Part shown: positions 1 through 64,000 of the stretch, one piece after another
Numbering within the stretch: the stretch's first letter is position 1
Layout of the letters: the number at the start of each line of letters is the position of its first letter
DNA from: a virus
Length of the DNA: 64,000 bases
Virus record (IMG/VR): IMGVR_UViG_3300030339_000025
Reading direction: 5' to 3' (one strand)
Translations under genes and position numbers: made by a program
Notes under the pieces: generated by a model
Seen by the model: only the letters and a program-made list of their open reading frames with translations
Database searches by the model: none
What the model was told of the DNA's origin: nothing

Positions 1-8
1 GATATTTT

Positions 9-221
9 TTATTTTGATGATATTTTTGCTAATTTCTTTAATTTAAGTTTTCTAGTTCTTTGTTTATTAAATTTATAATTTTCACATTCAGGATTAATAC
101 AACCTATTTTTGGACCAAAAAAATAATATTTATTAGATTCTGTTGAGCCACAATTAGGACACGTACCTTCAGTACCTTCAGTTATAATTCTACAAAGTGG
201 TGGTGCTGGTTTTTGTTTCAT
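9..221 (-). CDS. small zinc-ribbon protein with C-terminal KLKLKKL tail
   Basis: CxxC...CxxC pairs in translation; C-terminus RKLKLKKLAK matches recurrent EKLKKL-type tail motif. Confidence 0.35.
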   Translation of the reverse strand: MKQKPAPPLCRIITEGTEGTCPNCGSTESNKYYFFGPKIGCINPECENYKFNKQRTRKLKLKKLAKISSK

Positions 222-223
222 AA

Positions 224-715
224 TTATTTTAAATTAATAAATTTTCCACGAATTCCACAATATTTTAATATTTCTACATTATTTTTGCCATATGCTACAA
301 GAACAGATGGTGCTCCAGCATTTGCTGATGCTTTTTCACCTGTTACATAATGAAAAAATAATCTACCTTCAATAAATAATAGAGCATCAGCTTTATTCCA
401 CACATGATCAAAAAACATTCTAGTTTCAGTTCTGGCAAATATTAATGCTATTCCATTACCATGTTCGGCAAGTTTGTTCAACCAATCCGCAGCTTGTAAC
501 CCATATGGTGGATTACACCAAACTCTACCAAACCATTTTTGTTTTAGTCCATTATCTTCAATTGTAAATTTATTTTTTGCTGTAGTCCAAGGTGATATTA
601 TTGGCGCACAAGGATCTAAATCAAAAATATCTAAAGCATCTAAAATATGTGGTGGTGTTAACCATTCATCATTTTGCATATTTGATGATTGATGCGATCC
701 TATTCCTTTTCTCAT
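224..715 (-). CDS. phage-type DNA N6-adenine methyltransferase (Dam-like)
   Basis: NPPY catalytic motif (WCNPPYG), overall similarity to phage Dam MTase family; inference from motif and length. Confidence 0.7.
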   Translation of the reverse strand: MRKGIGSHQSSNMQNDEWLTPPHILDALDIFDLDPCAPIISPWTTAKNKFTIEDNGLKQKWFGRVWCNPPYGLQAADWLNKLAEHGNGIALIFARTETRMFFDHVWNKADALLFIEGRLFFHYVTGEKASANAGAPSVLVAYGKNNVEILKYCGIRGKFINLK

Positions 716-1347
716 ATTTTAATAGATTCTAAAATATCACAGCAAAACACTGTCATTTCATAATTAATTGGAACAAAATCAAAAGATAACCCTAATTCTG
801 ATGGTGCTTTATAATCTGGCATAATTATATTCCAAATTCTTTTTCTTTCATCCCATTCTTTTTCCAATTCTTTTTGACGTTCTTCTGCCATTATATTCCA
901 ATCTTCTTTATCCCAATCATAATTACTTTGATCTGTATTATTTTGATAATGATAATCTTTAAATTGTGAATATTTATTTAATACTTGTTTTTGATAATCT
1001 CTTGGTAATCCAAATAGTTGAATATAGATATTGTTTTCACAAAAATAAACAACTGCTGAAGCAGAAATATTAAATGGATGGTGTTCACCTATTTTTTCTT
1101 CTTTCCTAATAATATTTTCTAAAATAAATTCTGAAAAATTTATTTCTTTTAATTCTTTCCAAGTTAAATCTGAAGGTAGAAACGGATATCTATCTTTTTT
1201 TAAAATCCAATCAGCAGAAGAAAAATTACATTTCATTAACATATTTTTTGTTAATTCAATATACTCTTTCTTAATCTCTTTTAATACTGATATAAGTTCT
1301 TCTCCATTACCTTCAAATTTGAAAGCATTATAAATTTTTGTACTCAT
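712..1347 (-). CDS. hypothetical protein
   Basis: 211-aa intact ORF, stop/start coupled with neighbours (ATGA overlaps). Confidence 0.35.
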   Translation of the reverse strand: MSTKIYNAFKFEGNGEELISVLKEIKKEYIELTKNMLMKCNFSSADWILKKDRYPFLPSDLTWKELKEINFSEFILENIIRKEEKIGEHHPFNISASAVVYFCENNIYIQLFGLPRDYQKQVLNKYSQFKDYHYQNNTDQSNYDWDKEDWNIMAEERQKELEKEWDERKRIWNIIMPDYKAPSELGLSFDFVPINYEMTVFCCDILESIKI

Positions 1348-2237
1348 TAAATTGATTTAATTTTTTCTAATTTTTCTTTTCTTTCTGCTTTTAGTAAATC
1401 AAATTTTGCATTTAATATAAGATCAAAATCAATTGGTGTTACTTGAATGTTATGTGATTTAATATAATCATCAATTTCAGTGTTATTTTCTTCAGTCAAT
1501 CTTTTTATTACGTTATACGATTTAACTTCTTCGCCTTTTTCTTTTGCTTCTTTTTCGATTTGTTTTATAACAGAATTTCTAGCAAATCTTCTAATACGAG
1601 TTTCTTCTGATGGTATAAATTTTAATATTTTATTTATCAATTCAGAACCACGAAAATTATCATTTAATGAATTCCAATAATGATTAGGATCAAATAATTG
1701 AATTTTTATACTAAATCCTCTAACTTCATCAAATGCATACCAATCTTTTTCTCGTTGTTTCCATTGCTGTCTTGATACACTTTCGTCTGGATCACATTGA
1801 TTTTGACAATACCAGTCTTCTAAAAATTCTAATAAAATGTTTTTGTGCTCATTTACTATAATACTAGGATATACTAATATTTTTCTATTATTGATGGCTT
1901 GTATAGATATATTTAAATGAGCCATAAAATCATTTATATAAGTACATTTAGATAGAATTTTTGATGCTTGAAATAGATATGATAATATTGTTGTATCATC
2001 ATTGATTTCTATTTTTTTTATTTTATCTTTTAATTCTACTTCGGTAATTGCTTCATATTCAATCCTTTTTATTATATCATAATGTTTATCAATATGATCA
2101 GTAAAAGCAGCTGCATAACTTTTTGCTAATTTGTTTTCTGATGCTTCTTTAAATCTATCTAATCTTTTAACAATTTCGTCTTGTATAAATTTGATGCTTT
2201 TTCTAGACATCATTCCATCATATGCTTTTAAACTCAT
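1347..2237 (-). CDS. hypothetical protein
   Basis: 296-aa ORF in same-strand block, coupled to downstream gene. Confidence 0.35.
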   Translation of the reverse strand: MSLKAYDGMMSRKSIKFIQDEIVKRLDRFKEASENKLAKSYAAAFTDHIDKHYDIIKRIEYEAITEVELKDKIKKIEINDDTTILSYLFQASKILSKCTYINDFMAHLNISIQAINNRKILVYPSIIVNEHKNILLEFLEDWYCQNQCDPDESVSRQQWKQREKDWYAFDEVRGFSIKIQLFDPNHYWNSLNDNFRGSELINKILKFIPSEETRIRRFARNSVIKQIEKEAKEKGEEVKSYNVIKRLTEENNTEIDDYIKSHNIQVTPIDFDLILNAKFDLLKAERKEKLEKIKSI

Positions 2238-2239
2238 AA

Positions 2240-2641
2240 TTATAACACTTTTTTAATACAATCACTTACAATTTTACCATCATATTTTTTACCAAAAAAT
2301 TCTTTTGATTCAGCAATTATTTTACCCATATCTCGTATGGTATATAATTTTTCATGATAATATTCCTGACGATCAAAAATATTTTGCAAAAAATCTAATA
2401 CTTCTTTTTCAGTTACTTTTTCTGGCATATATGTTGAAAGTATTTTAACTTCAGAAATGTTATTACATTCTGTTGCACCTTCAATCATTCGTTTAAGTAT
2501 TTTAAGTACTTGTTCATCAGTAAGTTCTTTACTTTCTTCTCGACTCATTTCTCCTACAACTACTTTTAGCAGATTCCTTTTAGGAATATTTGTAGTCATT
2601 GATTCTTTTAAATCATTTTTAATTTGTTCTTGTAATATCAT
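2240..2641 (-). CDS. hypothetical protein
   Basis: 133-aa ORF, acidic/lysine rich. Confidence 0.3.
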   Translation of the reverse strand: MILQEQIKNDLKESMTTNIPKRNLLKVVVGEMSREESKELTDEQVLKILKRMIEGATECNNISEVKILSTYMPEKVTEKEVLDFLQNIFDRQEYYHEKLYTIRDMGKIIAESKEFFGKKYDGKIVSDCIKKVL

Positions 2642-2647
2642 TATATT

Positions 2648-3187
2648 TTATTTTTTTAATAATTCTTCTAGTAAATCCCACATTTCAATATATTCTGGTT
2701 TTTCAAAAAATTTCCAAAATGATTTTCTTCTTTTGAGCATTTTTTTAAAGTGATAATTTTCTTTACGATATAGATCCGCCATTCTACTTCCACCATTGGT
2801 ACTATATTTAACATTTGCCAATCTGTCACACAATTTGACAAAAGTTGCATATTTAGTATTTCTAATCCCCTTATAATATTTATCATTTGCTCTTTCTGCT
2901 CTGTTTCTACCTTTTTCATTAGTACAGGCGTATGCAATTTCCGCAACCATTATATTTGTTGACTTTTTAAGGTCGTTAAAGGTGACGCTAGATACATCTT
3001 CAATAATATCATGGCACCAGCAACCAGATATAACATTATTTCTATCTTTTTCTGGTATTAAGTGAATAAATAGTTTAGCAAAATATTCAGCCATTTCTAA
3101 ATGATAATCATATGAATGACCATTGTATTTTTGATTTATTGATTTGTGTGAATCAATAGCTAATTTTTTTGCGATTTCTATATTCAT
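2648..3187 (-). CDS. HD-domain phosphohydrolase
   Basis: H...HD...D metal-binding pattern (HSYDYH ... CWCHDIIED). Confidence 0.5.
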   Translation of the reverse strand: MNIEIAKKLAIDSHKSINQKYNGHSYDYHLEMAEYFAKLFIHLIPEKDRNNVISGCWCHDIIEDVSSVTFNDLKKSTNIMVAEIAYACTNEKGRNRAERANDKYYKGIRNTKYATFVKLCDRLANVKYSTNGGSRMADLYRKENYHFKKMLKRRKSFWKFFEKPEYIEMWDLLEELLKK

Positions 3188-3291
3188 GATATTTAATTTT
3201 TAATTTTTACAAATATAATAAATATATTTCAATAAACAAAATTAGTTTGAAAAATGACACAATTGAAGATTGAATTTTTATATATAGAATT

Positions 3292-3825
3292 ATGAGAATT
3301 TATAAAACTACAAATAAGATTAATGGTAAAATTTATATAGGTCAAGATAAAAATGATAGAAAAAATTATTTTGGCAGTGGTTATATTATAAAAAATGCTA
3401 TAAAAAAATATGGTAAATCTAATTTCACTAAAGATATATTAGAGGTTTGCAACAATGAAAAAGAATTAAATGATAGAGAATACTTTTGGATTAAATTTTT
3501 TGATTCTAAAAATCCAAAAATAGGGTATAATATAAAAGACGGAGGAGGATATGTAGGAAATAAATTGGATATACACGCAAATAGAATAAATATTTTGAAA
3601 AAAATATCAGAAAATCATGCTGATGTTAGTGGTGATAAAAATCCAATGTATGGAAAAAAACATAGCGATGAGTCAAAGAAAAATATGTCAATAAATACTA
3701 AAAACACGTTTAAAAATAATCCTAATTTAATTAAAAATCATAGTATCACCATGAAGGAAAAATCCAAAGGTAGAAATAATTCTAATTATAATCCAACTGA
3801 AGTTTTACAAATTAGAATCTTGTAA
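3292..3825 (+). CDS. GIY-YIG homing endonuclease with NUMOD3-like repeats
   Basis: N-terminal RIYK...KIYIGQ (GIY/YIG) motifs; C-terminal NPMYGKKHSDESKKNMS repeats typical of phage Seg/I-Tev-like HEGs; lone plus-strand gene inside a minus-strand block. Confidence 0.7.
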   Translation: MRIYKTTNKINGKIYIGQDKNDRKNYFGSGYIIKNAIKKYGKSNFTKDILEVCNNEKELNDREYFWIKFFDSKNPKIGYNIKDGGGYVGNKLDIHANRINILKKISENHADVSGDKNPMYGKKHSDESKKNMSINTKNTFKNNPNLIKNHSITMKEKSKGRNNSNYNPTEVLQIRIL

Positions 3826-3830
3826 TTTCA

Positions 3831-4238
3831 TTAGTTTAGATCCCAACAAAGTTCTGTCATAAATCTGTGATTATCTGGATATTCAGAAATTTCCTTATCA
3901 GCTGCATCTAAAAACATTTTTAGATCATTATTTTTTAGGCATAGTTGGTCATAATGATTTAATTTAGCAATATGAATTATATAATCATAATCTTCATCTC
4001 TTAAGTGCCCTTTTAACGGTATAATTCTACCTACACAACTTTCCCAATGAATATTTTTACCATCAAAAGTAATATAATACCAATCTTCACCATCATCACC
4101 AATGGCTATTAATCTTTCAGTTTTAAAAAATGCATCAGTCATAATATGTTGACCTTTTAATCTGTTAAATTCTTCTAAAATTATTTTAAGATTACCATCT
4201 GGATTTTGTAGATGCTCTTCCCATTCTTGTTTGTTCAT
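3831..4238 (-). CDS. hypothetical protein
   Basis: 135-aa ORF downstream of gmd. Confidence 0.3.
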   Translation of the reverse strand: MNKQEWEEHLQNPDGNLKIILEEFNRLKGQHIMTDAFFKTERLIAIGDDGEDWYYITFDGKNIHWESCVGRIIPLKGHLRDEDYDYIIHIAKLNHYDQLCLKNNDLKMFLDAADKEISEYPDNHRFMTELCWDLN

Positions 4239-4248
4239 AATAAAAATT

Positions 4249-5247
4249 TTAATTATTTAAATCGTATTCCATCATAATTTTAACCAATTCTTTAAATTTA
4301 ACTTTTGATTCCCAGCCTAAAACATTTTTTGCTTTTGTTGAGTTTCCTAAAAGTAAATCTACTTCTGATGGTCTGAAGTATTTAGAATCTATTTTAATTA
4401 CAGTTTTACCTGTTTTTTTATCTATTCCTATTTCATCATTACCAGAGCCTTTCCATTCAATTTCAACATGAATATGCTTAGAAGCTTCTTCAATAAATTC
4501 CCTATTTGTGTGTCCTTCTCCTGTTGCAATAACAAAATCATCTGGCTCTGAATGTTCTAAAATTTTTATCATGGCATCACAATATTCTGGTGCATATCCC
4601 CAATCTCTTGAACTATCAATATTTCCTAAATGAATAGGCTCTCCTGTTTTTGTCCATTTAACTAAACCTTGAGTTATTTTTTTTGTAACAAAATTACCAC
4701 CCCGTCTTTCTGATTCATGATTAAATAATATTCCATTTGAAATAAACATATTATAAGAATCTCTATAATTTTTAGAAATCCAAAATGAATATAATTTTGC
4801 AACGCCATACGGTGATCTAGGATGAAAAGGTGTAGATTCCGTTTGTGGTATTTCTTGAACTTTTCCAAATAATTCTGATGTTGTAGCATTATAAACTCTA
4901 CATTCTGGACAATGCTTTTTAACAGCTTCTAAAATCATTAAAGTACCTAATCCATCAGTTTGAGCTGTGTATAAAGGCAAAAAGAATGATATTTGTACGT
5001 GACTTTGAGCTGCTAAATTGTAAATTCTATCCGGTTTTATTTTGTTAATTATTTCATCTATACTTAATGGATCAGTTAAATCTCCATAATGCAAATTTAG
5101 TTTATCAAATATGTGATCTATTCTACTGGTATTAAATGAGCTTGATCTTCTTATAACTCCATGAACTTCATTTCCTTGTTCTAATAATTTTTCCGCTAAA
5201 TAGCTCCCATCTTGACCTGTCACTCCTGTTATTAATATTTTTTTCAT
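4249..5247 (-). CDS. gmd: GDP-mannose 4,6-dehydratase
   Basis: N-terminal ILITGVTGQDGSYLAEKLL Rossmann motif and near full-length similarity to Gmd. Confidence 0.9.
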   Translation of the reverse strand: MKKILITGVTGQDGSYLAEKLLEQGNEVHGVIRRSSSFNTSRIDHIFDKLNLHYGDLTDPLSIDEIINKIKPDRIYNLAAQSHVQISFFLPLYTAQTDGLGTLMILEAVKKHCPECRVYNATTSELFGKVQEIPQTESTPFHPRSPYGVAKLYSFWISKNYRDSYNMFISNGILFNHESERRGGNFVTKKITQGLVKWTKTGEPIHLGNIDSSRDWGYAPEYCDAMIKILEHSEPDDFVIATGEGHTNREFIEEASKHIHVEIEWKGSGNDEIGIDKKTGKTVIKIDSKYFRPSEVDLLLGNSTKAKNVLGWESKVKFKELVKIMMEYDLNN

Positions 5248-5254
5248 TTATTTT

Positions 5255-6184
5255 TTATTTTAATGTACTTAGATAATTTTTATAAGTTTCTATTATGCCT
5301 TCTTTTAATTCTATTGTATGAAACCACCCTAATGAATGTATTTTAGATACATCTAATAATTTTTTTGGAGTTCCATCAGGTTTAGAAGAATCAAAAAATA
5401 TGTCACCTTCAAACCCTATATATTTTTTCATTAGAAATGCTAATTCCTTTATTGATAAATCTGTACCAGAACCAACATTTATTATTTCACTATCATTATA
5501 ATTTTCCATTAAAAATATACAAGCATCAGCTAGATCATCAACATGTAAAAATTCTCTATAAGGCGAGCCTGTTCCCCAAAGTATTATATATTTATCACCT
5601 CTAATTTTAGCTTCATGAATTTTCCTTATTAATGCTGGAAATACATGTGAATTTTCTAAATGGTAAGAATCGTTTATTCCATATAGATTTGTTGGCATTA
5701 CAGAAATATAATTAGTATTATATTGTTTATTATATGATTGACACATTTTAATGCCAGCAATCTTTGCAATTGAATATGCATCATTTGTTTCTTCTAAATA
5801 GCCAGATAATAAGTATTCTTCTTTAATTGGTTGAGTACAATTTTTAGGATAAATACAACTTGATCCTAAAAACAATAATTTTTTTATATTAAACTTATAA
5901 CAAGCGTTTATTACATTTGCTTCAACCATTAAATTTTGATAAATAAATTCGGCTGGATAAAGATTATTTGCCATAATTCCTCCAACTTTAGCAGCAGCTA
6001 AAAATACATACTCTGGTTTTTCATTTTTAAAAAAATTATAAGTTTTTTTTTGATTTGTGAGATCAACCTCTTTATGACTTACAGTAATTATATTTGTGTA
6101 TCCCTGATTTAATAATTCTCTTAATATTGCACTACCGACCATTCCATTATGACCAGCTACAAAAATTTTACTATTTAATTCCAT
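5255..6184 (-). CDS. fcl: GDP-L-fucose synthase (GDP-4-keto-6-deoxymannose 3,5-epimerase/4-reductase)
   Basis: IFVAGHNGMVGSAI..., LAAAKVGGI, LFLGSSCIYPK, SVMPTNLYG, KPDGTPRKLLDVSK — nearly colinear with enterobacterial Fcl. Confidence 0.85.
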   Translation of the reverse strand: MELNSKIFVAGHNGMVGSAILRELLNQGYTNIITVSHKEVDLTNQKKTYNFFKNEKPEYVFLAAAKVGGIMANNLYPAEFIYQNLMVEANVINACYKFNIKKLLFLGSSCIYPKNCTQPIKEEYLLSGYLEETNDAYSIAKIAGIKMCQSYNKQYNTNYISVMPTNLYGINDSYHLENSHVFPALIRKIHEAKIRGDKYIILWGTGSPYREFLHVDDLADACIFLMENYNDSEIINVGSGTDLSIKELAFLMKKYIGFEGDIFFDSSKPDGTPKKLLDVSKIHSLGWFHTIELKEGIIETYKNYLSTLK

Positions 6185-6196
6185 ATTTAATTTCTT

Positions 6197-6541
6197 TTAT
6201 TTGTGTCCTTTATAAAGTTTTACAGAGTCTTCAATTAGTGATTTTCCTTCTATAATTGATTTTTCCATCATTCTATTAATAGCCTCTACATATTTTGGCC
6301 TTTTTTGTTTAAAACAAATGTCAATTTTTCTTTTTAAGTCTGCAATTTCTATATCTGATGTTGATGATCCAATTGCATCTTCTAAATACCACATTCTACA
6401 ATGTAATATAGATAATTTTTCTATAACTTCACCAATATTATCAGTCTCAATAATATCTGACGGCATATCTACTTTTATTGATTTATTTAATGTATTATTA
6501 ATTGTTTCTTTAATAATATCTTCTATTCGTTCTCCTATCAT
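6197..6541 (-). CDS. hypothetical protein in glycan operon
   Basis: 114-aa ORF between fcl and DegT-like gene. Confidence 0.3.
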   Translation of the reverse strand: MIGERIEDIIKETINNTLNKSIKVDMPSDIIETDNIGEVIEKLSILHCRMWYLEDAIGSSTSDIEIADLKRKIDICFKQKRPKYVEAINRMMEKSIIEGKSLIEDSVKLYKGHK

Positions 6542-6542
6542 G

Positions 6543-7697
6543 TTACATATTTTTATTTATTATATCACAAATATACTCTACTTCTTTTAGACCTATATCT
6601 GGATTATTTGGTACATATAGACCATATTTATCTACTATATCTGCAAAGTTAAAAGATTGCTTTCCATATATTTTTATCCAATAAGGTTGATTTCCAATAG
6701 ATCCACAGATTAATGGTCTACAATCAACTCCACCTTTATTTAATTCTTCTGCAATTTTTTTTCTATTTGGATGAATTATAGGATAAGCAAAATTTGAAAT
6801 GTATGTATTTGGAAGATCAGTTATCTTCCAGTAATCATTTTTAATTAATGCATTATAATAGTAATAATTATATTGTCTTATATTTACAATTTTATCAACT
6901 TTATCTATTTGATTTATACCTATGAATGCCTGCAAATCAGTTGATCTTAGATTAAATCCAGGATAATAGAATGTATATAAATCTTTAAATTCATCTATTT
7001 CAAATCCTTTTTTTAATTTTGATTTAAACGAATCATCTAAATCCCTATTCCATCCGTGAGCCCTAATAGATTTTAAAATGTTATATAATTCATAGTCATC
7101 TGTTGTGATCATTCCGCCTTCTATTGTTGATAAATGATGGCCAAAATAGAATGAAAATGAACTCATTAAACCAAATGATCCAGTTTTTATTCCATTATAA
7201 GTTGAACCAATACTTTCACAAGAATCTTCTAACAAAATAATATTATTTTGATCACATAATTCTATTATTTCGTTCATTTTATTTGGAAATCCTAGCACAT
7301 GAACCAATATTACAACAGAAGGATTGTATTCTTTGATTAATCTTTTTAAATCATTAATATCTAAACCAAGTGTTTCTTTATCACATTCACAAAGAATAGG
7401 CGTTAGTCCAAATTGAATAATTGGAGTTACTGTTGTTGTCCATGATACTGCTGGTACTATAATATTATTATTTTTCAATTTACCAGAAATTAATAAACTA
7501 TAAATCATAGCAAGATTTGCTGATGAACCAGAATTAACATATACTGAATATTTTCTATTTTGATATTTAGAAAATTTTTCTTCAAATTCTATAGTAAGTT
7601 TATTCTTGGTAAGAATTGGATTTGTTTTTAACCATTCTATTAAAAGATTAATATCATTAGCATCAATAGTATCCTTAACTAAAGTTATTCGATTCAT
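6543..7697 (-). CDS. DegT/DnrJ/EryC1-family PLP/PMP enzyme, His-variant (ColD/E1-like sugar 3-dehydratase candidate)
   Basis: DegT-family fold signature; position of the usual PLP-lysine reads FSFYFGHHLSTIEGG (HH instead of K), the hallmark of GDP-4-keto-6-deoxymannose 3-dehydratase ColD / AscC. Confidence 0.65.
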   Translation of the reverse strand: MNRITLVKDTIDANDINLLIEWLKTNPILTKNKLTIEFEEKFSKYQNRKYSVYVNSGSSANLAMIYSLLISGKLKNNNIIVPAVSWTTTVTPIIQFGLTPILCECDKETLGLDINDLKRLIKEYNPSVVILVHVLGFPNKMNEIIELCDQNNIILLEDSCESIGSTYNGIKTGSFGLMSSFSFYFGHHLSTIEGGMITTDDYELYNILKSIRAHGWNRDLDDSFKSKLKKGFEIDEFKDLYTFYYPGFNLRSTDLQAFIGINQIDKVDKIVNIRQYNYYYYNALIKNDYWKITDLPNTYISNFAYPIIHPNRKKIAEELNKGGVDCRPLICGSIGNQPYWIKIYGKQSFNFADIVDKYGLYVPNNPDIGLKEVEYICDIINKNM

Positions 7698-8463
7698 TTC
7701 TTGTCTTAATTTTTTCTATCTCAGAGATAGTATCTTCATATAGATTATTATATAGAATTTGTTTAGATTTTAAGTAAAAAATATGTTCATTTGAAGTAAT
7801 ATTTTCTTTATAATCTTCGGTTACAAATTCATCATATTTCATATTAAAATGTGAATATAAAGTTCTAATAAAATCATTAACAAAAATTAATCTACCTGAA
7901 CCAATTATATTATCTGAAGTGGCTTTTATAGATTGATCTACAATAAATTTAGGATGTAATAATTCTCTATAAAAATAAGTATTACCAATCGTTATTTTCT
8001 TTTCATTAATAATGGAATCAAAAATTTTAGAAAATAAAAACCCTTCTTTCCGATAAATAGAATTAAAATTAAAAGGATGAAGAATTATAATATTTGAAAA
8101 TAATTTACTTATTATATTAATTAACAATCTTTTAGAATCAATATAATCTGTAGATCTGTAATCGTAAGGTGTACTTATATCAATAGCACCATCATAATTA
8201 TTCCATAGTTCACTTGTACCGTATATTATAATATTATTTGATGTCTTACTAAAATGCCTTATTATATTAATAATATAATCTACATTAGTATCTAAAAATA
8301 ATTGTTTATTATTTTGTATAAATGTTCTTTGTTCTGCTAAGCAAATATAAACTCTATCATATCTTTTATTTGTAAATTGAATATTCCTTGACGATATTTT
8401 TTCATAATTATCTGGAAAATAATATGATAATTGTGATGTGTTACCTATTACTAAATTTTTCAT
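7675..8463 (-). CDS. hypothetical protein, possible Rossmann-fold sugar-modifying enzyme
   Basis: N-terminal LVIGNTSQLS weak dinucleotide-binding-like motif; position in glycan operon. Confidence 0.25.
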   Translation of the reverse strand: MKNLVIGNTSQLSYYFPDNYEKISSRNIQFTNKRYDRVYICLAEQRTFIQNNKQLFLDTNVDYIINIIRHFSKTSNNIIIYGTSELWNNYDGAIDISTPYDYRSTDYIDSKRLLINIISKLFSNIIILHPFNFNSIYRKEGFLFSKIFDSIINEKKITIGNTYFYRELLHPKFIVDQSIKATSDNIIGSGRLIFVNDFIRTLYSHFNMKYDEFVTEDYKENITSNEHIFYLKSKQILYNNLYEDTISEIEKIKTRNESNNFS

Positions 8464-8480
8464 TTTTATTTAATTTTTAT

Positions 8481-9641
8481 TTATAATATTATTTCATGTA
8501 TAGTTTCATTAAAATAACTAAATTTTAATTTTACTTTACTTTCATCTACAATTATTCTATTTATAATAAAAAAATAATTTACGTTTTTTGCTATATGAGG
8601 ATATAATGCACCATATGATATATCAAAATTGCCATCATTATTTAAATCTATATAAGAATTAATGGTAATATTATATAAATCTTTATAACATTGAAAATTA
8701 ACTTGGTTATTTGTTCTTAATATATTTAATTCTTTAATATATTTTTTATTAAAAAATAAATTATATTTTTTAATAATTTCATCATTAATAATATCAAATA
8801 TATTATCACTATCATTATTAGTAATTAATATTCTGTCAGATTTACTAAATTCAGAGTAAAAAGCTATAATATAACTTGATGTTATTGCAATAAATGTTTT
8901 ATTAAAATCGTTGAAATTATGTTTTGTTAATGTATAACAATATGGACCAGATGCTCTACCAATTATTATATTACAAAACGTTGATAAATAAGATATTTCA
9001 TTCAAATCTGGTAAATTACAATTTATAAGATTGTTAGTAAATAAAATATTATCTTTTACTATATCTATTTTTTTAGTTAATATAAAATCAATATTTGGAT
9101 ATATATCTGATAATTTGTTAATTATAGAATCAAGTAAAATATTTGATTGAGCTGACAACACATCACCATTGCAAATTAGAATTTTAAATTTTTCATTATT
9201 TTTAATATATTTATCTACATTTTCTATTTCGAATTTTGAATAATCTATTTCTGGAATGTAAGAATTTTTTTCATTTAATTGTATAGTGAGTTTATTGTAA
9301 ATAAAAGAATAATATTTATAATATGCATCAAGTAAGGATTTATATGCTAACCATTCATTATCTTTTAATGCGAAATAATAAAGAATATTTGTTCTCATAA
9401 AGTGAATGTTTATATAAACATCTTGATTTATCTTATAATATGTTTGATCTATAAAACAATTTTCATTTAATTTTCCAAATTTAAGATTTTGTATATCAGA
9501 TAATAATTTTGACGATGATTTTTTTTCTAATATATAATATTCATCAAAATCAGTTTTATATATTATATCTTTCATAAATTCTCTATAATAATGTAAATCA
9601 CCATTGTGACAATTGAAATTATTAAAATAAAGTATTTTCAT
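8481..9641 (-). CDS. hypothetical protein in glycan operon
   Basis: 386-aa ORF, Asn/Ile/Tyr-rich. Confidence 0.3.
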   Translation of the reverse strand: MKILYFNNFNCHNGDLHYYREFMKDIIYKTDFDEYYILEKKSSSKLLSDIQNLKFGKLNENCFIDQTYYKINQDVYINIHFMRTNILYYFALKDNEWLAYKSLLDAYYKYYSFIYNKLTIQLNEKNSYIPEIDYSKFEIENVDKYIKNNEKFKILICNGDVLSAQSNILLDSIINKLSDIYPNIDFILTKKIDIVKDNILFTNNLINCNLPDLNEISYLSTFCNIIIGRASGPYCYTLTKHNFNDFNKTFIAITSSYIIAFYSEFSKSDRILITNNDSDNIFDIINDEIIKKYNLFFNKKYIKELNILRTNNQVNFQCYKDLYNITINSYIDLNNDGNFDISYGALYPHIAKNVNYFFIINRIIVDESKVKLKFSYFNETIHEIIL

Positions 9642-10842
9642 TTATATTTAATGTTTTTAATATAGATTTATAAACTTGATCTGGCGTTGGATGGCATTCA
9701 TACGTTAATTTATTTAAATAACAAATACCAGATTTTAATATTTGAGTACTATTGGTTTGATCAATTGATATTTTTGGATTTGCTAGGCATTCAGCTTGAC
9801 ATATACCTCTAACATAACTTAAATTATAATTTTCTATTCCTTTCCTTTTTCTATAATAACTTGTGTCCCAAGATGTTGACAATTCTGTAATATGATTATC
9901 TAAATTACAAAGTGATAATATATATAATCCATTATTCATAGTTACAAATGTTTTACTTTTATTTATTATATGATAAGCTTGTGAAATTGTATTTTGACAA
10001 GGATTATTTAATAAATTTAATCCATTTTTAATTTGAATATTAGAAAATTTTTTTGTTAGATTAGAATCTAAATATGTTTCTTTTCCTATTGCAACTATTG
10101 GAATATGCTCTTGTATTAATTCTATAAATTTTTGCCAATTGTTGTGACCCCAAGTTCTTTCAGGTTCTGTTTCAGATGGATTTATACAAATAAAATTTTC
10201 AGGTAAATTTTTAATATTCTCAAAAGGATCTGGATAAAATTCCATATCAAGTTCATTTGATTTTAATTGAAATCCACAATTATATGCACAAATTTGTTTA
10301 TGATCTATCAATCTCCAATTTGTATTCATAAGATTAAATAAGTGATGTATATCAAAATTAGTATCAAATGAATCTAATAATTGATTTAAATTATTATTTA
10401 TTTGTATAATTTTCTCAATATATGGATTATTAATAAATGCTGATGATATATAGGTTAATATTATAATCTTTTGATTATATATTTCTGACATTTTTTTTAT
10501 TGTTGGCGTTGCTGCTAAATTATCACCAATACCAACTTCTGAATGTAAAACTAAAACTTGCTTTTTTATTTTTTGATTATAAATAGTTTTAAAATTAAAA
10601 AATTGATCCTTAATTATATTATTGTTATATATAATCTCAACCTTTAACCCCTTTAATTCACTTAATTGTGTTGTTGAATACCATAATTCATTATGATCAA
10701 AAAAAGATAATGTACTATATAATAATATTGTACTATTATTATAAGAATTCCAATCATATAAATTAATTTTAGCTTTTAAAGTATAATCACAAGAGATATA
10801 TGTTTTGTTTTCATCTAAATTACATCTTACATTAAAATTCAT
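9622..10842 (-). CDS. glycosyltransferase, GT9 (heptosyltransferase)-like
   Basis: VLVLHSEVGIGDNLAATPTIKK resembles GT9 N-terminal GD...TP motif; weak. Confidence 0.35.
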   Translation of the reverse strand: MNFNVRCNLDENKTYISCDYTLKAKINLYDWNSYNNSTILLYSTLSFFDHNELWYSTTQLSELKGLKVEIIYNNNIIKDQFFNFKTIYNQKIKKQVLVLHSEVGIGDNLAATPTIKKMSEIYNQKIIILTYISSAFINNPYIEKIIQINNNLNQLLDSFDTNFDIHHLFNLMNTNWRLIDHKQICAYNCGFQLKSNELDMEFYPDPFENIKNLPENFICINPSETEPERTWGHNNWQKFIELIQEHIPIVAIGKETYLDSNLTKKFSNIQIKNGLNLLNNPCQNTISQAYHIINKSKTFVTMNNGLYILSLCNLDNHITELSTSWDTSYYRKRKGIENYNLSYVRGICQAECLANPKISIDQTNSTQILKSGICYLNKLTYECHPTPDQVYKSILKTLNINENTLF

Positions 10843-10846
10843 TTAT

Positions 10847-11598
10847 TTAATTTTTTATATTTTTTAATGCATCATTATAAAATTCTTCAACTCTCTCACT
10901 ACCAATATAACAACACTTTTTGTTTATGCAAGCTTTTGCCGTTGTGGAGATGCCAGAAAATGGATCATATATTAAAGATTTTTCAGGAAAATAGATATGA
11001 ATTAATTTTTCAACTAATTCACTTGAGTATGTTGCTTTTAGTTTAGTTTTAAAGCCATCATTATTTTTAGCTTCTATTAAATTAGTATAGTTTTTATAGA
11101 AATTTTGACCTGTTTTTTCATTAATTGTACTGATTTCTTTATTTGTTATAAAATCATGTAAATGGTTTTTTTTAACAATAATATATATTAATTCGCAAAT
11201 TCTACTCAATTTTGTTGGAGAGGTCTGGAATGGTATACTGGTTTTTTTTTTTTCCAGCTTATCACATCTGCTAGTGTTAAGTTGGTTTGTTTATGTACCT
11301 CTGAGATAAGTAGTTGAGGCAATATTGGATTTTCATTGTGATATGAAATATTGTAACATATCACACCATCATCTTTTAAGATCCTTTCAAATTCTTTAAA
11401 TTCGTTTAATCTTATTGATAAATATTCATCTTCTGGTAAGCCATCTGTTTCAGAATATCCATTATTATAATAACAATCATTTCTTTTACTACATATTGAA
11501 TAAGGTGGAGATGTTATAATTCCAGATATAAATTTATCTGACATTCTATTCATGGTAGTTAAATTATCTTCATTATAAATTTTATTTATTTCTATCAT
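10847..11598 (-). pseudogene. beta-class DNA (N6A/N4C) methyltransferase split in two ORFs at a 12-nt poly(A) tract
   Basis: ORF 11206..11598 carries motif IV SPPY. ORF 10847..11209 carries motif I DPFSGISTT, has a TTG start, and is 1 nt out of frame. A12/T12 homopolymer at 11242-11253 lies just upstream of the frame break. Confidence 0.55.
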
Positions 11599-11798
11599 TA
11601 ATATTTTATGTTTATATATAAAAAATGAATAAAAAAGTTTTATATATACTTATAAATAAAGAATAATAAATATGAAAACAAAAAAAACATTCACAATAGA
11701 TGAAAAACTTTGGAAAAAATTTGAAATTATTTCTAATAAATTGTCTATCAATAAATCATTATATTTTGAAAATTGTATAAAAAAATTAATAAAGGAAA

Positions 11799-12926
11799 AT
11801 GATAATTCAGAAAACGATAAAATTTAAAGTAAATAGTAAAGATATAAAATATTACAATAATTTAGGTTATAATATAAATTCATGTGTTGAAATAGAAATA
11901 CCCATAATAGATTTACAAAAAGGTAGTTGTAGAAAAATAAAAGTTAAGTGCGATATATGTGATGATGAAAAAATGTTATCTTATGCCATGTATAATATGA
12001 ATATTAAAAAAACTAATATTTATTGTTGTTGTGAAAAATGTGCAAATATTAAACGTGAAAAAACAAATATTAAAAAATATGGTAAGAAATATCAAGTTGA
12101 AACTGATAATTTTAAAATTAAATCTAAGAAAACAAAATTAGAAAAATATAACGATGAAGGTTATACAAATAGAGAGAAATATATTGAAACATGTGAAAAA
12201 AAATATAATTGCATTAATGTTTTTCAAACAGATGAAGTTAAAGAAAAGTTAAGAATAACAAAAAAGGAGAAATATGATAACGAAAGCTATAATAATTATA
12301 ATAAAATTAAATTAACAAAAAAAGAAAAATATAATGATGAAAATTATAATAATCATGAAAAATATGTTGAAACCTGTTTAGAGAAATATAATGTGGATAA
12401 CACATTATCACTTATAAATAAAGAAGATAGAATAAATAATATTAAGGAATGGTTTAAAAATAATCCAGAGGAACGTATAAAACGAAAAATATGGATGGCA
12501 TCTGATAAATTTAAACAAAAATCTAAAAAAACATGCGTAGAGAGATATGGCGTAGACCATCCTATGCATCTTGATTCAGTTGTTTTAAAAAATCATATAT
12601 CTGGATATTGGCTGAAAAAATATAAAGATACAGAATTATATTATAGAGGAACATATGAACTTAATTTTTTAGATAAATACTATAATAAAATAGATATTAA
12701 TAATTGTAAATCATTATATTATATTTTTAATAATAAAAAAAGAAAATATTATCCTGATTTTTTTATTGAAAGTTTAAATTTGATAATTGAAATAAAATCT
12801 ACATACACCTATAATAAGTTTTTAGAAATGAATTTAGAAAAACAAGCAGAATCTATAAGAAGTGGATTTAATTTTATATTTATTATAGATAAACATTATA
12901 CAGAATTTGAAAATTGTTTAAAATAA
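11799..12926 (+). CDS. putative PD-(D/E)xK nuclease with N-terminal Cys-rich region and internal EKYNDExYNN repeats
   Basis: C-terminal YYPDFFIESLNLIIEIK fits PD...ExK; ~2.5 internal ~40-aa repeats (TKKEKYDNESYNN...). Confidence 0.35.
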   Translation: MIIQKTIKFKVNSKDIKYYNNLGYNINSCVEIEIPIIDLQKGSCRKIKVKCDICDDEKMLSYAMYNMNIKKTNIYCCCEKCANIKREKTNIKKYGKKYQVETDNFKIKSKKTKLEKYNDEGYTNREKYIETCEKKYNCINVFQTDEVKEKLRITKKEKYDNESYNNYNKIKLTKKEKYNDENYNNHEKYVETCLEKYNVDNTLSLINKEDRINNIKEWFKNNPEERIKRKIWMASDKFKQKSKKTCVERYGVDHPMHLDSVVLKNHISGYWLKKYKDTELYYRGTYELNFLDKYYNKIDINNCKSLYYIFNNKKRKYYPDFFIESLNLIIEIKSTYTYNKFLEMNLEKQAESIRSGFNFIFIIDKHYTEFENCLK

Positions 12927-12961
12927 AAAAGAGACTATTTTGAAAATAATCTCTTTTTTTA
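12923..12961. terminator. bidirectional rho-independent terminator between convergent genes
   Basis: inverted repeat gagactatttt-ga-aaaataatctc flanked by A-run and T-run. Confidence 0.6.
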
Positions 12962-12974
12962 TATTATTAATTTA

Positions 12975-15900
12975 TTAATTAAATAGGTATTTAATACCAA
13001 ACATCATTTGCCATCTTGAACTAATACCTGTTGAATTTTGGTATGGTTGAGTAAATGGAGTTGTTCCTGTCTGGAATGGAAGCGAAAATGAAGGAGTTTT
13101 TCCATCTGCAGCGAGACCTTCATATTTTAATATGTTAGTAGCTGTAGGAATTTTAACAACACCCCAATCTCTGTTAATTAAGTTTCCAGCATTAATCATA
13201 TCCACTGAAAACTTAAGTGTGTGTGTCTTAAATTTAATATCTTGTGTAATATTTAAATCTAAGTGACTAAAGTATGGCGCTACAGTTGCATTTCTTTTAG
13301 AGTATTGACCCCTGTGAGTATTAAGATAGGTTGAATTAGAAATAAAAGCGTCTAATTGTGACCAAATTTGTGCAGATGTTCTTGTGTCAGTAACACCTGT
13401 TGTAATTGTACCTAAACCTCCAGAGCCGACTTTAACTAGGTTGATGTCAGCAATTGTTTTTGGAATATACATCAAGTCATTACCTGAATTACCATCACCA
13501 TTTAAGTCACCATTATAAACATATGAATTTACACCGTTATTAGTTAATTCGTAAATTGCTCCAAATGTTGTAGCAAGATATTTTCCTTCATTTAGTTTGT
13601 AAGCGAAGTTGGCAATAAGTCTGTTTGGCTGATAATATGACGCATAACCCAAATTAGCCGCATTAGGATCCTGATTAGAAACAGGTACTGCACTCCATAA
13701 TGACGAGGCTGTTGATCCATATTCTGCGGTGTTCTTGGATACTGAACGTGTGTATGCTATACCATAGGCTAAATTTTCAGTAGTTCTTTGAATTTTTGCA
13801 GTCAAAGTGTAAACATAGCCTTTACTTGAATTACTCATTAAAATTGCATTACCTATATTAGGATTTTCTAAGGTCGCTGTTGGCGTTCCTGCATAATATT
13901 TGTTAGTATTTGCAACCGAAGTTAAGTAACGGGTTCTGTTATCAACACCACCTAATGCAAATCCGTTGGACTCATTTAAATTTATGTTAGAGTAATAAAC
14001 TGCATTAATGTCTTGTGTATAATTGTATTCAGCGCCAATCATCCAGCCATCTTCCAATCTCTTATCAATAGCTAAAGATGACTTCCAAGCTGTTGGATAT
14101 TTAAAGTTGCTAGAAACCAAAGCAGTACTATAAGAAGCATTAGCAGATCCAGCTGTTGGTCTTAAAGCATTAGGATCAACATTAAACGCTGTTTTGTTAG
14201 CTGCATTGGTGAATGAACCAAATTGAATACCATTGTTTGAAGCCTGGTTAGAAATCCAAACGAATGGTGGAGGTCCTGCGAAGATACCAGTACCTCCTCT
14301 GACTTGTAATGTTTTATCACCTTTAGGATTCCAGTTGAAACCTAATCTTGGTGAAACAATAATATTATTCATTGGAGCTTTACCAATGTTATAAGTCGAT
14401 CCATCTTTGAATTTTAATGCATCAAATGTTGGATTATCTGTCATTGACTGTTTGTAGAAGGTTTCATCAAGTCTCAAGCCAAAAGTTAAGGTGAAATCAT
14501 TTGATACTTTCCACTTATCCTGTATGAACTGAGATAATTCTGTTGATCCGGCATTAGCCCAAGGAAATTCACCATTAGGTAAAGCTGAATATTGCAAGTA
14601 GTATGATTTAGCATTTAACTTTCCGTTTTTTGCTGAATTATAAAAGTCTGTCAAGCTATTGAATTGATAAACACCTTGATAACCAGGCGCAAATGCGTTT
14701 TGATATTTTTTAATTGAGTTTTGAGTACCTACTGTGAGTTCATGCGCACCTTTATAATAAGTTAAGATGTCATTTAATTGATAAACGTCTGTATTCAATA
14801 CGTTATTGTAAGTGTACATTTCGTAACCAAAGGTTGTATAAATATTACCATTGTTTAAAATATCAACTAATGGGAAAGTTCCACTACTAGAATGAGGAGA
14901 ACGGAAATCTCTCAATGCAGTATAACCAATTTGTAATTTATTTGATAGCCTATTATTGAAATGAGTATTCAATTCAGCAATAAAAATATTAAAGTTATTA
15001 TTGATTACATAACCACTACCATAGAAAGGCATTGAATAGGTACCTGGCTGCCCACCAGTTGTTTGACCAGAGCCTGGTCTTGAAGTAGATGCAAATTGAT
15101 CGGATGATGATTTTAAGTAGTTGTATTTTAATGTAAAAGTATTCTTACTATTAATGTTCCAGTCTAATTTTGCAGTAATTTTATCAGAATAGGTTTTGAA
15201 AGTATAACCTTGAAAAGCACCTGGATCATATCCAAACTTGGTCTTTAAGAAACTAGATAAAGCTGATAAAGTGTCAGCGTTTGCTTGAGAATAGTTTCCA
15301 CCAGCAGCATGAGATGCGTCTGAAGGCAGCATGGAAGTCGCTGGTGCATCTTGTCTAACTTGTTCTCCACTTACGAAGAAAAATAATTTGTCTTTGATAA
15401 TTGGACCTCCTAAACTAAATCCTTTGATAGAATAATCAAAAGGAGTTTTTACAACTGTTGTTGGACCAACATTGTAACCTAAATAATTTTCATTCCTAGA
15501 ATATTGATAAATAGTTCCTTTGAAAGTATTTGTTCCACTTTTAGTTACGGTGTTAACGCCTGTTCCAGCAAATCCACCTTGCTTAACATCATATGGTGAT
15601 ACGTTAACTTGAATTTGTTCAATAGCTTCTAATGAAATTGGTTGTGCGGATGTTTGTCCACCTAAGATAGATGATAGACCAAATGAGTTATTAAAATTAG
15701 CTCCATCAACTGTCATATTATTATATTGACTACTTCTGCCGCCAATATTCAATCCTTGGGAGGTAGGTTCTAATTTTACAAAATCTTGAATTGAACGATT
15801 TATTGTTGGTAAACGATCAACTTGAGCTCTTGTTATTAACTCCTGAGAACCAGTTCTTGAACTACTAAATGTCTTGTCTTGAACGCCTTTTACAATAACT

Positions 15901-16250
15901 TCTCCTACTTGGATCGCTTCATCAGTAAGTTCAAAATTTTGTTTAAATGTTTGACCTAAATTCAGAAAGATATTGTTTATTTTTTCTGATTTAAGTCCAA
16001 CAAAAGCTGTTGTTAAAGTATATGGCCCACCAATTTTTAAATTTGGTAAGTTATAACGACCATCAGTTCTAGTCGTTGTCATATACTTAGTGCCTGTTGG
16101 AACATGAACTGCCATTACTACAACATCTTGTAATGGCGACTTGCCTTCTAAAATTGTTCCTGAAATTTCAGAAGTGGTTTCTTGTGATTTTGCTATTATT
16201 GAAAACAATATAAGCATTATCACTAACATCACTCTTTTTAATTTTCTCAT
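12975..16250 (-). CDS. TonB-dependent outer-membrane receptor, SusC/RagA-like
   Basis: Signal peptide MRKLKRVMLVIMLILFSIIA. Carboxypeptidase-regulatory-like N-domain, plug and a large beta-barrel. C-terminal ...GIKYLFN aromatic terminus. Confidence 0.8.
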   Translation of the reverse strand: MRKLKRVMLVIMLILFSIIAKSQETTSEISGTILEGKSPLQDVVVMAVHVPTGTKYMTTTRTDGRYNLPNLKIGGPYTLTTAFVGLKSEKINNIFLNLGQTFKQNFELTDEAIQVGEVIVKGVQDKTFSSSRTGSQELITRAQVDRLPTINRSIQDFVKLEPTSQGLNIGGRSSQYNNMTVDGANFNNSFGLSSILGGQTSAQPISLEAIEQIQVNVSPYDVKQGGFAGTGVNTVTKSGTNTFKGTIYQYSRNENYLGYNVGPTTVVKTPFDYSIKGFSLGGPIIKDKLFFFVSGEQVRQDAPATSMLPSDASHAAGGNYSQANADTLSALSSFLKTKFGYDPGAFQGYTFKTYSDKITAKLDWNINSKNTFTLKYNYLKSSSDQFASTSRPGSGQTTGGQPGTYSMPFYGSGYVINNNFNIFIAELNTHFNNRLSNKLQIGYTALRDFRSPHSSSGTFPLVDILNNGNIYTTFGYEMYTYNNVLNTDVYQLNDILTYYKGAHELTVGTQNSIKKYQNAFAPGYQGVYQFNSLTDFYNSAKNGKLNAKSYYLQYSALPNGEFPWANAGSTELSQFIQDKWKVSNDFTLTFGLRLDETFYKQSMTDNPTFDALKFKDGSTYNIGKAPMNNIIVSPRLGFNWNPKGDKTLQVRGGTGIFAGPPPFVWISNQASNNGIQFGSFTNAANKTAFNVDPNALRPTAGSANASYSTALVSSNFKYPTAWKSSLAIDKRLEDGWMIGAEYNYTQDINAVYYSNINLNESNGFALGGVDNRTRYLTSVANTNKYYAGTPTATLENPNIGNAILMSNSSKGYVYTLTAKIQRTTENLAYGIAYTRSVSKNTAEYGSTASSLWSAVPVSNQDPNAANLGYASYYQPNRLIANFAYKLNEGKYLATTFGAIYELTNNGVNSYVYNGDLNGDGNSGNDLMYIPKTIADINLVKVGSGGLGTITTGVTDTRTSAQIWSQLDAFISNSTYLNTHRGQYSKRNATVAPYFSHLDLNITQDIKFKTHTLKFSVDMINAGNLINRDWGVVKIPTATNILKYEGLAADGKTPSFSLPFQTGTTPFTQPYQNSTGISSRWQMMFGIKYLFN

Positions 16251-16311
16251 ACTTAATTTTTGATTTTTTTTGTTAATTAATTTTAATTTGATTTTTATAT
16301 AAAAAAAATGT

Positions 16312-16327
16312 TGTAGTTTAAACTACA
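16312..16327. promoter_or_regulatory. perfect 16-bp palindrome upstream of TonB receptor gene (candidate operator)
   Basis: tgtagttt|aaactaca, within larger near-palindrome aaaatgttgtagtttaaactacatttt, ~65 bp upstream of start at 16250. Confidence 0.3.
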
Positions 16328-16421
16328 TTTTTCATTTTTGAAGAATTTTCTCTGATTATTTTATCTTTAATTTTTTTAAATGTTTAATATTATTATAATT
16401 TTTATTTATTTTTTAACATTT

Positions 16422-16661
16422 TCATTTATAAGATTGTAACATTTTTAATTTTTCAACTCTATTTTTTTTAAATAAAAGAGGACAAAAATCAGGAGTTATT
16501 TTATCAGGTCCGATATTACCTAACATTAATTGTGGACCATTTTTCGTTATAATTATATTTTTATGATAGCAAGAATATGGATTTTTTATATAAAGATTGA
16601 CTTTTTTTAAATGCTCACAATCTTTGCAAGAAAAAACTTTTATTAAAATTGGGCCTTTCAT
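16422..16661 (-). CDS. small Cys-rich protein, paralogue of 16658..16924
   Basis: MKGPILIKVFSCKDCEHL...ITPDFCPLLFKKNRVEKLKML; tandem duplicate. Confidence 0.4.
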   Translation of the reverse strand: MKGPILIKVFSCKDCEHLKKVNLYIKNPYSCYHKNIIITKNGPQLMLGNIGPDKITPDFCPLLFKKNRVEKLKMLQSYK

Positions 16662-16924
16662 TTTAATTTTTTTAATTTTTCAACTCTATTTCTTTTAAAT
16701 AAAAGAGGACAAATGTCAGGTGTTATTTTATCATACCTTATTGGGCATACAAAAAATGTACTACAATCTGGATATTCTAATTTTAGTTCATCTTCTTGTA
16801 TAACTATATCTTTATGATTACATAGATATGGTGGTTTTTGGATTGAAAAATTAAGTCCTGTAGTATCTACTAAATGAATACAATCTTTGCAAGAAAAAAT
16901 TTTTATTAATATTGGTCCTTTCAT
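16658..16924 (-). CDS. small Cys-rich protein, paralogue of 16422..16661
   Basis: MKGPILIKIFSCKDCIHL...ITPDICPLLFKRNRVEKLKKLK. Confidence 0.4.
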   Translation of the reverse strand: MKGPILIKIFSCKDCIHLVDTTGLNFSIQKPPYLCNHKDIVIQEDELKLEYPDCSTFFVCPIRYDKITPDICPLLFKRNRVEKLKKLK

Positions 16925-18199
16925 TTAGATATTTTTTATTATTTCAAGTGCTTTATTAGCAGAATTCTTCCAAGAAAATTCAGTTCTAATTAATTCTGAA
17001 TCTTCTAAAGCTTTCTTTTTATATTTCCAATAATTAACATAAACATCTCTCATCACTTTAGACAAATCATCAAAATCTGGTTCATAATAATTTCCTACAC
17101 CATTTGGTATAGGTTTTTCATCTAATATTTTAATTGGATGACCTTTTCCTTTTGCAAATTCTAATTGAGCACTACAGTTAGAATATATTGATGGTGTGCC
17201 ACAAGCCATAGATTCACACAATGGAAGATTCCAGCCTTCTGATCTTGAACAAGATAAAAATACATGACCATTTTTTAAATAATTAACATAATCTTGTCTA
17301 TTTACAAAATGTAAAATTTTTAATCTATTATCTTTAAAATTATAATGATTTAATCTTTCTTCTGTTGTTTTTAAACCATCATTACTATAATCAGCATTAT
17401 CTACTGCTAATATTAAATCAACTGGTTCTTCTGGCTTGAATGTTTTTAGAAATGTTGAAATAATTTCTGTTGTGGCTTTTCTATATTCCCATCTTCCAAA
17501 TAATACAAATTTGAATCTATTATCTTTATACATATCTAAATTATAATTAAAAAAATCTGGATTAAATATAGAATCATCAACAGCTTCAGGAACAATAAAA
17601 ATTTTATCTGTTGGATAACCTTGTTCTATAGCACATTGTTTTTGCCATTTTGATGGACACCAAAATTGATCAAATTTTTTAAGTATTTCAAAGAAAGTGT
17701 TATCATATTTTGTTGATTCCCAAACATTATATGCTATTTTAAATCCAGTATATTTATCAAGGCAATAATAATAATGGTGATTAGTTTCACTTAAAAGTAA
17801 ATCTATTTTTGATAAATTTGAATATTTTGCTTCTTCATTAACTTCATAATCACATAATCCAGATCCATAACTATTTTTTGATCCTTGATTACAATATAAA
17901 GTTTGTATATTTATTAGTTTTCTCTGATAATCAGTAATATATGTTTCTTTTGAGTGAGGATCATTATATCTACCATTTGAGTTAATTGATCCTAGTCCAT
18001 TCCAAGTTTTTCCTACTGTAAAATTTCTAATTTTTAATGGTGTTTTATAACTTAATGCGGTAAAGAAATCTCTAGCGTGTGCATTATAACCTGTTTGACC
18101 AATAAAACTTGTATGCCCTTGTATAAAAAAATCATTCATTTTTATTTTTTTATTTTTATAATTAATCCAAACATTGGAATTGAAAAATTGGATATCCAA
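16925..18199 (-). CDS. glycosyltransferase family 1 (GT4-type)
   Basis: C-terminal SRSEGWNLPLCESMACGTP motif (E-x7-E GT1 signature). Confidence 0.6.
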   Translation of the reverse strand: MDIQFFNSNVWINYKNKKIKMNDFFIQGHTSFIGQTGYNAHARDFFTALSYKTPLKIRNFTVGKTWNGLGSINSNGRYNDPHSKETYITDYQRKLINIQTLYCNQGSKNSYGSGLCDYEVNEEAKYSNLSKIDLLLSETNHHYYYCLDKYTGFKIAYNVWESTKYDNTFFEILKKFDQFWCPSKWQKQCAIEQGYPTDKIFIVPEAVDDSIFNPDFFNYNLDMYKDNRFKFVLFGRWEYRKATTEIISTFLKTFKPEEPVDLILAVDNADYSNDGLKTTEERLNHYNFKDNRLKILHFVNRQDYVNYLKNGHVFLSCSRSEGWNLPLCESMACGTPSIYSNCSAQLEFAKGKGHPIKILDEKPIPNGVGNYYEPDFDDLSKVMRDVYVNYWKYKKKALEDSELIRTEFSWKNSANKALEIIKNI

Positions 18200-18263
18200 T
18201 TTTTTTGCTTATCATAGAAAATCCCAATCCAAAAATCATACCATTTGAATATAAATTTTATTT

Positions 18264-19091
18264 TCATTCTCCATATAATTCTTTTATTCTTTGAAGTTTT
18301 TTAGCTCTATAATATCCTATACTTCTAGTATTTATTTTTAAAAATTGATGTTTTTGATTTATTCCTATATCATCAACAGAAAAAAATATAGATAAGGTTT
18401 TTTGATAAAAACTTATATTAGAATATTCTTGTGTTATTATATTATCATTTTCATCAGTTAAAATAGTACAAATTACTCCAGGTTGATCTATATTATTTTT
18501 ACGACCAATTAAAATTATATCATCATCAATTAAATCATCAATAATATATGGAATATTACCAATTAAAAGATTATCATTGGTGTCATATGATAAATTCATA
18601 TCTAATAAATAATTTAGAATATATTTATATGTATTATTATTTGATACTAACCATTGCGCTGGACCTAGTCTACCTTCAGACGCAATATAGTTACTTGCTG
18701 ATATAAGTTTAGAATATACTTTTTTTGAAATTGATGATGAATCGTCGTTTATATTTTGTATATTAATAATATCTAATTTATTCATAGGTGCATTTATTCT
18801 ATTTTTTTCACCTAATTCTGTTATTATTTTAAAATATGCCTTATTTATTTCATTTTTAATATAATTATATAAAAAATATGTTTTTTGTATATCATTTGTT
18901 CTATCTAATAATACGTTTTCTTCAATAATAATGTCCAAATTATGTAAATTAATATTTTTTGAAAATATTTGCGGTGAAATTGAAAATGAACTTCTTTGAA
19001 GATCAATAAATTTCACATTTATTTTATGTTTATTAACTCCTTTTACTATATAAAATTTATTATCAAAAAGTTCTGCTTTTATTTTTTGCAT
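18264..19091 (-). CDS. hypothetical protein
   Basis: 275-aa ORF. Confidence 0.3.
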   Translation of the reverse strand: MQKIKAELFDNKFYIVKGVNKHKINVKFIDLQRSSFSISPQIFSKNINLHNLDIIIEENVLLDRTNDIQKTYFLYNYIKNEINKAYFKIITELGEKNRINAPMNKLDIINIQNINDDSSSISKKVYSKLISASNYIASEGRLGPAQWLVSNNNTYKYILNYLLDMNLSYDTNDNLLIGNIPYIIDDLIDDDIILIGRKNNIDQPGVICTILTDENDNIITQEYSNISFYQKTLSIFFSVDDIGINQKHQFLKINTRSIGYYRAKKLQRIKELYGE

Positions 19092-19110
19092 GATTATTTA
19101 TTTTTTTTTT

Positions 19111-19497
19111 TTAATATTCAAAATCTCTAGCTATTGTCCAATCAATATCATTTATAATATTTTCTAAAGATTTATAAATATCAATATTACCATCATCAAA
19201 CCATATAATGCCTAATATTTTCATATTCATAGTAGTCAATGATGCTATGCATAATCTAGTTTTTAATACTGTTGGGTATTCTTCTTGATATTTTTTTATG
19301 AGTTGATATGGTTCATTATATGTAATTTTATTGCATATTTCAATAGCGTTATCTATAAAAATATGTTCATCATCAACTACTCTTTTTACACTTGATATAT
19401 ATACACCAGAATATGTGTTACTAGTATATGTACAATCTATTTTTATTTCTTCATTTAATTTGTAAGTTTTAAATGGTCCTGTTCCAGCTTGAATCAT
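19111..19497 (-). CDS. hypothetical protein
   Basis: 128-aa ORF. Confidence 0.3.
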   Translation of the reverse strand: MIQAGTGPFKTYKLNEEIKIDCTYTSNTYSGVYISSVKRVVDDEHIFIDNAIEICNKITYNEPYQLIKKYQEEYPTVLKTRLCIASLTTMNMKILGIIWFDDGNIDIYKSLENIINDIDWTIARDFEY

Positions 19498-19573
19498 TAT
19501 TTAGAATTATTTTTAATAACATATACTAAAAATGTGTTTTTGTTTTTTAATATATAAAGAAAAAAGTGCGACA

Positions 19574-20179
19574 ATGGAAAAATTTACGCAAATAGAAGAT
19601 AAACCAATTATACCTGATGAAGAGATTTTATTTAATGGAAAATTTTTAGATGTTATTAAATATAAAGAAACAGAAATTCTACAAGTTAAAGATAAGATTG
19701 CAATATTACCATATTTTAGAGACGAAGCAACATTTTTAATGAGATTAGAATATCTTCCTGCCTATCAATATAAAAATATAGATAAATCTAATCTTAAAAG
19801 AATTACAAATTATTTAACTATGATCACTGGAACAATGGAAGAAGGTGAAACTCCAGAAAAATCTATTAGAAGAGAATTATATGAAGAAGGTGGAGTACTT
19901 ATAAACAATTTATTTCAATTTGAAATTGAAGGCCCATATTTTCTAGATAAATATAGCACAAGTCAAGTTTGGATTTGCTTATTAGAATTACCAGTTAATA
20001 CTTATCGTCAAATTAAGCCTCCTACCGATGGTTCTAAAATAGAAAAATTATCAAAATGTATTAGAGTTTCAATAGGCGATATTAATAGTATAGTTAATAA
20101 CGATTTGATTAGTAAATATTTAATTACAAAATTAATAAATAGAATTGCCACAAAAAATGATAATGAATATTATAACTAA
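19574..20179 (+). CDS. Nudix hydrolase
   Basis: Nudix box GTMEEGETPEKSIRRELYEEGGV; start moved to internal ATG at 19574 (MEKFTQ). Confidence 0.6.
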   Translation: MEKFTQIEDKPIIPDEEILFNGKFLDVIKYKETEILQVKDKIAILPYFRDEATFLMRLEYLPAYQYKNIDKSNLKRITNYLTMITGTMEEGETPEKSIRRELYEEGGVLINNLFQFEIEGPYFLDKYSTSQVWICLLELPVNTYRQIKPPTDGSKIEKLSKCIRVSIGDINSIVNNDLISKYLITKLINRIATKNDNEYYN

Positions 20180-20181
20180 TA

Positions 20182-20637
20182 ATGAAGTATTTAAAAAAAT
20201 ATGAAAATTTTAATAAGACCACTTATTATGAGTTTGATGCTATTAAATTTTATAATGATTTCAAAAAAATATTTCATAATGAAAGAGATAACAATTTTAG
20301 GTCTACTGATTTTTTTAAAAATTTAGACAAGTTAGTACCTAACTGGTTAACAGTTCCATTAGATGATACAGTTGAGAAATTAATTCAAGATATACTTATA
20401 AAAAATAGAAAAGTTGTATTTGTTGGTTTAAATGGTGATTTATATGATGGTAAAGTTACATATGTTAAATTTTTTTATTCGGTTTTTTTTAAAAAAATTA
20501 CTTATTCAATAATATTAGATGAAAAAAATAAGTTTATTGATGTTGATTTTACTAAACCAGTTAAGATATATGGAGAACCAACAGAAATAGAAAATATTGT
20601 TGATTTATATTCAAATACAAATAAATATAATATATGA
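20182..20637 (+). CDS. MKxIKxFE/KYNI-family protein (array 1, member 1)
   Basis: MKYLKKYENF...KYNI; stop fused to next start. Confidence 0.55.
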   Translation: MKYLKKYENFNKTTYYEFDAIKFYNDFKKIFHNERDNNFRSTDFFKNLDKLVPNWLTVPLDDTVEKLIQDILIKNRKVVFVGLNGDLYDGKVTYVKFFYSVFFKKITYSIILDEKNKFIDVDFTKPVKIYGEPTEIENIVDLYSNTNKYNI

Positions 20638-21122
20638 AATATTTAAAAAAATTTGAAATATTTGCTACAAATCCAAATCCAAGATTAGATGATCTTAAAA
20701 AGTTATTAAGTCATTTAGTAGAAATGTTTAAAGAATTAGGATATTATCATTTGCCAAAATATGATGAATTTGAATATGTTAATAATTTTTTTAGTAATAA
20801 AATAGGTTTATTTAGTCATTTAGACCGTGGACATCCTGGACATAATTGCTTTGATATTAATGGTGAGTTTTCTAATTCATTAATATTTTTATCAATTACA
20901 GAAAGAATTGGAAGTACAAATGATGATTTAGCAAATTTTATTCCTGAATATTTTAAAACTATAAAAGGATTAAAATTACATAGTGAAGATAATATGTTTT
21001 TTCAGGTAAATTTTGAAGTTGTTGATAATGTTGATAATATAATAAATAAAATATCAATAGAAGATTTTAAACAAAAATTACAATTAAAAAATATAATATA
21101 TGAAACATATAAAATTATTTGA
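20634..21122 (+). CDS. MKxIKxFE/KYNI-family protein (array 1, member 2)
   Basis: MKYLKKFEIF... Confidence 0.55.
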   Translation: MKYLKKFEIFATNPNPRLDDLKKLLSHLVEMFKELGYYHLPKYDEFEYVNNFFSNKIGLFSHLDRGHPGHNCFDINGEFSNSLIFLSITERIGSTNDDLANFIPEYFKTIKGLKLHSEDNMFFQVNFEVVDNVDNIINKISIEDFKQKLQLKNIIYETYKII

Positions 21123-21363
21123 AAATATAGATGATAAAAAACTTATCATTATGAGAGGTGATGATTGGGAAGGAGTTTATTATAATGGTAAATTATTATA
21201 TCAAGGACATTCTATTCGTTGGGATGAGGTATTAAAAAAATTAGGATATAATATAACGTCTAATTATATTGAAGATGATGATTGGGAGAATCTTAACTGG
21301 TCTTTATCAGAAAATATAGAAGATGTAGAAATGATAATAAATTCTAAAAAATATAATGTATAA
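21100..21363 (+). CDS. MKxIKxFE/KYNI-family protein (array 1, member 3)
   Basis: MKHIKLFENI...KYNV. Confidence 0.55.
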   Translation: MKHIKLFENIDDKKLIIMRGDDWEGVYYNGKLLYQGHSIRWDEVLKKLGYNITSNYIEDDDWENLNWSLSENIEDVEMIINSKKYNV

Positions 21364-21366
21364 AAT

Positions 21367-21672
21367 ATGAGATATATAAAAACATTTGAATTTTTTTCAA
21401 CTGAAACAGGGCAAGCATTAGATTATGAAGAAGGTGATATTGTGATTTGTTCTGATGATAAATACAATCCGACAGGTAAATATTTCGCAATAGATAAAGG
21501 TGATAAATACAAAGTTCTAAAAATATATAAATTGCCAGAAGATAAATTTTTAAAAAAAGATTATATGAGAGTTGATGTTGTAAATTTAGAAACTAATGAA
21601 ATTACAAAGGGTTGGGAGTCAACAAGATTTAAGACGACCCTTGAATTTGATGTTGATAAATATAATTTATAA
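21367..21672 (+). CDS. MKxIKxFE/KYNI-family protein (array 1, member 4)
   Basis: MRYIKTFEFF...KYNL. Confidence 0.55.
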   Translation: MRYIKTFEFFSTETGQALDYEEGDIVICSDDKYNPTGKYFAIDKGDKYKVLKIYKLPEDKFLKKDYMRVDVVNLETNEITKGWESTRFKTTLEFDVDKYNL

Positions 21673-21675
21673 AAT

Positions 21676-21966
21676 ATGAAACATATAAAAAAATTTGAAA
21701 ATGTGTATTCCATAAAAAAAGATAACTTATCTATTTTCAAAAATAAATATAAAGATTTTAAAGAAGGTAAATATGTTAAATTTAATGCTAATATTAAGTT
21801 TAATTTGGATGATTATGATGAGATTTTTAGAATAGATTCAATTTCTGAACCAACTTTGCAAGTCTGGGTAAAGTCACTTGAAACAAATAATCATCATTGG
21901 ATTTTATTAAAAAATTTACGATTATTAACAGAATTAGAATTAAATGCATTAAAATATAATATATAG
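21676..21966 (+). CDS. MKxIKxFE/KYNI-family protein (array 1, member 5)
   Basis: MKHIKKFENV...KYNI. Confidence 0.55.
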   Translation: MKHIKKFENVYSIKKDNLSIFKNKYKDFKEGKYVKFNANIKFNLDDYDEIFRIDSISEPTLQVWVKSLETNNHHWILLKNLRLLTELELNALKYNI

Positions 21967-21969
21967 AAT

Positions 21970-22164
21970 ATGAAACACTTAAAAACATTTGAAAATTTAT
22001 TTCCTGAGATTAATCCAATAGAATTTGTTGCACCTACAAGAGAGCATCCATCATATAAAAATGAAGAAAGAAAGAAAAAAAGAAAAAAAATTGGTGAAAT
22101 TGAGCCAGTTATGATGCCGCCTAATCACACAAAAGATGTTATTTCATTTAAAGGAAAGCCTTAA
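21970..22164 (+). CDS. MKxIKxFE-family protein (array 1, member 6; short, basic tail)
   Basis: MKHLKTFENLF... Confidence 0.45.
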   Translation: MKHLKTFENLFPEINPIEFVAPTREHPSYKNEERKKKRKKIGEIEPVMMPPNHTKDVISFKGKP

Positions 22165-22177
22165 ATATAATAAAAAA

Positions 22178-22912
22178 CTATATATAATTTAATTTTAAAT
22201 TACCATTATAATCTTCTATTATATAACTACAGTTTTCAATAAAATCACCAGTGTTATAATATTCATGTTTTATTATTTTAGGTGAATGTGTATGCCCCAT
22301 TAATATAGAATTGCAATTTACTTCTTTAAGTTTTAGTTTAGAAATTTTTTCATATTCATTAATATATTTAATAGCATTTTTAACTTTTGATTTTAGATAG
22401 GATGAAAGACTCCAATAATTAAGTCCAAATATTTTTCTAAAAAAATTATATACTTTATTTATTTTTATTGATAATTCATATGCGGTATCACCTAACCAAT
22501 ATATAAATGTATGCATTCTAATAAATCCATCAAATTGATCACCATGAGTTATGTATATTTTTTCAGTTTCAGTTTCATATATATAGTCATCACAAATTAA
22601 TATATTGCCAAGATAAATGTTAGTACTGTCTATTATATTTCTTATATACATATCATGATTACCAATTATATAATATATATTAACATCTTTAGAATATTTT
22701 AAAATTTTTTGTATAACTTCTAAGTGCGTTTCATTCCAACTAAATTTTTTCCTTTTCATATAGGTCATATCTATAATATCACCTATTAAAAAAAGATTTT
22801 TAAATTCATATTTTTTAAATACTTCTAATATTTTATCTGCCTGAGAGTTTTTATTTCCTAAATGTAAATCACTTATAAATAGTGATTTTATTTTTATTTT
22901 TTCTTGTTTCAT
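22178..22912 (-). CDS. calcineurin-like metallophosphoesterase (LpxH-like)
   Basis: FISDLHLG ... IGDIID ... GNHD motifs. Confidence 0.55.
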   Translation of the reverse strand: MKQEKIKIKSLFISDLHLGNKNSQADKILEVFKKYEFKNLFLIGDIIDMTYMKRKKFSWNETHLEVIQKILKYSKDVNIYYIIGNHDMYIRNIIDSTNIYLGNILICDDYIYETETEKIYITHGDQFDGFIRMHTFIYWLGDTAYELSIKINKVYNFFRKIFGLNYWSLSSYLKSKVKNAIKYINEYEKISKLKLKEVNCNSILMGHTHSPKIIKHEYYNTGDFIENCSYIIEDYNGNLKLNYI

Positions 22913-23601
22913 TAAAAATAATTTATTTTTTCTTTATAATAATTCTCATTATTTTTATTTACTAGTGTCTTATAAAATAATTTTATAACACCAAAATATC
23001 CTATTTTTTTAAATCTTCTATCATCAGAATACACAAATGAATTTACTATATTAAACTTTTTTTTATTTATTTTCCTGCTTAAATTGTAATCCTCAGCGTA
23101 TTGATCATATTTATTAAATCCTTCCAATTCATCAAATTTACTTTTTCTAATAAAAAAGTACATACCAGTTGCAAATGGTTTGTCAAATTTTGATAAAAAT
23201 TGAAATTTATTATTAATAATATAAATGAGATTTGCTATTTTATTATTTCTACATGATATGTTAGTAGTTATTAAATCTAAATTATTATTATTTATTAGGG
23301 TTATTGATTTTTGTAATAAATTATTATCCTTTATAGTTATATCAGCATCTATAAATAGTATAAATTTAGATTTACTTTTTTTTGCACCATTATTTCTGCC
23401 AACTCCAGGCAAACCACCTTTAACTATTTTTATTTTGTGTGATATTTTGTGTGATAAAATATTAAGTATAGTAAAATCAGTAGAATCTGCATCTGCTATA
23501 ATTATATCAAAATCTTGAAAAGATTGTTGTTTTAAACAATCTAATAGACTTACTATATTATTTTCTTCATTTTTTACTGGAATTACAATGGACAAAATCA
23601 T
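22912..23601 (-). CDS. glycosyltransferase family 2
   Basis: SIVIPVKNEE ... DIIIADADSTD (DxD). Confidence 0.6.
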   Translation of the reverse strand: MILSIVIPVKNEENNIVSLLDCLKQQSFQDFDIIIADADSTDFTILNILSHKISHKIKIVKGGLPGVGRNNGAKKSKSKFILFIDADITIKDNNLLQKSITLINNNNLDLITTNISCRNNKIANLIYIINNKFQFLSKFDKPFATGMYFFIRKSKFDELEGFNKYDQYAEDYNLSRKINKKKFNIVNSFVYSDDRRFKKIGYFGVIKLFYKTLVNKNNENYYKEKINYF

Positions 23602-23667
23602 ATATTATATATATGGGAAATACATAAAATATACTTGAAAATCAGTTAAGTTTTGGTTACAATTTGG

Positions 23668-23946
23668 TTACACTCCAGTTACTTTTAATATATTTTCTAA
23701 TTTTAATTTTCTTTCTTCTTTAATATTAATAAAATAATCATGGAAATATATTTCATTTTCTCCGATATATCCTTCTACATATTCAGTTGATTTATTTAGT
23801 CTAAACCTATAATCACTAAAAGGTATATCTTCATTATCATTTATTGTTATAAAGTCATTTGGCTCAAACACAGAGCTTATTCTAATAACTTCATATAATT
23901 TACCTTCGATAAATCCAAAATATGTTTTTTTACAAAATACTTTCAT
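23668..23946 (-). CDS. hypothetical protein
   Basis: 92-aa ORF; C-term KEERKLKLENIL tail motif. Confidence 0.3.
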   Translation of the reverse strand: MKVFCKKTYFGFIEGKLYEVIRISSVFEPNDFITINDNEDIPFSDYRFRLNKSTEYVEGYIGENEIYFHDYFINIKEERKLKLENILKVTGV

Positions 23947-24202
23947 TAATTTTAATTAATTTTTCTTTTCTTGAGAAAGATTTAATTCTATATATTTTAA
24001 ATATTTCTTCTGATTTATATAAATGATGCTCTGTTGCTTCATATTCCCCCCATTCTTCAATACAATGATAATTATCATTCCATCCAGATTTAAAAATAGT
24101 TAAAGATACTGCATTATCTTCATCATGATATTTATAAAAATGTGTAGATTTATATTGAATAAAATTATATTTAGCATTATTAACCGGAACTATCATTCCC
24201 AA
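23930..24202 (-). CDS. hypothetical protein
   Basis: 90-aa ORF. Confidence 0.3.
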   Translation of the reverse strand: MGMIVPVNNAKYNFIQYKSTHFYKYHDEDNAVSLTIFKSGWNDNYHCIEEWGEYEATEHHLYKSEEIFKIYRIKSFSRKEKLIKINESIL

Positions 24203-24666
24203 GTATTATAAGGAAATTTAATTAAATTACAATTATAATATTTTGAATCATTGCTAACTTCTTTTATTAGCCAAGATGGTGATAAAAAAAATTCATTTTC
24301 TTCTTTTAATTCAATTTCAGCAACTACAAGTCCTTTATTTTCACCAGAGAAAATATCAACATCCCAATGTTTTTTACCATATTCAATAACTGTCCGTTCT
24401 TTAATTATTGTTTTATCACACATTTTAAGTAGATCCTTAGCATCTTGAATAGGTATTTCATATTCAAATTCATCTCTAGAAATATTTTCAGTTTTACCTT
24501 TGATTGTAACAAATCCAGTTGTATCTTGTATTCTTATTCTGACTGTTATTCCATTATTACACAAATAGCCTTGTTCTATTTGATATTTATCAACTATTTC
24601 AATAGAACGAATTTCGGACATAAGTTTATATTTATCAACTATAAATTTTCTTTCAATTTCTTTCAT
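24193..24666 (-). CDS. CYTH-domain protein (CyaB-like class IV cyclase / triphosphatase fold)
   Basis: N-terminal EIERKFIV motif and acidic residues spaced as in CYTH. Confidence 0.5.
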   Translation of the reverse strand: MKEIERKFIVDKYKLMSEIRSIEIVDKYQIEQGYLCNNGITVRIRIQDTTGFVTIKGKTENISRDEFEYEIPIQDAKDLLKMCDKTIIKERTVIEYGKKHWDVDIFSGENKGLVVAEIELKEENEFFLSPSWLIKEVSNDSKYYNCNLIKFPYNTWE

Positions 24667-24982
24667 TATCTATTTTATTTAATTTTATTTTTCTAATTTC
24701 TTTTTTTGTATAAAAATAATCTTCAAAATTTGGAAGATATAAATTGTGAATTTCGTTAGTTGAGATAAATGACCATCCTTCATGTGGTGTTTCTTTTCCA
24801 CGAAATACCAAATTAATAATATTATACATAATAACATTAGTAATGTTATTTTCTTTATTCCAGTGTGTGATTTTTTCTATATTATATGTTTTATTTTTAA
24901 GAAAAAGTATGTTAGTATTTTTTACTTTGTAATTTTTCTTACATAAAACTTTATCTCCAATATTAAAATCAATTTTGACCAA
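24653..24982 (-). CDS. hypothetical protein
   Basis: 109-aa ORF; C-term KKEIRKIKLNKI. Confidence 0.3.
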   Translation of the reverse strand: MVKIDFNIGDKVLCKKNYKVKNTNILFLKNKTYNIEKITHWNKENNITNVIMYNIINLVFRGKETPHEGWSFISTNEIHNLYLPNFEDYFYTKKEIRKIKLNKIDNERN

Positions 24983-25478
24983 TTTCTAATATTTTTTTAA
25001 GTTTTTGTTTTCTAACTTCTTTTATACTATCCTCACTTTCAAGCCATTCTATGTCAGAAGTCTTTCTTAGAGATGAAAATTTAGTTCTCATAGTTCTTTT
25101 TACATAATCAAATTGAGTATTATCAAATCCAGATATTAATTCAACATCAGTTAGTTCAATTTTAGACATACCATTAGTGTATCTATCTAATTCTTTAACA
25201 TATAAAATACATCTATATAGTTCACCTGGCGAATTATTTTTATAATCTTCAGGAGACATAAGATTGACGGTGTTATCATAATAACCTTTTCTATTAGACA
25301 TAGTTAATTCTTTTTTTAAGTTATTAAAATTTTCTAATAGTGTTGAGTAGTTTAATTCGGTTTTTTGTAAATTTGAATTAGTTTGTGAACATTTTTTTAT
25401 AATTTTTATATATAAAACAAGAAAGAGTATGCTTGTTGAAAAACATACTCCTAAAGCTATTAAGATCAAAACTGACAT
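24969..25478 (-). CDS. membrane-anchored protein, paralogue of 33311..33706
   Basis: N-terminal TM helix; shared YTNGMSKIELTD ... IEWLESEDSIKEVRKQKLKKI with 33311..33706. Confidence 0.4.
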   Translation of the reverse strand: MSVLILIALGVCFSTSILFLVLYIKIIKKCSQTNSNLQKTELNYSTLLENFNNLKKELTMSNRKGYYDNTVNLMSPEDYKNNSPGELYRCILYVKELDRYTNGMSKIELTDVELISGFDNTQFDYVKRTMRTKFSSLRKTSDIEWLESEDSIKEVRKQKLKKILEIGQN

Positions 25479-25545
25479 ATATTATATTTTTTAATTCATC
25501 TTTTATATTAAAAATTTCTATTCAAGTTTAATTTTATTTTTTATT

Positions 25546-26421
25546 TTAAAAATTCATTTCAACATTCACATCAAATCCAACGCTCTCTTTCATCCTTACT
25601 TCAGCCATTTTCATAATTAATTGTAAATCTGAAAGTGATGCTTTGTTCATTAGAGCACAAATACTTTCTACAATAGTTTTCAATTTTTCTTGATAAGATT
25701 GAAATTTATGATCAAAAAGACCACGAATATAAGAATCTTGATTATCAATTTCGTTTTCATTCAATATAATACTTTCACTCATATCAATAGCACAATTACC
25801 TTTGATCATAATTGAATTGAAGCCAGTTTTAAAAACTAGTATTTTATTATTTTGACGACAAAGATTTTTTGCGGTTTTAATTGCATCATAATCTTGTTTC
25901 ATTTGGTCTGCATAAGACTCACCATCAAAAATACGAACATCAACAATTATTCTATTTTCATCAACACAAACAATTAATATCTTTTTTGTTTTATCCCAAA
26001 TATTTGATTCAAAGAAATTTGGTTCCGAATTCAAATATGAACTAATATTTGTGTCACCACCAGTCCTCATTTGAGCGTTTTTCTTATTAAAATGTACTTT
26101 TATTTCTTTGACTTCAAATAGACCTTTGAAATCCATACCACGTTCATTTTTAGGTAATTCTCTATCAAGCAATAGAGCTATAATATTTTCAACAAATCCT
26201 GATGCTTTAACATCAAGTTTATTTTCTCTAAAAATACGGAAAGCAACATCAAGATTGATACCTTTGAGTAACTGAAGTTTTTCAATAATTTCGTTTGCAA
26301 TTTTCATAATATTTCTTTGTATTTTACAAGCCACCAAACCTATAATCAGTAGTAATATTAAGTACTGATCGTATTGATTCTGCTGCAAATTTGAAACCTT
26401 TACCATTTTCATCAACAGCAT
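25546..26421 (-). CDS. hypothetical protein, possible PD-(D/E)xK nuclease
   Basis: GMDFKGLFEVKEIK resembles D...ExK; weak. Confidence 0.25.
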   Translation of the reverse strand: MLLMKMVKVSNLQQNQYDQYLILLLIIGLVACKIQRNIMKIANEIIEKLQLLKGINLDVAFRIFRENKLDVKASGFVENIIALLLDRELPKNERGMDFKGLFEVKEIKVHFNKKNAQMRTGGDTNISSYLNSEPNFFESNIWDKTKKILIVCVDENRIIVDVRIFDGESYADQMKQDYDAIKTAKNLCRQNNKILVFKTGFNSIMIKGNCAIDMSESIILNENEIDNQDSYIRGLFDHKFQSYQEKLKTIVESICALMNKASLSDLQLIMKMAEVRMKESVGFDVNVEMNF

Positions 26422-26713
26422 TTACTGGGAATTTTGGAGCTTTTGTATTAAGTTCGGTGATTGTGAAATTGACACCTCTGTTTGTGAAAGTTTTTCCGAT
26501 TATGTCTTCTGGCAAATTAAGCATTTGATAAATATAAGAACTGTACTTTTTAACTGCATTTACAACTTCAACTTTCATTTTCATTGTAAAATCATTTTCT
26601 CCTAGAATACCACCGTTATTTTTAATGGATACACCGTACTTTTTTGCGATATTTTCTAATGCAATTTGTGATTCTTCTGAGATTTTCTTGGCTAAGTTTT
26701 TATCAAATGACAT
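26324..26713 (-). CDS. hypothetical protein
   Basis: 129-aa ORF overlapping downstream gene start region. Confidence 0.25.
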   Translation of the reverse strand: MSFDKNLAKKISEESQIALENIAKKYGVSIKNNGGILGENDFTMKMKVEVVNAVKKYSSYIYQMLNLPEDIIGKTFTNRGVNFTITELNTKAPKFPVNAVDENGKGFKFAAESIRSVLNITTDYRFGGL

Positions 26714-26770
26714 AGTATGTGTTTAATTGTTTAATAGTACAAAGATAAGGAAAAATTTTGATATGACAAA

Positions 26771-27343
26771 TTATTTGAACATTTTTTCTTCAACTAATTC
26801 ACAAATAATATGACCTATCATGATATGAGACTCCTGAATTCTTGGTGTATCAGTTGATGGCACATTAATTATATAATCACTTAATTTTTCAATATTACCA
26901 CCAATTCCAGTAAATGCTATAGTTAGCATACCTCTTTCTTTTGCAATTTCAAAGGCTTTAATGATGTTTGTAGAATTGCCAGATGTAGATATTCCTACTA
27001 ATATATCATTCTTCGTTCCCATCGCCTGTACAAGACGTGAATATATTACATCAAATGAATAGTCATTTGCAACAGCAGTTACATAGGAAGAATTTACATG
27101 TAATGCTTCAGCAAATAATGGTGGTCTATCAAAATAAAATCTACCAGACAATTCTGCTGCAATATGTTGTGCATCAGAAGCACTACCACCATTTCCACAA
27201 AAAAGAACTTTCCCACCATTTTGATAGCAATTAACAATTATTTCTACTATATTTTCAATAGTTTTAAGTAATTTATCATCACTATAAATTGTTTCTTTGA
27301 CACTTATTGAGTGCCGTATTATATTTTTAATCTTTTTTTGCAT
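26771..27343 (-). CDS. gmhA: SIS-domain phosphoheptose isomerase
   Basis: GGKVLFCGNGGSASDAQHIAAEL nearly identical in pattern to GmhA/DiaA signature. Confidence 0.8.
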   Translation of the reverse strand: MQKKIKNIIRHSISVKETIYSDDKLLKTIENIVEIIVNCYQNGGKVLFCGNGGSASDAQHIAAELSGRFYFDRPPLFAEALHVNSSYVTAVANDYSFDVIYSRLVQAMGTKNDILVGISTSGNSTNIIKAFEIAKERGMLTIAFTGIGGNIEKLSDYIINVPSTDTPRIQESHIMIGHIICELVEEKMFK

Positions 27344-27652
27344 TTATAAATTATATTTTCTTATATAATCATATTCATATTTTAATTCTTCAGCATATTT
27401 CCAAAAACTTTCTATTGGCACCCAATTATCTTCTTCTTCTTTAAATTTTGTATAGGTAGTTTCACCAATATGTCGTCTATCTCCAGTTGACCAAATTCCT
27501 TTATCTTCAACATAATGTACCGAACCTTCTTTTATAAAGGTGATTCTATTTAACCAATGATATGATCTATGAGCAGTTATCGTTATATCTGATTTTTTGT
27601 ACCAATATCTTTCACCAAATTCATTTAACCAATATTTTTTATCTTCAGTCAT
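27344..27652 (-). CDS. hypothetical protein
   Basis: 102-aa Trp/Tyr-rich ORF. Confidence 0.3.
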   Translation of the reverse strand: MTEDKKYWLNEFGERYWYKKSDITITAHRSYHWLNRITFIKEGSVHYVEDKGIWSTGDRRHIGETTYTKFKEEEDNWVPIESFWKYAEELKYEYDYIRKYNL

Positions 27653-27771
27653 ATATTATTTATTTTTATTAACAATATCTTTATCAGCAACATCTTCATT
27701 TTCTACATATTCTTGTTCTTGCTGAAAATTATTAATTTTTGGTAAATACCAATCAACTACATATATATGAT

Positions 27772-28335
27772 TTAATTCTTCCATAATTTATTGAGTCTTT
27801 TTAATTTTTTTAATCTCTCTTCTTTTATATCATTCAATTCAAATTTGTTTATGATATTTTTTAATAAATATGCATTATCATTACTATCAAATACAATTAT
27901 TTTATTAATGTAACTTGTATTAGTTTTACTATTTCTTAATAATTGAAAAATAATATTCCATTTAGAAGGGGTTAATGTTGTTGTATCTTTTAACACCATT
28001 AATTCGTAAACTTCATTTTTAATAAAACTACAATAATTTATTTTTGCTTTAACAGTTTTTAATTTAGTAGTATAATTTTCTAATATCTGTTTTTCTATTT
28101 TTTTGAATTTTTTATTATACTTAATAGAATTTATAATAAATGGAATATAAAATATAAAATTAAAAAAAACTGAGAAAATAATATATAAAGGACTAAATTT
28201 ATAATTTTTGATTATGAAATATTTAATTATTTCGATAATAATTATGATAAAAGGCAAAATAATACTTGCACGTTTTATATAATCATATTGTTCTCTAAAC
28301 GTCCATTTATCATCAATATATCTTAAAAGTCTCAT
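27772..28335 (-). CDS. membrane protein
   Basis: two predicted TM segments; C-term KEERLKKLKRL tail. Confidence 0.3.
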   Translation of the reverse strand: MRLLRYIDDKWTFREQYDYIKRASIILPFIIIIIEIIKYFIIKNYKFSPLYIIFSVFFNFIFYIPFIINSIKYNKKFKKIEKQILENYTTKLKTVKAKINYCSFIKNEVYELMVLKDTTTLTPSKWNIIFQLLRNSKTNTSYINKIIVFDSNDNAYLLKNIINKFELNDIKEERLKKLKRLNKLWKN

Positions 28336-28514
28336 TTTGATCTATATGTTTCTTCAAAACACATTTCTAATGCTAATTTAACATTGTTTAATGATAAATA
28401 TTTATTTGATTCAGTTAAACTTCCTTCTGTATTTAATTCAATTTCTACAAAATTACTTTTACAAAAATCATCCAATTTTTTAATAACATCTTGCTTAATT
28501 TCTTCTTTTGTCAT
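28332..28514 (-). CDS. hypothetical protein
   Basis: 60-aa ORF. Confidence 0.2.
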   Translation of the reverse strand: MTKEEIKQDVIKKLDDFCKSNFVEIELNTEGSLTESNKYLSLNNVKLALEMCFEETYRSK

Positions 28515-28921
28515 TTTATTTTCTTTGTATATTTTCTTTTTGCTAATATTAACGCACTATTAGGCTTTGATGGATTTGATAATTCATTAAAAAAAACTTT
28601 TGCGTCTTTTTCAGATTTTAATATGGTAGGTTTCTTTTTAGTTGTAGTTTTCTTTTCAGTTATGATTTTAGGTTTCTTTTCAGTTATTATTTTAGGTTTC
28701 TTTTCAGAAACTTTATGATAAGGACGAAATTCTGTAATTCCTAATTCATTTAAACATTTTTCACAATAAATCGTAGTATAATCACGATCAGGTACTTGTG
28801 CAACAAATAAATTTTTTGCATCAAAATCTCCAATACATTCTGAGCAAATATGAGTTGTACATTTTGTTTTTTTTGATACTACTTTTTTAGGATACATTTT
28901 TATTGTTTTTAAGTGAAGCAC
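28511..28921 (-). CDS. zinc-ribbon protein with tandem EKKPKIIT repeats
   Basis: CxxC...CxxC pairs; 27-bp DNA tandem repeat x3 at ~28640-28710 encodes the repeat. Confidence 0.4.
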   Translation of the reverse strand: MLHLKTIKMYPKKVVSKKTKCTTHICSECIGDFDAKNLFVAQVPDRDYTTIYCEKCLNELGITEFRPYHKVSEKKPKIITEKKPKIITEKKTTTKKKPTILKSEKDAKVFFNELSNPSKPNSALILAKRKYTKKIK

Positions 28922-29033
28922 AAAGATACGGCTTTTATTCAGAATAAAAAATTAATATATAATTAAAAAAATAAAAATCGCTTGGAGCATTTTAGCACCT
29001 AAAATATTTTATATATACTTAAAAAAATAAATT

Positions 29034-39461: not shown

Positions 39462-40172
39462 ATGAAAGTAAAAATATCATGTGGACCTGAATATGATTCT
39501 AAATATGATTGGAATTGTTTCTGTCAAGGCGGTAGTAATGGAATTGTTTTACCAAGCGGCAGTATTGATAAAATATTTGGTTCTGATCCAATTAAAGGTT
39601 TATCTGAAGGTATAGCCAATAAAGAGTCTTATACTACTGCATTTTTTGAAGCATTTCCAAAAGAACCATCTTGTTTTCTTCGTGGTGAAGGTAAAACAAT
39701 AGAAGATGCAGAAGAATCTTGCTGGATAAAATATCAAAAGGTTTTAAATTGTAACCATGAAATGGAACGTAGGGATAGAACTGATGGTTACGGATATTGT
39801 AAACATTGTTCTTATTCATCTATGGTATTTGAACCACTGACAAAATGCTGTAAATGTAATAAGCCAACAGCATTTAGTAAAGATTATAAAGATAAATATT
39901 ATTGCGAAAAGCATAATCAATCAAAACCAAAAAATCCAAATCCATCAAAATGGGAACCAAAATTTGATAACCGTGTTCCAAGAAAAAGAAAGAAGATGTT
40001 AAAGAAATGTGCAAAATGGAAATTTGAAAAAGACGGTGTATTTGGCAAAGTCACATTTTCATATAAATTTTCAAAAAAATTTACATGTGGTAAATATCAA
40101 TATAATATAATGTTTCATAGGCAAGAAATTAGTTTAATCAATGAATATAAAAATAATCTTACAAAAAAATAA
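39462..40172 (+). CDS. Cys-rich hypothetical protein
   Basis: many Cys in C..C / CxxC spacing; lysine-rich C-terminus. Confidence 0.3.
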   Translation: MKVKISCGPEYDSKYDWNCFCQGGSNGIVLPSGSIDKIFGSDPIKGLSEGIANKESYTTAFFEAFPKEPSCFLRGEGKTIEDAEESCWIKYQKVLNCNHEMERRDRTDGYGYCKHCSYSSMVFEPLTKCCKCNKPTAFSKDYKDKYYCEKHNQSKPKNPNPSKWEPKFDNRVPRKRKKMLKKCAKWKFEKDGVFGKVTFSYKFSKKFTCGKYQYNIMFHRQEISLINEYKNNLTKK

Positions 40173-40178
40173 AAAATT

Positions 40179-40421
40179 ATGAAAATTACAGTTCAAGGTA
40201 CATTTATTGACACAGAAAAAATTTATGCTATTGAAAAAATTTATGGTGATAATAATGGAAAATTTTGTTTTGATATTATATATTATAATGATCTCGGTCG
40301 TAAAACAGTTATGATAAATAAAGTTAATATTGAAAAACAGATAGAACTTTCTAAATTTTTAAACGAAAAAGGTCCAACATATTCTGAAGAAGATAAAATA
40401 AAAATTGCTGATTCACGGTAA
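40179..40421 (+). CDS. hypothetical protein
   Basis: 80-aa ORF. Confidence 0.3.
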   Translation: MKITVQGTFIDTEKIYAIEKIYGDNNGKFCFDIIYYNDLGRKTVMINKVNIEKQIELSKFLNEKGPTYSEEDKIKIADSR

Positions 40422-40548
40422 GAAATATTTTCAGTAAATAAAGAACGATTAGAAAAAATGAGACTTGATATTGTCAAACTGTGGTCTGATAATCAATCAA
40501 CAATTCCATCATTTGAAATTGAAAACTATTAAATAAAAATTAAATATT

Positions 40549-40977
40549 ATGAATAATATCAATCCTAGAGTAGGAGTAGCAGTAATAATAAGAAATAAAA
40601 AAAACGAAATATTACTTGGCTATAGAAAAAATATTAATTTAGGTTATCATACTTGGGGATTACCTGGGGGTAAACTTGATTTTGGTGAAGACCTAAAAGA
40701 TTGTGCTATAAGAGAATTAAAAGAAGAAACAAATTTAACTGTGGATTATAATAATCTTGTACTTGCTGGTGTTACTAATGCTATTTTTGATAAAGAAACT
40801 CATTATATTACAGTTATATATGAAGTTGTAAAATATATTAATAAAAATGAACTTAATAATTTAACAATTGTTGAGCCAGACAAATGTGAAGAATGGAAAT
40901 TCTTTAATTTTAAAGAATTTCCAGAAAATCTATTTTTGCCATTGAAAAATTTTGTGTATGAAAGAAAAATATTTTAA
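40549..40977 (+). CDS. Nudix hydrolase (MutT-like)
   Basis: Nudix box GGKLDFGEDLKDCAIRELKEETNL. Confidence 0.65.
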   Translation: MNNINPRVGVAVIIRNKKNEILLGYRKNINLGYHTWGLPGGKLDFGEDLKDCAIRELKEETNLTVDYNNLVLAGVTNAIFDKETHYITVIYEVVKYINKNELNNLTIVEPDKCEEWKFFNFKEFPENLFLPLKNFVYERKIF

Positions 40978-41233
40978 TAGGTTTTGTGATTATTCTTTTA
41001 AAGAAGGAGATTTTGTAATATGTAAACAAAATAGTGGATTTAGTCACGATTTAATATTAGGTAAAAAATATAAAGTAATAACATCAACATATGTGAAATT
41101 TGGTGCTAATCAGATTGACATAATAGGTGAAAATGGATTTTTATCTGGATTATTTGCAAGCAGGTTTACTACAGTTAAAATAGAAAGAAAAAATAAATTA
41201 ATAAACATAAATAAAATAAAAGATGAAAACTAA
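40952..41233 (+). CDS. hypothetical protein
   Basis: 93-aa ORF. Confidence 0.3.
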   Translation: MCMKEKYFNRFCDYSFKEGDFVICKQNSGFSHDLILGKKYKVITSTYVKFGANQIDIIGENGFLSGLFASRFTTVKIERKNKLININKIKDEN

Positions 41234-41411
41234 GTCATTAGAAAAAGTAAGTGTGCCAGATGGTACTTACAAAGGATTATGGTCAGGTTACACGGTGCAA
41301 GTTATATTACCGGGTATAGTATCTGTGCCATTTAAGGTAAACAATGGTATTAGAGGCATCAATTGTAAGTGTGAAGTTGAAATTATTGATGGCTGGATGT
41401 TTGTTAAATAA
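41223..41411 (+). CDS. hypothetical protein
   Basis: 62-aa ORF. Confidence 0.25.
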   Translation: MKTKSLEKVSVPDGTYKGLWSGYTVQVILPGIVSVPFKVNNGIRGINCKCEVEIIDGWMFVK

Positions 41412-41585
41412 AAAAAGGCCCCCAAAAATTAAGCACAACTACTTTACCAATAAAATCAGTTTTCTTAATTTTTTTAAAGTTGATATTTGTGAACAATTTT
41501 AAATCAAAAACCAACATGAGAAATTTTTTTAAAGTAATAGTTTTTTGTTCCATTCTTTTCACTGGAGGATGGAATTATCAGGACA

Positions 41586-41692
41586 TAAAAAAACCCCGGT
41601 TCCAAACCGAGGATTTGTTCCGGGCCTTCCGAGGTCGTACAACCTCTTTGGTCTAGAGACTACAAATATACACTTGTTTTTTGAAAATTGTA
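41586..41692 (-). ncRNA. candidate small structured RNA or structured 3' UTR downstream of csp, with intrinsic terminator
   Basis: Local GC-rich island in AT-rich DNA. Nested complementary segments (cccgg...ccggg; gagg...cctc; cggtt-tgg-aaccg) followed by a T7 run on the minus strand. A TAtaTTTG-like element lies just upstream on the minus strand. Confidence 0.3.
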
Positions 41693-41791
41693 TCGCAATT
41701 GAATGAATTTTGAAAAAAATTAAAGGATCGATAGAAGTGAACTAGGATAAGAATATTAAAAAAGTTTGTTTAGAAAATGTTTAAAAATATC

Positions 41792-41992
41792 TTAGTTTAA
41801 AACTCTAACATTTACTGCATTCTGACCTTTTTTACCTGGTACAACTTCATACTCAACTTCGTCATTTTCTCTAATTTCATCAATTAAACCTGTAGCGTGT
41901 ACGAAAACCTCGTTACCTGTCTGATTTTCAATTAAAAATCCAAACCCTTTCGCGCTGTTATAAAATTTGCAGGTTCCATTCAATTTACTCAT
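41792..41992 (-). CDS. cspA: cold-shock protein
   Basis: KFYNSAKGFGFL ... VFVHATGL RNP1/RNP2 CSD motifs. Confidence 0.9.
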   Translation of the reverse strand: MSKLNGTCKFYNSAKGFGFLIENQTGNEVFVHATGLIDEIRENDEVEYEVVPGKKGQNAVNVRVLN

Positions 41993-42018
41993 TTTTTATT
42001 TATTTATTTTTTATTTGC

Positions 42019-42032
42019 GGAAAATTCCGCAT
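42019..42032. promoter_or_regulatory. perfect palindrome gcggaaaattccgc in csp upstream region
   Basis: 14-bp inverted repeat ~30 bp upstream of csp start. Confidence 0.25.
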
Positions 42033-42085
42033 ACTATATAGTAATAAAAATAACTAAGTTTTAGATATATTTAAAAGCAAATAAA

Positions 42086-42112
42086 AAAACCTCTTAAATA
42101 GAGGTTTAGTAG
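42086..42112 (-). terminator. rho-independent terminator for 42130..42534
   Basis: minus strand aacctct-attta-agaggtt followed by T7. Confidence 0.55.
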
Positions 42113-42129
42113 ATAGAATTCTTTATTTA

Positions 42130-42534
42130 TTATTGTTCTTTTTCTTTTATTGTGTTATAGAGTTTATCAAAACGAGAATCTGTGCTTTTTTCTAATTTTT
42201 TGTGTGATTTTACCCATTCATTTAATTCTATTTGAATATCACTTAAAAAACCTCTATGCAATTCTTCAAAATCTAAATTTGTTTGTTTTTTATACTCTTC
42301 TAAATTTTTCAAGTGTAAATCAGAGATTTCTTGTATATTTTTATAAAGATCATTTATCGAAGATGATAATGATTGATCATTTTCATCCATTCTTTTTCTT
42401 ATTCCGTCAAGTTGAGCTTTGACTTTCTTCTTAAATTTTATTGATCTACAAGACACCACACTTAACCATACTAAAAGTACAACTAAACCAGCACCTAACA
42501 ATGTCAATAAAATTGTTGCTAAAATTATATTCAT
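42130..42534 (-). CDS. membrane-anchored coiled-coil protein
   Basis: N-terminal TM helix ILATILLTLLGAGLVVLLVWL then heptad-like charged region. Confidence 0.35.
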   Translation of the reverse strand: MNIILATILLTLLGAGLVVLLVWLSVVSCRSIKFKKKVKAQLDGIRKRMDENDQSLSSSINDLYKNIQEISDLHLKNLEEYKKQTNLDFEELHRGFLSDIQIELNEWVKSHKKLEKSTDSRFDKLYNTIKEKEQ

Positions 42535-42619
42535 TTTTTTTATTATTTTTTTTGTAGAATTCTATCTATTCAATTATAGATAAATATTTATTTTAGTTTT
42601 GAAAAATTATATATAGAAT

Positions 42620-42937
42620 ATGAAAATTAAAAGATTTAATGAATCATTAAGCAGACCAAAATATGATCATACTGAAAAATTATTAAAGGTACAAATTAGT
42701 GGTGAATTTTTAGTTCCATTAAGTAAAATAAAAGAAACTGAAGCTTATTATAAAATTATAAATAAAGGCTATAGGCAAGATTATTATTCTGCAATATGGT
42801 ATGGTATAGAAGAATATGCTGCTGAACGCGGTGAAAGTGAATTTTCTTGGATATTAGTTGATGGTAACGGTAATGTTATTGAAGATGAGAAAGAATTTGA
42901 TAAACAAGTAGAAATAATTAAAAAATATAACGTATGA
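42620..42937 (+). CDS. MKxIKxFE/KYNI-family protein (array 3, member 1)
   Basis: MKIKRFNESL...KYNV. Confidence 0.5.
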   Translation: MKIKRFNESLSRPKYDHTEKLLKVQISGEFLVPLSKIKETEAYYKIINKGYRQDYYSAIWYGIEEYAAERGESEFSWILVDGNGNVIEDEKEFDKQVEIIKKYNV

Positions 42938-43416
42938 AATTTATAAAAACATATGAAGGCTATGGTTATAAATGGAAAAATATAGTTGAAAAAAATGACA
43001 AATTATATATTAATTTATATCAATTAGCACGTGAAATGGAATATTCTGCTAATAATGAAAGAGAATTTAAAAAATTAAGAAGAGGACATTATTCTACACC
43101 TTCTGATATAGAAATTATATCAAATCAGGAATGTGAATATAGGAATTTAATTTTTAAGTTATTAATTGACAAAGTTATATCATTTGAAGATGAAAATTCT
43201 AATTCACATTTTGGTATATGTGATAGAATTTCGTTTGAATCAGGGCCAAGCGGATTCGTTAAAGAAATTCAATATACATTTCAATTTGAATATATAAGTA
43301 TAAGAATATATGAAGAAGATGAATGGTATAATGTAGGCGCAGGAAATAAAGATGTTATAGTACATTTAAATATAGATCCTGAAATATATAAAAATAATAT
43401 AAAATTTAATATATGA
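42934..43416 (+). CDS. MKxIKxFE/KYNI-family protein (array 3, member 2)
   Basis: MKFIKTYEGY...KFNI. Confidence 0.5.
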   Translation: MKFIKTYEGYGYKWKNIVEKNDKLYINLYQLAREMEYSANNEREFKKLRRGHYSTPSDIEIISNQECEYRNLIFKLLIDKVISFEDENSNSHFGICDRISFESGPSGFVKEIQYTFQFEYISIRIYEEDEWYNVGAGNKDVIVHLNIDPEIYKNNIKFNI

Positions 43417-44108
43417 TAACTAAATTCGAATTATATAATGAAAGTATAAATTTTAATTTAAAACTTATAACAAGTTTATTTCCAATATTATATAAAAAGG
43501 CAATAAAAAATATTATTAATATACATCAATCATTATCAGAGGATCATATTCTTGAATTTATAAACCATTATATTTATAATAACTATGGTGTAGATTTGCC
43601 TAACTCTAAAGAAATATATAATTATGTTAAATATTTAGTTCATAAAAATTTTATACATAAAAACGATAATATGTCTGAATCATTAATGTCATACACATTT
43701 ACAACTAGTGGAATGACAAGTAAAAAATATTATTTACCAACTACACCTATTGATAGTAGGGATTTATTTATTTATATTAGAACTCTTGATATTATAAAAA
43801 CTAAAAATTTATTAAAACAAGGTGCAGATGTAAATATTCAAGATAAAAATTTTGGAAGGACACCATTAATCAAACTTATATTAGGATATAGTCATAACGC
43901 GGAAAAAATAATTAAAATGATTAAAATATTAGTTAAATATGGTGTAGATTTAGACATTCAGGATTACAACGGATGTACTGCATTAATGGCAGCATCTGGT
44001 GCTAAATATATAGTATCTTATCCAATAATGTATGAATTAATAGAACTTGGTGCAAATTGGAATATTAAAACATTAGATAATAAAGATTTTATAGATATAT
44101 TGATGTAA
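43413..44108 (+). CDS. ankyrin-repeat protein with family-type N-terminus
   Basis: MITKFELYNES N-term; GADVNIQDKNFGRTPL ... GVDLDIQDYNGCTALM ankyrin consensus. Confidence 0.55.
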   Translation: MITKFELYNESINFNLKLITSLFPILYKKAIKNIINIHQSLSEDHILEFINHYIYNNYGVDLPNSKEIYNYVKYLVHKNFIHKNDNMSESLMSYTFTTSGMTSKKYYLPTTPIDSRDLFIYIRTLDIIKTKNLLKQGADVNIQDKNFGRTPLIKLILGYSHNAEKIIKMIKILVKYGVDLDIQDYNGCTALMAASGAKYIVSYPIMYELIELGANWNIKTLDNKDFIDILM

Positions 44109-44184
44109 GTTGATAAATCTATAGTTGAAGAATTGAAAACAAAATATCCAGAAAAATTTAAAAAATATCTAATTAAAAAAGAAA

Positions 44185-44466
44185 TTGATAAATATAATTT
44201 ATGAAATAACCATATGGTTTAAAAAATATAAGTTTATTATGAAAAAAACTAAAACGGAAATTATAAAGAGTGAAAAAATTACAAAAGATATGGCATTATA
44301 TGAATTATCTAATAATGATTTATCTAAAGATGAAATAGATGAATATCTTGAAATAATAACAGCTATTAATGAAGGATTATATGTTTATAACCTTACAACA
44401 ACTAATGGTGAATATTTATTATATGCTAAAGATGAGGCGATTAAAGATACAAAAAAGAAAAAATGA
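44185..44466 (+). CDS. hypothetical protein
   Basis: 93-aa ORF inside array 3. Confidence 0.3.
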   Translation: MINIIYEITIWFKKYKFIMKKTKTEIIKSEKITKDMALYELSNNDLSKDEIDEYLEIITAINEGLYVYNLTTTNGEYLLYAKDEAIKDTKKKK

Positions 44467-44984
44467 TAACAAAATTTAAAATCTTTGAACAAAGTTCAAA
44501 TCTGAATAATCAGATATTTGAAAATGTAAAAAATGATTATATGCTTGGTAAGGATCAATTCTTTATTAATGATGTTATGAAATATTTAGATATTGATGTT
44601 GATACGATGATCATGGATGAAAAAACTGAACTTAAAAGTAAATATAATATAGATGTTATTGATTTTATTAAAGAAATTCTATTAAATAAAACTATTATAT
44701 TTCAAAATGAGAATAGAATTCAAAAAAATCCAATTAGAAAAGGTAAAGTTATTAATGTTAATATTTTTTTTTATAAAGATGATTTTTGGCTTCATGTCAA
44801 TTTAAAAACTCCACAAATTTTAATAGATAAAAAATTTGTGGAGTACCAAGGAACGTTAAATGGTTGTGGTGATTTTTTAATAAAAAATAATAGTATAGTT
44901 ACAATTTATGATTATGATGCTGATAATAAACCATTACATAAATTAGTTAAATTAAAAAAGGAAACTGAAAAATATAATATATGA
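44463..44984 (+). CDS. MKxIKxFE/KYNI-family protein (array 3)
   Basis: MITKFKIFEQ...KYNI. Confidence 0.5.
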   Translation: MITKFKIFEQSSNLNNQIFENVKNDYMLGKDQFFINDVMKYLDIDVDTMIMDEKTELKSKYNIDVIDFIKEILLNKTIIFQNENRIQKNPIRKGKVINVNIFFYKDDFWLHVNLKTPQILIDKKFVEYQGTLNGCGDFLIKNNSIVTIYDYDADNKPLHKLVKLKKETEKYNI

Positions 44985-45490
44985 AACATATACAATTATA
45001 TGAGGCATTTAAAAAGCATCTTGTAGGTTGGGTTGGACCATCATTTATACATCGTGAGCAACCAATTAGAGATGAATTTGCTAAGGTTAAAGATGAATTA
45101 TATAAATCATTTAATTTAAAAAGTTTAAAAGAAGATTGTCAAACATATGGTATTGATTTTTATAATTTAGTTAAAGAATTAATTATAAATAAAAAAATAG
45201 CATTTCAATGCACTTGGTGCTATAGTTCAGATTTTTTTGAGGATTTTCCACATTCTAAACCTCATAGTATTATTGGTGTGTGTAAAGATGTTATATTTGA
45301 AAATCCAAGATATCATGATTCTGATCTTTTAGTTAAAATTGATAATGATGATAAGTGGCACACATTATTTGTAAGGTTTAATAACCCTAAATCTCAACCT
45401 AAGTTTAGCGTTAGAATATATAATTATACAGAAGGAATATTAATTAAAAAATTAGAAATGCTAAAAAATATGGAAAAATATAATATATAA
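44981..45490 (+). CDS. MKxIKxFE/KYNI-family protein (array 3)
   Basis: MKHIQLYEAF...KYNI. Confidence 0.5.
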   Translation: MKHIQLYEAFKKHLVGWVGPSFIHREQPIRDEFAKVKDELYKSFNLKSLKEDCQTYGIDFYNLVKELIINKKIAFQCTWCYSSDFFEDFPHSKPHSIIGVCKDVIFENPRYHDSDLLVKIDNDDKWHTLFVRFNNPKSQPKFSVRIYNYTEGILIKKLEMLKNMEKYNI

Positions 45491-45636
45491 TGGATTATAC
45501 TTATAAAATTTGTAATTTATGTGATGCTAGAGGATATGATAGTAATACTAAAATAACATGTCAAAAATGTAAAGGTAAGGGAATTGAAATATTTCCAATA
45601 ATTAAAAAAGATGATAAAAAAGATGATAAAGATTAA
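45490..45636 (+). CDS. small zinc-ribbon protein (48 aa, below ORF-track cutoff)
   Basis: ATG at 45490 fused to the preceding TAA; MDYTYKICNLCDARG...CQKCKGKG. Confidence 0.3.
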   Translation: MDYTYKICNLCDARGYDSNTKITCQKCKGKGIEIFPIIKKDDKKDDKD

Positions 45637-45793
45637 TATTTATTACATTTTTCAGTAGTTAATTGTGATTTTAACTCTCCTTCATATATTATATAACCTT
45701 CTATTTTTTCTTTTAATTTTTTATTTTCCTTTTCTAATAATTTTATTTTATTTTTTAATTTTTCAATTTCTAAATTTATATTCATATTAGTTT

Positions 45794-46426
45794 TTATATT
45801 ATATATAATTTTTTTAAGATTTTATTCTTTAATTTTTTAAAAAAATCAAATGTTAATACTTTCATATTATAAATTTCTTTTATTTTATGATTTCTTATAT
45901 TATATCTATAATGTGGTGCCAATTTATGTATTAAGACACCCAATTTACCATCTTCATTTGAATCTATTAATGTGCTTTCCATGACCATCAATTCATTTAA
46001 TTTATAATATTCACTCAGCCAAGGTATTGTTAATATTAATTTCACTGTGTTACCGCAATAAATAGGTACTAATACATTTAATTTATCATATTCATTCAGT
46101 CTATCTTTAATAAATGTGCTGATATTATTATGCGTAGTTGAATAATTTTTATATAAAAAATAATACACCTCATCGTATTTATAATAAAAACGATTGTTTT
46201 TCCAATCTTGCTCAAATAAACAAATCCCTGTAACCTTTGATGGTAAAGTAATTGGTAATCCTGATATTTTACACAATTTTATTTTCCTAATAAATTGTGT
46301 ATCATAAAACATAAATATGGATTGTGGATAATCTTTGTGTGTAACAGGATAACATGAATTATATAAATTACAAAACCAATTTATTATTTCTTCTTTTGTT
46401 ATTTTTGGGTTTCTTGGTTTGTTCAT
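45794..46426 (-). CDS. hypothetical protein
   Basis: 210-aa ORF. Confidence 0.3.
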   Translation of the reverse strand: MNKPRNPKITKEEIINWFCNLYNSCYPVTHKDYPQSIFMFYDTQFIRKIKLCKISGLPITLPSKVTGICLFEQDWKNNRFYYKYDEVYYFLYKNYSTTHNNISTFIKDRLNEYDKLNVLVPIYCGNTVKLILTIPWLSEYYKLNELMVMESTLIDSNEDGKLGVLIHKLAPHYRYNIRNHKIKEIYNMKVLTFDFFKKLKNKILKKLYII

Positions 46427-46896
46427 AATAAATGTTCTAAAACAGCATTCCAGTCTTGATATTCATTCATACTATCTGTAATATGATTATATCCAAATTT
46501 TATTAATTCACCTTCAAATTCACCGGCACCATTTTTTTCTCTATCATCAATTAATATGTCTCCTTTTAACATATCTTTTCTATGAGTTAGAATTAATCTT
46601 TTATGAAACATATTTCCAAAATATGTTTCAATCCAATATCGTTTATCTGTTGCAGCATCAGGATTACCCCAAGGCGCGGCTGTTGCAATATACATATCAT
46701 ATTTTCCAGATAGATATAATTTATTAATTGCATCTATCGCACCTGGATATGGTTTAGGATTTCTAAATATGCCATGTATATGATCTGGACAATGTTCATA
46801 TTTGTCAAATAAATATGGATATTTTTCAAAAAATTCTTCTATGTGTTTTTTTAGGTCAACTATAACACCGTCCATATCAATAAATAGTGTTCTCAT
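46423..46896 (-). CDS. HAD-family 5'(3')-deoxyribonucleotidase
   Basis: N-terminal FIDMDGVIVD motif I. Confidence 0.6.
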   Translation of the reverse strand: MRTLFIDMDGVIVDLKKHIEEFFEKYPYLFDKYEHCPDHIHGIFRNPKPYPGAIDAINKLYLSGKYDMYIATAAPWGNPDAATDKRYWIETYFGNMFHKRLILTHRKDMLKGDILIDDREKNGAGEFEGELIKFGYNHITDSMNEYQDWNAVLEHLL

Positions 46897-47099
46897 TCGA
46901 TATCTTTTAATTTTTCTAGTTTTTTTCTACGTAAAAATTTTTCAATTTCAGCAATAGGTATTCGTTCTAAGGTATCTTCGTTTGTTACATTTTTTCTTAT
47001 ATAGTATTTATTATATAATTGTGTATAACTACTATAATTATATGGTAAAAATTTAGCACCATCATAATTTAAATCAATCCAATCTTTATCATCATTCAT
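46893..47099 (-). CDS. hypothetical protein
   Basis: 68-aa ORF; C-term RRKKLEKLKDIE tail. Confidence 0.3.
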   Translation of the reverse strand: MNDDKDWIDLNYDGAKFLPYNYSSYTQLYNKYYIRKNVTNEDTLERIPIAEIEKFLRRKKLEKLKDIE

Positions 47100-47104
47100 A
47101 AAAT

Positions 47105-47692
47105 TTATCCTTTTAATTTTTTTAATTCATTATTAATTAATTTAACATTTTCAAATTTATCTGTCCATAATTTGAAAAATTCTTCTTTTTTACGATAAGA
47201 ATATATAATTCTAGAAATCATTTTAGCGACAATTTCAGTATCATTTTTTAACCAATCTTGATATGTATCTTCGATAATCTCTTTCATTTGTTCAAGATCA
47301 AGAAAAACAAGTTTTTCTTTTCTATCATGTTGTTTGCCTATTAATTTTTCAATTTCGTAAATATCAGGACTATATATAGTTTCTCTCAATTTAGTAGTTA
47401 ATGTTTTTATTTCCACAGAAAAATTATCAGTTATTAATTCAGAAAGATGATTTGCAATTGGTGGTATATTTGTGCCATATGATATATAAGAAAATGCAAA
47501 ATTTATTCTAAATTCTATAGTAAATTTATAACCATTATAATCTGGACTTTTATATATAGTTCTATCTATTTTTAATTCTTCTGTCCATTTTGTCATATCA
47601 TTTTGTAAAGATAATATAAATAACTCTTCATATTTTTTCTTACGATATGAATCTTCAATTTCCCATACATCGTTATAATATCTGTTTGCCAT
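47105..47692 (-). CDS. hypothetical protein
   Basis: 195-aa ORF. Confidence 0.3.
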   Translation of the reverse strand: MANRYYNDVWEIEDSYRKKKYEELFILSLQNDMTKWTEELKIDRTIYKSPDYNGYKFTIEFRINFAFSYISYGTNIPPIANHLSELITDNFSVEIKTLTTKLRETIYSPDIYEIEKLIGKQHDRKEKLVFLDLEQMKEIIEDTYQDWLKNDTEIVAKMISRIIYSYRKKEEFFKLWTDKFENVKLINNELKKLKG

Positions 47693-47799
47693 ACTATTTA
47701 TATAATAATTTAATCAAAAGTATTAAAAAAAATTTAATAAAAAAAATTATTTTTTTTTATCTAAAACTTTTATGTATATTTGTTTTAAATATAAATAAG

Positions 47800-47958
47800 A
47801 TGAATAAAATAAAACTTTGGTGGATTATAGTATTGGTATTTTTAATACTTAGTATTTTTGCAAATGGAATACTTTCAAATTTACTTTTATTTATCAGTAT
47901 ATTTACATTAATTTGGAATCTTGGCGAATTATATTTAAATAGAATAGAAAATAATTAA
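47800..47958 (+). CDS. small two-TM membrane protein
   Basis: MNKIKLWWIIVLVFLILSIF...; internal start chosen because the longer ORF overlaps the upstream minus gene; TAtaTTTG motif ~15 nt upstream. Confidence 0.3.
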   Translation: MNKIKLWWIIVLVFLILSIFANGILSNLLLFISIFTLIWNLGELYLNRIENN

Positions 47959-47960
47959 AA

Positions 47961-48713
47961 ATGAAAGAAAACAATTCAATGACAAATATTTTTCAAGGAA
48001 ATGATTTGATAAAACAGGTGATAGCGAAAAATCTTGGTTATAATATTTCAAAGAATTATATAGGAGCATCATTTACGGAAGATATATTTTTTTCAACTTT
48101 TTTTTATCTCTCAAAACGTTTTGGTCCGCCAACTATGTTTGATGACGGTAAAGAGGCTGGTACGTGGAATTTTAAAGTTAAAAATTTTGAAATTGGTATT
48201 AGACTTAATAGTTGCTGGGTCGAATTTATGATTTTTGGAAAAATTGGTAATCCTGAAATTCATAGTCCTTACATTGTGAAATTAAGAAGGGAATGGAAAA
48301 AAAAGAGAAATAACTTACTTTCAGAATATGGTGAATGGAACGAAAATGAAAAAAAATTATCAAATATTTGGTTTAAAGATTTCTGTTTAGAATTTAAAAT
48401 TCCAAATGAAATAACTCAAGAAGAATTTAATGAAAAGTTTAGCTATAAATGGTATGAATTTATATGTAAGAGAAATAAAGAAATACTTAATATTGATTAT
48501 AAAGAAATAGAATCAAAATATGGTAATTTATATCAAAATTCATATACACGTTATGCGCTAAAAACATTAGATAAATTTTTAAAAAATATGCTAACCCCTA
48601 TTTGGATAAGGGATGTGTCGTATAATATTAAAGGTCAGATAAGCAATGATGATTTTAAGAAATGTTGTAATTATGAAAATAATATTAAAATAGAGATTGA
48701 AGATGAAGAATAA
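47961..48713 (+). CDS. hypothetical protein
   Basis: 250-aa ORF. Confidence 0.3.
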   Translation: MKENNSMTNIFQGNDLIKQVIAKNLGYNISKNYIGASFTEDIFFSTFFYLSKRFGPPTMFDDGKEAGTWNFKVKNFEIGIRLNSCWVEFMIFGKIGNPEIHSPYIVKLRREWKKKRNNLLSEYGEWNENEKKLSNIWFKDFCLEFKIPNEITQEEFNEKFSYKWYEFICKRNKEILNIDYKEIESKYGNLYQNSYTRYALKTLDKFLKNMLTPIWIRDVSYNIKGQISNDDFKKCCNYENNIKIEIEDEE

Positions 48714-48866
48714 TAAATGTAAAAACGAAGTTTTAACAGATCCTGAATATATATGGAGCAAAGAAAAAATTGATGAAATTAAAAGTATTATTGATTTGGA
48801 ATTAAGTAAATTATCACCAGACGAATTAAAAGAAATTGAATTACTTGTAAAAAAATATAACACATT

Positions 48867-49571
48867 ATGATTAAAAACATTGAAGATTGGGATAAATTTA
48901 CAAAAGATTTATCGGAAAATATACTTCCACTTTATCAGCATCATGAGAACACATTTGATAAATATGGTATTCATGGTAGACTTCATATCTCACGTGCAGT
49001 CTTATTTGCCGAATTTATGTCCAGATTCTATTTTAATGAATTTGATAGAGATATAGAATTCACAGGAATAAGATATGCTATAGCATTTCATGATTCTGGT
49101 AGACAAGGCAATGGTATGGATATTTGGGAAAGTGACAGTTCAAAAAATTGTTATAATTATTTATTATCAAAAGGTTACGATGATAACTATTCAGATTATG
49201 TGTCACATTTTATAGAAAAAACTGGATGGATGGATGTAGATAAGCAAATTGTACAAGATGCTGATGTATTAGAAATAATGAGACCTTGTTGCTATCATGG
49301 CGGTAGAGATGGCTTTATGCCGGATAGACTTAAATTTTTAACTTCAACCTGGTCTAAGAAACCTGCTAATGTTCGTTATTTGGAAGACCATGTTAAACGA
49401 GTAATTGATGTTAGAAACAATTTAATAGAGGACAGCTGGAAATTTATAAAATATACTGAAGATAATAAACAGTTATTTAATAATAATGAAAATAATCATC
49501 TATATACAATGATTGATATTCTTGAGAAAAATAGAAATGATTATTCAGTATTAAACCAATTAATAGAATGA
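48867..49571 (+). CDS. HD-domain protein
   Basis: HGRLHISR ... AFHDSGR pattern. Confidence 0.45.
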   Translation: MIKNIEDWDKFTKDLSENILPLYQHHENTFDKYGIHGRLHISRAVLFAEFMSRFYFNEFDRDIEFTGIRYAIAFHDSGRQGNGMDIWESDSSKNCYNYLLSKGYDDNYSDYVSHFIEKTGWMDVDKQIVQDADVLEIMRPCCYHGGRDGFMPDRLKFLTSTWSKKPANVRYLEDHVKRVIDVRNNLIEDSWKFIKYTEDNKQLFNNNENNHLYTMIDILEKNRNDYSVLNQLIE

Positions 49572-49603
49572 AATGGTTAAAAGAAGAAAAACTAAAACTT
49601 GGA

Positions 49604-49837
49604 TTAAATTAAAGTAGTTAAAAGTTTTAATTGAGTTTCAATTATTTCTATATTAATTTTATTGCCAATAATTTTGATAATAAAATGATCGAAAACCCAA
49701 AACCATTTTGCATTAATTTGTATTTCACATTTACAATCATTCTTATCGCATAATTCTTGCACACATTTATTAAAATGCGCCCGTACATTTTTAGAACTAA
49801 TGAGTTTTATTTTATATGTTGTTTCAAATATTTCCAT
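49604..49837 (-). CDS. hypothetical protein
   Basis: 77-aa ORF. Confidence 0.25.
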   Translation of the reverse strand: MEIFETTYKIKLISSKNVRAHFNKCVQELCDKNDCKCEIQINAKWFWVFDHFIIKIIGNKINIEIIETQLKLLTTLI

Positions 49838-49849
49838 TTTTATTTTGTT

Positions 49850-50318
49850 TTATTCTGCAAATTTAAATCCACTTTTTTCTTTTAATAATCTTTCACGAAT
49901 TTTGTTTAATCTAGAAATAAATTCTCTTTTTGTTAAAACTGTTTCGCTTTCTTTTGACTTGCCTATTTCATGTGTTAAAACAGATTTGCCAGATGCAATA
50001 AGTGCTTTTTGAAATGACTTATTTTCTGATAGTGCATCAAATGCTCTATCCAATAGATCCTGATATTCTTGTGATGACCTATCATACACTATTCCAATAT
50101 AATTTTTGATCTGTGTACCATTTTTTAGGTTTACCACGAAATTTTGCTTTGAGCCCAACCAATTTACAGACTTCTTTCTGCATATCAAAGTTTTTAAATT
50201 TCAAGCTTTGTAAAAATCCTTCCATTGAATTAATCTCAACCCCATCAAAAATAAATGGATGTGGTGCAAAATTACTTAGAGCATTTGATGGGTACTCTTT
50301 CCCTGATCCTATATCCAT
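49850..50318 (-). pseudogene. NADAR (YbiA-like) domain gene interrupted by a frameshift
   Basis: ORF 50082..50318 matches NADAR N-half (YPSNALSNFAPHPFIFDGVEINSMEGFLQSLKF). ORF 49850..50188 matches the C-half (ALIASGKSVLTHEIG...LTKREFISRLNKIRERL). The two lie in different frames and overlap by ~100 nt. Confidence 0.5.
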
Positions 50319-50329
50319 TATTTTTTATA

Positions 50330-50653
50330 TTACCATGAGTAACTTACATATTCAATTTCATTATCTTCCCAAACTTTATATACCGCATTAATAAATGGCT
50401 CAAGCCAATCTTTACCATCTTCCTTAACCCATTCAATTTTACATTCAGCACTTTCGCCCAAATCAACAGACTGAATTGAATCATTGGTTAATTCTGAATT
50501 AAAATAGTTTAGCCATTCATGCCATAAATCTTTATAATCACCACCAATCACGTTATGATAATCTCTGAAAAGGTTTTCTTTAATGCCCATTTCTTTACAT
50601 ATCTCAGATTTAATATCTGACCAATCAAAAACTACTATTGTTTTATTTTTCAT
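50330..50653 (-). CDS. hypothetical protein
   Basis: 107-aa Trp-rich ORF. Confidence 0.3.
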   Translation of the reverse strand: MKNKTIVVFDWSDIKSEICKEMGIKENLFRDYHNVIGGDYKDLWHEWLNYFNSELTNDSIQSVDLGESAECKIEWVKEDGKDWLEPFINAVYKVWEDNEIEYVSYSW

Positions 50654-51108
50654 CTTTTAAATTTCTTGATATAAACTATTAATATTTTTATTTTATTGTC
50701 GTCCAATTTTTTATTATAAGATGGCATATTATTTTCACCATTTAATAATACATAATAAATATATTTATCATTGTGAGTTTCTTTTGTTAAATCAAATGGG
50801 CAAATAGTTGGATTTAATCTTGCTTTAACACCGTCACCTTTACCATCTTCACCATGACAAAATTTACAATTTGTTTTATATAAATTTTTATCTTTAAGTT
50901 CTTTAAGAGTCACAATTTGGCTCAAATAAATTTTATCAGGATTTGTATCATTTATTTCTACATGAGTAATTGGAAGCATTTCGTAAATACTATCCTTTAA
51001 TACTATTGTGCTTGATTTTTTAATATCTTGTTCCTGTTTCTTAAATATAGCAAACCAAGATATCCAAATGAAAAGAAAAAATAAAGAAAAGAAAACAACT
51101 TTTTTCAT
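50650..51108 (-). CDS. class I c-type cytochrome (c553/c6-like) with N-terminal membrane anchor/signal
   Basis: CKFCHG heme-binding CxxCH; downstream NNMPSY Met-ligand region and LDDNKIKILIVYI resembling c553 C-terminus; hydrophobic N-terminus. Confidence 0.65.
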   Translation of the reverse strand: MKKVVFFSLFFLFIWISWFAIFKKQEQDIKKSSTIVLKDSIYEMLPITHVEINDTNPDKIYLSQIVTLKELKDKNLYKTNCKFCHGEDGKGDGVKARLNPTICPFDLTKETHNDKYIYYVLLNGENNMPSYNKKLDDNKIKILIVYIKKFKR

Positions 51109-51125
51109 AATATGATTTTTTATTT

Positions 51126-51476
51126 TTAAGCTAAAACTTTTTTATTTGCTTTTGTTTTAATATCGTCTAAAATTTTTGCAATTTTTGTTAAGCATTTTTC
51201 AGAATTTTCAATAGTGAATTTTCTAATATTTACTTCTTTAATAGATTTTGTAACACATTCAACTTCCCCTTTATATGTTACACTCATAATGAAATATCTG
51301 CTATTTTCCATTATTCCATTAGACCAAGTGCTTGACTTATCAAGACTAAAAGTTAAAAAAATGGTTGCTTTATTTTCACCGCCTAATGTTGATACTTTAG
51401 TAGATGAATAAGGAAACCTCTTTTGAAGCTCTTTTTTGATACTTCCCTCTAACATTTTAATTTCTGTATAGTTCAT
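51126..51476 (-). CDS. hypothetical protein
   Basis: 116-aa ORF. Confidence 0.3.
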   Translation of the reverse strand: MNYTEIKMLEGSIKKELQKRFPYSSTKVSTLGGENKATIFLTFSLDKSSTWSNGIMENSRYFIMSVTYKGEVECVTKSIKEVNIRKFTIENSEKCLTKIAKILDDIKTKANKKVLA

Positions 51477-51539
51477 ATTATTCTTTTTAAGTGTACAACA
51501 AAGATACTATTTTTATACGAGACCAACAAATTTATTTTA

Positions 51540-51881
51540 TTAAATTTGTTCATTTAAATGATCAACTAATTGTTGCAATTTTTGTGCATCTTCTGGATTA
51601 AAAATAAATTCATCAAAGGCACCATAACGGCATTGATATCCTAAAATATATTTGATGCCATATTTAAGTCTATCTAAAAAAGAATGTTTATTAAGATGAA
51701 TATGTACATAACACATTGGATACTTTTTATCAAATATTAATTTACCAGATTCGTCTCTCATTTCATTTCCATTAGCATCCTTTTTAATTTCTTCTTCATA
51801 TTCATGTAATAGAATGAGTTGATGCTCTGTATTATGACATGAGCATATTAACAATTCAATTGGTAATTTTTTTTCTTTCAT
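51540..51881 (-). CDS. hypothetical protein
   Basis: 113-aa ORF. Confidence 0.3.
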   Translation of the reverse strand: MKEKKLPIELLICSCHNTEHQLILLHEYEEEIKKDANGNEMRDESGKLIFDKKYPMCYVHIHLNKHSFLDRLKYGIKYILGYQCRYGAFDEFIFNPEDAQKLQQLVDHLNEQI

Positions 51882-51899
51882 AATAATTATAATTATTTT

Positions 51900-52796
51900 T
51901 TATTCATTTTCGTAATTTAAAAAATCTTTAATATTTTTCCATTCTTTATAAAAAATCCAAGGATTACTTGGTATTTCATTTGGTTTATCATTTTTACAAA
52001 ATTTTACCCAATCTCTATATGTTTTTAAGTTTTTATCTTTTAAATATAATTTTGATTGATCGTATGTGAAATAATTAACTTTATTATTTTTTCTTTTTCT
52101 ATTTTTATCATAACCTAGCCAATCTTGCCAATTTATCCATCCTATATTTTTATATTCAATATTTGGTGCTGAAGGTATGTTATTTGGTTTTTCGCCTGAA
52201 TTACAATATATAGTCCATTCCAAATTACTACCTAAATTTAATTTTTTTACAAAATTTTTAGCATCTTCATATTGTAAAAATATTTTATTCTTATTTGAAA
52301 CAATTTCCGTACCTAACCAATCTGACCAACTAACCCATCCGCTATATTTATAATATTCATCTGGTCTTTTTGGTAATTCATTCGGCATTTTTTTATATTT
52401 TGATAATAATCTCCAATTTAATGTTGTTTTTATATTTAAACTTCTTGAAATAATCTTTGCTTCATCATATGTTAATTTATATAAAATCATTTGTGGACTA
52501 CGCCCACCAATCAATAAATTAGTTAATCTATGACCATTTTCTTTATAAAAATTAATCCAATATATTTCCCTTTCTTCCCAATTATATATGGTGCATTCTT
52601 CAATAATTTCAAAAACAATTTCTATATTTTGTTCTTGTGACAAACGAATCCAATTAAGTTTATGATATGAAAATAATCTTATTTTTTCTTTTAAATGTTC
52701 TTTTAATCTATTCAAAGGACGACAAGTTTTACCAATATATCTAAATTCATCTGAGCCTAAATTTTTTAATCCATATATAAATATTTTTCTATCCAT
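51900..52796 (-). CDS. GIY-YIG endonuclease with three C-terminal P..IP..P..Y..GW..W.DWLG repeats
   Basis: N-terminal KIFIYGL...RYIGKT GIY-YIG; three ~35-aa repeats. Confidence 0.55.
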   Translation of the reverse strand: MDRKIFIYGLKNLGSDEFRYIGKTCRPLNRLKEHLKEKIRLFSYHKLNWIRLSQEQNIEIVFEIIEECTIYNWEEREIYWINFYKENGHRLTNLLIGGRSPQMILYKLTYDEAKIISRSLNIKTTLNWRLLSKYKKMPNELPKRPDEYYKYSGWVSWSDWLGTEIVSNKNKIFLQYEDAKNFVKKLNLGSNLEWTIYCNSGEKPNNIPSAPNIEYKNIGWINWQDWLGYDKNRKRKNNKVNYFTYDQSKLYLKDKNLKTYRDWVKFCKNDKPNEIPSNPWIFYKEWKNIKDFLNYENE

Positions 52797-52956
52797 AATA
52801 TTTTTATATATAAATTTTGTAATTATTCATTCATTCGTCAGTTTTTTTCTTATCATCAGTTTTTCTTTGACTTAACAACCAAGCAAGCAAACTTTCAAAA
52901 GTTTCTTTTTCAAGAGCATTATCTAATAATATTTCGAGTTCTTTCAAATCTAACAT

Positions 52957-53268
52957 TTATTTTTCATATTTTTCTTTTATTTTTATTAATTTTTCAAGTC
53001 TTCTATATTTTTTATTTTCTACTACCATTTTTCTTTTAGTATCATATATTAAATTTGTTTTTGTTATTCCTGGATTTTTTGTGCCAGTACAACTTATAAT
53101 AAATCTACCATCATCATAAAGTTCTGGTATTCCATCATTAATTTTACATAAATTATATGTAGTACCATCATCATCATAACTGACAATTATATATAGACCA
53201 TTAGCCCAACTAAAACTTTTTAATTCAAATATAATATTTATAATTTCCATTATTCTAATTCCTTCCAT
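52957..53268 (-). CDS. hypothetical protein
   Basis: 103-aa ORF. Confidence 0.3.
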   Translation of the reverse strand: MEGIRIMEIINIIFELKSFSWANGLYIIVSYDDDGTTYNLCKINDGIPELYDDGRFIISCTGTKNPGITKTNLIYDTKRKMVVENKKYRRLEKLIKIKEKYEK

Positions 53269-53924
53269 CTATCAGGATAAAGTTCAGTTAATTTATTTAA
53301 CCACCATCCTGTTTTTATTTTTGCTTTAGGCATTCTTTGACCCTTCATTAAAGTTGAACGTTTACAAACGACACCTTCTTTAACATTAGGATATAAACAA
53401 TTTGGCTTAGTCCAGTCATTATTTACAATAGAATTGATGAAATCTTTTGTTAGTTTGCCACTATATATGAGTTCTGGCACTTCAATATTACTGTATCCAT
53501 CAAAGAGTTTATAAAATATTTTTGGTTCAATGTAACCTTTCTTTTTAAGAAATATATCAATCAAGCACAATTTTAATTCTTCACCAGGAATATGAAATCC
53601 ACTAAAAGTATTTTCACCGTACCATTCACAAAATATTGTAATTTCTTCAATGCCAGTAAATACTCCACCTTTTTTTGAATTATCTATTATAATTTTTTTG
53701 ATTGTTGCTGTCATATTTAGTTTGAAATATTGCACTGCTTTACCAAACTGCTCACTTGTTTCATCCACATTTTGTGTTTTAGAACCAAACATTGTGAATT
53801 CTTTTTGCTTTGGTGAATATTTAGCGCAAAAATTCTGACCATCAATTTTATTTGATGCCCAGATTTCTTCGCCTAACAAAAGTTGGTCATATTTTATATT
53901 TTCGAAACTATCGTAATGTTTCAT
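53250..53924 (-). CDS. Rnl2-family RNA ligase (nucleotidyltransferase domain)
   Basis: SFEN...EEIWASNKIDGQNF aligns with T4 Rnl2 SLEN...GEWVAREKIHGTNF (motif I KxDGxN); downstream EWYGE, EGVVCK, K-x-K motifs. Confidence 0.65.
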   Translation of the reverse strand: MKHYDSFENIKYDQLLLGEEIWASNKIDGQNFCAKYSPKQKEFTMFGSKTQNVDETSEQFGKAVQYFKLNMTATIKKIIIDNSKKGGVFTGIEEITIFCEWYGENTFSGFHIPGEELKLCLIDIFLKKKGYIEPKIFYKLFDGYSNIEVPELIYSGKLTKDFINSIVNNDWTKPNCLYPNVKEGVVCKRSTLMKGQRMPKAKIKTGWWLNKLTELYPDRWKELE

Positions 53925-53941
53925 ATTAAAATTTTAATAAT

Positions 53942-54301
53942 TTAATCATCATAATCCATATATAAGTTTTCACTTATTAAAATTGAATCTTCATCATTTT
54001 CGGATGATAGTAAACCAAATTTAATTTGGTTATTTTTTTTAGCAATTTCCCAGGCTTCTTGTCTACCAACAAATCTATCTAATGAAGTTATAAAGCCTTG
54101 ATGCTTTCTATATTCATCATCAGACATATTGATGCTTTTGAAATATTCATTTGAATCACCTTTTAAATCTGTAATAGTTTGATAACAATTATTATGCCTT
54201 CTACCACAAATAACAAATCCAATTTCAATATTAATTGGCTGTTGTTTATGCTTAATTTGGTCATTTACCCAAATAGCTGCACATAGTATATGTTCGTTCA
54301 T
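53942..54301 (-). CDS. hypothetical protein
   Basis: 119-aa ORF. Confidence 0.3.
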   Translation of the reverse strand: MNEHILCAAIWVNDQIKHKQQPINIEIGFVICGRRHNNCYQTITDLKGDSNEYFKSINMSDDEYRKHQGFITSLDRFVGRQEAWEIAKKNNQIKFGLLSSENDEDSILISENLYMDYDD

Positions 54302-54316
54302 TTTTGAGTTGTTTTA

Positions 54317-54565
54317 TTAAAAATCAGACTTTTTAAGAACTAAATAATTCTTTTTAGGAACCATATTTATAATCTTTTCGACATCATTGATATCACCAGG
54401 ACAATAGAAAAAAAAGCAATTATATAATTGCATTTCAAGTTGTAGCAATTTTTCAAAATCGCCATTAACTAAATTAAAAAGAAATTGCTCTTGATTCTTG
54501 CTTCTATTTACTTTAGACGTGAGTAAATTTAATCTTTCTTTATCAAGTTCGTATTTAAGTTCCAT
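54317..54565 (-). CDS. hypothetical protein
   Basis: 82-aa ORF. Confidence 0.25.
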   Translation of the reverse strand: MELKYELDKERLNLLTSKVNRSKNQEQFLFNLVNGDFEKLLQLEMQLYNCFFFYCPGDINDVEKIINMVPKKNYLVLKKSDF

Positions 54566-54692
54566 AATTATAAAAAATTAAAATTCATTTAATGATGAGA
54601 CAAAAGTACAAAAAAATTTAATATAAACAAATAATAAATTTGAAATAATTTGAATTATAAAATATTTTTATTATTTTTGTTAAAAATGAAAA

Positions 54693-54971
54693 ATGAAAAT
54701 AAAACTTAAAAATTTATATCTTGCTCTTAAAGAACAATTACCATTAAATAGAGCTTTTAAGAACTTCTTTATTACAGGTAACGCTATGGGACTATTTAGT
54801 ATTAGAAGTCACCAGAGAGAAGATGGTAAGTTAAAGGTGATGTATAATACTAAGGAGACTGCAAATAAAGCTGCAGAAAGTATGGCTAAAAAAATGAATA
54901 AACATTTCTCAGTATATAAATGCATATATTGTGATGGATATCATCTTGGTAAGAATAGAGAAAATAAATAA
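54693..54971 (+). CDS. hypothetical small basic protein
   Basis: 92-aa ORF; TAttTTTG-like motif upstream. Confidence 0.3.
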   Translation: MKIKLKNLYLALKEQLPLNRAFKNFFITGNAMGLFSIRSHQREDGKLKVMYNTKETANKAAESMAKKMNKHFSVYKCIYCDGYHLGKNRENK

Positions 54972-55241
54972 AAAAACCTCAACTTGAGGTTTTTTTATTC
55001 TATGAAAATAATATAAATTGTTACTCAATATCCCAGCCATCTTCCATTTTATTGGGTGATCTTCTTCAGTTGGTAGTTCTGGCTCATCTAATGGCGGATG
55101 ATAAGCATTGACATTAACATATCTATGATTACAAGAACATCCACGATGCACACAGTCATCACAAAAATAAGGAGACCCATCAGAAAATCCAGGAAGATAA
55201 CACCAAGATGCAACTTTCCCGCAATCACATAATTCTTTCAT
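54909..55241 (-). CDS. Cys-rich small protein (3' end probably over-extended through terminator)
   Basis: N-terminal CDC...C..C...CDDC..H..CSC cluster; hydrophobic tail overlies terminator hairpin. Confidence 0.3.
   Translation of the reverse strand: MKELCDCGKVASWCYLPGFSDGSPYFCDDCVHRGCSCNHRYVNVNAYHPPLDEPELPTEEDHPIKWKMAGILSNNLYYFHRIKKPQVEVFLFIFSILTKMISITIYAFIY
54972..54998. terminator. rho-independent terminator
   Basis: aacctc-aactt-gaggtt followed by T9. Confidence 0.7.
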
Positions 55242-55459
55242 AATTCTTTCAATTTATTTTTCCTTATAATTTTCAGTTTTTCTTCATTAAAAGGTACGTC
55301 CTTATACTCTAAAACCCTTTTACCGAAAAAGAAATAAGCATAAGTTGTTATTTTAAATTTGTCAGCATGTTCAATATTTTCAACGTCATTTTCATGAGTA
55401 AAATATAATCCAGTTTCTTTATGTTTTAACACAAATGGGCCAACTTTATTACTTTTCAT
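55238..55459 (-). CDS. hypothetical protein
   Basis: 73-aa ORF. Confidence 0.25.
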   Translation of the reverse strand: MKSNKVGPFVLKHKETGLYFTHENDVENIEHADKFKITTYAYFFFGKRVLEYKDVPFNEEKLKIIRKNKLKEL

Positions 55460-56067
55460 TTTTTAATTTCTTCACTTAATTTTAAGAATAAATTATAATA
55501 ATCATATGGATTGAAATAATTAAAATTATTCATTATTTCGCTTTTTGTTTCATTCATACTAGAATAATCAACAATTGTTTTATTTTTTTTGATCTGAATA
55601 CCAAAATCTAAAATTCTTAGCGCATGAAAAACATTTTTAGCACAAGATTCCATATTTTCATCTTTATATGCTAAATTTGCAAAATGCCAACTAGCTGATG
55701 CTTTTTGTATAATTTTTTTTGATAGTTCTTTATCATTATATTTTGTGATTCCAAAATTCATTTTCTTTTGAATAATCTTATCTTCTGGTAAGAAAATGCA
55801 TTCTAATGCGCCAATTTCATAGTTGTTTATTGCATCAATAAACCCTGATCTTGAGTAACAAACACCTTGAATTTCTCTATCATCTGATGATATAGCATTA
55901 TCTCTAAATGCACCGCTTGGAAGCAACGAAGATTTAAAAATAATAATATAATCACTATCAGAAAATTCATCTGCGGTACCATATATTTTTGATCCATATG
56001 GATAAATGTTCAATACTTTAGAATAATCTAATCCTAATTCATTACAAATGTGTTCTGCGTTATTCAT
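55456..56067 (-). CDS. minimal nucleotidyltransferase (Pol-beta superfamily) domain protein
   Basis: YGSKIYGTADEFSDSDYIIIF fits hG[GS]-x9-13-DhD. Confidence 0.4.
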   Translation of the reverse strand: MNNAEHICNELGLDYSKVLNIYPYGSKIYGTADEFSDSDYIIIFKSSLLPSGAFRDNAISSDDREIQGVCYSRSGFIDAINNYEIGALECIFLPEDKIIQKKMNFGITKYNDKELSKKIIQKASASWHFANLAYKDENMESCAKNVFHALRILDFGIQIKKNKTIVDYSSMNETKSEIMNNFNYFNPYDYYNLFLKLSEEIKK

Positions 56068-56175
56068 TTTTATTTATTATTATCACGATATTTTGCATCA
56101 TTATCAATGTTGATGATAATGATGCAAAATACACATTATATAGTATAACTATATAATGTGTGTCCATATTCAACT

Positions 56176-56430
56176 TTAATATTTTTTATATTCTTTAAAA
56201 AATGCATCAACATTAATATTTTTACCTTCAGTATATTCATCTTTTTCAGACTTCATAAATTTTTTTAATTCTCTCTTTATTGTACCTTCAGTTTCAAGAA
56301 TAATGCCATTTGAAGTTAAATAATCTTTAAATTCTGTTTGACAATCATTACACACATAACCAATACCGTCAATATATGTATCACACATTATATTTTCGCA
56401 ACATTTTCTATGACAACTCATTACACCCAT
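56176..56430 (-). CDS. Cys-rich small protein
   Basis: CHRKCC...C...C..C pattern. Confidence 0.3.
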   Translation of the reverse strand: MGVMSCHRKCCENIMCDTYIDGIGYVCNDCQTEFKDYLTSNGIILETEGTIKRELKKFMKSEKDEYTEGKNINVDAFFKEYKKY

Positions 56431-56713
56431 ATTCTTGTATTTTTTTTAATTTTTCTTTTCTAAGGATTTTATTTTCTATTTCTTTTATATTCATATCTTT
56501 AAGATTATTTTTTTTATAAAGTTGAAGTAGATCATAAATTCTATTTATAATATCTTTTTTTGTTAATAATTCTTCTCTATTGAATCTACCTTTATTGATA
56601 ATAATGCTTGTATCATTTATTTTAATTATAAAATCATAATCTTTACAGGTAAAAAGTAATCCAGTAGAAATATTAAGACCGTTATCTTTTAAATAATCAT
56701 CACAAGTTTTCAT
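56408..56713 (-). CDS. hypothetical protein with RKEKLKKI tail
   Basis: C-terminal ILRKEKLKKIQEYG. Confidence 0.3.
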   Translation of the reverse strand: MKTCDDYLKDNGLNISTGLLFTCKDYDFIIKINDTSIIINKGRFNREELLTKKDIINRIYDLLQLYKKNNLKDMNIKEIENKILRKEKLKKIQEYGCNELS

Positions 56714-57098
56714 TAATTTTTTTTAATTTTTCTTTTCTTAATAATTGATTTTTTAATTCTGAAAAAGAATTTTGAATTTCCATTTGCATACTGTGCTTTG
56801 GTAAAGAAATATATTGACAATTATTTGTTAATATTGCTTTCCAAATTGCACCTATTTTAATAGTTTTTACATTATTTTCTCTGGATACAAATTTATCATT
56901 TAGTCTATAATGTCGCTCATGAGTTTCAAAATTTCCACTTTCAAATTCAATTATATCCATTTCAATTAAAGTCTTAATCAATTCACGATCAATAATTTCA
57001 TAAGGTTTTGAATTATATTTATTTAAACAACATTCTACCAAACCGTCAATTGTTGTAATTTCAGCACCACATATTATTTTTTTCAGAATGTTTTTCAT
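56700..57098 (-). CDS. hypothetical protein with RKEKLKKI tail
   Basis: C-terminal QLLRKEKLKKINENL. Confidence 0.3.
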   Translation of the reverse strand: MKNILKKIICGAEITTIDGLVECCLNKYNSKPYEIIDRELIKTLIEMDIIEFESGNFETHERHYRLNDKFVSRENNVKTIKIGAIWKAILTNNCQYISLPKHSMQMEIQNSFSELKNQLLRKEKLKKINENL

Positions 57099-57337
57099 TT
57101 AACTAGAGTTAGCCATTCTTTACATTTTACAACAGTCTTTTTTTTATCATTAAATTTTACTTTTGAACCGTCCCAAATACCTTGTATTTTTATTTTAATA
57201 TTTTTCTTTGTGACTATATCAGTACATGCATAGCAATATTCAACCAAGTCTCCAGGCTTAATTTCATCTCTTATTTCATTAATCAAATTTCCATAAGAGT
57301 CATATTTTGAATTATACCATTTAGTTGTATTGTCCAT
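57095..57337 (-). CDS. hypothetical protein
   Basis: 80-aa ORF. Confidence 0.25.
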   Translation of the reverse strand: MDNTTKWYNSKYDSYGNLINEIRDEIKPGDLVEYCYACTDIVTKKNIKIKIQGIWDGSKVKFNDKKKTVVKCKEWLTLVK

Positions 57338-57341
57338 GATT

Positions 57342-57629
57342 TTACAATTTTTCGTTATGTATTTTATCTAGCATTTTAATAGCATCATTAATATTATCAG
57401 ATTGATATAAAATATTTGGTTTATATAATTTATCTTTTATATCATCACCAATTATTAATTTATCATTAAAGTAATATCTAATTACAAAAGTATTTATATA
57501 ATCAACTTCAGTATCTATAACTTTATGTAATTCAATATACTTAAAGTTGTTACAATTTTTAACTATATTTTTAACTATGATGTAATCATCAACTTCATCA
57601 ATAACAGTTTGTTCAAACTTGCGTTTCAT
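57342..57629 (-). CDS. hypothetical protein
   Basis: 95-aa ORF. Confidence 0.25.
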   Translation of the reverse strand: MKRKFEQTVIDEVDDYIIVKNIVKNCNNFKYIELHKVIDTEVDYINTFVIRYYFNDKLIIGDDIKDKLYKPNILYQSDNINDAIKMLDKIHNEKL

Positions 57630-57960
57630 ATAAAAATACTCACATCAAATAAATTAAATAGAATAATCAATATATTCGCCAGTCGAACCCATTTTAAATG
57701 TTCCAATAACTAAATAACTACCATTTTCATCCAAAATTACTAATTTATCACCAATACGTCTCATAATAATTGTTTTTAAGTTTAACAAATACAAAGATAG
57801 AAATATATTTTTGAACAAACAAATATTTTTAAATCTTTTAATTTTTATTTTGCACCAAATATTAAAGCTAATACTATTGCACAGAAAGAATTTTAAAATT
57901 AAAAATATTAGGAATATAGTTACCGATAAACTTGTTCCTTGTTTTGTTTTTGTGCTCATT

Positions 57961-58605
57961 TTATTTATTTATTTTTTTATTATTTAAAAATCTAAAACGG
58001 GATTCTCTCATTTTTATTTTTGTTTCAGAAGAAAGTGATTTTCCTTTATTACAAGAAACTTTACCCATATGTGATATTGATAATTTTATTTTAGTTTCTT
58101 CTGATATTATTTTTCCTTTATTACTATTTCCTATTTTTCGTTTTGTTTCTTCTGAAAATTGTCTTCCTTTATTTCCTTCACTAATTTGTTTTTTATGTTC
58201 TTCTGATAATTTTTTTCCTCTTTTACTGTTTCTCATTTTTTCTATAGATTCTAATGACATTTTTCCACCTGTTCCACCATTAGTGCCATTTGTTAAATCA
58301 GAACCTATTTCTTTATAAAACTTGATCCATTTTATTTCTGCATTATTCAATTGTTCTAAATTATTACATTCTTCTAAAACCAAGACCTTTGCTCTAAAAT
58401 TATTTTTTAGCAAAGATAATATCCACATGTTTTTATGTGTTTTATTTTTTAATTCAGAGTTTTTGTAATGTTTTTTAATTCTGTCATATAGATTAACTGT
58501 TTTGCCTATATATCTTATTTGTTCAGTTATTGGATCACATAAACAATATATTACATTATTATTAGGTAATCCAATAATATCATCTATATATTTTTTATTA
58601 TTCAC
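57961..58605 (-). CDS. GIY-YIG homing endonuclease with NUMOD3 repeats
   Basis: VIYCL...IRYIGKT; repeated EEHKKQISEGNKGRQFSEETKRKIGNSNKGK. Confidence 0.65.
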   Translation of the reverse strand: MNNKKYIDDIIGLPNNNVIYCLCDPITEQIRYIGKTVNLYDRIKKHYKNSELKNKTHKNMWILSLLKNNFRAKVLVLEECNNLEQLNNAEIKWIKFYKEIGSDLTNGTNGGTGGKMSLESIEKMRNSKRGKKLSEEHKKQISEGNKGRQFSEETKRKIGNSNKGKIISEETKIKLSISHMGKVSCNKGKSLSSETKIKMRESRFRFLNNKKINK

Positions 58606-59332
58606 TAAAACTTATTATTTTTGGTATAAGTTTGTTATCTTTTTCAATAAGATCAATTATAATTGGTTTATATATTGGTTTATATTTTTCTGTACAAATA
58701 GAAGCATTAATAAATGTTGTGCCATTTTTTTCGATAACATTATGACCAGAATGAATATGGCCAAATATATGAAGTACTGGCTTAATTCTATTGACATGAT
58801 CAAGTAAACTTTCACAACCTAACGAGGCTTTTTGTCCAATCACGTTATCTAACACGCCAAATGGCGGACCATGAGTTATTAAAATCTGTACGTCTTCTGG
58901 AATTTTTTCCCAATAAATTTGAATTTTATCCCTATCAACATTGAAAGCCCAATCAAAAAATCTTGGTTGCCAAGGTGATCCATAAAATTTAATTGGTTGT
59001 GAAAATTCTGATGTTTTAATTATAAATTCTGAATCTTCCAAATAAGTACAATTGCATTGAGAAAGATTTTCTTCGTTAATATATTGATATAGCCAATTTG
59101 GTTTTGATTCGAATGAAATATCGTGGTTTCCAGCAATGAAAATTTTATTAGAAAAACCTTGTAAATTTTTGAACCAGTATATAAATTCTCTAACGTCGTG
59201 TTCTTTTCCGATATTTGTAAAATCACCAGAGTGTATTAAAATATTATCTTGATTTGGATCAAGTAAACTATTTACATTGTATATCATTTCCATATGCAAT
59301 GAATGTGTGTCAGATATACAAATAAGTCTCAT
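58598..59332 (-). CDS. calcineurin-like metallophosphoesterase
   Basis: ICISDTHS, HSGDF, IAGNHD, ITHGPP, GHIHSGH motifs. Confidence 0.65.
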   Translation of the reverse strand: MRLICISDTHSLHMEMIYNVNSLLDPNQDNILIHSGDFTNIGKEHDVREFIYWFKNLQGFSNKIFIAGNHDISFESKPNWLYQYINEENLSQCNCTYLEDSEFIIKTSEFSQPIKFYGSPWQPRFFDWAFNVDRDKIQIYWEKIPEDVQILITHGPPFGVLDNVIGQKASLGCESLLDHVNRIKPVLHIFGHIHSGHNVIEKNGTTFINASICTEKYKPIYKPIIIDLIEKDNKLIPKIISFSE

Positions 59333-59418
59333 AATATTTTTTTATTAAAAATGATTTTTTATATTATATATATATATAAAATCATCAAGTTGATAATTTT
59401 AACGAATTGTTTTTTATT

Positions 59419-59607
59419 TTATAAATTAAAATTTCGATGAATAATATATGATAAACAGGATATGATAAATCCAAATCCACCACAAAGTATAACAAGTGTA
59501 CACCAAATATATTTTAATATATTATTATCATAATTCATAAAAGAATTATAAATAATAGCACCTAATATACCTAATTTAAACCAAATTAACCAACATAATA
59601 TTATCAT
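59419..59607 (-). CDS. small membrane protein
   Basis: two hydrophobic segments. Confidence 0.25.
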   Translation of the reverse strand: MIILCWLIWFKLGILGAIIYNSFMNYDNNILKYIWCTLVILCGGFGFIISCLSYIIHRNFNL

Positions 59608-59756
59608 TTTATATATTTATTTTTACAACAAAAAATGTAATCAATTAAGAGTGTAGGTATATTTCAGTGCGCGGTACCTAAATTCACGTTGTTATACTGA
59701 ATTACAAGGCTGTGATGCCTTTTGACAACATTCTTAAATTGATTACATTTTAGAAC

Positions 59757-64000: not shown

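Follow-up and report, generated by a model that had tools for sequence, protein, structure and literature searches.

The GDP-L-colitose pathway of Escherichia coli O55 and O111 and of Yersinia pseudotuberculosis VI (Gmd/ColB, ColD and ColC) uses a GDP-mannose 4,6-dehydratase, a histidine-type, Fe-S-free, PMP-dependent 3-dehydratase and an Fcl-family epimerase/reductase, and ColD is marked by histidine in place of lysine and by having no [2Fe-2S] cluster (PMC8987622). Phage versions of gmd and fcl are also known, as large T4-like cyanophages (S-SCSM1, S-SSM7 and P-SSM2) carry them with glycosyltransferase and methyltransferase genes as auxiliary cell-wall genes (PMC9602691). The same three enzyme types are clustered in a 64,000-nucleotide stretch of viral DNA (IMG/VR record IMGVR_UViG_3300030339_000025, here termed the window). 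On balance we favour reading the block that holds them as the glycan cassette of a huge phage, which would turn GDP-mannose into fucose and a colitose-type sugar for transfer to an acceptor. This would extend the known carriage of cell-surface sugar genes by phages to a 3,6-dideoxy sugar cassette, one with three additional conserved, uncharacterised partner proteins.

The cassette and the element that carries it

Positions 4249-10842 are filled by seven minus-strand ORFs (Table 1) with gaps of 1-16 nt or overlaps no longer than 23 nt, a packing tight enough for the block to be operon-like, and the gmd-fcl block is co-directional as the first-pass annotation had it. Its GC content, 0.19-0.28, matches the 0.25 of the whole window, and the block is considered native to the phage genome and not recently acquired. 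When 185,579 species genomes were scanned for p114, a single locus emerged, on a contig of 23% GC that had been binned into a MAG labelled 'Cellvibrionaceae'.

Table 1. Cassette genes and two neighbours, with predicted products and positions in the window
Product	Length (aa)	Position	Strand	Remark
Gmd, GDP-mannose 4,6-dehydratase	332	4249..5247	-	
Fcl-type GDP-4-keto-sugar 3,5-epimerase/4-reductase	309	5255..6184	-	
p114, small helical DUF4254-like protein	114	6197..6541	-	
ColD-type PMP-dependent GDP-4-keto-6-deoxy-D-mannose 3-dehydratase	384	6543..7697	-	
SDR262, short GMD/RMD-like extended SDR	262	7675..8463	-	
p386, compact GT9-fold (GT-B) glycosyltransferase-like protein	386	8481..9641	-	
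p406, GT9-like glycosyltransferase	406	9622..10842	-	
p135, protein directly downstream of gmd		3831..4238	-	Neighbour kept in close relatives
GT4/GT1-type glycosyltransferase		16925..18139	-	PF00534 and PF13692; possible further cassette member

Elsewhere the window encodes a T4 gp30.3 domain, an RNA ligase, a Dam methylase, GIY-YIG/NUMOD3 endonucleases, a glucosaminidase and arrays of small paralogous ORFs. For its MVP-like protein the only matches are in LR756500, LR756501 and LR756503, all of them huge phages (50-53% identity), and other ORFs have matches in Lak phages of Prevotella (58%) and in phages of Riemerella (43%). Capsid and terminase genes are absent from the window, so phage identity rests on accessory genes; by these the element is a fragment of a huge AT-rich bacteriophage related to Lak/Mahaphage genomes. 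Given that relationship a Bacteroidota host is probable, Bacteroidetes hosts having been predicted for these huge-phage clades (Al-Shayeb 2020), and a chlorovirus-like eukaryotic virus, the parallel drawn in the first-pass annotation, is unlikely. The more general proposal made there, of a deoxyhexose-containing glycan specified by a viral or mobile element, is supported, with a huge phage as that element.

As had been allowed at the outset, the cluster might simply be host O-antigen genes; more broadly, it might be O-antigen or capsule genes on a bacterial contig or a very recent capture from the host. Every enzyme type here is typical of bacterial O-antigen loci, and two relatives are binned in bacterial MAGs (Dojkabacteria and Cellvibrionaceae). 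The flanks, however, have the character of a phage (homing endonucleases, Dam, gp30.3, RNA ligase, the small ORF arrays), the nearest homologues of window ORFs within the phage collection are huge phages and Bacteroidota phages, the GC of block and window is equal, relatives are on AT-rich contigs, and the 'Cellvibrionaceae' contig has the composition and the isolation among species genomes noted above, all of which leaves a host locus very improbable.

In related loci the ColD-type gene is again accompanied by genes for SDR262, p386-like proteins and p114. Dozens of AT-rich contigs, both metagenomic and viral, carry the cassette, its genes recur in many of 80 metagenome loci, and relatives of 53-89% identity are on contigs just as AT-rich (median GC 0.30). 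L007, L009, L012, L013, L015, L016 and L019 combine ColD and Gmd with SDR262 and p114, whether or not p386 is there too, and inteins are present in the ColD and Gmd of some relatives. For p135 searches gave no family match; it has homologues (54-63% identity) in L007, L009 and L016, each downstream of Gmd. Upstream of the cassette, L007 and L016 have homologues of the GT4/GT1-type glycosyltransferase (72-75% identity), and L009 has a 97-aa fragment 85% identical to it.

Proposed synthesis of the nucleotide sugars

Gmd passes the curated gmd equivalog threshold (475 bits with TIGR01472, cutoff 415) and matches PF16363 with E=4e-131. Among solved structures it matches genuine GMDs best (human GMD 6gpj/1t2a, 405 bits), and both E. 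coli O55 gmd copies are 50% identical to it. It would oxidise and dehydrate GDP-mannose of the host to give GDP-4-keto-6-deoxy-D-mannose.

The DegT protein (PF01041, E=5e-66) has the motif FYFGHHLSTIEGG, whose first histidine, His187, aligns with His188 of ColD at the Schiff-base position, which is itself fixed by the structures of two ColD mutants, 3b8x (H188N) and 2r0t (H188K). The earlier reading of a histidine-for-lysine exchange characteristic of sugar 3-dehydratases is borne out by this alignment, in which no lysine is at that position, and by retention of His187 in 127 of 128 relatives, the sole lysine-bearing sequence being a 23%-identity outlier. Membership of PF01041, the public annotation of homologues as 'aminotransferase' and the place of perosamine synthases as the next PDB matches behind ColD and E1 (125 bits) would fit an ordinary sugar aminotransferase of the GDP-perosamine synthase type, with an amino sugar as the product of the block; yet with the lysine replaced here and in nearly every relative, and a perosamine synthase score about 115 bits below that of ColD, this is highly improbable.

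Of the relatives with solved structures E. coli ColD is the best match (2gms, E=8e-70, 239 bits), against 139 bits for E1 (3bcx), whose iron-sulfur cysteine motif RDCYCAPGCDNTC is absent from the DegT protein and falls in a query gap of the E1 alignment. With that motif missing and Gmd adjacent, a ColD-type assignment (GDP-sugar, no Fe-S cluster) is supported over an AscC/E1-type one, and so just the first half of the original 'ColD/AscC-type' label is kept. Metagenome annotators have preferred the second half: the JGI label is CDP-6-deoxy-D-xylo-4-hexulose-3-dehydrase, and the top NCBIfam match is RfbH (211 bits), the E1/AscC-type CDP-hexose 3-dehydratase of abequose, tyvelose and ascarylose pathways. 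Set against this are an RfbH score far under its cutoff of 423, the gap at the cysteine motif, the closer relationship to ColD, the presence near the cassette of neither an E3-type reductase nor CDP-glucose genes, and a Gmd gene that is adjacent here and in 30 of 40 loci; a CDP-hexose enzyme is accordingly given very little credence. The ColD-type enzyme would strip the C3 hydroxyl from the Gmd product to give GDP-4-keto-3,6-dideoxy-D-mannose, with PMP as cofactor, His187 as acid/base and glutamate restoring the cofactor.

The Fcl-like protein scores 487.6 bits with NF047922, slightly below the cutoff of 500, and 370 and 368 bits with the solved GDP-fucose synthases 8du0 and E. coli 1bsv, and it keeps the GSSCIYP, Y..AK and SHV motifs. 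Relatives 54-58% identical to it sit 5-18 nt downstream of a ColD-type gene in seven loci. It is read as a GDP-L-fucose synthase and, probably, a ColC-like colitose synthase, a 3,5-epimerase/4-reductase that would take the Gmd product to GDP-L-fucose and the ColD product to GDP-L-colitose. With identities of 52% to E. coli Fcl and 35% to E. coli O55 ColC it is nearer true Fcl, and its output may therefore be fucose only. As judged from their sequences, Gmd, ColD and the Fcl-family enzyme cover every step of the canonical GDP-L-colitose pathway, and we regard the pathway as real and mostly conventional, with possibly a new terminal reductase and transferase set.

A different set of substrates, GDP-heptoses, is used for the 3,6-dideoxyheptose capsule of Campylobacter jejuni, and by that analogy 'Gmd' would act as a 4,6-dehydratase of GDP-heptose and the GT9-fold proteins as heptosyltransferases. 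Heptosyltransferases make up family GT9, the PDB matches of the Fcl-like protein include Fcl homologues that modify heptose in C. jejuni (e.g. 7m13 and 7anc), and the GmhA reported earlier in the window is indeed a GmhA-like sedoheptulose-7-phosphate isomerase (TIGR00441, 202 bits, cutoff 209). This gene is, however, 19 kb from the cassette, no HddA/HddC-type kinase or guanylyltransferase was found within the window, Gmd is above the gmd cutoff with genuine GMDs as its best solved matches, and the Fcl-like protein has 368-370 bits to true Fcl against 283 to the C. jejuni enzymes, making heptose substrates improbable.

A proposed short reductase as an alternative partner of ColD

SDR262 has no direct Pfam match, and many of its homologues match PF01370; T83-S-E85, Y107xxxK111 and S25-R26 are invariant or nearly so among them. 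Its AF2 model (pLDDT 91.8), with 4lw8, the GMDs 1n7h and 1rpn and the RMDs 6x3b and 2pk3 as top Foldseek matches, indicates a GMD/RMD-like fold, and hhalign places TSE, YxxxK and NxxS in register with the Gmd of the window. Matches to solved SDRs by sequence are marginal (E=0.02-0.6), and the canonical Gly-rich dinucleotide motif is replaced by GNTSQLS, with a first helix of one turn. SDR262 is proposed to be an NADPH-dependent 4-ketoreductase acting on the product of Gmd, of ColD or of both. It is translationally coupled to ColD and would yield a non-epimerised 6-deoxy or 3,6-dideoxy D-sugar; with its atypical cofactor motif it might fail to bind NADPH.

In 37 of 44 loci an SDR262 gene lies no more than 110 nt from ColD. 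Forty non-redundant loci have 3 kb or more of sequence on each side, and in 38 of these at least one of the two genes is near ColD: SDR262 alone in 16, an Fcl-family gene alone in 14 and both in 8. The association is negative (Fisher p=0.001, with related loci counted as independent), and so near ColD the two behave as alternative partners.

Predicted transferases and the likely acceptor

The three ORFs that had been left as uncharacterised can be assigned as the short SDR, a DUF4254-like protein and a second GT9-fold glycosyltransferase. The DUF4254-like p114 scores 23.4 bits with PF14063 (cutoff 27), which all six of six homologues match; PDB and PHROG searches with it gave no match. It is the most conserved cassette member (68-95% identity in loci whose ColD is 61-89% identical), and p386-like genes accompany it in 10 of 11 loci (p=0.003, related loci again counted as independent); the two products probably act as partners. 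In p386 a GT9 fold (residues 1-300) is followed by a C-terminal beta-sandwich (305-386), and the prediction of a glycosyltransferase is from fold, sequence similarity to GT9 proteins being undetectable. The other one, p406, has no direct Pfam match, and its earlier designation as GT9-like is upheld by relatives of 30-45% identity that carry PF01075 and by a family profile whose best PDB matches are WaaF 1psw (E=0.003), then WaaC and TibC. It has an N-terminal extension of about 95 aa and a C-terminal Cys4-His cluster that presumably resembles the iron-finger of TibC; G106, D107, C348, C352, C374 and C383 are invariant and H384 almost so. In L007 and L009 its homologue is fused behind a Methyltransf_24 domain.

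These two GT9-fold proteins would move the sugar or sugars to an acceptor. GT9 enzymes are known with ADP-heptose donors and not with GDP-deoxyhexoses; here they sit in a GDP-deoxyhexose cassette, not with ADP-heptose genes, and the donor may differ. The acceptor is most likely an envelope glycolipid or polysaccharide of the host, altered during infection. The same sugars might instead decorate capsid, tail or fibre proteins of the phage's own virion. Both GT9-fold proteins have TibC, which is a heptosyltransferase of proteins, among their best structural and profile matches, p406 bears the invariant Cys4-His cluster, and strong conservation of the cassette in a lytic-style huge phage, with inteins in ColD and Gmd of relatives, suggests that the genes matter to the phage itself. 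GT9 enzymes, though, act mainly on LPS core, no structural gene adjoins the cassette, and the window has envelope-directed functions (a TonB-dependent-receptor-like outer-membrane protein with a signal peptide, the GmhA-like protein, a GT2 and a GT4), so that virion glycosylation, while a serious contender, is rather unlikely. The GT2 and GT1 of the first-pass annotation are real, the latter as GT4; its 'LpxH-like' phosphoesterase (47.5 bits, cutoff 134) is secure only as a metallophosphoesterase.

Comparison with known systems

Among phages, T4-like cyanophages (ACG-2014f) and a 642-kb phage have a His-type DegT gene, annotated merely 'aminotransferase', beside gmd and/or fcl. Cyanophage ACG-2014f resembles the cassette in having gmd, fcl and a DegT with an FSFYFGHH motif, 34% identical to the ColD-type protein; homologues of SDR262, p114 and the GT9-fold proteins were not found in its locus. 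In the literature searched on the cyanophage clusters this DegT is unrecognised as a 3-dehydratase and colitose is unmentioned.

With the GMD/RMD pair of the GDP-D-rhamnose pathway (the RMDs of P. aeruginosa and A. thermoaerophilus) SDR262 shares fold, the Thr/Tyr/Lys catalytic set and linkage to Gmd, but it is about 40-70 residues shorter, has the atypical cofactor motif, and is coupled to a 3-dehydratase and not directly to Gmd. The extra beta-sandwich of p386 sets it apart from the GT9 enzymes WaaC, WaaF and TibC.

The ColD-type protein shares 35% identity with ColD of E. coli O55 and has Gly186 at the place of ColD Ser187, just before the catalytic histidine, and the epimerase/reductase is, as described, nearer Fcl than ColC. 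In contrast to the colitose loci for O-antigens, the cassette is phage-encoded and without manB, manC, wzx and wzy; it includes a short SDR as well as a DUF4254-like protein, and its transferases are of the GT9 fold, not of the usual glycosyltransferase families.

The block and its setting

Seven minus-strand ORFs are arranged head to tail in the 4249-10842 interval of the window (Table), with spacers of 1-16 nt or overlaps of up to 23 nt, Gmd being the last gene and the Fcl-like gene the next one upstream of it. With a GC of about 0.25 the window is strongly AT-rich, and short ORFs are crowded along it. A first-pass annotation had claimed a co-directional block of gmd, fcl and a DegT-family gene with His in place of the Schiff-base Lys, and this block is present, with profile scores for Gmd, Fcl and DegT and a structure match to ColD; the features described are real and far beyond chance. 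That the cluster might simply be host O-antigen genes, a reservation entered at the time, is not so: the GC of the block (0.19-0.28) is in line with that of the window, and a profile scan for p114, the DUF4254-like protein of the block, across 185,579 species represented by a single genome each, gave one true locus, a 23% GC, 106-kb contig that is binned in a 'Cellvibrionaceae' MAG and has the same cassette. An Aquimarina locus from the genome scan was a 13-residue chance match within an unrelated gene. When the block was compared with E. coli genomes by blastn, ordinary gmd-fcl alone matched, at 67-69% identity. A promoter and terminator scan gave 99 sites against 111 expected and is uninformative at such AT content.

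Coordinates of the block, of other window features and of related loci discussed in the text
Feature	Sequence	Position	Strand	Length (aa)	Remark
Gmd	window	4249-5247	minus
Fcl-like	window	5255-6184	minus
p114	window	6197-6541	minus	114	DUF4254-like
ColD-type	window	6543-7697	minus	384	DegT family
SDR262	window	7675-8463	minus		short GMD/RMD-like SDR
p386	window	8481-9641	minus	386	GT9-fold candidate
p406	window	9622-10842	minus	406	GT9-like candidate
N6/N4 DNA methyltransferase	window	10847-11598		130 + 120	two ORFs, broken at 11242-11253
TonB-dependent-receptor-like	window	12975-16250	minus	1091	signal peptide, CarboxypepD_reg, Plug, beta-barrel
Small-ORF array	window	20182-22164	plus
MVP-like	window	30782-33193	minus	803	major-vault-protein shoulder and repeat domains
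Small-ORF array	window	34210-37657	plus
Small-ORF array	window	42620-45490	plus
Secreted protein	window	50650-51108	minus		cbb3-type cytochrome c domain
RCC1-repeat protein	window	60285-62609	plus	774
ColD-type with intein	L016	10001-12595		864	Intein_splicing and LAGLIDADG homing endonuclease
Gmd with insertion	L019	12258-14558		766	LAGLIDADG-containing
Six cassette genes	L015 (IMGVR_UViG_3300024256_001036)	6020-11023			in-frame TGA
gmd, fcl, 'aminotransferase'	L104 (Synechococcus phage ACG-2014f, NC_047714.1)	5032-8161			FSFYFGHH
fcl, then DegT	L105 (642-kb phage LR756502.1)	7005-9104			FSFFVAHH

Outside the block, the window has genes for Dam and N6/N4 DNA methylases, for homing endonucleases of the GIY-YIG/NUMOD3 and other types, and for an RNA ligase and a T4 gp30.3 domain; also encoded are NUDIX enzymes, a FlgJ-like glucosaminidase and GmhA-like, GT2 and GT4 proteins, along with arrays of small paralogous ORFs. 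No tRNA genes were found, and megablast of 25 kb of the window against INPHARED gave no DNA match. Proteins are shared with curated huge-phage genomes of the Lak/Mahaphage kind. In the phage collection, the MVP-like protein is matched by three curated huge phages alone, LR756500, LR756501 and LR756503 (50-53% identity), and LR756501 also has homologues of SDR262 and p386. In the 735-kb phage of this group, homologues of SDR262, p386 and the DUF4254-like protein are present. Prevotella Lak megaphages match the RNA-ligase-like ORF at 58% identity, and Riemerella phages match other ORFs at 43%. In the work of Al-Shayeb et al., the Mahaphage clade takes in the Lak phages along with the genomes of greatest size, and the predicted hosts are Bacteroidetes (PMC7162821). 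Several samples together yield 18 contigs with the exact ColD-type protein, of up to 76.5 kb, and relatives are on contigs of 212-501 kb. A eukaryotic giant virus was considered as the source and rejected, as the mimivirus-type early promoter AAAATTGA is not enriched (19 found, 29 expected) and the phage-collection homologues point to huge phages of Bacteroidota. We conclude that the window is a piece of a huge phage with a Gram-negative host, probably one of the Bacteroidota; no capsid, terminase or other structural gene falls within these 64 kb.

The outer-membrane protein gene of TonB-dependent-receptor type adjoining the cassette has a local GC of 0.34 against 0.25 for the window and is 85% conserved in the related locus L009. 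The methyltransferase next to the block is split at a 12-base homopolymer (poly-T/A); the junction differs slightly in the related assembly L001, and the tract could be phase-variable or frameshift-prone, or an assembly error. Phage-collection homologues of the MVP-like protein occur in huge phages of 462 kb and 735 kb, and L016 has a copy of 81% identity close to the cassette. ORFs of the three small-ORF arrays begin MK(Y/H/R)IK.FE, and KYNI, KYNV or KFNI is a frequent ending; they constitute a multigene family.

A predicted ColD-type 3-dehydratase

The 384-aa ORF contains FYFGHHLSTIEGG and matches PF01041 (DegT) over residues 11-380 with E=4.7e-66; among solved structures, that of E. coli ColD is the closest (2gms, E=8e-70). 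Alignment with ColD, including the PDB entries 3b8x (H188N) and 2r0t (H188K), places its first His (His187) at the position of ColD His188, and because these mutants are also in the PDB the equivalence is without ambiguity. A Lys there would have signified an ordinary aminotransferase, a reading that fails; His occupies the position in 127 of 128 aligned relatives, the single Lys-bearing sequence being an outlier with 23% identity. The protein scores 239 bits with ColD, 139 with CDP-hexose dehydratase E1 and 125 with perosamine synthase, and the Cys-rich segment by which E1 binds its [2Fe-2S] cluster, RDCYCAPGCDNTC, falls opposite a gap. ColD differs from E1 and SpnQ by having His for Lys and by lacking the Fe-S motif (PMC8987622). 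From the original designation as ColD/AscC-type, the His-for-Lys substitution and the ColD half have stood up and the E1/AscC half has not: judged by alignment, the enzyme is ColD-type, and neither E1/AscC-type nor an aminotransferase.

Identity to E. coli O55 ColD is only 35% (the colD and colC reference genes were taken from NC_013941.1), and the residue preceding the catalytic His is Gly186 where E. coli ColD has Ser187; Gly is present at this site in 126 of the 128 relatives. It is genomic linkage that points to GDP-4-keto-6-deoxy-D-mannose as the probable substrate, with Gmd in the same block here and within 10 kb of the ColD-type gene in 30 of 40 loci. Within the viral ColD-type family four cysteines, C103, C148, C160 and C331, show 97% conservation or more; of these, E. 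coli ColD has C160 alone, and none is at an E1 Fe-S position. The ColD-type gene of L016 is interrupted by an intein and Gmd of L019 by an insertion, as is typical of long-resident, important viral genes.

Gmd and the proposed reductase partners

Gmd, at 475.2 bits, is over the curated equivalog cutoff of 415 (TIGR01472), and the Fcl-like protein, at 487.6 bits, is 12 bits below that of 500 (NF047922). All best PDB matches of the latter are Fcl, GDP-fucose synthases, with 368-370 bits. Its GSSCIYP, AYSIAK and NSHVFPA lie opposite the corresponding motifs of E. coli Fcl, and the catalytic Ser/Cys/Tyr/Lys/His set (S107, C109, Y136, K140 and H179 in the E. coli enzyme) is present. It is 52% identical to E. 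coli Fcl and 35% to E. coli O55 ColC. Despite this closer likeness to Fcl, it is plausibly a ColC equivalent, since Fcl-type relatives 54-58% identical to it directly follow the ColD-type gene, 5-18 nt downstream, in seven loci.

When the block proteins were compared by tblastn with 18, and then 80 further, loci, ColD, SDR262, p114, Gmd and p386 came up together repeatedly as a cassette whose gene order varies; the 87 related loci are without exception AT-rich (median GC 0.30). In 37 of 44 cases SDR262 is no more than 110 nt from the ColD-type gene. Forty non-redundant loci extend at least 3 kb to either side; of these, 16 carry SDR262 alone, 14 a member of the Fcl family alone, 8 both and 2 neither, so nearly every ColD-type gene is paired with a reductase and one kind tends to stand in for the other. 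The association is negative (Fisher p=0.001, odds ratio 0.07; p is indicative only, the loci being phylogenetically related). An idea from about ten loci, that SDR262 with p114 replaces ColC and strictly excludes the Fcl family, was abandoned in view of the 8 loci with both, and p114 is independent of either reductase in this comparison. In L015, the six cassette genes contain 16 in-frame TGA codons and zero in-frame TAA or TAG; 6 of the 14 that can be aligned are opposite Trp in the window proteins, and this virus seems to decode TGA as sense, in a Trp-like manner.

SDR262 (262 aa) has no Pfam match itself and belongs to a family of proteins of about 260 residues, many of which match the Epimerase family. 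Its AF2 model (pLDDT 91.8) has GDP-mannose dehydratases and GDP-4-keto-6-deoxymannose reductases (RMD) as best structural matches (Foldseek E=1e-11 to 1e-12), and model and alignment together indicate a Rossmann-type SDR fold with catalytic Ser/Thr and YxxxK. Y107 and K111 are invariant and T83 nearly so, the wider elements T83-S-E85, Y107xxxK111 and S25-R26 being invariant or nearly invariant, and in profile alignment its TSE, YxxxK and NxxS are opposite the same motifs of the window Gmd. The dinucleotide motif TGxxGxxG is absent, with G7-N-T-S-Q-L-S in its stead and a first helix of four residues. The main argument for SDR262 being a terminal 4-ketoreductase is the near-universal presence of a reductase beside ColD-type genes and the tendency of the two kinds to substitute for each other.

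The transferase candidates and a proposed pathway

The predicted fold of p386 is GT-B, closest to GT9 structures, and searches of Pfam, PHROGs and PDB sequences gave no sequence-level match for it; members of its family are sometimes joined to sugar methyltransferase or GT25 domains. p406 has no direct match to PF01075 at E<0.01. Homologues of 30-45% identity have PF01075, and the p406 family profile matches WaaF, WaaC and TibC at E=0.003-0.05. Within residues 346-385 of p406 and its relatives, near the C-terminus, C348, C352, C374 and C383 are invariant and H384 nearly so, a cluster that presumably resembles the iron-finger of the protein heptosyltransferase TibC. p114 scores 23.4 bits with DUF4254, short of the Pfam gathering cutoff of 27, and all six homologues tested match the same family below threshold; comparison with PDB sequences gave chance-level matches only, and PHROGs had no match for any of the four unknown ORFs. 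Conservation within the set is highest in p114 (68-95% identity, against 61-89% for the ColD-type enzyme of the same loci). In 10 of 11 loci p386 is accompanied by p114 (p=0.003), which points to a transferase-plus-partner pair. Gene context suggests that the donor of the GT9-fold proteins may be a GDP-deoxyhexose rather than ADP-heptose.

With gene identities, the active-site His, predicted folds and gene linkage in hand, a route may be proposed. Gmd would convert GDP-mannose to GDP-4-keto-6-deoxymannose, from which the ColD-type enzyme would make GDP-4-keto-3,6-dideoxymannose. The Fcl-type enzyme could then yield GDP-L-colitose, and also GDP-L-fucose straight from the Gmd product, and SDR262 a non-epimerised, D-series deoxy sugar; the GT9-fold proteins would pass the sugars to an acceptor. 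For the acceptor, remodelling of the host envelope is favored, on the basis of the adjoining outer-membrane protein, the GmhA-like, GT2 and GT4 proteins and the LPS-core habit of GT9; given the likeness to TibC, virions or proteins may be glycosylated instead. A further proposal, offered tentatively and with rather little confidence, has three parts. SDR262, translationally coupled to the ColD-type enzyme, would be a terminal 4-ketoreductase of a new kind, and its product a GDP-linked 3,6-dideoxy-D-hexose (tyvelose-like or the 4-epimer), a sugar not known in that form. The minimal GT9-fold protein and its DUF4254-like partner would form a new phage-specific transferase for that donor, and the whole would be an unrecognised glycosylation system conserved in AT-rich huge phages of many environments.

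Relation to known phage genes

Were the pathway active, phages could decorate infected cells, or their own particles, with a dideoxy sugar that is strongly antigenic and masks receptors; this would matter for superinfection exclusion, for resistance to grazing and for serotype conversion. Three leads amenable to experiment also come out of the cassette: a GMD/RMD-like reductase that is truncated, a transferase with a GT9 fold that sequence searches do not see, and a function for DUF4254. Genes for gmd and fcl, with glycosyltransferases, have been described in large cyanophages (PMC9602691), and phage-borne gmd and fcl are already known as auxiliary cell-wall genes. In the literature searched, on phages and giant viruses, there is no report of a virus-encoded 3-dehydratase or of a phage 3,6-dideoxyhexose (colitose-type) branch. 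His-type, ColD-like DegT genes are nevertheless present in public phage genomes, labelled just 'aminotransferase' or without annotation, and 54 Synechococcus phage records matched the window ColD-type protein. In ACG-2014f such a gene adjoins both gmd and fcl, and in LR756502.1 it adjoins fcl. Because the feature is already there, unrecognised, the core of the block is a new example, in a phage, of a known pathway; what sets the cassette apart from it is the short SDR coupled to the ColD-type gene, the GT9-fold transferase that eludes sequence searches, and the partner resembling DUF4254.

Follow-up and report, generated by a model that had tools for sequence, protein, structure and literature searches.

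The locus studied here lies within a 64-kb stretch of viral DNA (the window, meaning the whole 64,000 nucleotides that were analyzed) and comprises a DNA methyltransferase (MTase) gene interrupted at a homopolymer of 12 A's, with a small divergent cassette next to it (Table 1). The N-terminal half ORF matched positions 2-90 of the PF01555 profile (E=1.4e-10), and the listed C-half ORF matched positions 99-219 (E=4.6e-12). A one-base repair of the gene turned these two partial matches into a single one covering positions 2-219 of 221 with 90.6 bits, compared with a curated cut-off of 26.7 bits. The repaired MTase also matched the PADLOC Type II MTase models (E=6e-26) and phrog_67. The full-length profile match places the protein among the PF01555 beta-class (N6-adenine/N4-cytosine) MTases, and the circular permutation of that class is present, with SPPY (motif IV) lying N-terminal to DPFSGISTT (motif I, near residue 212). 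SPPY is commoner in N4-cytosine enzymes, and the closest solved chains, none of which had an E value better than about 1e-7, were a DpnA-type adenine enzyme, an N4-cytosine enzyme and CcrM. A preliminary description of this DNA had proposed a beta-class MTase split at A12, with motif IV and motif I in neighboring ORFs, and the profile comparisons confirmed that the two ORFs are halves of one predicted MTase of this class, parted only by the A12 run.

Across the tract, the gene strand reads TGG AAA AAA AAA AAA CCA, which encodes W-KKKK-P. After WKKKK, the N-half ORF continues through 11 out-of-frame codons (PVYHSRPLQQN) to a TGA. The C-half lies in the -1 frame relative to this ORF, and the -1 frame is open through the tract. 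Comparison with homologues placed the frame change inside the tract, where the pattern W-KK-x-x-x-[IL]PFQ corresponds to TSIPFQTSPTKLSR in the -1 frame; the conserved coding frame of the C-half starts at the tract, upstream of the mechanically listed TTG. The repeat that sets the frame is located inside the ORF, with A12 at the frame break and A10 or A13 restoring the frame. A tract of A10 gives a protein of 249 aa, which is the exact homologue length, and A13 gives 250 aa with one extra Lys. All of the family-invariant residues were kept in the window MTase, including all those of the C-half. The N-half ORF is one SNP apart from P0121, which was found on 9 public contigs.

Table 1. Features of the split MTase gene and the adjoining cassette in the window
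Feature	Coordinates	Strand	Details
N-terminal half ORF of MTase	11598-11206	minus	130 aa; SPPY = residues 30-33
42-nt block directly 5' of tract	11254-11295	minus	CATAAACAAACCAACTTAACACTAGCAGATGTGATAAGCTGG; near-unchanged in all long-tract alleles
A12 homopolymer, site of frame break	11242-11253	minus	T12 on + strand
C-terminal coding segment of MTase	10847-11241	minus	-1 frame; TSIPFQTSPTKLSRICE ... DPFSGISTT ... stop
Listed C-half ORF	11209-10847	minus	120 aa; starts TTG 11209
Divergent intergenic region between MTase and RHH/nuclease genes	11599-11671		Conserved block in RHH-bearing lineages: ATTTATT.GTATTTATTTATA..TATATATAAAC
Ribbon-helix-helix (RHH, Arc-like) protein	11672-11827	+	51 aa; PF12651 E=1e-5; phrog_3180 (Arc-like repressor)
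DUF7487 protein, homing-endonuclease-like	11799-12926	+	375 aa; PF24308 E=1.6e-26; phrog_12131, phrog_3339 'homing endonuclease'

The RHH gene overlaps the start of the putative nuclease gene, and copies with 64-67% identity are present in other tract lineages. The DUF7487 protein contains a PD-(D/E)xK-like C-terminal motif (PDF...EIK). The DUF7487 gene divergently adjoins the MTase wherever the flank of a long-tract allele is readable, is adjacent at none of about 50 non-tract loci, and has decayed in some lineages that kept the MTase halves. We rejected the DUF7487 protein as a cognate restriction enzyme because PADLOC gave no restriction hit, the gene is absent at these non-tract loci and decayed copies occur; a consistently linked restriction endonuclease, as expected of a Type II restriction-modification system, was not found. 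A scan for sigma-70 promoters and terminators performed no better than on shuffles. The 42-nt block upstream of the tract showed 0-6 differences among alleles with at least 10 A's, compared with 8-20 in non-tract alleles (with one exception, L045), and the alleles sharing this block were otherwise only 68-82% identical. Beyond the locus, the window genome encodes GIY-YIG/NUMOD3 endonucleases, an endolysin, an RNA ligase and endonuclease VII, and the MTase is an orphan; baseplate and tail-spike genes are found in relatives. A giant-virus origin, hinted at by MVP, RCC1 and ankyrin genes, is not favored, given the T4-type homing endonucleases, the endolysin and the tail genes in relatives. On this gene content, the genome carrying the MTase appears to be that of an uncultured large tailed phage.

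A run of 12 A/T is by itself not improbable at 25% GC, and the 64-kb window contains 2 such runs compared with 2.85 expected from dinucleotide shuffles. What is not random is that the tract coincides with the very point where a conserved domain changes frame, that coding sequence elsewhere in the window avoids A9 and longer runs, and that expansions at this site recur in many relatives. All-AAA Lys-Lys-Lys runs numbered 0 of 10 elsewhere in the window coding sequence, compared with 7.4 expected, which suggests that long A-runs are treated as a hazard by this genome. The MTase is the sole homopolymer-associated split gene within the window; the second A12 run (19101-19112) was rejected as another such gene, being intergenic and consisting of TAA followed by A10. 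Runs of A9 are located at 6043, 44764 and 47750.

Long homopolymers are prone to sequencing and assembly errors, and one near-identical contig reads A11 where others read A12, which would favor an artifact, with a true tract of A10 or A13 and an intact gene. However, the same A12 is present in four haplotypes besides the window (L094, L096/L097 and L098), which come from independent JGI and ENA metagenome assemblies of different projects and assemblers and were retrieved via the neighboring gene, hence without bias. The A11 variant (haplotype L095) is on a background with 10 other SNPs, and A12 was also read on 13, 6 and 5 contigs in other lineages. Samples with the window lineage include JGI 3300029989, 3300030943, 3300037257 and 3300030685 and ENA ERZ27248700 and ERZ27249838. 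Errors of +2 or -1, +1, +4 and +5 would be needed in different lineages, and no further homopolymer-split gene exists in the window. The simple assembly error that the preliminary description had allowed for is thus very unlikely, with A12 seen in the window, in four more haplotypes and on many contigs of four further lineages.

Out-of-frame tracts of A11, A12 or A15 were verified at the DNA level in eight lineages (the window, L049, L060, L102, L113, L105, L114 and L118) and in-frame tracts in three lineages, all with A10; a tract of A14 was inferred for P0126. Most family members contain interrupted runs of A2-A8 within a single ORF. Long-tract alleles of different lineages have a mutual identity of only 68-92%. 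Among closer relatives, L100/L101 (A10, in frame) and L060 (A11) have 11 synonymous differences and 0 non-synonymous ones between them, L119 (A10) and L049 (A15) share 91.5% nucleotide identity, and L102 (A12) and L113 (A11) share 87%; two of these are on/off sister pairs. The length variation was seen in consensus sequences, both between haplotypes and between sister lineages, and on and off forms occur in two lineages, neither of them the window lineage. The tract thus appears to evolve faster than the rest of the gene. These comparisons bore out the earlier proposal that the tract changes in length, since its length is not the same in sister lineages and haplotypes that are otherwise nearly alike in this gene; an invariant tract, which had been named as the outcome that would speak against the proposal, was not observed.

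No A13 or A16 alleles were seen in searches of protein and DNA collections for relatives, and a protein-database query with a 67-aa junction peptide (in-frame KKKK, aimed at A13 alleles) returned a single, uninformative candidate. Therefore, a one-step return to the on state from A12 may not yield a working enzyme. An in-frame allele of the window lineage was not found in a collection of 5.8 billion proteins, in which the best full-length match was 82% identical, and on/off switching was consequently not seen in this lineage at the consensus level. Broken alleles are over-represented in this set, since most of the lineages came to light in searches for truncated products, and unbiased DNA scans yielded three tract loci only (A10, A11 and A15). 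Scanning the contig collection identified only two relatives, 61-72% identical, in a Ca. Muiribacterium MAG, and the GenBank phage collection contained nothing nearer than 40.7%.

Resetting the tract to A10 produced a complete ORF of 245-252 aa in each of the seven off lineages for which the contig spans the entire gene, and in L105 the frame was open to the contig end. No second lesion was found in the seven fully readable off lineages or in the readable part of L105, at 25% GC, where stops arise easily. In the half downstream of the tract, pairs of broken alleles had a dN/dS of about 0.06-0.15, which equals that of intact alleles and applies even to two broken sisters at pS ~0.45. The substitution pattern showed that purifying selection acts on both halves of the predicted enzyme. 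With synonymous sites almost saturated in most comparisons between lineages, the age of the frameshifts cannot be read from dN/dS.

Overall, many related phages have between 10 and 15 A's at this site in an otherwise intact gene, which argues for a reversible or leaky off-switch rather than an assembly error or a dead gene. We consider it somewhat more probable than the alternatives combined that this hypermutable homopolymer forms a contingency-type, leaky on/off locus in an orphan phage MTase, and is not a tombstone, with A12 representing an off or leaky phase. The functional tract length would be A10, at the codons W-K-K-K. Slipped-strand mispairing in replication would generate heritable length changes, and the tract of this genome, at A12, would be in the off phase. 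Full-length enzyme would be regained either when slippage returns the tract of some progeny to an in-frame length or, at a low level in each infection, when RNA polymerase slips or ribosomes slide on the run of 12 A's, with no routes besides these. The tract would thereby act as a contingency-type, leaky switch for phage DNA methylation. Adventitious slippage at the tract is likely, and a plausible pay-off is bet-hedging, in which methylation would block the restriction of some hosts while other hosts attack methylated DNA. The switching rate, the relative weight of the levels of slippage and the selective trade-off are the inferred parts of this reading. Poly-A tracts in T2 agt, a DNA-modification gene, are phage contingency loci that trade off two host defenses (bioRxiv 10.1101/2025.10.21.683753). 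In the frameshifted DNA methyltransferase gene mboIIM2, full-length protein is restored via RNA polymerase slippage at A/T runs (PMC6260861), and a review covers slippage on stretches of at least 9 A/T as well as the sliding of ribosomes along runs of A (PMC5009743).

The preferred reading of a heritable, leaky switch is compatible with, and does not exclude, a stable A12 as the normal genomic state, from which non-heritable slippage would yield little full-length enzyme and so keep a potentially harmful MTase at a low dose. RNA polymerase stutter, with one A added or two dropped, or ribosome sliding on AAA codons would be the source, making this a leaky frameshift like those of endosymbiont poly(A) genes instead of a switch at the DNA level. 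A12 is modal in five independent lineages and A15 in a sixth, all of the same frame class, which needs +1 nt or a -1 shift. The consensus A12 is unchanged over many samples, as a fixed null allele would also be, A13 alleles are absent though one step away, and the downstream half is under purifying selection; slippage on 9 or more A/T and a rescued frameshifted MTase gene are documented as well (PMC5009743, PMC6260861). However, the out-of-frame arrangement is not conserved, because the A11 and A14 alleles would have to be corrected in the other direction and some sister lineages have an intact A10 gene, and bacterial RNA polymerase was poor at rescuing poly(A) frameshifts in the cited study (PMC6260861). 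We regard a stable A12 expressed in this way as unlikely. Ranked below it, and also unlikely, is a dead-end inactivation, in which the A10 tract is a mutational hot spot, the MTase is dispensable and each broken allele is a young, undecayed pseudogene. Random drift would put about two thirds of lengths out of frame, and a similar share of out-of-frame tracts was seen in 8/11 lineages and in 2/3 of the loci from the unbiased scans. Moreover, the window lineage is without an in-frame allele, a second, intact Dam-like methyltransferase is encoded at 224-715, and the window motif I is slightly off consensus (GIS for GIG). These points are countered by the missing second lesion in the off lineages despite the low GC content, by the low dN/dS of the downstream half even between broken sisters, and by the absence of the in-frame expansions A13 and A16, which neutral drift should give.

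A selfish origin of the switch ranks lower still, and we put it forward as a doubtful speculation: the DUF7487 endonuclease and its Arc-like partner would spread among phages with the 42-nt block of the adjoining MTase gene as an 'immunity' patch ending in an unstable A10 run. The homing element would thereby create and spread a hypermutable on/off (or dose-reducing) methylation switch across unrelated alleles, and the off state might be favored, methylation hindering the endonuclease or drawing methylation-dependent host defenses. The programmed frameshift that the preliminary description had offered as a source of the full enzyme fared worse. The tract contains a perfect slippery heptamer (A_AAA_AAA), and the C-half is read in the -1 frame, as a classical programmed -1 ribosomal frameshift would have it, and two separately translated subunits could also form an active enzyme, given that split methyltransferases exist. 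However, the 92 nt downstream fold no better than shuffles in the window (-6.1 kcal/mol, z = 0.19) and in most relatives, leaving no stable or conserved structure, and the frame arrangement varies: relatives are in frame, with A10, or fall into either out-of-frame class (A11/A14 and A12/A15). As for two subunits, the invariant PFQTSPTK segment is encoded by neither ORF, the restart codons are not conserved, and the second ORFs called in relatives have 76-118 aa. Recoding of this kind or a two-part enzyme is the least probable of all the explanations considered. A run of 12 is long enough for programmed transcriptional slippage of the dnaX or IS-element type, but lengths of 10, 11, 12, 14 and 15 occur and most family members have the interrupted short runs, so that no out-of-frame arrangement is conserved across homologues.

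The leaky-switch reading invites comparison with the poly-A repeats of T2 agt and T4 rIIA (Gomez, Barrick & Waters 2025, bioRxiv 10.1101/2025.10.21.683753). There too, a phage gene that encodes a DNA-modifying enzyme contains a run of A's; frameshifts of roughly a single base in this run turn the gene off and on again, as we propose for the MTase, and a trade-off is expected between defenses that need the modification and defenses blocked by it. In contrast to the run of 9 in that system, the run here is 10-15, and the enzyme is a methyltransferase, whereas agt encodes a glucosyltransferase. Our evidence is comparative and drawn from metagenome consensus sequences instead of reversion rates; additionally, off alleles make up the majority in nature, and the tract travels with the 42-nt patch and a homing-endonuclease-like cassette. 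In bacterial phasevarions (Mod/HsdM of Haemophilus, Neisseria, Helicobacter and Campylobacter), a repeat tract in the MTase ORF likewise sets the frame. However, the phasevarion enzymes are of Type III or Type I, come from host-adapted bacteria, mostly have tetranucleotide or poly-G/C tracts in their genes and control a regulon, whereas the present case is a small Type II-like orphan enzyme with a poly-A tract in a phage-like genome, to which the regulon concept may not apply. T4-like phages contain free-standing homing endonucleases (Seg/Mob type) with target-site immunity polymorphisms. The cassette is similar in that a patchy and sometimes decayed endonuclease gene adjoins a conserved gene and a short mosaic patch is linked to the presence of the endonuclease. 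It differs in that the sequence between patch and cassette is not co-converted and in that the putative nuclease belongs to DUF7487 and is accompanied by an Arc-like protein, which also resembles a controller-nuclease pair. Finally, the poly(A) genes of Buchnera and Blochmannia and the mboIIM2 mutants (PMC6260861, PMC5009743) resemble the present gene in being located in an AT-rich genome, disrupted solely by a long run of A's and maintained by purifying selection; in these systems the frame can be recovered when RNA polymerase slips, and one of them, mboIIM2, is itself a DNA methyltransferase gene, whereas in-frame alleles coexist in sister lineages at the present locus.

These data also carry a warning for annotation: a phage gene split at a homopolymer should not be dismissed as a pseudogene or an assembly error if both of its halves are clean. 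The link to the cassette and the common 42-nt patch suggest that recombination can carry unstable tracts between otherwise unrelated alleles. With on and off alleles in public metagenomes, the locus offers a concrete and widely sampled site for comparing tract heterogeneity, methylomes and host defense repertoires. If the tract toggles or throttles the enzyme, it would provide an example from natural populations of a DNA-modification gene that serves as a phage contingency locus, a role so far shown only in laboratory coliphages.

The methyltransferase gene of this large phage is an orphan that suffers a real, recurrent, homopolymer-mediated interruption and stays under selection. The preliminary description had proposed that the gene is split at a 12-nt homopolymer, and it proved right in all details (the two ORFs, their register, the A12 tract and the motifs). 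The enzyme is a PF01555 member in which motif IV precedes motif I, and its SPPY motif hints at a predicted N4-cytosine specificity. The registers of the two ORFs differ by one nucleotide, and repairing one base yielded a single PF01555 match in a Pfam scan (positions 2-219 of 221, 90.6 bits). Across the tract, the N-terminal ORF reads ...DVISW-KKKK-PVYHSRPLQQN and stops; the -1 frame is open through the A12 tract and continues as TSIPFQTSPTKLSRICE... More than 1,300 homologues, with a maximum identity of 82%, are each encoded by one uninterrupted ORF of about 250 aa, and all carry W-KK-x-x-x-[IL]PFQ at the tract position. Given this open frame and this shared motif, the frame change was located within the tract. 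A length of A10 gives WKKKTSIPFQ and 249 aa, exactly the family length, and A13 would give one Lys more.

Positions of the features discussed in the window
Feature	Position	Strand	Remarks
Second methyltransferase, intact	224-715	minus	Dam-like, PF05869 / phrog_111, NPPY motif
Methyltransferase, C-terminal ORF	11209-10847	minus	120 aa; PF01555 profile positions 99-219
T12 run (A12 on gene strand)	11242-11253		overlapped by both methyltransferase ORFs
42-nt core block, ending at pre-tract TGG	11254-11295	minus	same position in L049, L060, L069, L100-L120
Methyltransferase, N-terminal ORF	11598-11206	minus	130 aa; PF01555 (N6_N4_Mtase) profile positions 2-90
Cassette with DUF7487 gene	11672-12926		DUF7487 neighbour also in L049, L060, L069, L101-L118
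TonB-dependent-receptor-like protein	12975-16250	minus	1091 aa; CarboxypepD_reg, Plug, outer-membrane beta-barrel
Second 12-nt homopolymer	19101-19112		intergenic, between ORFs 19497-19111 and 19091-18264; TAA stop, then A10
Vault-like protein	30782-33193		803 aa; Major Vault Protein shoulder and repeat domains, SPFH/Band-7 domain
RCC1-repeat protein	60285-62609		774 aa; RCC1 repeats with RHS repeat

At 25% GC, 2.85 A/T runs of 12 nt were expected in the 64 kb and two were observed, the methyltransferase tract and one intergenic run; there is no further 12-nt homopolymer. In window ORFs of at least 100 aa, AAA accounts for 90% of Lys codons and none of ten Lys-Lys-Lys runs is all AAA (7.4 expected). 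The coding sequence thus avoids long A-runs at the codon level. The sole KKKK of the window's coding sequence, all AAA, lies in the methyltransferase, the only gene of the window in which a homopolymer parts two overlapping long frames.

Of 49 IMG/VR loci, all but one have an in-frame run of A2-A8 behind the TGG, with AAG or other codons breaking it up; the exception is L049, a locus syntenic with the window (81% nucleotide identity) that carries an out-of-frame A15. A scan of metagenome DNA added two loci, L060 with an out-of-frame A11 and L069 with an in-frame A10. When the N-terminal half served as a protein query, many truncated proteins ending at or just past WKKKK were recovered, and their DNA was then fetched. 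Searching by truncated product favours broken alleles; in the unbiased DNA scans, one tract locus was in frame and two were out of frame. Neither A13 nor A16 turned up in any protein or DNA search of relatives.

Further lineages with runs of at least A10 (tract alleles)
Protein	Loci	Tract	Frame	Contigs
P0125	L102-104	A12	out	6
P0124	L113	A11	out	1
P0133	L105-112	A12	out	13
P0135	L114-117	A12	out	5
P0122	L118	A12	out	1
P0126		A14 (inferred from peptide)	out	2
P0047	L100/L101	A10	in	2
P0008	L119/L120	A10	in	4

Four sister pairs have tracts of unequal length: the window (A12) and L095 (A11); L100 (A10) and L060 (A11), with 11 synonymous and no non-synonymous differences; L119 (A10) and L049 (A15), at 91.5% nucleotide identity; and L102 (A12) and L113 (A11), at 87%. 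Because tract lengths differ among such close relatives, sequence comparison directly supports DNA-level slippage at the tract. Elsewhere in the family, two contigs binned in a Candidatus Muiribacterium halophilum MAG (JALOAD010000013.1 and JALOAD010000034.1) encode two distinct copies, 72% and 61% identical to the query, and are possibly prophage or mis-binned phage contigs.

Unexpectedly, wherever the flanks of a tract allele are readable, a DUF7487 gene lies upstream of the methyltransferase in divergent orientation; in most cases, a conserved intergenic block and a gene for a 51-aa Arc-like ribbon-helix-helix protein come before it. An adjacent DUF7487 gene is absent from all of about 50 non-tract loci, four of which carry a distant paralogue, about 1.7-3 kb away or farther. 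The DUF7487 protein has matches among homing-endonuclease PHROGs but to no model of a restriction enzyme; its gene is in two pieces in L113 and cut down to 244 aa in L105-L107. On the whole-protein tree, tract alleles are polyphyletic, interspersed among non-tract alleles. In a sliding window, nucleotide identity among tract alleles was 0.85-0.88 only over codons of about 96-125 (tract versus non-tract, 0.62-0.72) and about 0.70-0.75 outside them. The 42-nt block differs at 0-6 positions among all tract alleles, which are otherwise 68-82% identical; the window and L102, 71% identical overall, agree at 41 of 42. Non-tract alleles differ by 8-20 nt, except L045, which has five differences and an A6 run and shows no cassette. 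As the block is shared by tract alleles, the unstable A-run belongs to a short mosaic patch that goes with the cassette. Most economically, the patch would be a target or immunity site of the endonuclease and would be kept in linkage with it; in the 5′ part of the gene between patch and cassette, the excess of similarity is weak. The contigs of L119/L120, with the in-frame A10, stop 21-66 nt before the methyltransferase start, exactly at the point where a cassette would set in. This suggests that the assembly broke at a site polymorphic for presence or absence of the cassette.

The preliminary description had allowed for an assembly error in the homopolymer, and we consider a sequencing or assembly artefact very improbable. 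On 21 public contigs, the 375-aa protein next to the methyltransferase has an identical sequence, and the DNA of six was compared (nine others are near-duplicates of L094). With the window, they form five haplotypes, 1-46 substitutions or indels apart over the 5-7 kb compared. A12 occurs in L094, L096, L097 and L098 and A11 in L095, a haplotype with 10 additional SNPs; L099 ends short of the tract. These contigs derive from JGI assemblies and ENA MEGAHIT runs, and an artefact would need a consistent one- or two-base error in all of them. Since that is improbable, the DNA itself carries the frameshift. In a 5.8-billion-cluster collection, no protein exceeded 82% identity to the repaired methyltransferase; therefore, an in-frame allele of the window's lineage has never been assembled. 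Recurrent dead-end inactivation is also a doubtful explanation. With the tract collapsed to A10, all seven out-of-frame lineages with the whole gene on the contig regained a complete ORF of 245-252 aa with all motifs and no second lesion, and L105 was open up to its contig end. Every invariant residue of the family alignment is retained in the window, about 45 of them in the downstream half. In all comparisons, dN/dS (Nei-Gojobori) was 0.06-0.25 in both halves; for the downstream half, it was 0.129 between the window and L049 and 0.083 (pS = 0.46) between L102 and L113, which are both broken, and broken pairs were indistinguishable from intact pairs. Under neutral drift over such distances at 25% GC, the frame would fill with stops. 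Either each frameshift is very recent or the coding capacity is still under selection. Since out-of-frame lineages make up most of the tract-bearing ones sampled, permanent recency demands that frameshifts turn over rapidly, and reversible switching or leaky expression supplies just that.

A programmed frameshift, a possibility also raised in the preliminary description, or a split enzyme would be a highly implausible source of activity. A classical -1 shift would not serve the A11 and A14 alleles, which need the opposite shift, or the A10 alleles, which need none; the 92 nt downstream of the tract are no more stably folded than shuffled sequence (window -6.1 kcal/mol, z = 0.19), and no conserved downstream fold was found in relatives. 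A two-subunit enzyme is unlikely, as both products would lack the invariant PFQTSPTK segment and the restart position varies. On physical grounds, 12 A's are expected to cause slippage at the RNA level or sliding of ribosomes: transcripts from A/T runs of at least nine are heterogeneous, and A-runs make ribosomes slide (PMC5009743). Polymerase slippage yields full-length protein from the frameshifted methyltransferase gene mboIIM2; this rescue is strong with T7 polymerase but weak with that of E. coli (PMC6260861). A purely non-heritable rescue of a fixed frameshift seems to us unlikely. We lean, slightly, towards a reversible, leaky switch, in which the A12 of the window would be a contingency-type switch that is off at present but leaky.

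The window has 25% GC and mostly encodes ORFans, together with GIY-YIG/NUMOD3 (SegE-like) homing endonucleases, an endolysin, an RNA ligase, endonuclease VII, NUDIX, phosphoesterase and sugar-nucleotide enzymes, and glycosyltransferases. Relatives with the same methyltransferase are listed in IMG/VR and carry ClpP, baseplate-V and tail-spike lyase genes. These phage-type genes indicate a large tailed phage, with no cultured relative among GenBank phages. The TonB-dependent-receptor-like gene, an unusual phage cargo, has a GC content of about 34%, above its surroundings, and is conserved in the syntenic relative (L049 70-3234). The Major Vault Protein, RCC1 and ankyrin domains, the last in another scanned ORF, are eukaryote-flavoured in a phage-like contig. 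Within the window's lineage, L098 (ERZ27249838 k141_543739) is identical to the window through roughly the first 615 nt of the methyltransferase, including A12; its 3′ end of about 130 nt (versus window 10847-10980) is strongly diverged but still in frame, with the consensus motif I DPFIGIGTT. L098 is a recombination mosaic inside the broken gene. L096 and L097 further differ from the window by indels in A/T-rich sequence: T3 becomes T4 at 9641, where ORFs 8481-9641 and 9622-10842 meet (product 406 to 401 aa), and an 8-nt insertion (TTATTAAT) lies at 12964, in the spacer ahead of the receptor gene.

Like a simple-sequence-repeat contingency locus, the methyltransferase carries its tract within the ORF. 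The length-switching tract of the preliminary description stands insofar as length varies between close relatives, the support for rapid change being comparative. The locus is not demonstrated as a phasevarion, does not qualify as a programmed frameshift or slippage gene, and belongs to no recognisable restriction-modification pair. Its closest analogue is T2 agt, likewise a phage DNA-modification gene, whose A-runs are contingency loci that balance two opposing host defences (recent preprint, 10.1101/2025.10.21.683753). This analogy suggests that methylation may guard the phage against classical restriction while exposing it to methylation-dependent nucleases; the intact Dam-like enzyme means that methylation capacity is kept when the split gene is off. 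The locus, with its intriguing link to a mobile endonuclease cassette, would be a new instance, found in nature, of an established type of switch.

What the first reader, a model, noticed from the sequence alone, without database searches (positions are those of the whole stretch)
12975..16330. Complete SusC-type TonB-dependent receptor with upstream 16-bp palindrome inside a mobile-element-like region
A full-length, signal-peptide-bearing outer-membrane transporter (1091 aa) is isolated between convergent terminators and small phage-like genes. A perfect palindrome tgtagtttaaactaca lies ~65 bp upstream and may be an operator. A virus- or phage-carried TonB-dependent receptor would be an unusual auxiliary gene, perhaps for nutrient uptake, superinfection exclusion or a receptor decoy. 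Alternatively it marks the window as a genomic island of a Bacteroidota bacterium.
Basis: partly seen in the sequence, partly recalled or inferred. Interest (0 to 1): 0.7.

Follow-up and report, generated by a model that had tools for sequence, protein, structure and literature searches.

The report
Host-derived outer-membrane transporter in a huge phage
A very AT-rich, probably huge bacteriophage of peat and freshwater Bacteroidota carries an intact copy of its host's TonB-dependent outer-membrane transporter. The gene sits in a fixed genome slot that related phages have refilled several times with other host versions, so it looks like a selected accessory gene rather than an accident.

Summary
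The ORF (12975-16250, minus strand, 1091 aa) and the 16-bp palindrome (16312-16327) are real.

- **Not SusC-type.** The protein is an Oar-type TonB-dependent transporter: signal peptide, CarboxypepD_reg extension, TonB box, plug and PF25183 barrel. It has no SusC/RagA model hit and no SusD neighbour.
- **The window is phage DNA.** It is 24% GC with 111 short ORFs, an endolysin, homing endonucleases and T4-like accessory genes. Its best relatives are 460-735 kb metagenomic megaphages.
- **The gene came from the host.** It is 94% aa / 90.7% nt identical to chromosomal genes (nadA-TBDT-hisS synteny) of Prolixibacteraceae-like bacteria, some from the same samples. Homology stops at the ORF ends.
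- **It is maintained by selection.** On the phage branch dN/dS is about 0.06, and GC3 lies between host and phage values.
- **It occupies a conserved slot.** At least six related phage contigs carry a TBDT after the same glycosyltransferase. The copies are polyphyletic among bacterial alleles, and one phage holds a different paralogue (33% identity).
- **The palindrome is probably not an operator.** It fits best as the intrinsic-terminator hairpin of the preceding gene.

Phage TBDRs have been noted before only as annotations. The repeatedly reloaded cassette is new. What the protein does during infection remains an inference.

The parts
12975..16250 (-). Intact 1091-aa Oar-type TonB-dependent transporter gene, derived from the host
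   Evidence: ORF. Pfam PF13620 + PF07715 + PF25183. 94/92/91% aa identity to chromosomal bacterial genes. Gene GC is 0.339 against 0.247 for the other ORFs, and GC3 is 0.213 against 0.133.
16185..16250 (-). Codons 1-22: signal-peptide-like N-terminus (MRKLKRVMLVIMLILFSIIAKS)
   Evidence: Read directly from the translation. The bacterial orthologues have the same pattern. No signal-peptide predictor was run.
15924..16166 (-). N-terminal extension, CarboxypepD_reg domain (aa 29-109)
   Evidence: PF13620, E 6e-13, 49.3 bits against a cut-off of 32.3. This is the only confidently folded part of the AF2 model (pLDDT 74-80).
15885..15905 (-). TonB-box-like motif GEVIVKG (aa 116-122)
   Evidence: Position found. 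Conserved as (G)EV(I/V)V in the orthologues. It lies at the same place as the mutated TonB-box residues E118/I122 of Myxococcus Oar (PMC6434023).
15555..15845 (-). Plug domain (aa 136-232)
   Evidence: PF07715, 25.7 bits against a cut-off of 23.9.
13173..15548 (-). Beta-barrel domain (aa 235-1026)
   Evidence: PF25183 OMP_b-brl_4, E 3e-53, 181.8 bits.
12967..16281 (-). Maximum extent of DNA homologous to the bacterial chromosomal gene: the ORF plus at most 31 nt upstream and at most 8 nt downstream
   Evidence: blastn against five bacterial loci. Identity is 90.3% to L022, and the match starts 8-31 nt before the ATG and ends 1-8 nt after the stop.
16301..16327 (-). The reported palindrome (16312-16327), then ACA and T8 (16301-16308): a weak intrinsic-terminator-like hairpin ending the upstream 79-aa gene
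   Evidence: Unique in the window. Folds at -7 kcal/mol, z -1.7. Related phages L109, L124, L126 and L130 have hairpins with other stems and loops at the same position, each followed by a T-run; in L109 and L124 the T8 ends 45-49 nt before the ATG.
16294..16302 (-). TTATATAAA: candidate phage promoter element for the transporter gene, ending 44 nt before the ATG
   Evidence: T8-ATATAAA is conserved in L109 and L124, with close variants in L107 (T8-ATAAAA) and L131 (T7-ATAAAC). TATATAWA occurs 29 times in intergenic DNA against 8.6 +/- 3.3 in shuffles, often 5-50 nt before start codons. Promoter function is inferred.
12925..12959 (.). Bidirectional terminator hairpin between the transporter gene and the convergent DUF7487 gene
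   Evidence: -14.3 kcal/mol (z -4.7) on the minus strand and -9.9 kcal/mol (z -2.65) on the plus strand. Equivalent hairpins with different stems occur in L109, L107 and L131, each followed by conserved TTTATTT(T/A)(A/T)AAACATTTT.
16422..16924 (-). Two paralogous small Cys-rich phage genes (79 and 88 aa) directly upstream; the 79-aa gene is the one the palindrome terminates
   Evidence: ORFs. A homologue sits between the glycosyltransferase and the TBDT in L109, L124, L126 and L130.
16925..18199 (-). GT1/GT4 glycosyltransferase that marks the upstream side of the conserved TBDT slot
   Evidence: PF00534 and phrog_2170. Its homologue precedes a TBDT in L107, L109, L124, L126, L130 and L131.
11799..12926 (+). 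Convergent DUF7487 / homing-endonuclease-like gene on the downstream side; absent at this place in L109
   Evidence: PF24308, phrog_12131 and phrog_15137. No homologue was found in L109.

Best explanation
The ORF is a functional, host-derived Oar-type TonB-dependent outer-membrane transporter. It is carried as a self-contained expression cassette (a moron, or auxiliary gene) in a very AT-rich, probably huge phage that infects Prolixibacteraceae-like Bacteroidota in peat and freshwater sediments.

Shown:
- The gene lies in phage DNA. It occupies a conserved slot downstream of a glycosyltransferase and is flanked by phage terminators.
- It is nearly identical to a vertically inherited chromosomal gene of the presumed host.
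- It has evolved under strong purifying selection while drifting towards phage base composition.
- The slot has been refilled more than once with different host alleles, and once with a different paralogue.

Inferred:
- During infection the gene is transcribed from a phage promoter (TTATATAAA).
- The protein is exported and inserted by the host Sec/BAM machinery and energised by host TonB-ExbBD.
- It keeps up or raises the outer-membrane transport, or other envelope function, that the host orthologue provides over a long megaphage infection cycle. It may act together with the neighbouring phage genes for GDP-fucose, heptose, lipid A and glycosyltransfer.

The 16-bp palindrome is the terminator hairpin of the preceding 79-aa gene and not an operator.
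For: Phage context:
- The window is 24% GC and 93% coding, with 111 ORFs and no tRNA or housekeeping genes.
- It has a glucosaminidase endolysin, endonuclease VII, three GIY-YIG/NUMOD3 endonucleases, Dam and N6/N4 methylases, and T4 gp30.3, Y16D, Pnk and RNA ligase.
- The 803-aa MVP-like protein matches only LR756500/501/503 (50-53% identity over its full length). Other proteins match best LR7565xx, LR745206, Lak phages and Tenacibaculum phage pT24.

Not a chimera: the identical protein with identical flanks occurs on at least 15 contigs from JGI and ENA samples.

Host origin:
- P0003-P0006 (91-94% aa) lie in the nadA-TBDT-hisS-sigma70-ychF synteny at 37-38% GC. P0005 comes from the same samples as the phage.
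- The nearest GTDB species are Tangfeifania (88%) and a Marinilabiliales MAG (84%).
- Homology is confined to the ORF.

Selection and amelioration:
- On the phage branch dS is about 0.28 and dN about 0.017.
- There are 78 synonymous against 5 non-synonymous phage-private codon changes.
- GC->AT to AT->GC changes are 42:31 on the phage branch against 22:55 on bacterial branches (Fisher p 5e-4).
- Only 17 phage-private residues exist. The alignment's invariant columns are invariant across all 42 sequences, the four phage copies included.

Conserved slot and repeated reloading:
- A TBDT sits at the same locus in L107, L109, L124, L126, L130 and L131.
- The phage copies are polyphyletic. L107 groups with bacterial L119 at 99-100% bootstrap, the window copy falls inside the L022/L024 clade, and L109 groups with L121/L028 at 97%.
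- GC3 of the phage copies runs from 0.13 to 0.21, which suggests different residence times.
- L131 carries a 33%-identical paralogue between the same flanking motifs.

Envelope-gene neighbourhood: Gmd (above the curated cut-off), near-cut-off matches to GDP-fucose synthase (Fcl) and GmhA, weaker RfbH/PseC-like and LpxH-like matches, and GT1 and GT2 glycosyltransferases.
Against: - No expression or protein data exist, and the promoter assignment rests on a motif only.
- No capsid, portal or terminase gene lies on the 75-76 kb contig, so 'huge phage' rests on shared non-structural proteins.
- The substrate of the host orthologue is unknown. There is no riboswitch, no SusD and no informative operon.
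- Part of the low dN/dS on the 'phage' branch may have accumulated in an unsampled bacterial donor.
- At least one fairly close relative (L138) and one distant relative (L136) have no TBDT downstream of the glycosyltransferase, so the gene is not indispensable.
- The structure model was too poor (pLDDT 51) to confirm the barrel or to map the substitutions.
Confidence: 0.6

Rival explanations
1. Receptor-related role. The host orthologue is the phage's own adsorption receptor. The phage-borne copy would then exclude superinfecting phages (an altered or excess receptor, or a changed envelope together with the glycan genes), act as a decoy, or spread sensitivity to neighbouring cells through membrane vesicles.
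For: - TBDTs are classic phage receptors (FhuA, BtuB, FepA; established knowledge).
- The slot tracks the local host's allele, and in one phage a different paralogue. That is what would be expected if the identity of the surface protein matters.
- The gene sits among surface-glycan and LPS genes.
Against: - Only 17 phage-private residues exist, and dN/dS is as low as among bacterial orthologues (0.06-0.09). Nothing suggests a diverged, non-permissive variant.
- Making more of one's own receptor would trap progeny on cell debris. Known phages do the opposite (T5 Llp blocks FhuA; established knowledge).
- There is no evidence for what this phage's receptor is.
Confidence: 0.2
2. Neutral passenger. 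The gene is a recently captured piece of host DNA with no function for the phage.
For: - Identity to host genes is very high (90.7% nt).
- GC is well above the flanks.
- The relatives L138 and L136 lack it.
Against: - The gene is intact in every copy seen.
- Phage-private changes are 78 synonymous against 5 non-synonymous.
- A TBDT sits at the same slot in at least six other related phage contigs. Some are fully ameliorated (GC3 0.13 in L130), which implies long residence.
- A non-orthologous TBDT occupies the same slot in L131.
Confidence: 0.08
3. The upstream palindrome is an operator for a dimeric regulator (Fur-, Crp- or AraC-like, or a phage repressor) that controls the transporter gene.
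For: - It is a perfect 16-bp palindrome, unique in 64 kb, lying 61 nt upstream of the ATG and directly abutting the promoter-like TTATATAAA.
- The arms GTGTAG / CTACAC are partly conserved in relatives.
Against: - It lies outside the host-derived DNA, so it is not the host gene's regulatory box.
- It does not recur anywhere in the window.
- In relatives the two arms are separated by 4 to 9 nt and carry compensatory or G-U changes, and each hairpin is followed by a T-run. Variable spacing fits a hairpin and not a fixed dimer site.
- It sits at the 3' end of the preceding gene.
Confidence: 0.1
4. The window is a genomic island or ordinary chromosome of a Bacteroidota bacterium, or an assembly chimera joining host and phage reads.
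For: - The gene is bacterial in origin and richer in GC than its flanks.
- No virion genes are in the window.
Against: - Both junctions are reproduced in at least 15 independent contigs and several samples.
- The junction motifs are conserved in related phages from other environments.
- The flanks are 24% GC against 37-41% in the bacterial contigs.
- There are no housekeeping genes. The gene content and best hits are phage.
Confidence: 0.03
5. The carrier is a giant virus of eukaryotes (Nucleocytoviricota) that picked up a bacterial gene.
For: - GC is very low.
- The window has ankyrin, RCC1 and major-vault-protein-like proteins and many small paralogous families.
Against: - It has a peptidoglycan hydrolase/endolysin, bacterial-type hairpin+T-run terminators, Dam-type methylases and T4-type accessory genes.
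- Its best matches are 'uncultured phage' megaphages, Lak phages and a Tenacibaculum phage.
- It has exchanged the gene repeatedly with one bacterial family.
Confidence: 0.02

Closest known systems
Putative TonB-dependent receptor ('SusC') annotated in marine megaphage Mar_Mega_1 and in LR745206 (Michniewski et al. 2021, PMC9723777)
   Same: - A TBDT gene carried by a huge phage that the present window's proteins also resemble (LR745206 and LR7565xx hits).
- It was proposed as an auxiliary gene for uptake.
   Different: - That report is an annotation-table entry without evolutionary analysis.
- tblastn with this protein finds no match in those records at E<=1e-5, so the genes are not close relatives.
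- Here the protein is Oar-type and not SusC, is up to 94% identical to a host chromosomal gene, and sits in a conserved slot that has been reloaded repeatedly.
Cyanophage psbA/psbD (Sullivan et al. 2006, PMC1484495)
   Same: A host-derived gene for a membrane protein, kept under purifying selection in a phage lineage, with base composition between host and phage and repeated host-phage exchange.
   Different: - The cell compartment and function differ: an outer-membrane transporter against a photosystem core.
- No expression data exist here.
- The slot can also hold a non-orthologous paralogue.
- Clear intragenic mosaics were not demonstrated.
Myxococcus xanthus Oar and the Oar subclass of TBDTs (Gomez-Santos et al. 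2019, PMC6434023)
   Same: - Same architecture: signal peptide, CarboxypepD_reg N-terminal extension, TonB box, plug and barrel.
- This architecture dominates in Bacteroidetes.
   Different: - Relatedness to Oar itself was not tested.
- Oar exports the protease PopC, and nothing here indicates export.
- No substrate is known for this orthologue group.
SusC/RagA transporters of polysaccharide utilisation loci
   Same: A Bacteroidota TBDT with an N-terminal carboxypeptidase-regulatory-like extension.
   Different: - There is no hit to the NCBIfam SusC/RagA model.
- The barrel matches PF25183 and not the usual TonB_dep_Rec family.
- No SusD partner is present in the phage or the host.
Outer-membrane protein morons of lambdoid phages (Lom, Bor, the Lc/NmpC porin of PA-2). 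Established knowledge, not checked here.
   Same: Phage-borne genes for host-type outer-membrane proteins, organised as separate transcription units with a composition unlike their flanks.
   Different: - Those are small barrels, porins or lipoproteins of temperate coliphages, expressed from prophages.
- This is a 1091-aa TonB-dependent transporter in a probably lytic huge phage, with no integrase in view.
Receptor-masking superinfection exclusion, e.g. T5 Llp blocking FhuA. Established knowledge.
   Same: It involves a TonB-dependent transporter and a phage-encoded envelope protein.
   Different: Llp is a small lipoprotein that inactivates the receptor. Here the phage encodes a near-normal copy of the transporter itself.

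Membership tests
TonB-dependent transporter (TBDT) | Cleavable N-terminal signal peptide | tested here: met
   MRKLKR, then VMLVIMLILFSIIA, then AKS/QE, read from the translation. The bacterial orthologues show the same pattern. Judged by inspection only, with no predictor.
TonB-dependent transporter (TBDT) | TonB box just before the plug | tested here: met
   GEVIVKG at aa 116-122, conserved in the orthologues. It corresponds in position to Oar E118/I122. The evidence is at motif level.
TonB-dependent transporter (TBDT) | Plug domain (PF07715) | tested here: met
   25.7 bits against a cut-off of 23.9, aa 136-232.
TonB-dependent transporter (TBDT) | 22-stranded beta-barrel | tested here: inconclusive
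   The barrel family PF25183 matches at 181.8 bits. The AF2 model has a mean pLDDT of 51, so strands could not be counted. No PDB relative was found by sequence.
TonB-dependent transporter (TBDT) | Transport depends on TonB-ExbBD and the proton-motive force | not testable with these tools
   Needs experiment.
Oar subclass of TBDTs | CarboxypepD_reg (PF13620/PF13715) N-terminal extension before the plug | tested here: met
   PF13620, 49.3 bits, aa 29-109. The subclass definition is taken from PMC6434023.
Oar subclass of TBDTs | Protein export function (PopC-like substrate) | not testable with these tools
   No candidate substrate was identified.
SusC/RagA family | Match to the SusC/RagA family model (NCBIfam TIGR04056) | tested here: not met
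   No NCBIfam family matched at E<=0.01.
SusC/RagA family | Adjacent SusD-like lipoprotein gene | tested here: not met
   The phage neighbours are a 79-aa gene and DUF7487. The bacterial neighbours are nadA and hisS, or a second TBDT.
Phage auxiliary gene / moron | Lies inside a viral genome with viral genes on both sides, reproducibly | tested here: met
   At least 15 contigs share the same flanks. The flanks have phage gene content, and syntenic relatives are in IMG/VR.
Phage auxiliary gene / moron | Closest homologues are cellular genes in a vertically inherited context | tested here: met
   91-94% identity to genes in the nadA-TBDT-hisS synteny.
Phage auxiliary gene / moron | Own terminator and promoter; composition unlike the flanks | tested here: inconclusive
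   Terminator hairpins lie on both sides. Gene GC is 0.339 against 0.247 for the other ORFs. The promoter is only a conserved, enriched motif. The sigma-70 consensus scan was no better than shuffles.
Phage auxiliary gene / moron | Expressed during infection and beneficial to the phage | not testable with these tools
   Only indirect support is available: dN/dS of about 0.06 and conservation of the slot.
Huge (>200 kb) phages related to LR7565xx megaphages | Genome longer than 200 kb | not testable with these tools
   The longest contigs are 75-76 kb.
Huge (>200 kb) phages related to LR7565xx megaphages | Shared proteins with that group | tested here: met
   The MVP-like protein is 50-53% identical over its full length to LR756500/501/503 only. 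Further hits fall on LR756500-504, LR745206, LR756511 and Lak phages.
Huge (>200 kb) phages related to LR7565xx megaphages | Virion hallmark genes (capsid, portal, terminase) | tested here: not met
   None was found in the window. Pfam covered the whole window and PHROGs its first half. None appears in the precomputed Pfam annotation of the about 11 kb beyond it either. The contig is only part of the genome, and the second half was not scanned with PHROGs.
Palindromic operator of a dimeric regulator | Fixed half-site spacing conserved in relatives; recurrence at co-regulated genes | tested here: not met
   The site is unique in the window. The separation between the arms varies from 4 to 9 nt among relatives.

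The most novel reading that the evidence does not exclude
The slot is a host-tracking surface-protein cassette. This lineage of huge phages would always carry a copy of a dominant TonB-dependent transporter of its current host, perhaps the very protein it adsorbs to, and would swap it by recombination with the host chromosome when it changes host. The copy could be used for superinfection exclusion, envelope remodelling, or spreading sensitivity through vesicles. As a side effect the phage would shuttle transporter alleles between Prolixibacteraceae species.
Probability: 0.15. Interest if true: 0.85.

Novelty: new variant of a known kind. Interest (0 to 1): 0.62.

Why it matters
- **Host link.** It gives a concrete, sequence-based host assignment (Prolixibacteraceae / Tangfeifania-like Marinilabiliales) for an uncultured lineage of very AT-rich, probably huge phages from peat and lake sediments.
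- **A wider range of auxiliary genes.** Host-derived auxiliary genes kept under selection can include large outer-membrane transporters. Such a gene can occupy a dedicated genomic slot that is refilled from different hosts, an envelope counterpart of the cyanophage psbA story.
- **Testable questions.** TonB-dependent transporters are both nutrient gates and common phage receptors. A phage that carries and exchanges them raises two questions: whether phages manipulate uptake or their own receptor landscape, and whether they spread transporter alleles among bacteria.
- **A practical handle.** The phage and host alleles differ by about 10% in nucleotides, so existing metatranscriptomes could tell them apart.

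Tried and rejected
**Searches that found nothing**
- Megablast of 25 kb against GenBank phages gave no match.
- tblastn of the protein against phages found only two short gut-metagenome contigs at 30-40% identity.
- There are no tRNA genes.
- NCBIfam gave no hit for the transporter, and PADLOC gave none for it or seven neighbours.
- Rfam at gathering threshold found no riboswitch in the window or upstream of four bacterial orthologues, so there is no clue to the substrate.
- PDB sequence searches with the protein and with a 42-sequence profile found nothing.

- The AlphaFold2 model from 42 close homologues was poor (mean pLDDT 51, plug about 22). No fold search was run and substitutions could not be mapped to loops. 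Deeper alignments could not be submitted because only close homologues were returned.
- The sigma-70 promoter scan found 44 sites against 41 in shuffles, so it carries no information. The built-in terminator scan misses these AT-rich hairpins.

**Ideas tested or set aside**
- Mosaic test: the first 150 nt of the gene are as close to the L109 phage copy as to the nearest bacterial allele (0.85 against 0.86), and elsewhere the bacterial allele usually wins. This is suggestive of a 5' crossover but not significant.
- The different TBDT in L131 is not the orthologue of the second TBDT next to the bacterial gene in L001 (37% identity).
- A single-protein scan of IMG/VR with the glycosyltransferase returned only the two contigs already known.
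- Two literature searches for other virus-encoded SusC/TonB genes were dominated by irrelevant matches.
- The second half of the window was not scanned with PHROGs.

Full report
**1. The observation**

An uninterrupted ORF runs from 16250 to 12975 on the minus strand (ATG start, 1091 aa). The palindrome TGTAGTTTAAACTACA lies at 16312-16327, with 61 nt between it and the ATG. It is unique in the window even with two mismatches, where 0.03 matches are expected by chance. On the coding strand it is followed by ACA, then T8, then ATATAAAAATC.

**2. What the protein is**

- Pfam finds CarboxypepD_reg (aa 29-109; 49.3 bits), Plug (136-232; 25.7 bits, cut-off 23.9) and OMP_b-brl_4 PF25183 (235-1026; 181.8 bits).
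- A TonB-box-like GEVIVKG sits at residues 116-122.
- This is the Oar architecture described by Gomez-Santos et al. (PMC6434023), who also note that it dominates in Bacteroidetes.
- It is not SusC/RagA. NCBIfam returns nothing at E<=0.01, and there is no SusD-like neighbour in the phage or in any bacterial orthologue locus.
- No solved structure is related by sequence.
- An AlphaFold2 model built from 42 close homologues was too poor to use (pLDDT 51).

**3. What carries it**

The window is 24.9% GC and 93% coding. It has 111 ORFs averaging about 180 aa, no tRNA and no housekeeping genes.

Pfam and PHROGs find the following:
- a Dam methylase and a split N6/N4 methylase;
- three GIY-YIG/NUMOD3 homing endonucleases and endonuclease VII;
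- a glucosaminidase endolysin and a cREC_REC domain;
- NUDIX, CYTH, T4 gp30.3 and RNA ligase;
- a cold-shock protein, cytochrome c, ankyrin and RCC1 repeats, and a major-vault-protein-like protein.

The about 11 kb of contig beyond the window adds T4-type polynucleotide kinase/phosphatase and Y16D, but no virion genes.

The 803-aa MVP-like protein matches, over its full length at 50-53% identity, only the 462-735 kb 'uncultured phage' records LR756500/501/503. Pooled queries of other window proteins hit best LR756500-504, LR745206, LR756511, Lak megaphages (RNA ligase 58%) and Tenacibaculum jumbo phage pT24.

I therefore read the window as a fragment of a large, probably huge, phage of Bacteroidota. 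Genome size and virion genes remain unverified.

**4. Not an assembly artefact**

The identical protein occurs on at least 15 contigs from several JGI and ENA peat or fen metagenomes. It always lies between the same glycosyltransferase / small-gene pair and the DUF7487 gene.

**5. Origin of the gene**

- All close non-identical homologues whose context I read lie in bacterial contigs of 37-41% GC. These are P0003 (94%), P0004 (92%), P0005 and P0006 (91%), P0019 (88%) and P0033.
- All of these except P0019 (88%; different neighbours) have nadA upstream. P0003-P0006 share the fuller synteny aminotransferase - nadA - TBDT - hisS - sigma-70 - ychF.
- P0005 contigs come from the same samples as the phage contigs (3300030943, 3300031521, ERZ27249843).
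- Among GTDB species representatives the nearest are an uncultured Tangfeifania (88%) and a Marinilabiliales MAG (84%). Named hits are Prolixibacteraceae and Mariniphaga.
- Nucleotide homology to the bacterial loci starts 8-31 nt before the ATG and ends 1-8 nt after the stop. The palindrome and the putative promoter are therefore phage sequence.

**6. Selection and amelioration**

- The gene is 90.7% identical in nucleotides to the nearest bacterial allele.
- Three-point branch lengths give the phage branch dS of about 0.28 and dN of about 0.017, so dN/dS is about 0.06. Bacterial orthologues compared with each other give 0.08-0.10.
- At codons where four bacterial alleles agree, the phage has 78 synonymous and 5 non-synonymous changes.
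- GC->AT against AT->GC changes are 42:31 on the phage branch and 22:55 on two bacterial branches (Fisher p = 5e-4).
- GC3 is 0.213 in the phage gene, 0.27-0.29 in the nearest bacterial alleles and 0.133 in the other phage ORFs.
- Only 17 residues are private to the phage copy.

The gene has therefore spent time in the phage under purifying selection. How the branch divides between an unsampled donor and the phage is unknown.

**7. A conserved slot that has been reloaded**

- IMG/VR contigs L109 (74 kb) and L107 (57 kb) are syntenic relatives. Their flanks are 24-26% GC and their proteins are 36-95% identical to the window's. Each has a TBDT directly after the glycosyltransferase homologue.
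- A metagenome scan with the glycosyltransferase adds L124, L126 and L130 with the same order, GT - 79-aa gene - TBDT (81-85% identity). L131, from activated sludge, also has a TBDT directly after the glycosyltransferase.
- L138 and the distant L136 have no TBDT there.
- The phage copies are not monophyletic. L107 groups with bacterial L119 at 99-100% bootstrap. The window copy falls inside the L022/L024/L013/L001 clade. L109 groups with L121/L028 at 97%. L126 and L130 are each other's closest relatives.
- Their GC3 ranges from 0.133 (the phage background) to 0.213.
- L131's TBDT is a different Oar-type paralogue. It is 33% identical to the window's. It is 70-73% identical to proteins of Mariniphaga, Sunxiuqinia and Saccharicrinis, and 85-86% to unnamed metagenomic proteins. 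It is nevertheless bounded by the same motifs: a T-run plus ATAAA upstream, and a hairpin plus TTTATTTATAAACATTTT downstream (compare).
- Another IMG/VR contig of 170 kb (L110), with a ClpB-like ATPase, an RNA-repair HAD domain and an M23 peptidase, carries a 39%-identical TBDT.

The simplest reading is long-standing carriage of a TBDT cassette in this lineage, with repeated replacement from hosts. This is formally like cyanophage psbA (PMC1484495). A clear intragenic mosaic was not demonstrated.

**8. The palindrome and the flanking signals**

- The palindrome folds weakly (-7 kcal/mol, z -1.7).
- At the same position L109 has TAGGTGTAGTTG..AACTATACCTA plus U8 (-19.8 kcal/mol, z -6.8). L124 has a shorter version. 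L126 and L130 have ACAGGTGTAA..TTACA(T/C)CTGT plus U5.
- Loops range from 4 to 9 nt. In the window, L109 and L124 the T8 run ends 45-50 nt before the ATG.
- Conserved pairing with variable sequence and spacing, at the 3' end of the 79-aa gene, points to an intrinsic terminator and not an operator.
- Directly after it, T8-ATATAAA is conserved in L109 and L124, with close variants in L107 and L131. TATATAWA is enriched in intergenic DNA (29 observed against 8.6 +/- 3.3 in shuffles) and often lies 5-50 nt before start codons. I take it as a candidate phage promoter. This is an inference.
- The 3' hairpin (12925-12959; -14.3 kcal/mol, z -4.7) is bidirectional and has equivalents in the relatives.

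**9. Function**

What is shown is an intact, selected, host-matched transporter cassette in a phage. It lies within about 15 kb of genes for the following:
- GDP-mannose dehydratase (above the curated cut-off);
- a protein scoring just under the cut-off for GDP-fucose synthase;
- an RfbH/PseC-like aminotransferase;
- GT1 and GT2 glycosyltransferases;
- a near-cut-off GmhA match;
- a weak LpxH-like phosphoesterase.

I infer that the phage supplies the protein during infection to maintain or raise the envelope or transport function of the host orthologue. The substrate is unknown. No riboswitch was found, and there is no informative operon.

The main rival is a receptor-related role (exclusion, decoy or sensitisation). 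The host-tracking pattern fits it, but the near-normal sequence does not argue for it.

**10. Comparison with the literature**

Michniewski et al. [quoted passage not shown] I found no other report in the searchable library.

Virus carriage of a TBDT is therefore already known at annotation level. Three things appear new:
- the Oar-type, near-host-identical gene;
- the evidence for selection;
- the conserved, repeatedly reloaded slot.

**Verdict**

This is a real feature and a new variant of a known kind, of moderate to high interest.

Noticed in passing
window 20182-22164, 27344-27652, 34210-37657, 42620-43416, 44463-45490: Seventeen mostly small ORFs share an N-terminus of the form MK(Y/H)IK.(F/Y)E and/or a C-terminus K(Y/F)N(I/V/L/M). 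They lie mostly in tandem arrays on the plus strand. This is a large paralogous family of unknown function with no Pfam hits (apart from a methyltransferase domain in 36498-37319).
   Followed up: partly
window 30782-33193 (-): An 803-aa protein has major-vault-protein repeat and shoulder / SPFH domains. Its only relatives in the phage collection are in the 462-735 kb megaphages LR756500/501/503 (50-53% identity over the full length). Its role is unknown.
   Followed up: partly
L109 7217-9559 (glycosyltransferase homologue of window 16925-18199): In the related phage the glycosyltransferase ORF is 780 aa instead of about 404. It carries an in-frame insertion of about 370 aa between the conserved halves, which looks like an intein.
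   Followed up: no
window 10847-11598 (-) and 11799-12926 (+): The N6/N4 DNA methylase is split into two overlapping ORFs (120 and 130 aa), each hitting PF01555. Next to it lies a DUF7487 / homing-endonuclease-like gene that L109 lacks. This suggests a mobile endonuclease insertion beside the TBDT slot.
   Followed up: no
window 4249-7697, 16925-18199, 22178-23601, 26771-27343: A cluster of envelope-glycan genes lies in the phage: Gmd, a near-cut-off Fcl (GDP-fucose synthase) match, an RfbH/PseC-like aminotransferase, GT1, GT2, an LpxH-like phosphoesterase and a near-cut-off GmhA match. It may form a host-surface remodelling module around the transporter gene.
   Followed up: partly
window 60285-62609 (+): A 774-aa protein is made of about 12 RCC1 repeats, and local GC is higher (about 0.30). 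An incomplete 480-aa ORF follows in the longer contig.
   Followed up: no
intergenic regions throughout the window, e.g. 3278, 11621, 29009, 34197, 42607, 52813, 60255: The motif TTATATAWA / TATATAWA is enriched in intergenic DNA (29 observed against 8.6 expected) and usually lies 5-50 nt upstream of start codons. It is a candidate phage promoter element, distinct from the T4 late TATAAATA, which is not enriched.
   Followed up: partly
L018 13070-14236 (same contig, about 3 kb beyond window position 1): A 388-aa phage protein carries a CarbopepD_reg_2 domain, the same fold class as the transporter's N-terminal extension. Nearby are a 685-aa pentapeptide-repeat protein and a DUF6808 protein. 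These may be virion or adsorption proteins.
   Followed up: no
L005 447-866: One population variant of the phage contig carries an IS200-type Y1 transposase gene that the other variants do not show at that place.
   Followed up: no
L131 7235-7310: Upstream of the non-orthologous TBDT in the activated-sludge phage there is a tandem duplication of a roughly 29-bp hairpin-forming unit (ACTTATAAATTATATTTATAAGTGAATTT, twice).
   Followed up: no
L110 (IMGVR_UViG_3300035670_010555, 170 kb) 9974-13222; also L111-L117: Other IMG/VR contigs carry more distant Oar-type TBDTs (27-39% identity). L110's flanks look like a jumbo phage (ClpB-like ATPase, HAD_SAK_2, M23 peptidase). TBDT carriage may recur among large Bacteroidota phages.
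   Followed up: partly
L001 13846-17157: In one bacterial relative a second Oar-type TBDT (1103 aa, 35% identical) has been inserted between the orthologue and hisS.
   Followed up: partly

Follow-up and report, generated by a model that had tools for sequence, protein, structure and literature searches.

A recurrent C-terminal basic tail on small proteins of a clade of AT-rich huge phages

Genomic context of the tailed genes

Positions 16422 to 16924 of the window, the 64,000-nucleotide stretch of viral DNA analysed here, hold two tandem minus-strand genes, 16658..16924 and 16422..16661, whose products end in variants of one short basic tail that recurs on other proteins along the window (carriers, Table 1). 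The window has a GC content of ~25% and is 92–93% coding with the standard genetic code, its genes ending in TAA (71), TGA (35) or TAG (5). An alternative genetic code was considered and discarded, as the coding density was unchanged when TAG was read as sense. Exact protein matches were found on a 75-kb metagenomic contig (ENA ERZ27248700 k141_1555871), with fragments in several JGI and Logan assemblies.

The genes around the window carriers are T4-like accessory genes (Dam, PNK, RNA ligase, Y16D and GIY-YIG/NUMOD3 endonucleases), and the RNA-ligase-like protein is 58% identical to its counterpart in the 540-kb Prevotella Lak megaphages. An orthologue of carrier 1347..2237 is present on a 531-kb contig (ERZ27297473 k141_239578), in a locus that shares several gene families with the window (glycosyltransferase, RNA ligase, PNK) in similar order; by its gene content and order, the window is assigned to a huge phage of 25% GC, syntenic with this contig. 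A DNA search for cultured relatives matched only a Microcystis phage methyltransferase, and tblastn with the 296-aa carrier 1347..2237 gave no match in phage genomes.

The accessory genes also include three GIY-YIG/NUMOD3 homing-endonuclease-like ORFs with mutual local similarity (3292..3825 (+), 51900..52796 (-) and 57961..58605 (-)), an ankyrin-repeat protein (43413..44108 (+)) and a von Willebrand factor A-domain protein (37648..38283 (-)). A 774-aa protein of 13 RCC1 repeats is encoded at 60285..62609 (+) (RCC1-like domain, E = 8.5e-173). An 803-aa protein at 30782..33193 (-) combines a Major Vault Protein (MVP) shoulder, a Vault_3 repeat and SPFH/Band-7 domains, and has homologues of 50–53% identity in the complete huge-phage genomes LR756500 (462 kb) and LR756501/LR756503 (735 kb).

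Shine-Dalgarno (SD) cores precede only 1 of 111 window genes, compared with 4.4% of random 16-mers, and the A content at −20 to −2 before the starts is mostly 53–68%. The premise of an SD-less system, put forward in the initial annotation of this DNA, is borne out by these values, which are consistent with Bacteroidota-type SD-independent initiation. The window further encodes a 1091-aa SusC-like TonB-dependent receptor (12975..16250 (-); CarboxypepD_reg, Plug and outer-membrane beta-barrel), an unusual auxiliary gene for a phage. Together, the SusC-type receptor, the near absence of SD sites and the A-rich start regions point to a Bacteroidota-like host.

A recurrent tail at the C-termini of window proteins

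The initial annotation had listed at least 11 ORFs ending in an R-K-E-K-L-K-K-(I/L)-like tail, and all 11 exist and translate as described. Within a set of 111 greedy, non-overlapping window ORFs, the pattern R..KL.[KRN][ILM] was matched 16 times, with 15 of the 16 matches ending 1–9 residues before the stop codon, and a position matrix added the weaker tails of 16422..16661, 55238..55459 and 33703..34125. The window therefore has a total of 18 carriers, about one protein in six, plus one internal copy of the motif (45794..46426), so that every ORF first listed is real while the count was too low. One carrier (40952..41233) is encoded on the plus strand, and the motif is thus not a minus-strand feature. 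The carriers were described as unrelated, which is mostly correct; the paralogue pairs detectable among them are three only, 16422/16658, 23668/24653 and 24969/33311. When 20 window carriers were scanned against Pfam and PHROGs, no significant family emerged, the weak sub-threshold matches being of zinc-ribbon type only. The motif DNA had also been placed within ~20 nt of the next start codon in each case; this holds for 6 of the 11 ORFs, the remaining five (9..221, 16422..16661, 23668..23946, 27772..28335 and 33311..33706) being followed by gaps of 66–171 nt.

Table 1 Tail-bearing proteins encoded in the window. Tails are given up to the stop codon; "Motif DNA" gives the coordinates of the motif-coding segment, and "Listed" indicates ORFs already named in the initial annotation.
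ORF	Strand	Listed	Product	Tail	Motif DNA	Downstream context and remarks
16658..16924	-	yes	88 aa, Cys-rich	RVEKLKKLK	16664..16687	stop overlaps next start (ATGA)
16422..16661	-	yes	79 aa, tandem paralogue of 16658..16924 (54.5% identity)	RVEKLKMLQSYK (weaker)	16437..16460	next same-strand ORF (12975..16250) begins 171 nt on
9..221	-	yes	70 aa, weak sub-threshold zinc-ribbon matches	RKLKLKKLAKISSK	30..53	next gene starts 69 nt after stop, in source contig
1347..2237	-	no	296 aa, well-folded core	ERKEKLEKIKSI	1359..1382	orthologues with and without tail
18264..19091	-	no	275 aa	RAKKLQRIKELYGE	18285..18308	
23668..23946	-	yes	92 aa	RKLKLENILKVTGV	23689..23712	66-nt gap
23930..24202	-	no	90 aa	RKEKLIKINESIL	23948..23971	next ATG inside N-E codons (AATGAA)
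24653..24982	-	yes	109 aa, paralogue of 23668..23946	RKIKLNKIDNERN	24671..24694	
24969..25478	-	yes	169 aa, N-terminal transmembrane helix	RKQKLKKILEIGQN	24990..25013	
27772..28335	-	yes	187 aa, membrane protein	RLKKLKRLNKLWKN	27793..27816	119-nt gap
33311..33706	-	yes	131 aa, transmembrane helix, paralogue of 24969..25478	RREKLEKINKI	33323..33346	terminator-like hairpin 33298..33280; no gene nearby
33703..34125	-	no	140 aa	RKKKIDKINNTDNEL (variant; Ile replaces invariant Leu)	33727..33750	
40952..41233	+	no	93 aa	RKNKLININKIKDEN	41186..41209	in largest carrier cluster (17 members)
46893..47099	-	yes	68 aa	RRKKLEKLKDIE	46908..46931	Arg codon is CGT
52957..53268	-	no	103 aa	RLEKLIKIKEKYEK	52978..53001	160-nt gap
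55238..55459	-	no	73 aa	RKNKLKEL (variant; exact end)	55241..55264	
56408..56713	-	yes	101 aa	RKEKLKKIQEYGCNELS	56438..56461	
56700..57098	-	yes	132 aa	RKEKLKKINENL	56715..56738	next ATG inside AATGAA
45794..46426	-	no	210 aa, internal copy	YDTQFIRKIKLCKI (N-domain, residues 47–54)	46265..46288	

The recurrence could in principle be a compositional artefact of Lys/Leu/Ile-rich coding at 25% GC, as K, I, N, L and E are the commonest residues and K is enriched in the last 20 aa. Shuffling the residues of whole proteins gave on average 0.23 matches, 0.02 of them C-terminal, against the 15 C-terminal matches observed. Shuffling only the last 20 aa, which keeps the Lys-rich composition of the ends, gave a mean of 0.09 C-terminal matches and a maximum of 2 in 5000 trials. 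Controls of equal GC content were likewise devoid of C-terminal matches: 0 of 387 ORFs in 250 kb sampled from LR756500 (23–25% GC; 7 loose interior matches) and none in 50 kb sampled from Lak-C1 (25.9% GC). No tails were found in 50 kb sampled from LR756501. The compositional explanation is refuted, with a residual probability that we take as next to nil, and the similarity of the tails exceeds what Lys/Leu-rich, AT-biased coding produces.

Distribution among related viral contigs

Scanning of IMG/VR with a back-translated form of the pattern yielded at least 118 stretches with related loci, many of them on contigs of 100–330 kb and at several places per contig. These loci contain at least 271 distinct carriers among 1965 distinct ORFs, with a median length of 88 aa and a size range from 40-aa-scale ORFs to proteins of 296–360 aa. 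After removal of the tail, the carriers fell into at least 164 BLASTP clusters (E < 1e-3, with remote homology beyond the reach of this threshold), at least 119 of which were singletons. In some stretches among the matches listed, 20 of 21, 26 of 44 and 9 of 9 genes were tagged, and of 41 genes in the syntenic 21-kb locus on the 531-kb contig, 9 are carriers. Other tail-positive contigs include IMG/VR 3300029983_000007 and 3300030041_000009. The initial observation is confirmed and its extent greatly enlarged.

Loci around orthologues of 1347..2237 gave 6 matches (L013), 13 C-terminal matches in 39 genes (L014), 15 in 43 (L015) and 4 (L019), and no carriers were detected in more distant, GC-richer relatives. 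Carrier 18264..19091 has a likely counterpart of 262 aa on the 531-kb contig, with the same YY-R..KL tail context and position, which is also tailed. By these comparisons, the tail is confined to one clade of AT-rich huge phages and is absent from composition-matched relatives.

Among the matches listed, the extended consensus is (F/Y)..[ILV]-K-E-[LI]-R-K-x-K-L-x-K-[LI]-N-x-[IL], and the stop codon most often lies 3–5 residues past the eight-residue core. In the window and the first related loci, the stop follows the 8-mer by 0–12 aa. Among the matches listed, the motif always lies within about 17 residues of the stop. At least 11 of the carriers (at least 271), including three window proteins, are membrane proteins. 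Carriers with recognisable domains on related contigs include a protein with a Tad3 (type I Thoeris inhibitor) domain (L089 4983..5633 (-), E = 1.5e-32) and a gp32-like DNA-binding protein (L025 5514..6095 (+), E = 4.5e-7).

A tblastn search of a phage collection with a 23-aa consensus tail gave no match. Searches of protein sets of 5.8 billion and 1.84 billion sequences with a tail profile returned 3 and 1 matches, all to small (55–74 aa) unannotated proteins; a profile of this length is too short for significance. Against PDB sequences the profile gave chance-level matches only, to a 98-aa uncharacterised protein (5gjl), which we take to be SUMO-like, and to the N-terminal helix of LysRS (RREKLKKI). 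No description of an R-K-x-K-L-x-K-I/L tail was found in the literature searched.

Selection on the peptide or on the nucleic acid

The initial annotation preferred to read the motif as a DNA-level promoter or translation enhancer that is incidentally translated. More broadly, a DNA or RNA signal serving the downstream gene (promoter, translation enhancer, regulator-binding or recombination site) would account for the A-rich sequence found 23–47 nt before many starts in genes that lack SD sites and have A-rich initiation regions. A 24-nt DNA profile derived from the motif instances was compared with 146 kb of sequence on both strands. It gave 47 sites, all 47 in frame 0 of a gene (43 C-terminal, 4 interior), and no site that was intergenic, out of frame or antisense. 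Counted from the Arg codon, the next start, where one is present, lies 23–47 nt downstream; among the matches listed it uses frame +1 in 137 cases and frame +2 in 74, and in 10 it shares the frame of the motif, so the motif keeps register with the upstream ORF only.

Synonymous sites within the motif vary freely. All six Leu codons are used at the invariant Leu, in the proportions seen across the genome, the Arg codons likewise follow genome-wide use, and the motif Leu codon differs in 40% of 133 homologous carrier pairs, compared with 37% for other conserved Leu codons. At motif positions 2 and 5, whole codons are variable. The motif is also kept where no gene follows: 38 of 263 carriers (14%) among the matches listed have no same-strand start within 40 nt, and conservation is about equal without a downstream gene (K at +1, 0.66 vs 0.76). 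The Lys codon AAG, on the other hand, makes up 4.3% where the next gene overlaps, as against 10.5% in carriers without a downstream gene and 10.9% in the background. This depletion, which also counts in favour of a nucleic-acid signal, is restricted to overlapping starts and indicates that the A-richness of the tail is a secondary imprint of the SD-less start region.

The codon and frame comparisons, the persistence of the motif where no gene follows and its invariance in an internal copy (described below) agree in showing selection on the peptide and not on the DNA. The reading as a DNA signal is largely refuted and is rejected as the primary cause; we consider it very improbable.

In many carriers the motif is followed by N-E-x, and the ATG of the next gene lies inside the sequence AATGAA, exactly 25 nt past the Arg codon. 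This spacing is the mode, found in 50 of 263 carriers among the matches listed (for example L014 1844..2701, L015 3672..4306, window 23948..23930 and 56715..56700).

Programmed slippage on a slippery poly-A run was examined as a further candidate and rejected, since runs of A7 or longer are common in all coding sequence and are not specific to tails: the sense strand of window genes contains 125 runs of at least 7 A (33 of at least 8), of which the tails hold 8. Runs of this kind are prone to slippage; at 56715..56738, loss of one base from the A run would join the ORF in frame with the gene that follows.

Gain and loss of the tail and its predicted structure

Orthologues of 1347..2237 with at least ~59% identity mostly end in ...(E/I)RKEKLxx(I/L)N... 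Five close orthologues (64–66% identical, 280 aa) and all distant ones are tail-less, their stop codons lying ~16–20 aa earlier. The coexistence of tailed and tail-less orthologues indicates that the tail was added to a protein that already existed. In this family, the downstream gene overlaps in 2 of 2 tailed orthologues examined, and gaps follow 3 of 4 tail-less ones examined; because the tail tracks an overlapping next gene, a role at the level of expression is kept in consideration.

In the AlphaFold2 model of 1347..2237 (mean pLDDT 91.6, core >90), the tail is predicted as a terminal helix (residues 281–295, pLDDT 62–69). The internal copy is also predicted as a helix (residues 43–55, pLDDT ~73–83), located inside an alpha/beta domain. 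Neither model matched a solved fold. The family with the internal copy consists of proteins of 130–210 aa with the sequence ...YDExFIRKxKLCKLNN... at residues ~38–54 and no start codon after it; R47, K50 and L51 are invariant, and the nearest stop is over 100 residues away from the motif. At L034 633..6885, 14 paralogues of this family lie in tandem, and the C-terminal part of the family members is built from tandem repeats of ~20 aa (LxExxKMNVLTP), in numbers that differ between homologues.

As we read the consensus, a helical-wheel projection places R0, K3, L4 and I/L7 on one face together with the hydrophobic residue at −4, and the variable positions 2 and 5 point away. An invariant Arg in the middle of a hydrophobic stripe suggests that the modelled helix makes a specific contact with a protein or nucleic acid, rather than inserting into a membrane.

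The tail might instead be an inherited structural or oligomerisation helix, not a portable tag, if most carriers belonged to one hyper-diverged multigene superfamily descended from a single small alpha/beta protein, of which this helix alone could still be recognised. Several features would fit such an origin, including the tandem arrays, in which another carrier follows 115 of 216 carriers (53%) and 95 of 434 non-carriers (22%) among the matches listed, the paralogue pairs of the window, the enrichment of aromatic and hydrophobic residues at −8 to −4 before the helix, and the place of the helix within the fold of the internal-motif family. The division into at least 164 BLAST-unrelated clusters argues against it, as do the breadth of carrier sizes, from 40-aa-scale to 296–360 aa, the inclusion of transmembrane, Tad3-domain and gp32-like proteins, and the gain and loss of the tail in the 296-aa family among orthologues of 60–66% identity. 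A single superfamily is in our judgement unlikely, while deserving to be weighed. Part of the recurrence may nevertheless reflect common descent and not independent tagging, given the aromatic strand that directly precedes the helix in many small carriers.

Selection on the peptide would also be expected if it acted in cis as a nascent chain, a basic helix in the exit tunnel at the stop codon slowing termination and promoting re-initiation at the overlapping, SD-less start. Such a role would explain why the motif is independent of protein family and always close to the stop. An overlapping start follows 82% of carriers and 43% of non-carriers (naive ORF calls, among the matches listed), a high rate that may only reflect the tight tandem arrays of the carriers; taken with the coupling of tail and next gene in most loci examined of the 1347..2237 family, it keeps termination and re-initiation alive as an explanation. 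The variable distance to the stop (0–12 aa for the window together with the first related loci) differs from that of known arrest peptides, however, and the 14% of carriers among the matches listed that have no gene within 40 nt keep the motif equally. Carrier 33311..33706 precedes a terminator-like hairpin, and the R, K and L residues are invariant in the internal copy far from any stop. We regard action as a nascent peptide as improbable.

Proposed function of the tail

The explanation we favour, with moderate confidence, is that the tail is a docking or targeting helix common to a diversifying repertoire of accessory proteins. The peptide tag, which the initial annotation had offered as its alternative reading, is favoured over a DNA signal and fits both the selection on the peptide and the modular gain and loss, its function as a tag being putative. 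The proposed element is a modular peptide of ~12–16 residues, [ILV]-K-E-x-R-K-x-K-L-x-K-[IL]-N-x-[IL], followed by 1–9 variable residues and the stop codon. It would fold as a basic amphipathic alpha-helix presenting the invariant R0, K3, L4 and I/L7 on a single face, and is appended to a large, fast-diversifying set of small accessory proteins that includes membrane proteins and an anti-Thoeris protein homologue. Through it, many unrelated proteins would bind one shared partner. This may be nucleic acid, a component of the virion or of its assembly, or a hub of phage or host origin with an acidic groove. As the genes overlap and lack SD sites, the Lys-rich DNA of the tail also lies within the A-rich initiation region of the next gene, which shapes synonymous choice without creating the motif.

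One special case of docking, suggested by analogy, is recognition of the C-terminus by an AAA+ unfoldase or protease, the tail serving as a shared degron or adaptor-binding motif that would set when early proteins are removed. Basic C-terminal motifs of the MuA type (RRKKAI) are recognised by ClpX, and a basic, hydrophobic C-terminal motif on many unrelated proteins, membrane proteins included, would suit such a role. The conserved helix is, however, followed by 1–9 non-conserved residues instead of forming the extreme terminus, and one copy lies inside a folded domain, so that a proteolytic signal seems decidedly improbable.

A bolder form of the docking proposal is a genome-wide address label, in which one C-terminal helix would route at least 100 small effectors to a single destination. 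This could be a compartment or hub that the phage builds, or the giant capsid, from which the effectors would be injected along with the DNA. We think this reading doubtful. The membrane-protein carriers (at least 11) are a poor fit to a pure virion-cargo tag and, for some carriers, speak against packaging in the virion. A vault-cargo idea, prompted by the MVP-like gene in the window, was rejected: homologues of that gene also occur in LR756500 and LR756501, whose sampled 250 kb and 50 kb have no tails, which means that it does not specifically co-occur with the tail.

Huge phages encode hundreds of small ORFans without a functional clue, and a selected, portable helix would group more than 160 sequence families of them into one class. 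A shared tail implies a single partner, which a 16-residue peptide could fish out. If the partner belongs to the virion or to a compartment, the tag would mark out which effectors of uncultured megaphages are injected or localised, and engineers could use it to load cargo; should the partner be a host hub, a central target of takeover would be revealed. Were the address-label reading true, no larger repertoire of viral cargo tags would be known, and the tag would give a handle on both its destination and the early effector arsenal of uncultured megaphages. At the level of method, codon-level tests can separate overlapping SD-less start regions from peptide motifs.

Comparison with known systems

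Termination-reinitiation signals such as calicivirus TURBS, and the A-rich SD-independent regions of Bacteroidota, resemble the megaphage tail in that an element in the last codons adjoins an overlapping start, with no SD site and an A-rich leader. They act as RNA, however, whereas conservation of the tail follows the reading frame and the amino acids. Unlike promoter or initiation signals in DNA, the motif has no intergenic sites and no fixed spacing (23–47 nt or absent), and unlike nascent-chain arrest peptides, it keeps no strict distance to a stalled codon.

Like the multigene families of large DNA viruses, the carriers form tandem arrays and diverge rapidly, with only a short segment conserved. 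In contrast to such families, the tail is also found on clearly unrelated larger proteins and has been gained and lost within one orthologous family, and homology outside the motif was not detected across the clusters (at least 164) at BLASTP E < 1e-3.

The cargo peptides of encapsulins and bacterial microcompartments (BMCs) are short terminal helices, often C-terminal and on variable linkers, which bind a single shell protein and can be transferred as modules between cargo proteins. The tail is likewise a C-terminal predicted helix, on at least 164 sequence clusters, but its consensus is different and far more proteins are tagged per genome. Pfam scans of ~50 window proteins detected no encapsulin or BMC shell protein among them.

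In phage T4, the capsid targeting sequence (CTS) of the internal proteins is a peptide of ~10 aa (MKTYQEFIAE) that is removed by the prohead protease. A T4-like protease site (L/I-x-E) was considered for the carriers and rejected, [ILV]xE being present at −4 to −2 in 52 of 271 carriers (19%) among the matches listed, with 41 expected if positions were independent. The N-termini of the carriers (at least 271) have no common motif. The T4 CTS is N-terminal, loads proteins into the scaffolding core of the prohead, and is the sole feature common to the diverse injected internal proteins, several of which are anti-defence proteins (PMC3012670). The megaphage tail is similarly a short terminal peptide that is the only common feature of diverse, fast-evolving small phage proteins, and the window phage has T4-like accessory genes. 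It differs from the CTS in being C-terminal, basic, unrelated in sequence and present also on membrane proteins. Membership of the tail in the class of the T4 CTS or of encapsulin/BMC cargo peptides is not supported; as an analogy, the T4 CTS appears to be the closest to the megaphage tail, and the encapsulin and microcompartment cargo peptides would be similar to it in principle.

What the first reader, a model, noticed from the sequence alone, without database searches (positions are those of the whole stretch)
20182..22164. Tandem arrays of a hypervariable small-protein family with invariant termini (MK[YH]IKxFE ... KYNI) and a conserved stop/start junction
Seventeen adjacent plus-strand genes lie in three arrays (20182-22164, 34210-37657, 42620-45490). 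They share only an N-terminal MK(Y/H/R)IK(T/L/K)(F/Y)E(N/D)F decapeptide and a C-terminal K(Y/F)N(I/V/L/M) tetrapeptide. At DNA level this is the junction AAATATAATATATGAAACATATAAAAAATTTGAA, in which the previous stop overlaps the next ATG. Bodies range from ~60 to ~440 aa and are unrelated, including an ankyrin-repeat protein and a SAM methyltransferase. A shared short N-terminal tag on unrelated cargo is reminiscent of the capsid-targeting sequence of T4 internal proteins (MKTYQEFIAE, cleaved after (L/I)xE). This suggests a set of virion-packaged, co-injected effector or anti-defence proteins. Alternatively the conserved junction could be a recombination or promoter element that drives cassette duplication and exchange.
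Basis: partly seen in the sequence, partly recalled or inferred. Interest (0 to 1): 0.88.

Follow-up and report, generated by a model that had tools for sequence, protein, structure and literature searches.

The report
Address-tagged accessory protein arrays, huge phage
A huge, uncultured, AT-rich phage carries three gene arrays whose otherwise unrelated small proteins all start and end with the same short peptide tags, most likely address labels like those phage T4 uses to load proteins into its capsid for injection, so the tags could reveal the phage's whole injected arsenal.

Summary
The window holds three plus-strand arrays of 18 ORFs. Thirteen ORFs start MK[YH][IL]Kx[FY]E and 13 end K[YF]N[ILVM], against 0.016 and 0.07 expected by chance. 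The window comes from a huge phage related to LR756500/LR756501.

The same termini occur in about 350 distinct proteins from about 30 related viral contigs. Their bodies fall into at least 163 sequence families, including SH3-like barrels, ankyrin, LRR, two HAD types and methyltransferases.

Codon usage shows that selection acts on the peptide, not the DNA. AlphaFold leaves the N tag unstructured. Orthologous arrays differ by whole cassettes whose breakpoints lie at the junctions.

Relatives carry a fuller N tag, MKYIKxYEEF[LIV]xE. It contains T4's capsid-targeting heptad and its (L/I)xE protease site. Those relatives also encode T4-type portal and prohead protease. Their tagged arrays follow the same box as structural genes and include Tad3- and Acb1-like anti-defence proteins.

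Best reading (about 0.5): an expanded T4-type capsid-targeting and injection system. The cleavage site is missing in the window's clade, the C tag is unexplained, and packaging is untested.

The parts
20182..20637 (+). Array 1, gene 1 (151 aa). N tag MKYLKKYENF, C tag NKYNI. ATGA overlap with the next gene.
   Evidence: A 46%-identical orthologue is in L112. L113 has an unrelated gene at this position.
20634..21122 (+). Array 1, gene 2 (162 aa here). N tag MKYLKKFEIF. The C tag is lost through a 1-nt shorter A-run at 21084-21089. In near-identical contig L108 the gene is 156 aa and ends KKYNI* with an ATGA overlap.
   Evidence: Body family 2 has 14 members.
21100..21363 (+). Array 1, gene 3 (87 aa). 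N tag MKHIKLFENI, C tag KKYNV. Absent from both syntenic relatives examined (L112, L113).
21367..21672 (+). Array 1, gene 4 (101 aa). N tag MRYIKTFEFF, C tag DKYNL. Predicted SH3-like barrel plus C-terminal helix, with residues 1-16 unstructured.
   Evidence: Orthologues are in L112 and L113.
21676..21966 (+). Array 1, gene 5 (96 aa). N tag MKHIKKFENV, C tag LKYNI. L113 has an unrelated 113-aa cassette at this position and L112 has none.
21970..22164 (+). Array 1, gene 6 (64 aa). N tag MKHLKTFENL, no C tag. Conserved as the last gene of the array in all three genomes compared.
34198..34206 (+). TATATATAA box 4 nt before the first ATG of array 2. It resembles the [AG]ATATATAA box found upstream of structural genes and tagged arrays in LR756500. 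Possible late promoter.
   Evidence: function inferred
34210..34515 (+). Array 2, gene 1 (101 aa). Variant N end MIINFCDFINE, C tag DKFNI. Member of the largest body family (family 0, SH3-like barrel).
34512..35828 (+). Array 2, gene 2 (438 aa). N tag MKYIKSYENF, C tag SKFNM. No Pfam or PHROG match.
35831..36172 (+). Array 2, gene 3 (113 aa). N tag MKYIKLYEEL, C tag KKFNI.
36169..36501 (+). Array 2, gene 4 (110 aa). N tag MKRIKLFEDF, C tag AKYNI.
36498..37319 (+). Array 2, gene 5 (273 aa). SAM-dependent methyltransferase. The N end MKKIKLFEDFLFE contains the T4-CTS-like heptad F-E-D-F-L-F-E. No C tag.
37316..37657 (+). Array 2, gene 6 (113 aa). N tag MKYIKTFDSI, no C tag here. Other members of its body family (family 3) end in KFNI.
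42608..42619 (+). TATATATAGAAT box directly before the first ATG of array 3. The same TATATAGAAT decamer also precedes the ATGs at 3292 and 21970.
   Evidence: function inferred
42620..42937 (+). Array 3, gene 1 (105 aa). Degenerate N end MKIKRFNES, C tag KKYNV.
42934..43416 (+). Array 3, gene 2 (160 aa). N tag MKFIKTYEGY, C tag IKFNI.
43413..44204 (+). Array 3, gene 3. Ankyrin-repeat protein with variant N tag MITKFELYNE. The ORF stops at an in-frame TAA (44106-44108). The next 31 in-frame codons still encode the family's tail ...KYPEKFKKYLIKKEIDKYNL* with the C tag.
44236..44466 (+). Array 3, gene 4 (76 aa from the ATG). Neither tag. Lies inside the array.
44463..44984 (+). Array 3, gene 5 (173 aa). 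Variant N tag MITKFKIFEQ, C tag EKYNI.
44981..45490 (+). Array 3, gene 6 (169 aa). N tag MKHIQLYEAF, C tag EKYNI. Weakly similar to gene 5 (E 0.002).

Best explanation
The window belongs to an uncultured, AT-rich huge phage of the clade that includes LR756500 and LR756501. That clade has T4-type recombination genes, and LR756500 also has T4-type head genes. The three arrays are operons of accessory genes. Their products share two short peptide modules that work as address labels rather than as parts of the folds.
- An unstructured N-terminal tag, M-K-[YH]-[IL]-K-x-[FY]-E-x-hydrophobic.
- A C-terminal tail: an amphipathic helix followed by [AST]-N-K-[FY]-N-[ILVM]-COOH.

**Shown here.**
- The tags are under protein-level selection.
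- They sit on many unrelated folds.
- They are shared by hundreds of proteins in the clade.
- The arrays gain, lose and swap whole cassettes exactly at the tag-encoding junctions.

**Inferred.**
- The N tag is the clade's version of the T4 capsid-targeting sequence. During late infection it would bind the prohead scaffolding core, so the tagged proteins would be enclosed in the capsid and injected with the DNA into the next host. There they would act at once as anti-defence and host-manipulating effectors, using binding domains (ankyrin, LRR, SH3-like) and enzymes.
- In relatives the tag ends in a T4-type (L/I/V)-x-E site and would be cut off by the gp21-type prohead protease. In the window's subclade that site is gone, so the tag is probably retained or cut elsewhere.
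- The clade-specific C tail may give a second contact. Its partner is unknown.
- The near-identical 35-45 bp that encode tail plus tag at every gene boundary also serve, as a by-product, as homology for cassette shuffling.
For: 1. **Non-chance motifs.** N and C motifs occur at 13 ORF ends each, against 0.016 and 0.066 expected.
2. **Clade-wide spread.** The junction pattern hits 107 stretches from about 30 IMG/VR contigs of up to 330 kb, but only one of 185,579 species-representative bacterial and archaeal genomes. That yields 360 unique tagged proteins in 163 body families. 72% of ORFs chosen by the C motif alone carry the N motif, and 91% the reverse.
4. **Peptide-level selection.** Synonymous codons at conserved residues are used as freely as, or more freely than, in the bodies. 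For the conserved Asn, AAC is 29-35% against 12.8% in bodies. For Tyr3, TAC is 23-24% against 8.3%. Leu4 uses TTA, TTG, CTA and CTT. Replacements are conservative (Y/F, I/L/V/M).
5. **Flexible tag.** pLDDT is below 50 for residues 1-6 of the family-0 model and residues 1-16 of the window's 21367 protein, while the bodies are confident.
6. **Link to T4.**
   - T4 IPII and IPIII start MKTYQEFIAE, and IPI starts MKTFKEF.
   - In T4, targeting depends on residues 4 and 7, and processing on residues 8 and 10 (PMC9026906).
   - The window tag keeps M1, K2, hydrophobic 4, K5 and F/Y7.
   - Relatives have MKYIKEYEEFILE (LR756500) and MK.[VI]KL[FY]E[EQD]F[LVI][NT]E (L119-L132), which contain [FY]-[EQ]-E-F-[LIV]-x-E.
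   - In LR756500, 19 of 699 ORFs have that heptad within the first 20 aa, against about 1.5 expected.
7. **T4-type head genes in relatives.** LR756500 has portal (E 4e-33), gp21-type protease (phmmer 1.4e-8; PHROG head maturation protease 1.4e-40), terminase and sheath. A second tag-bearing contig, IMGVR_UViG_3300017913_001781, also encodes the protease.
8. **Timing.** In LR756500 the box [AG]ATATATAA precedes sheath, protease and other structural genes. It is missing around the replication genes. It precedes about 7 of about 10 leading genes of tagged arrays. Three tagged genes lie inside the structural module. Window arrays 2 and 3 have TATATATAA and TATATATAG just before their first ATG.
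9. **Content.** One tagged array in a relative (L125) encodes Tad3 (4.8e-22) and Acb1-like (3.3e-6, at the gathering score) proteins.
10. **Cassette turnover at junctions**.
[quoted passage not shown] T4 Alt is processed at both termini (PMC9026906).
Against: - There are no virion proteomes or isolates for this clade, so packaging and injection are pure inference.
- In the window's own subclade the T4-type [LIV]xE site after the tag is not enriched. Only 23% of members have one at residues 9-25, which is background level.
- T4-type head genes were not found in the 64-kb window or in the short loci of its subclade. They are shown only for relatives.
- Some tagged proteins are odd capsid cargo. 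Examples are an HNH-endonuclease-family protein in LR756500, a 5'-nucleotidase, and HAD phosphatases.
- About 17% of the window's genes are tagged, far above T4's three Ips.
- Tagged proteins are mostly acidic (median pI 6.25), unlike the basic T4 Ips.
- The conserved C-terminal tail has no counterpart in the T4 CTS model.
- The similarity to the T4 CTS spans only 5-7 residues and was recognised post hoc.
- The 'late' box is calibrated only by its position in LR756500, not by transcript data.
Confidence: 0.5

Rival explanations
1. The tags are address or recognition peptides for a partner other than the prohead. Candidates are a host or phage AAA+ protease or chaperone (a timed degron), a PDZ-like reader of the aromatic-x-hydrophobic C-terminus, or an intracellular compartment such as a cage built by the major-vault-protein-like gene next to array 2.
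For: - The tags are peptide-level, flexible and modular, which fits any short linear recognition motif.
- The window's subclade lacks the protease site expected for a T4-type propeptide.
- The cargo includes cytoplasmic enzymes and an HNH-family protein.
- An 803-aa MVP-like protein lies about 1 kb from array 2. In LR756500 its homologue lies about 6 kb from a tagged array.
- The C end [FY]-N-[ILVM]-COOH has the form of a class II PDZ ligand (my knowledge, not tested).
Against: - No candidate reader was identified.
- A 36-kb stretch around the MVP gene of LR756501 has no tagged genes.
- Vault cargo in eukaryotes uses a ~160-aa INT domain, not short peptides (my knowledge).
- The sequence link to the T4 CTS, the co-occurring T4-type protease and the structural-gene-type upstream box all point to the capsid.
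Confidence: 0.2
2. The N-terminal peptide is a standard expression leader. It would give newly captured genes a good start context in a host that does not use Shine-Dalgarno pairing. The shared termini would persist because new genes enter the arrays by recombination at the junctions.
For: - Tags occur only on accessory genes organised as cassettes.
- The junction is A/U-rich, and most junctions are ATGA overlaps.
- TATATAGAAT recurs immediately before several ATGs, including one internal junction.
Against: - Synonymous C- and G-ending codons are not avoided at the conserved residues; C-ending codons for Tyr, His and Asn are used more than in the bodies.
- Specific residues (F/Y7, E8, Asn at -2) are kept rather than mere A/U richness.
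- The structural genes checked in LR756500 do not carry the tag: sheath MAISPQ, protease MKSDKK, portal MAGFTD.
- The C-terminal module is a 14-aa helix pattern, not a nucleotide pattern.
Confidence: 0.1
3. The conserved junction is primarily a DNA element (a recombination site, promoter or terminator-promoter cassette) that drives duplication and exchange. This would resemble the promoter-stem-loop cassettes of T4-type phages or integron attC sites.
For: - Cassette indels and replacements have breakpoints at the junctions.
- Non-orthologous junctions cross-match over 39-68 bp at 76-89% identity.
- TATA-rich boxes resemble the junction sequence.
Against: - There is no conservation beyond coding need. 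Third positions and synonymous first positions vary at body level.
- Only the last codon (forced by the ATGA overlap) and Lys at -4 are restricted.
- The apparent out-of-frame relic at 21089-21104 is a 1-nt homopolymer variant that is intact in a near-identical contig.
- N and C tags occur independently in different subclades.
Confidence: 0.07
4. This is one very divergent paralogous family. The termini are conserved because they are structural parts of a common fold.
For: - Both ~100-aa members whose structure was predicted have the same SH3-like barrel with a C-terminal helix, although BLAST and HMM searches do not connect them.
- The largest family has more than 500 members in the protein database.
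Against: - Ankyrin, LRR, HAD (two types) and Rossmann methyltransferase bodies carry the same termini.
- HMMs of 17 body families hardly merge.
- The N tag is unstructured in both models.
- The C tag is replaced by NADDFGFFDN, or is absent, in subclades that keep the N tag.
Confidence: 0.05

Closest known systems
T-even phage internal proteins (Ip1, Ip2, Ip3 and others) with the capsid-targeting sequence (CTS)
   Same: - A leader of about 10 aa at the extreme N-terminus is shared by otherwise unrelated small proteins encoded in hypervariable hotspots.
- The shared positions are M1, K2, hydrophobic 4, [KQ]5 and F7. Relatives of the window carry the full [FY]-[EQ]-E-F-[LIV]-x-E heptad with the protease site.
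- The known T-even cargo is anti-defence (PMC12373910). Tad3-like and Acb1-like proteins occur among tagged proteins here.
- T4-type portal and gp21-type protease are present in relatives.
   Different: - The scale differs: 18 genes in 64 kb and at least 163 body families in the clade, against 3 per T4 genome and about 10 known overall.
- The tag is three residues longer.
- The window's subclade has lost the (L/I)xE site and gained a conserved ~14-aa C-terminal tail.
- The cargo is mostly acidic and includes repeat proteins and enzymes.
- Packaging is untested.
T4 Alt, and the processed ejection proteins of phiKZ/SPN3US-type giant phages
   Same: Larger enzymes and many different proteins are packed in the head with the help of propeptides removed by a gp21-type protease. 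Alt is processed at both its N and C termini (PMC9026906; PMC5694885 and PMC7411985, listed).
   Different: The propeptides of those proteins are not a single shared short motif, and their genes are not arranged as tandem cassettes with a common stop/start junction.
Phage P1 Dar anti-restriction proteins packaged in the head
   Same: Anti-defence proteins are loaded into capsids and injected (PMC9024508 and PMC12810830, listed).
   Different: Loading follows an ordered protein-protein hierarchy, not a common terminal peptide. No sequence similarity was tested here.
Encapsulin cargo-loading peptides
   Same: A short terminal peptide, usually C-terminal, is appended to unrelated cargo enzymes and docks them inside an HK97-fold shell (my knowledge). 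This is a possible analogy for the KFNI tail.
   Different: There is no sequence similarity. No encapsulin operon context was seen, and this was not tested.
Promoter-early stem-loop (PeSL) mobile cassettes of T4-type phages, and integron cassettes
   Same: Accessory ORFs are flanked by repeated short sequences in hyperplastic regions, with cassette gain and loss between relatives (my knowledge; turnover shown).
   Different: Here the repeated sequence is coding and is maintained at the peptide level. No stem-loop or integrase was found.

Membership tests
T4-type capsid-targeting sequence / internal-protein system | A short N-terminal leader shared by otherwise unrelated proteins | tested here: met
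   13 window ORFs and about 230 dereplicated clade proteins carry the leader. Bodies fall into at least 163 families, including Ank, LRR, HAD, methyltransferase and SH3-like.
T4-type capsid-targeting sequence / internal-protein system | Targeting determinants: hydrophobic or aromatic residue at position 4 and Phe at position 7 of the leader (PMC9026906) | tested here: met
   In the window and its clade, position 4 is I/L and position 7 is F/Y. In T4, IPIII has Y4 and F7, and IPI has F4 and F7. This is a sequence match only; function was not tested.
T4-type capsid-targeting sequence / internal-protein system | A (L/I)-x-E prohead-protease site closing the leader | tested here: not met
   In the window's subclade there is no enrichment of [LIV]xE at residues 9-25 (23% of members, background level). 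Only 2 window ORFs have the heptad. The feature is met in relatives: 19 ORFs in LR756500, nearly all tags in L125, and 77 of 120 methyltransferase homologues.
T4-type capsid-targeting sequence / internal-protein system | The genome encodes a gp21-type prohead protease and a T4-type portal or core | tested here: inconclusive
   Present in LR756500 and in tag-bearing contig IMGVR_UViG_3300017913_001781. Not found in the 64-kb window or in the short loci of its subclade. The rest of this genome is not available.
T4-type capsid-targeting sequence / internal-protein system | The proteins are physically present in virions and are injected | not testable with these tools
   No isolate or proteome exists for the clade. 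All homologues are metagenomic and unnamed.
T4-type capsid-targeting sequence / internal-protein system | The genes lie in hypervariable loci that differ between close relatives | tested here: met
   Array 1 has 6, 5 and 3 cassettes in three syntenic genomes, with replacements at junctions.
T4-type capsid-targeting sequence / internal-protein system | Expression is compatible with prohead assembly (late) | tested here: inconclusive
   In LR756500 the same upstream box is found before structural genes and before tagged arrays, and it is absent around the replication genes. Similar boxes precede window arrays 2 and 3. There are no transcript data.
DNA-level cassette element (PeSL / attC-like) | Nucleotide conservation of the boundary beyond what the encoded peptide requires | tested here: not met
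   Synonymous usage at conserved codons equals or exceeds body usage, whether or not the search seeds are included.
Single paralogous protein family | All members share one homologous body or fold | tested here: not met
   Pfam finds Ank, LRR_4, HAD_SAK_2, NT5C and methyltransferase domains on tagged proteins. HMMs do not merge the families. A large SH3-like subfamily does exist.

The most novel reading that the evidence does not exclude
The N tag and the clade-specific C tail together form a two-signal protein-sorting code of huge phages. The code would mark the complete set of proteins delivered into the capsid, or into another phage-built compartment. That set would cover more than a hundred cargo families, including eukaryote-like ankyrin and LRR binders and anti-defence enzymes. 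The C-terminal [FY]-N-[ILVM]-COOH tail would be read by a separate receptor, such as the shell interior, a PDZ-like reader or the vault-like protein. If so, the injected effector repertoire of uncultured huge phages could be read directly from sequence.
Probability: 0.2. Interest if true: 0.9.

Novelty: new variant of a known kind. Interest (0 to 1): 0.74.

Why it matters
- **A sequence signature for cargo.** If the tag is a capsid-targeting signal, a simple signature would identify the whole packaged and injected protein arsenal of a large clade of uncultured huge phages. That covers hundreds of proteins that now have no annotation. It would mark them as candidates for anti-defence and host-takeover functions.
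- **Reach of the T4 mechanism.** It would extend a mechanism known only from T-even phages to distant relatives with genomes of 460 kb and more.
- **How the arsenal is renewed.** It would show that the arsenal turns over by cassette exchange at tag-encoding junctions.
- **A practical tool.** The tag could be used to load foreign proteins into such capsids.
- **Value even if the partner is different.** A shared terminal code on more than 160 unrelated protein families would still be a new handle on phage cell biology.

Tried and rejected
- **Nucleotide similarity to known phages.** Megablast of 25 kb of the window found no match in the phage collection. A first attempt was 1 base too long.
- **Searches with tagged proteins against cultured or deposited phages.** tblastn with a family-0 member and with a tagged protein from L129 found no match.
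- **PHROGs on window members.** Four tagged window proteins scanned (34512, 44981, 20182, 42934) had no hits.
- **Fold search.** Searching the family-0 model against viral predicted structures gave only weak matches to uncharacterised proteins.
- **Junction in bacterial and archaeal genomes.** One hit in an Asgard MAG contig, with no tagged ORFs. I treat it as chance or mis-binning.
- **Out-of-frame junction as evidence for DNA-level selection.** The junction at 21089-21122 is explained by a 1-nt A-run difference from a near-identical contig.
- **Bacteroidota-type TAnnTTTG promoter before the arrays.** Only array 3 has one, 26 nt upstream. None of the 33 loosely-defined tagged genes in LR756500 has one.
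- **Co-occurrence with the MVP-like gene.** It holds in the window and in LR756500 but not in the 36 kb examined around the MVP gene of LR756501.
- **T4 head-gene homologues in the window and short loci.** None found.
- **Protease in the window's own subclade.** The search for related loci with the LR756500 protease returned only the best 80 of 484 loci, and none came from the window's subclade. The question stays open.
- **RNA genes.** No tRNA or Rfam match in the window.
- **Literature.** Repoila et al. 1994, on ip locus polymorphism, is not held in the library. Four literature searches found no description of this feature in huge phages.


Full report
**What the window is.** The window has 19-34% GC per 2-kb window and tightly packed short genes. 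An 803-aa protein with major-vault-protein shoulder and repeat domains (30782-33193, minus strand) is about 50% identical to proteins of the uncultured huge phages LR756500 (462 kb) and LR756501/LR756503 (735 kb). Near-identical metagenomic contigs of up to 76 kb exist. The window also carries a Bacteroidota-type TonB-dependent receptor, sugar-nucleotide enzymes, glycosyltransferases, an RCC1-repeat protein, and homologues of T4 small genes (Y16D, 30.3) and RNA ligase. Megablast against deposited phages found no nucleotide-level relative.

**Checking the observation.** Three plus-strand arrays are present and hold 18 ORFs.
- Thirteen of the 136 window ORFs of at least 50 aa begin with M[KR]x[ILV][KRQ]x[FY][EDN]. 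None of 322 internal Met positions match, and composition predicts 0.016.
- Thirteen ORFs end in [KR][YF]N[ILVM], against 0.066 expected.
- Nine of 15 internal junctions are ATGA overlaps and four have 2-3 nt spacers.
A degenerate version occurs seven times, on the plus strand only, against none in shuffles.
- With termini masked, BLASTP links only 44463 to 44981 (E 0.002) and 21676 to 34210 (E 0.009).
- Pfam confirms ankyrin repeats in 43413-44108 and gives weak methyltransferase hits for 36498-37319. The methyltransferase is then confirmed by 1436 homologues.

**The feature is clade-wide.**
- The junction pattern finds 107 stretches from about 30 IMG/VR contigs of up to 330 kb and 19-31% GC. 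Among 185,579 species-representative bacterial and archaeal genomes it finds one stretch, which has no tagged ORFs.
- In the viral stretches plus the window there are 360 unique ORFs with one or both motifs. They form 349 clusters at 90% identity and 163 body families. HMMs of the 17 largest families barely merge them.
- The two motifs are strongly coupled. Of ORFs chosen only by the C motif, 72% carry the N motif. Of ORFs chosen only by the N motif, 91% carry the C motif.
- The C module extends to about 14 residues with a helix-like pattern, E-x-L-E-x-x-[IL]-x-[AST]-N-K-[FY]-N-[IL].
- Pfam scans of 43 distinct tagged families find Ank, LRR_4, HAD_SAK_2 (1e-19), NT5C (3e-12) and Methyltransf_24 (4e-9).
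- The largest family gives 512 database hits, all metagenomic and unnamed.

**Peptide or DNA?** I compared codon use in 203 dereplicated members that carry both motifs. Synonymous codons at the conserved residues are used as freely as in the gene bodies, or more so.
- The conserved Asn is AAC in 35% of members, against 12.8% in bodies.
- Tyr3 is TAC in 23%, against 8.3%.
- His3 is CAC in 31%, against 13.7%.
- Leu4 uses TTA, TTG, CTA and CTT.
- Only the last sense codon (NTA, forced by the ATGA overlap) and Lys at -4 (AAA 98%) are restricted.
- Leaving out the junctions that had served as search seeds changes nothing.
- Replacements are conservative at the amino-acid level (Y/F, I/L/V/M).

The apparently out-of-frame junction at the end of 20634-21122 is a 1-nt shorter A-run. 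In near-identical contig L108 the gene ends KKYNI* with the usual overlap.

**Cassette behaviour.** Array 1 lies between the same NUDIX and metallophosphoesterase genes in three genomes, but its content differs.

| Genome | Cassettes (aa) |
|---|---|
| Window | 151, 162, 87, 101, 96, 64 |
| L113 | 101*, 147, 103, 113*, 66 |
| L112 | 170, 102, 64 |

Asterisks mark cassettes unrelated to the window gene at the same position. The 147-, 103- and 66-aa genes of L113 are 61%, 66% and 79% identical to the window's 162-, 101- and 64-aa genes. The 170-, 102- and 64-aa genes of L112 are 46%, 64% and 84% identical to the window's 151-, 101- and 64-aa genes. Nucleotide matches stop at the junctions. Non-orthologous junctions cross-match over 39-68 bp at 76-89% identity. 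Junction homology is thus a plausible substrate for shuffling, as a consequence of the conserved peptides.

**The link to T4.**
- *Relatives carry the N tag with a different C end or none.* Near the MVP gene of LR756500, five consecutive genes start MKYIKEYEEFI, but four of them end NADDFG[FM][FL]DN. Two of these are LRR proteins. A search with the N-tag coding pattern alone found 14 more contigs (30-37% GC). Their arrays start MK.[VI]KL[FY]E[EQD]F[LVI][NT]E and have no common C end. One contig, L125, has at least 12 such genes in a row. The UvsX-like recombinase on one of these contigs (L129) is 62% identical to LR756500's and 35-38% identical to those of Lak megaphages and T4-like cyanophages.
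- *T4 sequences.* I read the T4 genome directly. IPII and IPIII begin MKTYQEFIAE and IPI begins MKTFKEFTS. According to PMC9026906, the first ten residues of IPIII suffice for encapsidation. Residues 4 and 7 matter for targeting, and residues 8 and 10 for processing by gp21. Alt is processed at both termini.
- *Alignment.* Without an offset, the window tag shares M1, K2, hydrophobic 4, K5 (as in IPI) and F/Y7. With a three-residue offset, the relatives' tags contain [FY]-[EQ]-E-F-[LIV]-x-E, which is T4's Y-Q-E-F-I-A-E including the (L/I)xE cleavage site.
- *Enrichment.* In the complete LR756500 genome, 19 of 699 ORFs have this heptad within the first 20 residues, against about 1.5 expected, and all 19 start MK[YF][IL] or, in one case, ME. 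Among homologues of the window's methyltransferase, 77 of 120 have it at the N end and none has it elsewhere.
- *Head genes.* LR756500 encodes a T4-type portal (4e-33), a gp21-type protease (PHROG head maturation protease, 1.4e-40), terminase and sheath. A second tag-bearing contig also encodes this protease.

**Timing and content.** In LR756500 the box [AG]ATATATAA or TATAAATA lies within 45 nt upstream of 61 of 625 genes, against 2.1% expected by chance.
- It is densest in the structural region, where it precedes sheath, protease and a 550-aa gene next to the protease.
- It is absent from the 22 genes around the UvsX gene.
- It precedes about seven of about ten leading genes of tagged arrays.
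- Three tagged genes sit inside the structural module.
- None of the 33 loosely defined tagged genes has the Bacteroidota -7 box TAnnTTTG.

In the window, arrays 2 and 3 have TATATATAA and TATATATAG four to five nucleotides before their first ATG. Many minus-strand operons instead have TAnnTTTG about 30 nt upstream. One tagged array in a relative (L125) contains a Tad3 Thoeris-inhibitor domain (4.8e-22), an Acb1-like 2H phosphoesterase (3.3e-6, at the gathering score) and a zeta-toxin-like kinase. The literature states that T-even Ips share only the N-terminal leader, inhibit restriction systems and lie in a hotspot (PMC12373910; PMC3012670).

**What does not fit.**
- The window's subclade has no enrichment of [LIV]xE after the tag, so T4-style removal of the tag is not supported there.
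- The C tail has no T4 counterpart apart from Alt's C-terminal processing.
- One tagged LR756500 protein belongs to a PHROG annotated as HNH endonuclease. Other tagged proteins are nucleotidases and phosphatases.
- About a sixth of the window's genes are tagged.
- The proteins are mostly acidic.
- No head genes were found in the window or in the short loci of its subclade. The protease search returned only the best 80 loci, none from that subclade.
- Packaging itself cannot be tested with these tools.

**Verdict.** It is well supported that the termini are modular peptide tags on a large, fast-turning-over set of accessory proteins of a huge-phage clade. I consider it the most likely reading, at about 0.5, that the N tag is a diverged capsid-targeting sequence and that the arrays encode packaged, injected effectors. 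The main rival is a different reader for the same tags. I found no description of this feature in four literature searches. I classify it as a new variant of a known kind: the T-even internal-protein system, greatly expanded and with an added C-terminal signal.

Noticed in passing
window 30782-33193 (-): An 803-aa protein with major-vault-protein shoulder, repeat and cap-helix similarity (E 2e-12 to rat and human MVP, residues 441-722). It is conserved at about 50% identity in huge phages LR756500 and LR756501. A vault-like protein in a phage is unusual, and its role is unknown.
   Followed up: partly
window 12975-16250 (-): A 1091-aa TonB-dependent receptor of Bacteroidota type (CarboxypepD_reg + Plug + barrel, with a signal peptide) in a stretch of higher GC (about 34%). 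It is probably host-derived and hints at a Bacteroidota host. It is also present in related contig L112.
   Followed up: partly
window 44106-44204: The ankyrin gene has an in-frame TAA. The following 31 in-frame codons still encode the family's conserved tail and C tag (…KYPEKFKKYLIKKEIDKYNL*). This is a recent nonsense mutation or a sequence variant.
   Followed up: yes
window 21084-21089: The A-run is one base shorter than in near-identical contig L108. This shifts the end of gene 20634-21122 out of the KKYNI* frame. It is either a homopolymer variant or an assembly error.
   Followed up: yes
window, upstream of many genes (e.g. 26714-26770, 28898-28930, 51477-51539 versus 3277-3291, 34198-34206, 52797-52820, 60240-60284): There are two classes of upstream element. 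TAnnTTTG (often TATCTTTG), the Bacteroidota -7 box, lies about 30 nt before many minus-strand operons. TATATATA[AG] lies 4-25 nt before other starts and resembles T4's late TATAAATA. In LR756500 the second class precedes structural genes.
   Followed up: partly
L133 11706-15077 and other sites of LR756500: A different conserved C-terminal motif, NADDFG[FM][FL]DN, ends many N-tagged proteins of LR756500, including LRR proteins. It may align with the window's A-N-K-F-N-I as A-[ND]-x-F-x-hydrophobic.
   Followed up: partly
L111 4127-5341; L112 7679-8893: A TnpB-like gene (OrfB_IS605 / Cas12f-like) is inserted just upstream of the NUDIX gene and array 1 in two related contigs. It is absent at this position in the window.
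   Followed up: no
window 60285-62609 (+): A 774-aa protein made almost entirely of RCC1 repeats (13 repeats), preceded by two TATATATAA boxes. It may be a virion or host-binding protein.
   Followed up: no
window 41412-41791: A 380-nt stretch without a convincing ORF, between convergent genes. It has G+C-rich segments that contrast with the surroundings. No tRNA or Rfam family matched.
   Followed up: partly
window 53250-54301, 50082-50318 and neighbours (via L117): Homologues of T4 small accessory genes (T4_Y16D, Phage_30_3), an RNA ligase, a cytochrome c-like protein and a GIY-YIG/NUMOD endonuclease lie in the right half of the window. This fits a distant T4 relationship.
   Followed up: no
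P0135-P0254 (homologues of window 36498-37319): This methyltransferase family occurs on contigs of up to 633 kb. It keeps a CTS-like N end (e.g. MNILNWQLFLEELVG) across very divergent members, and many end in ...KN.KFK, which is reminiscent of the NKFNI tail.
   Followed up: partly
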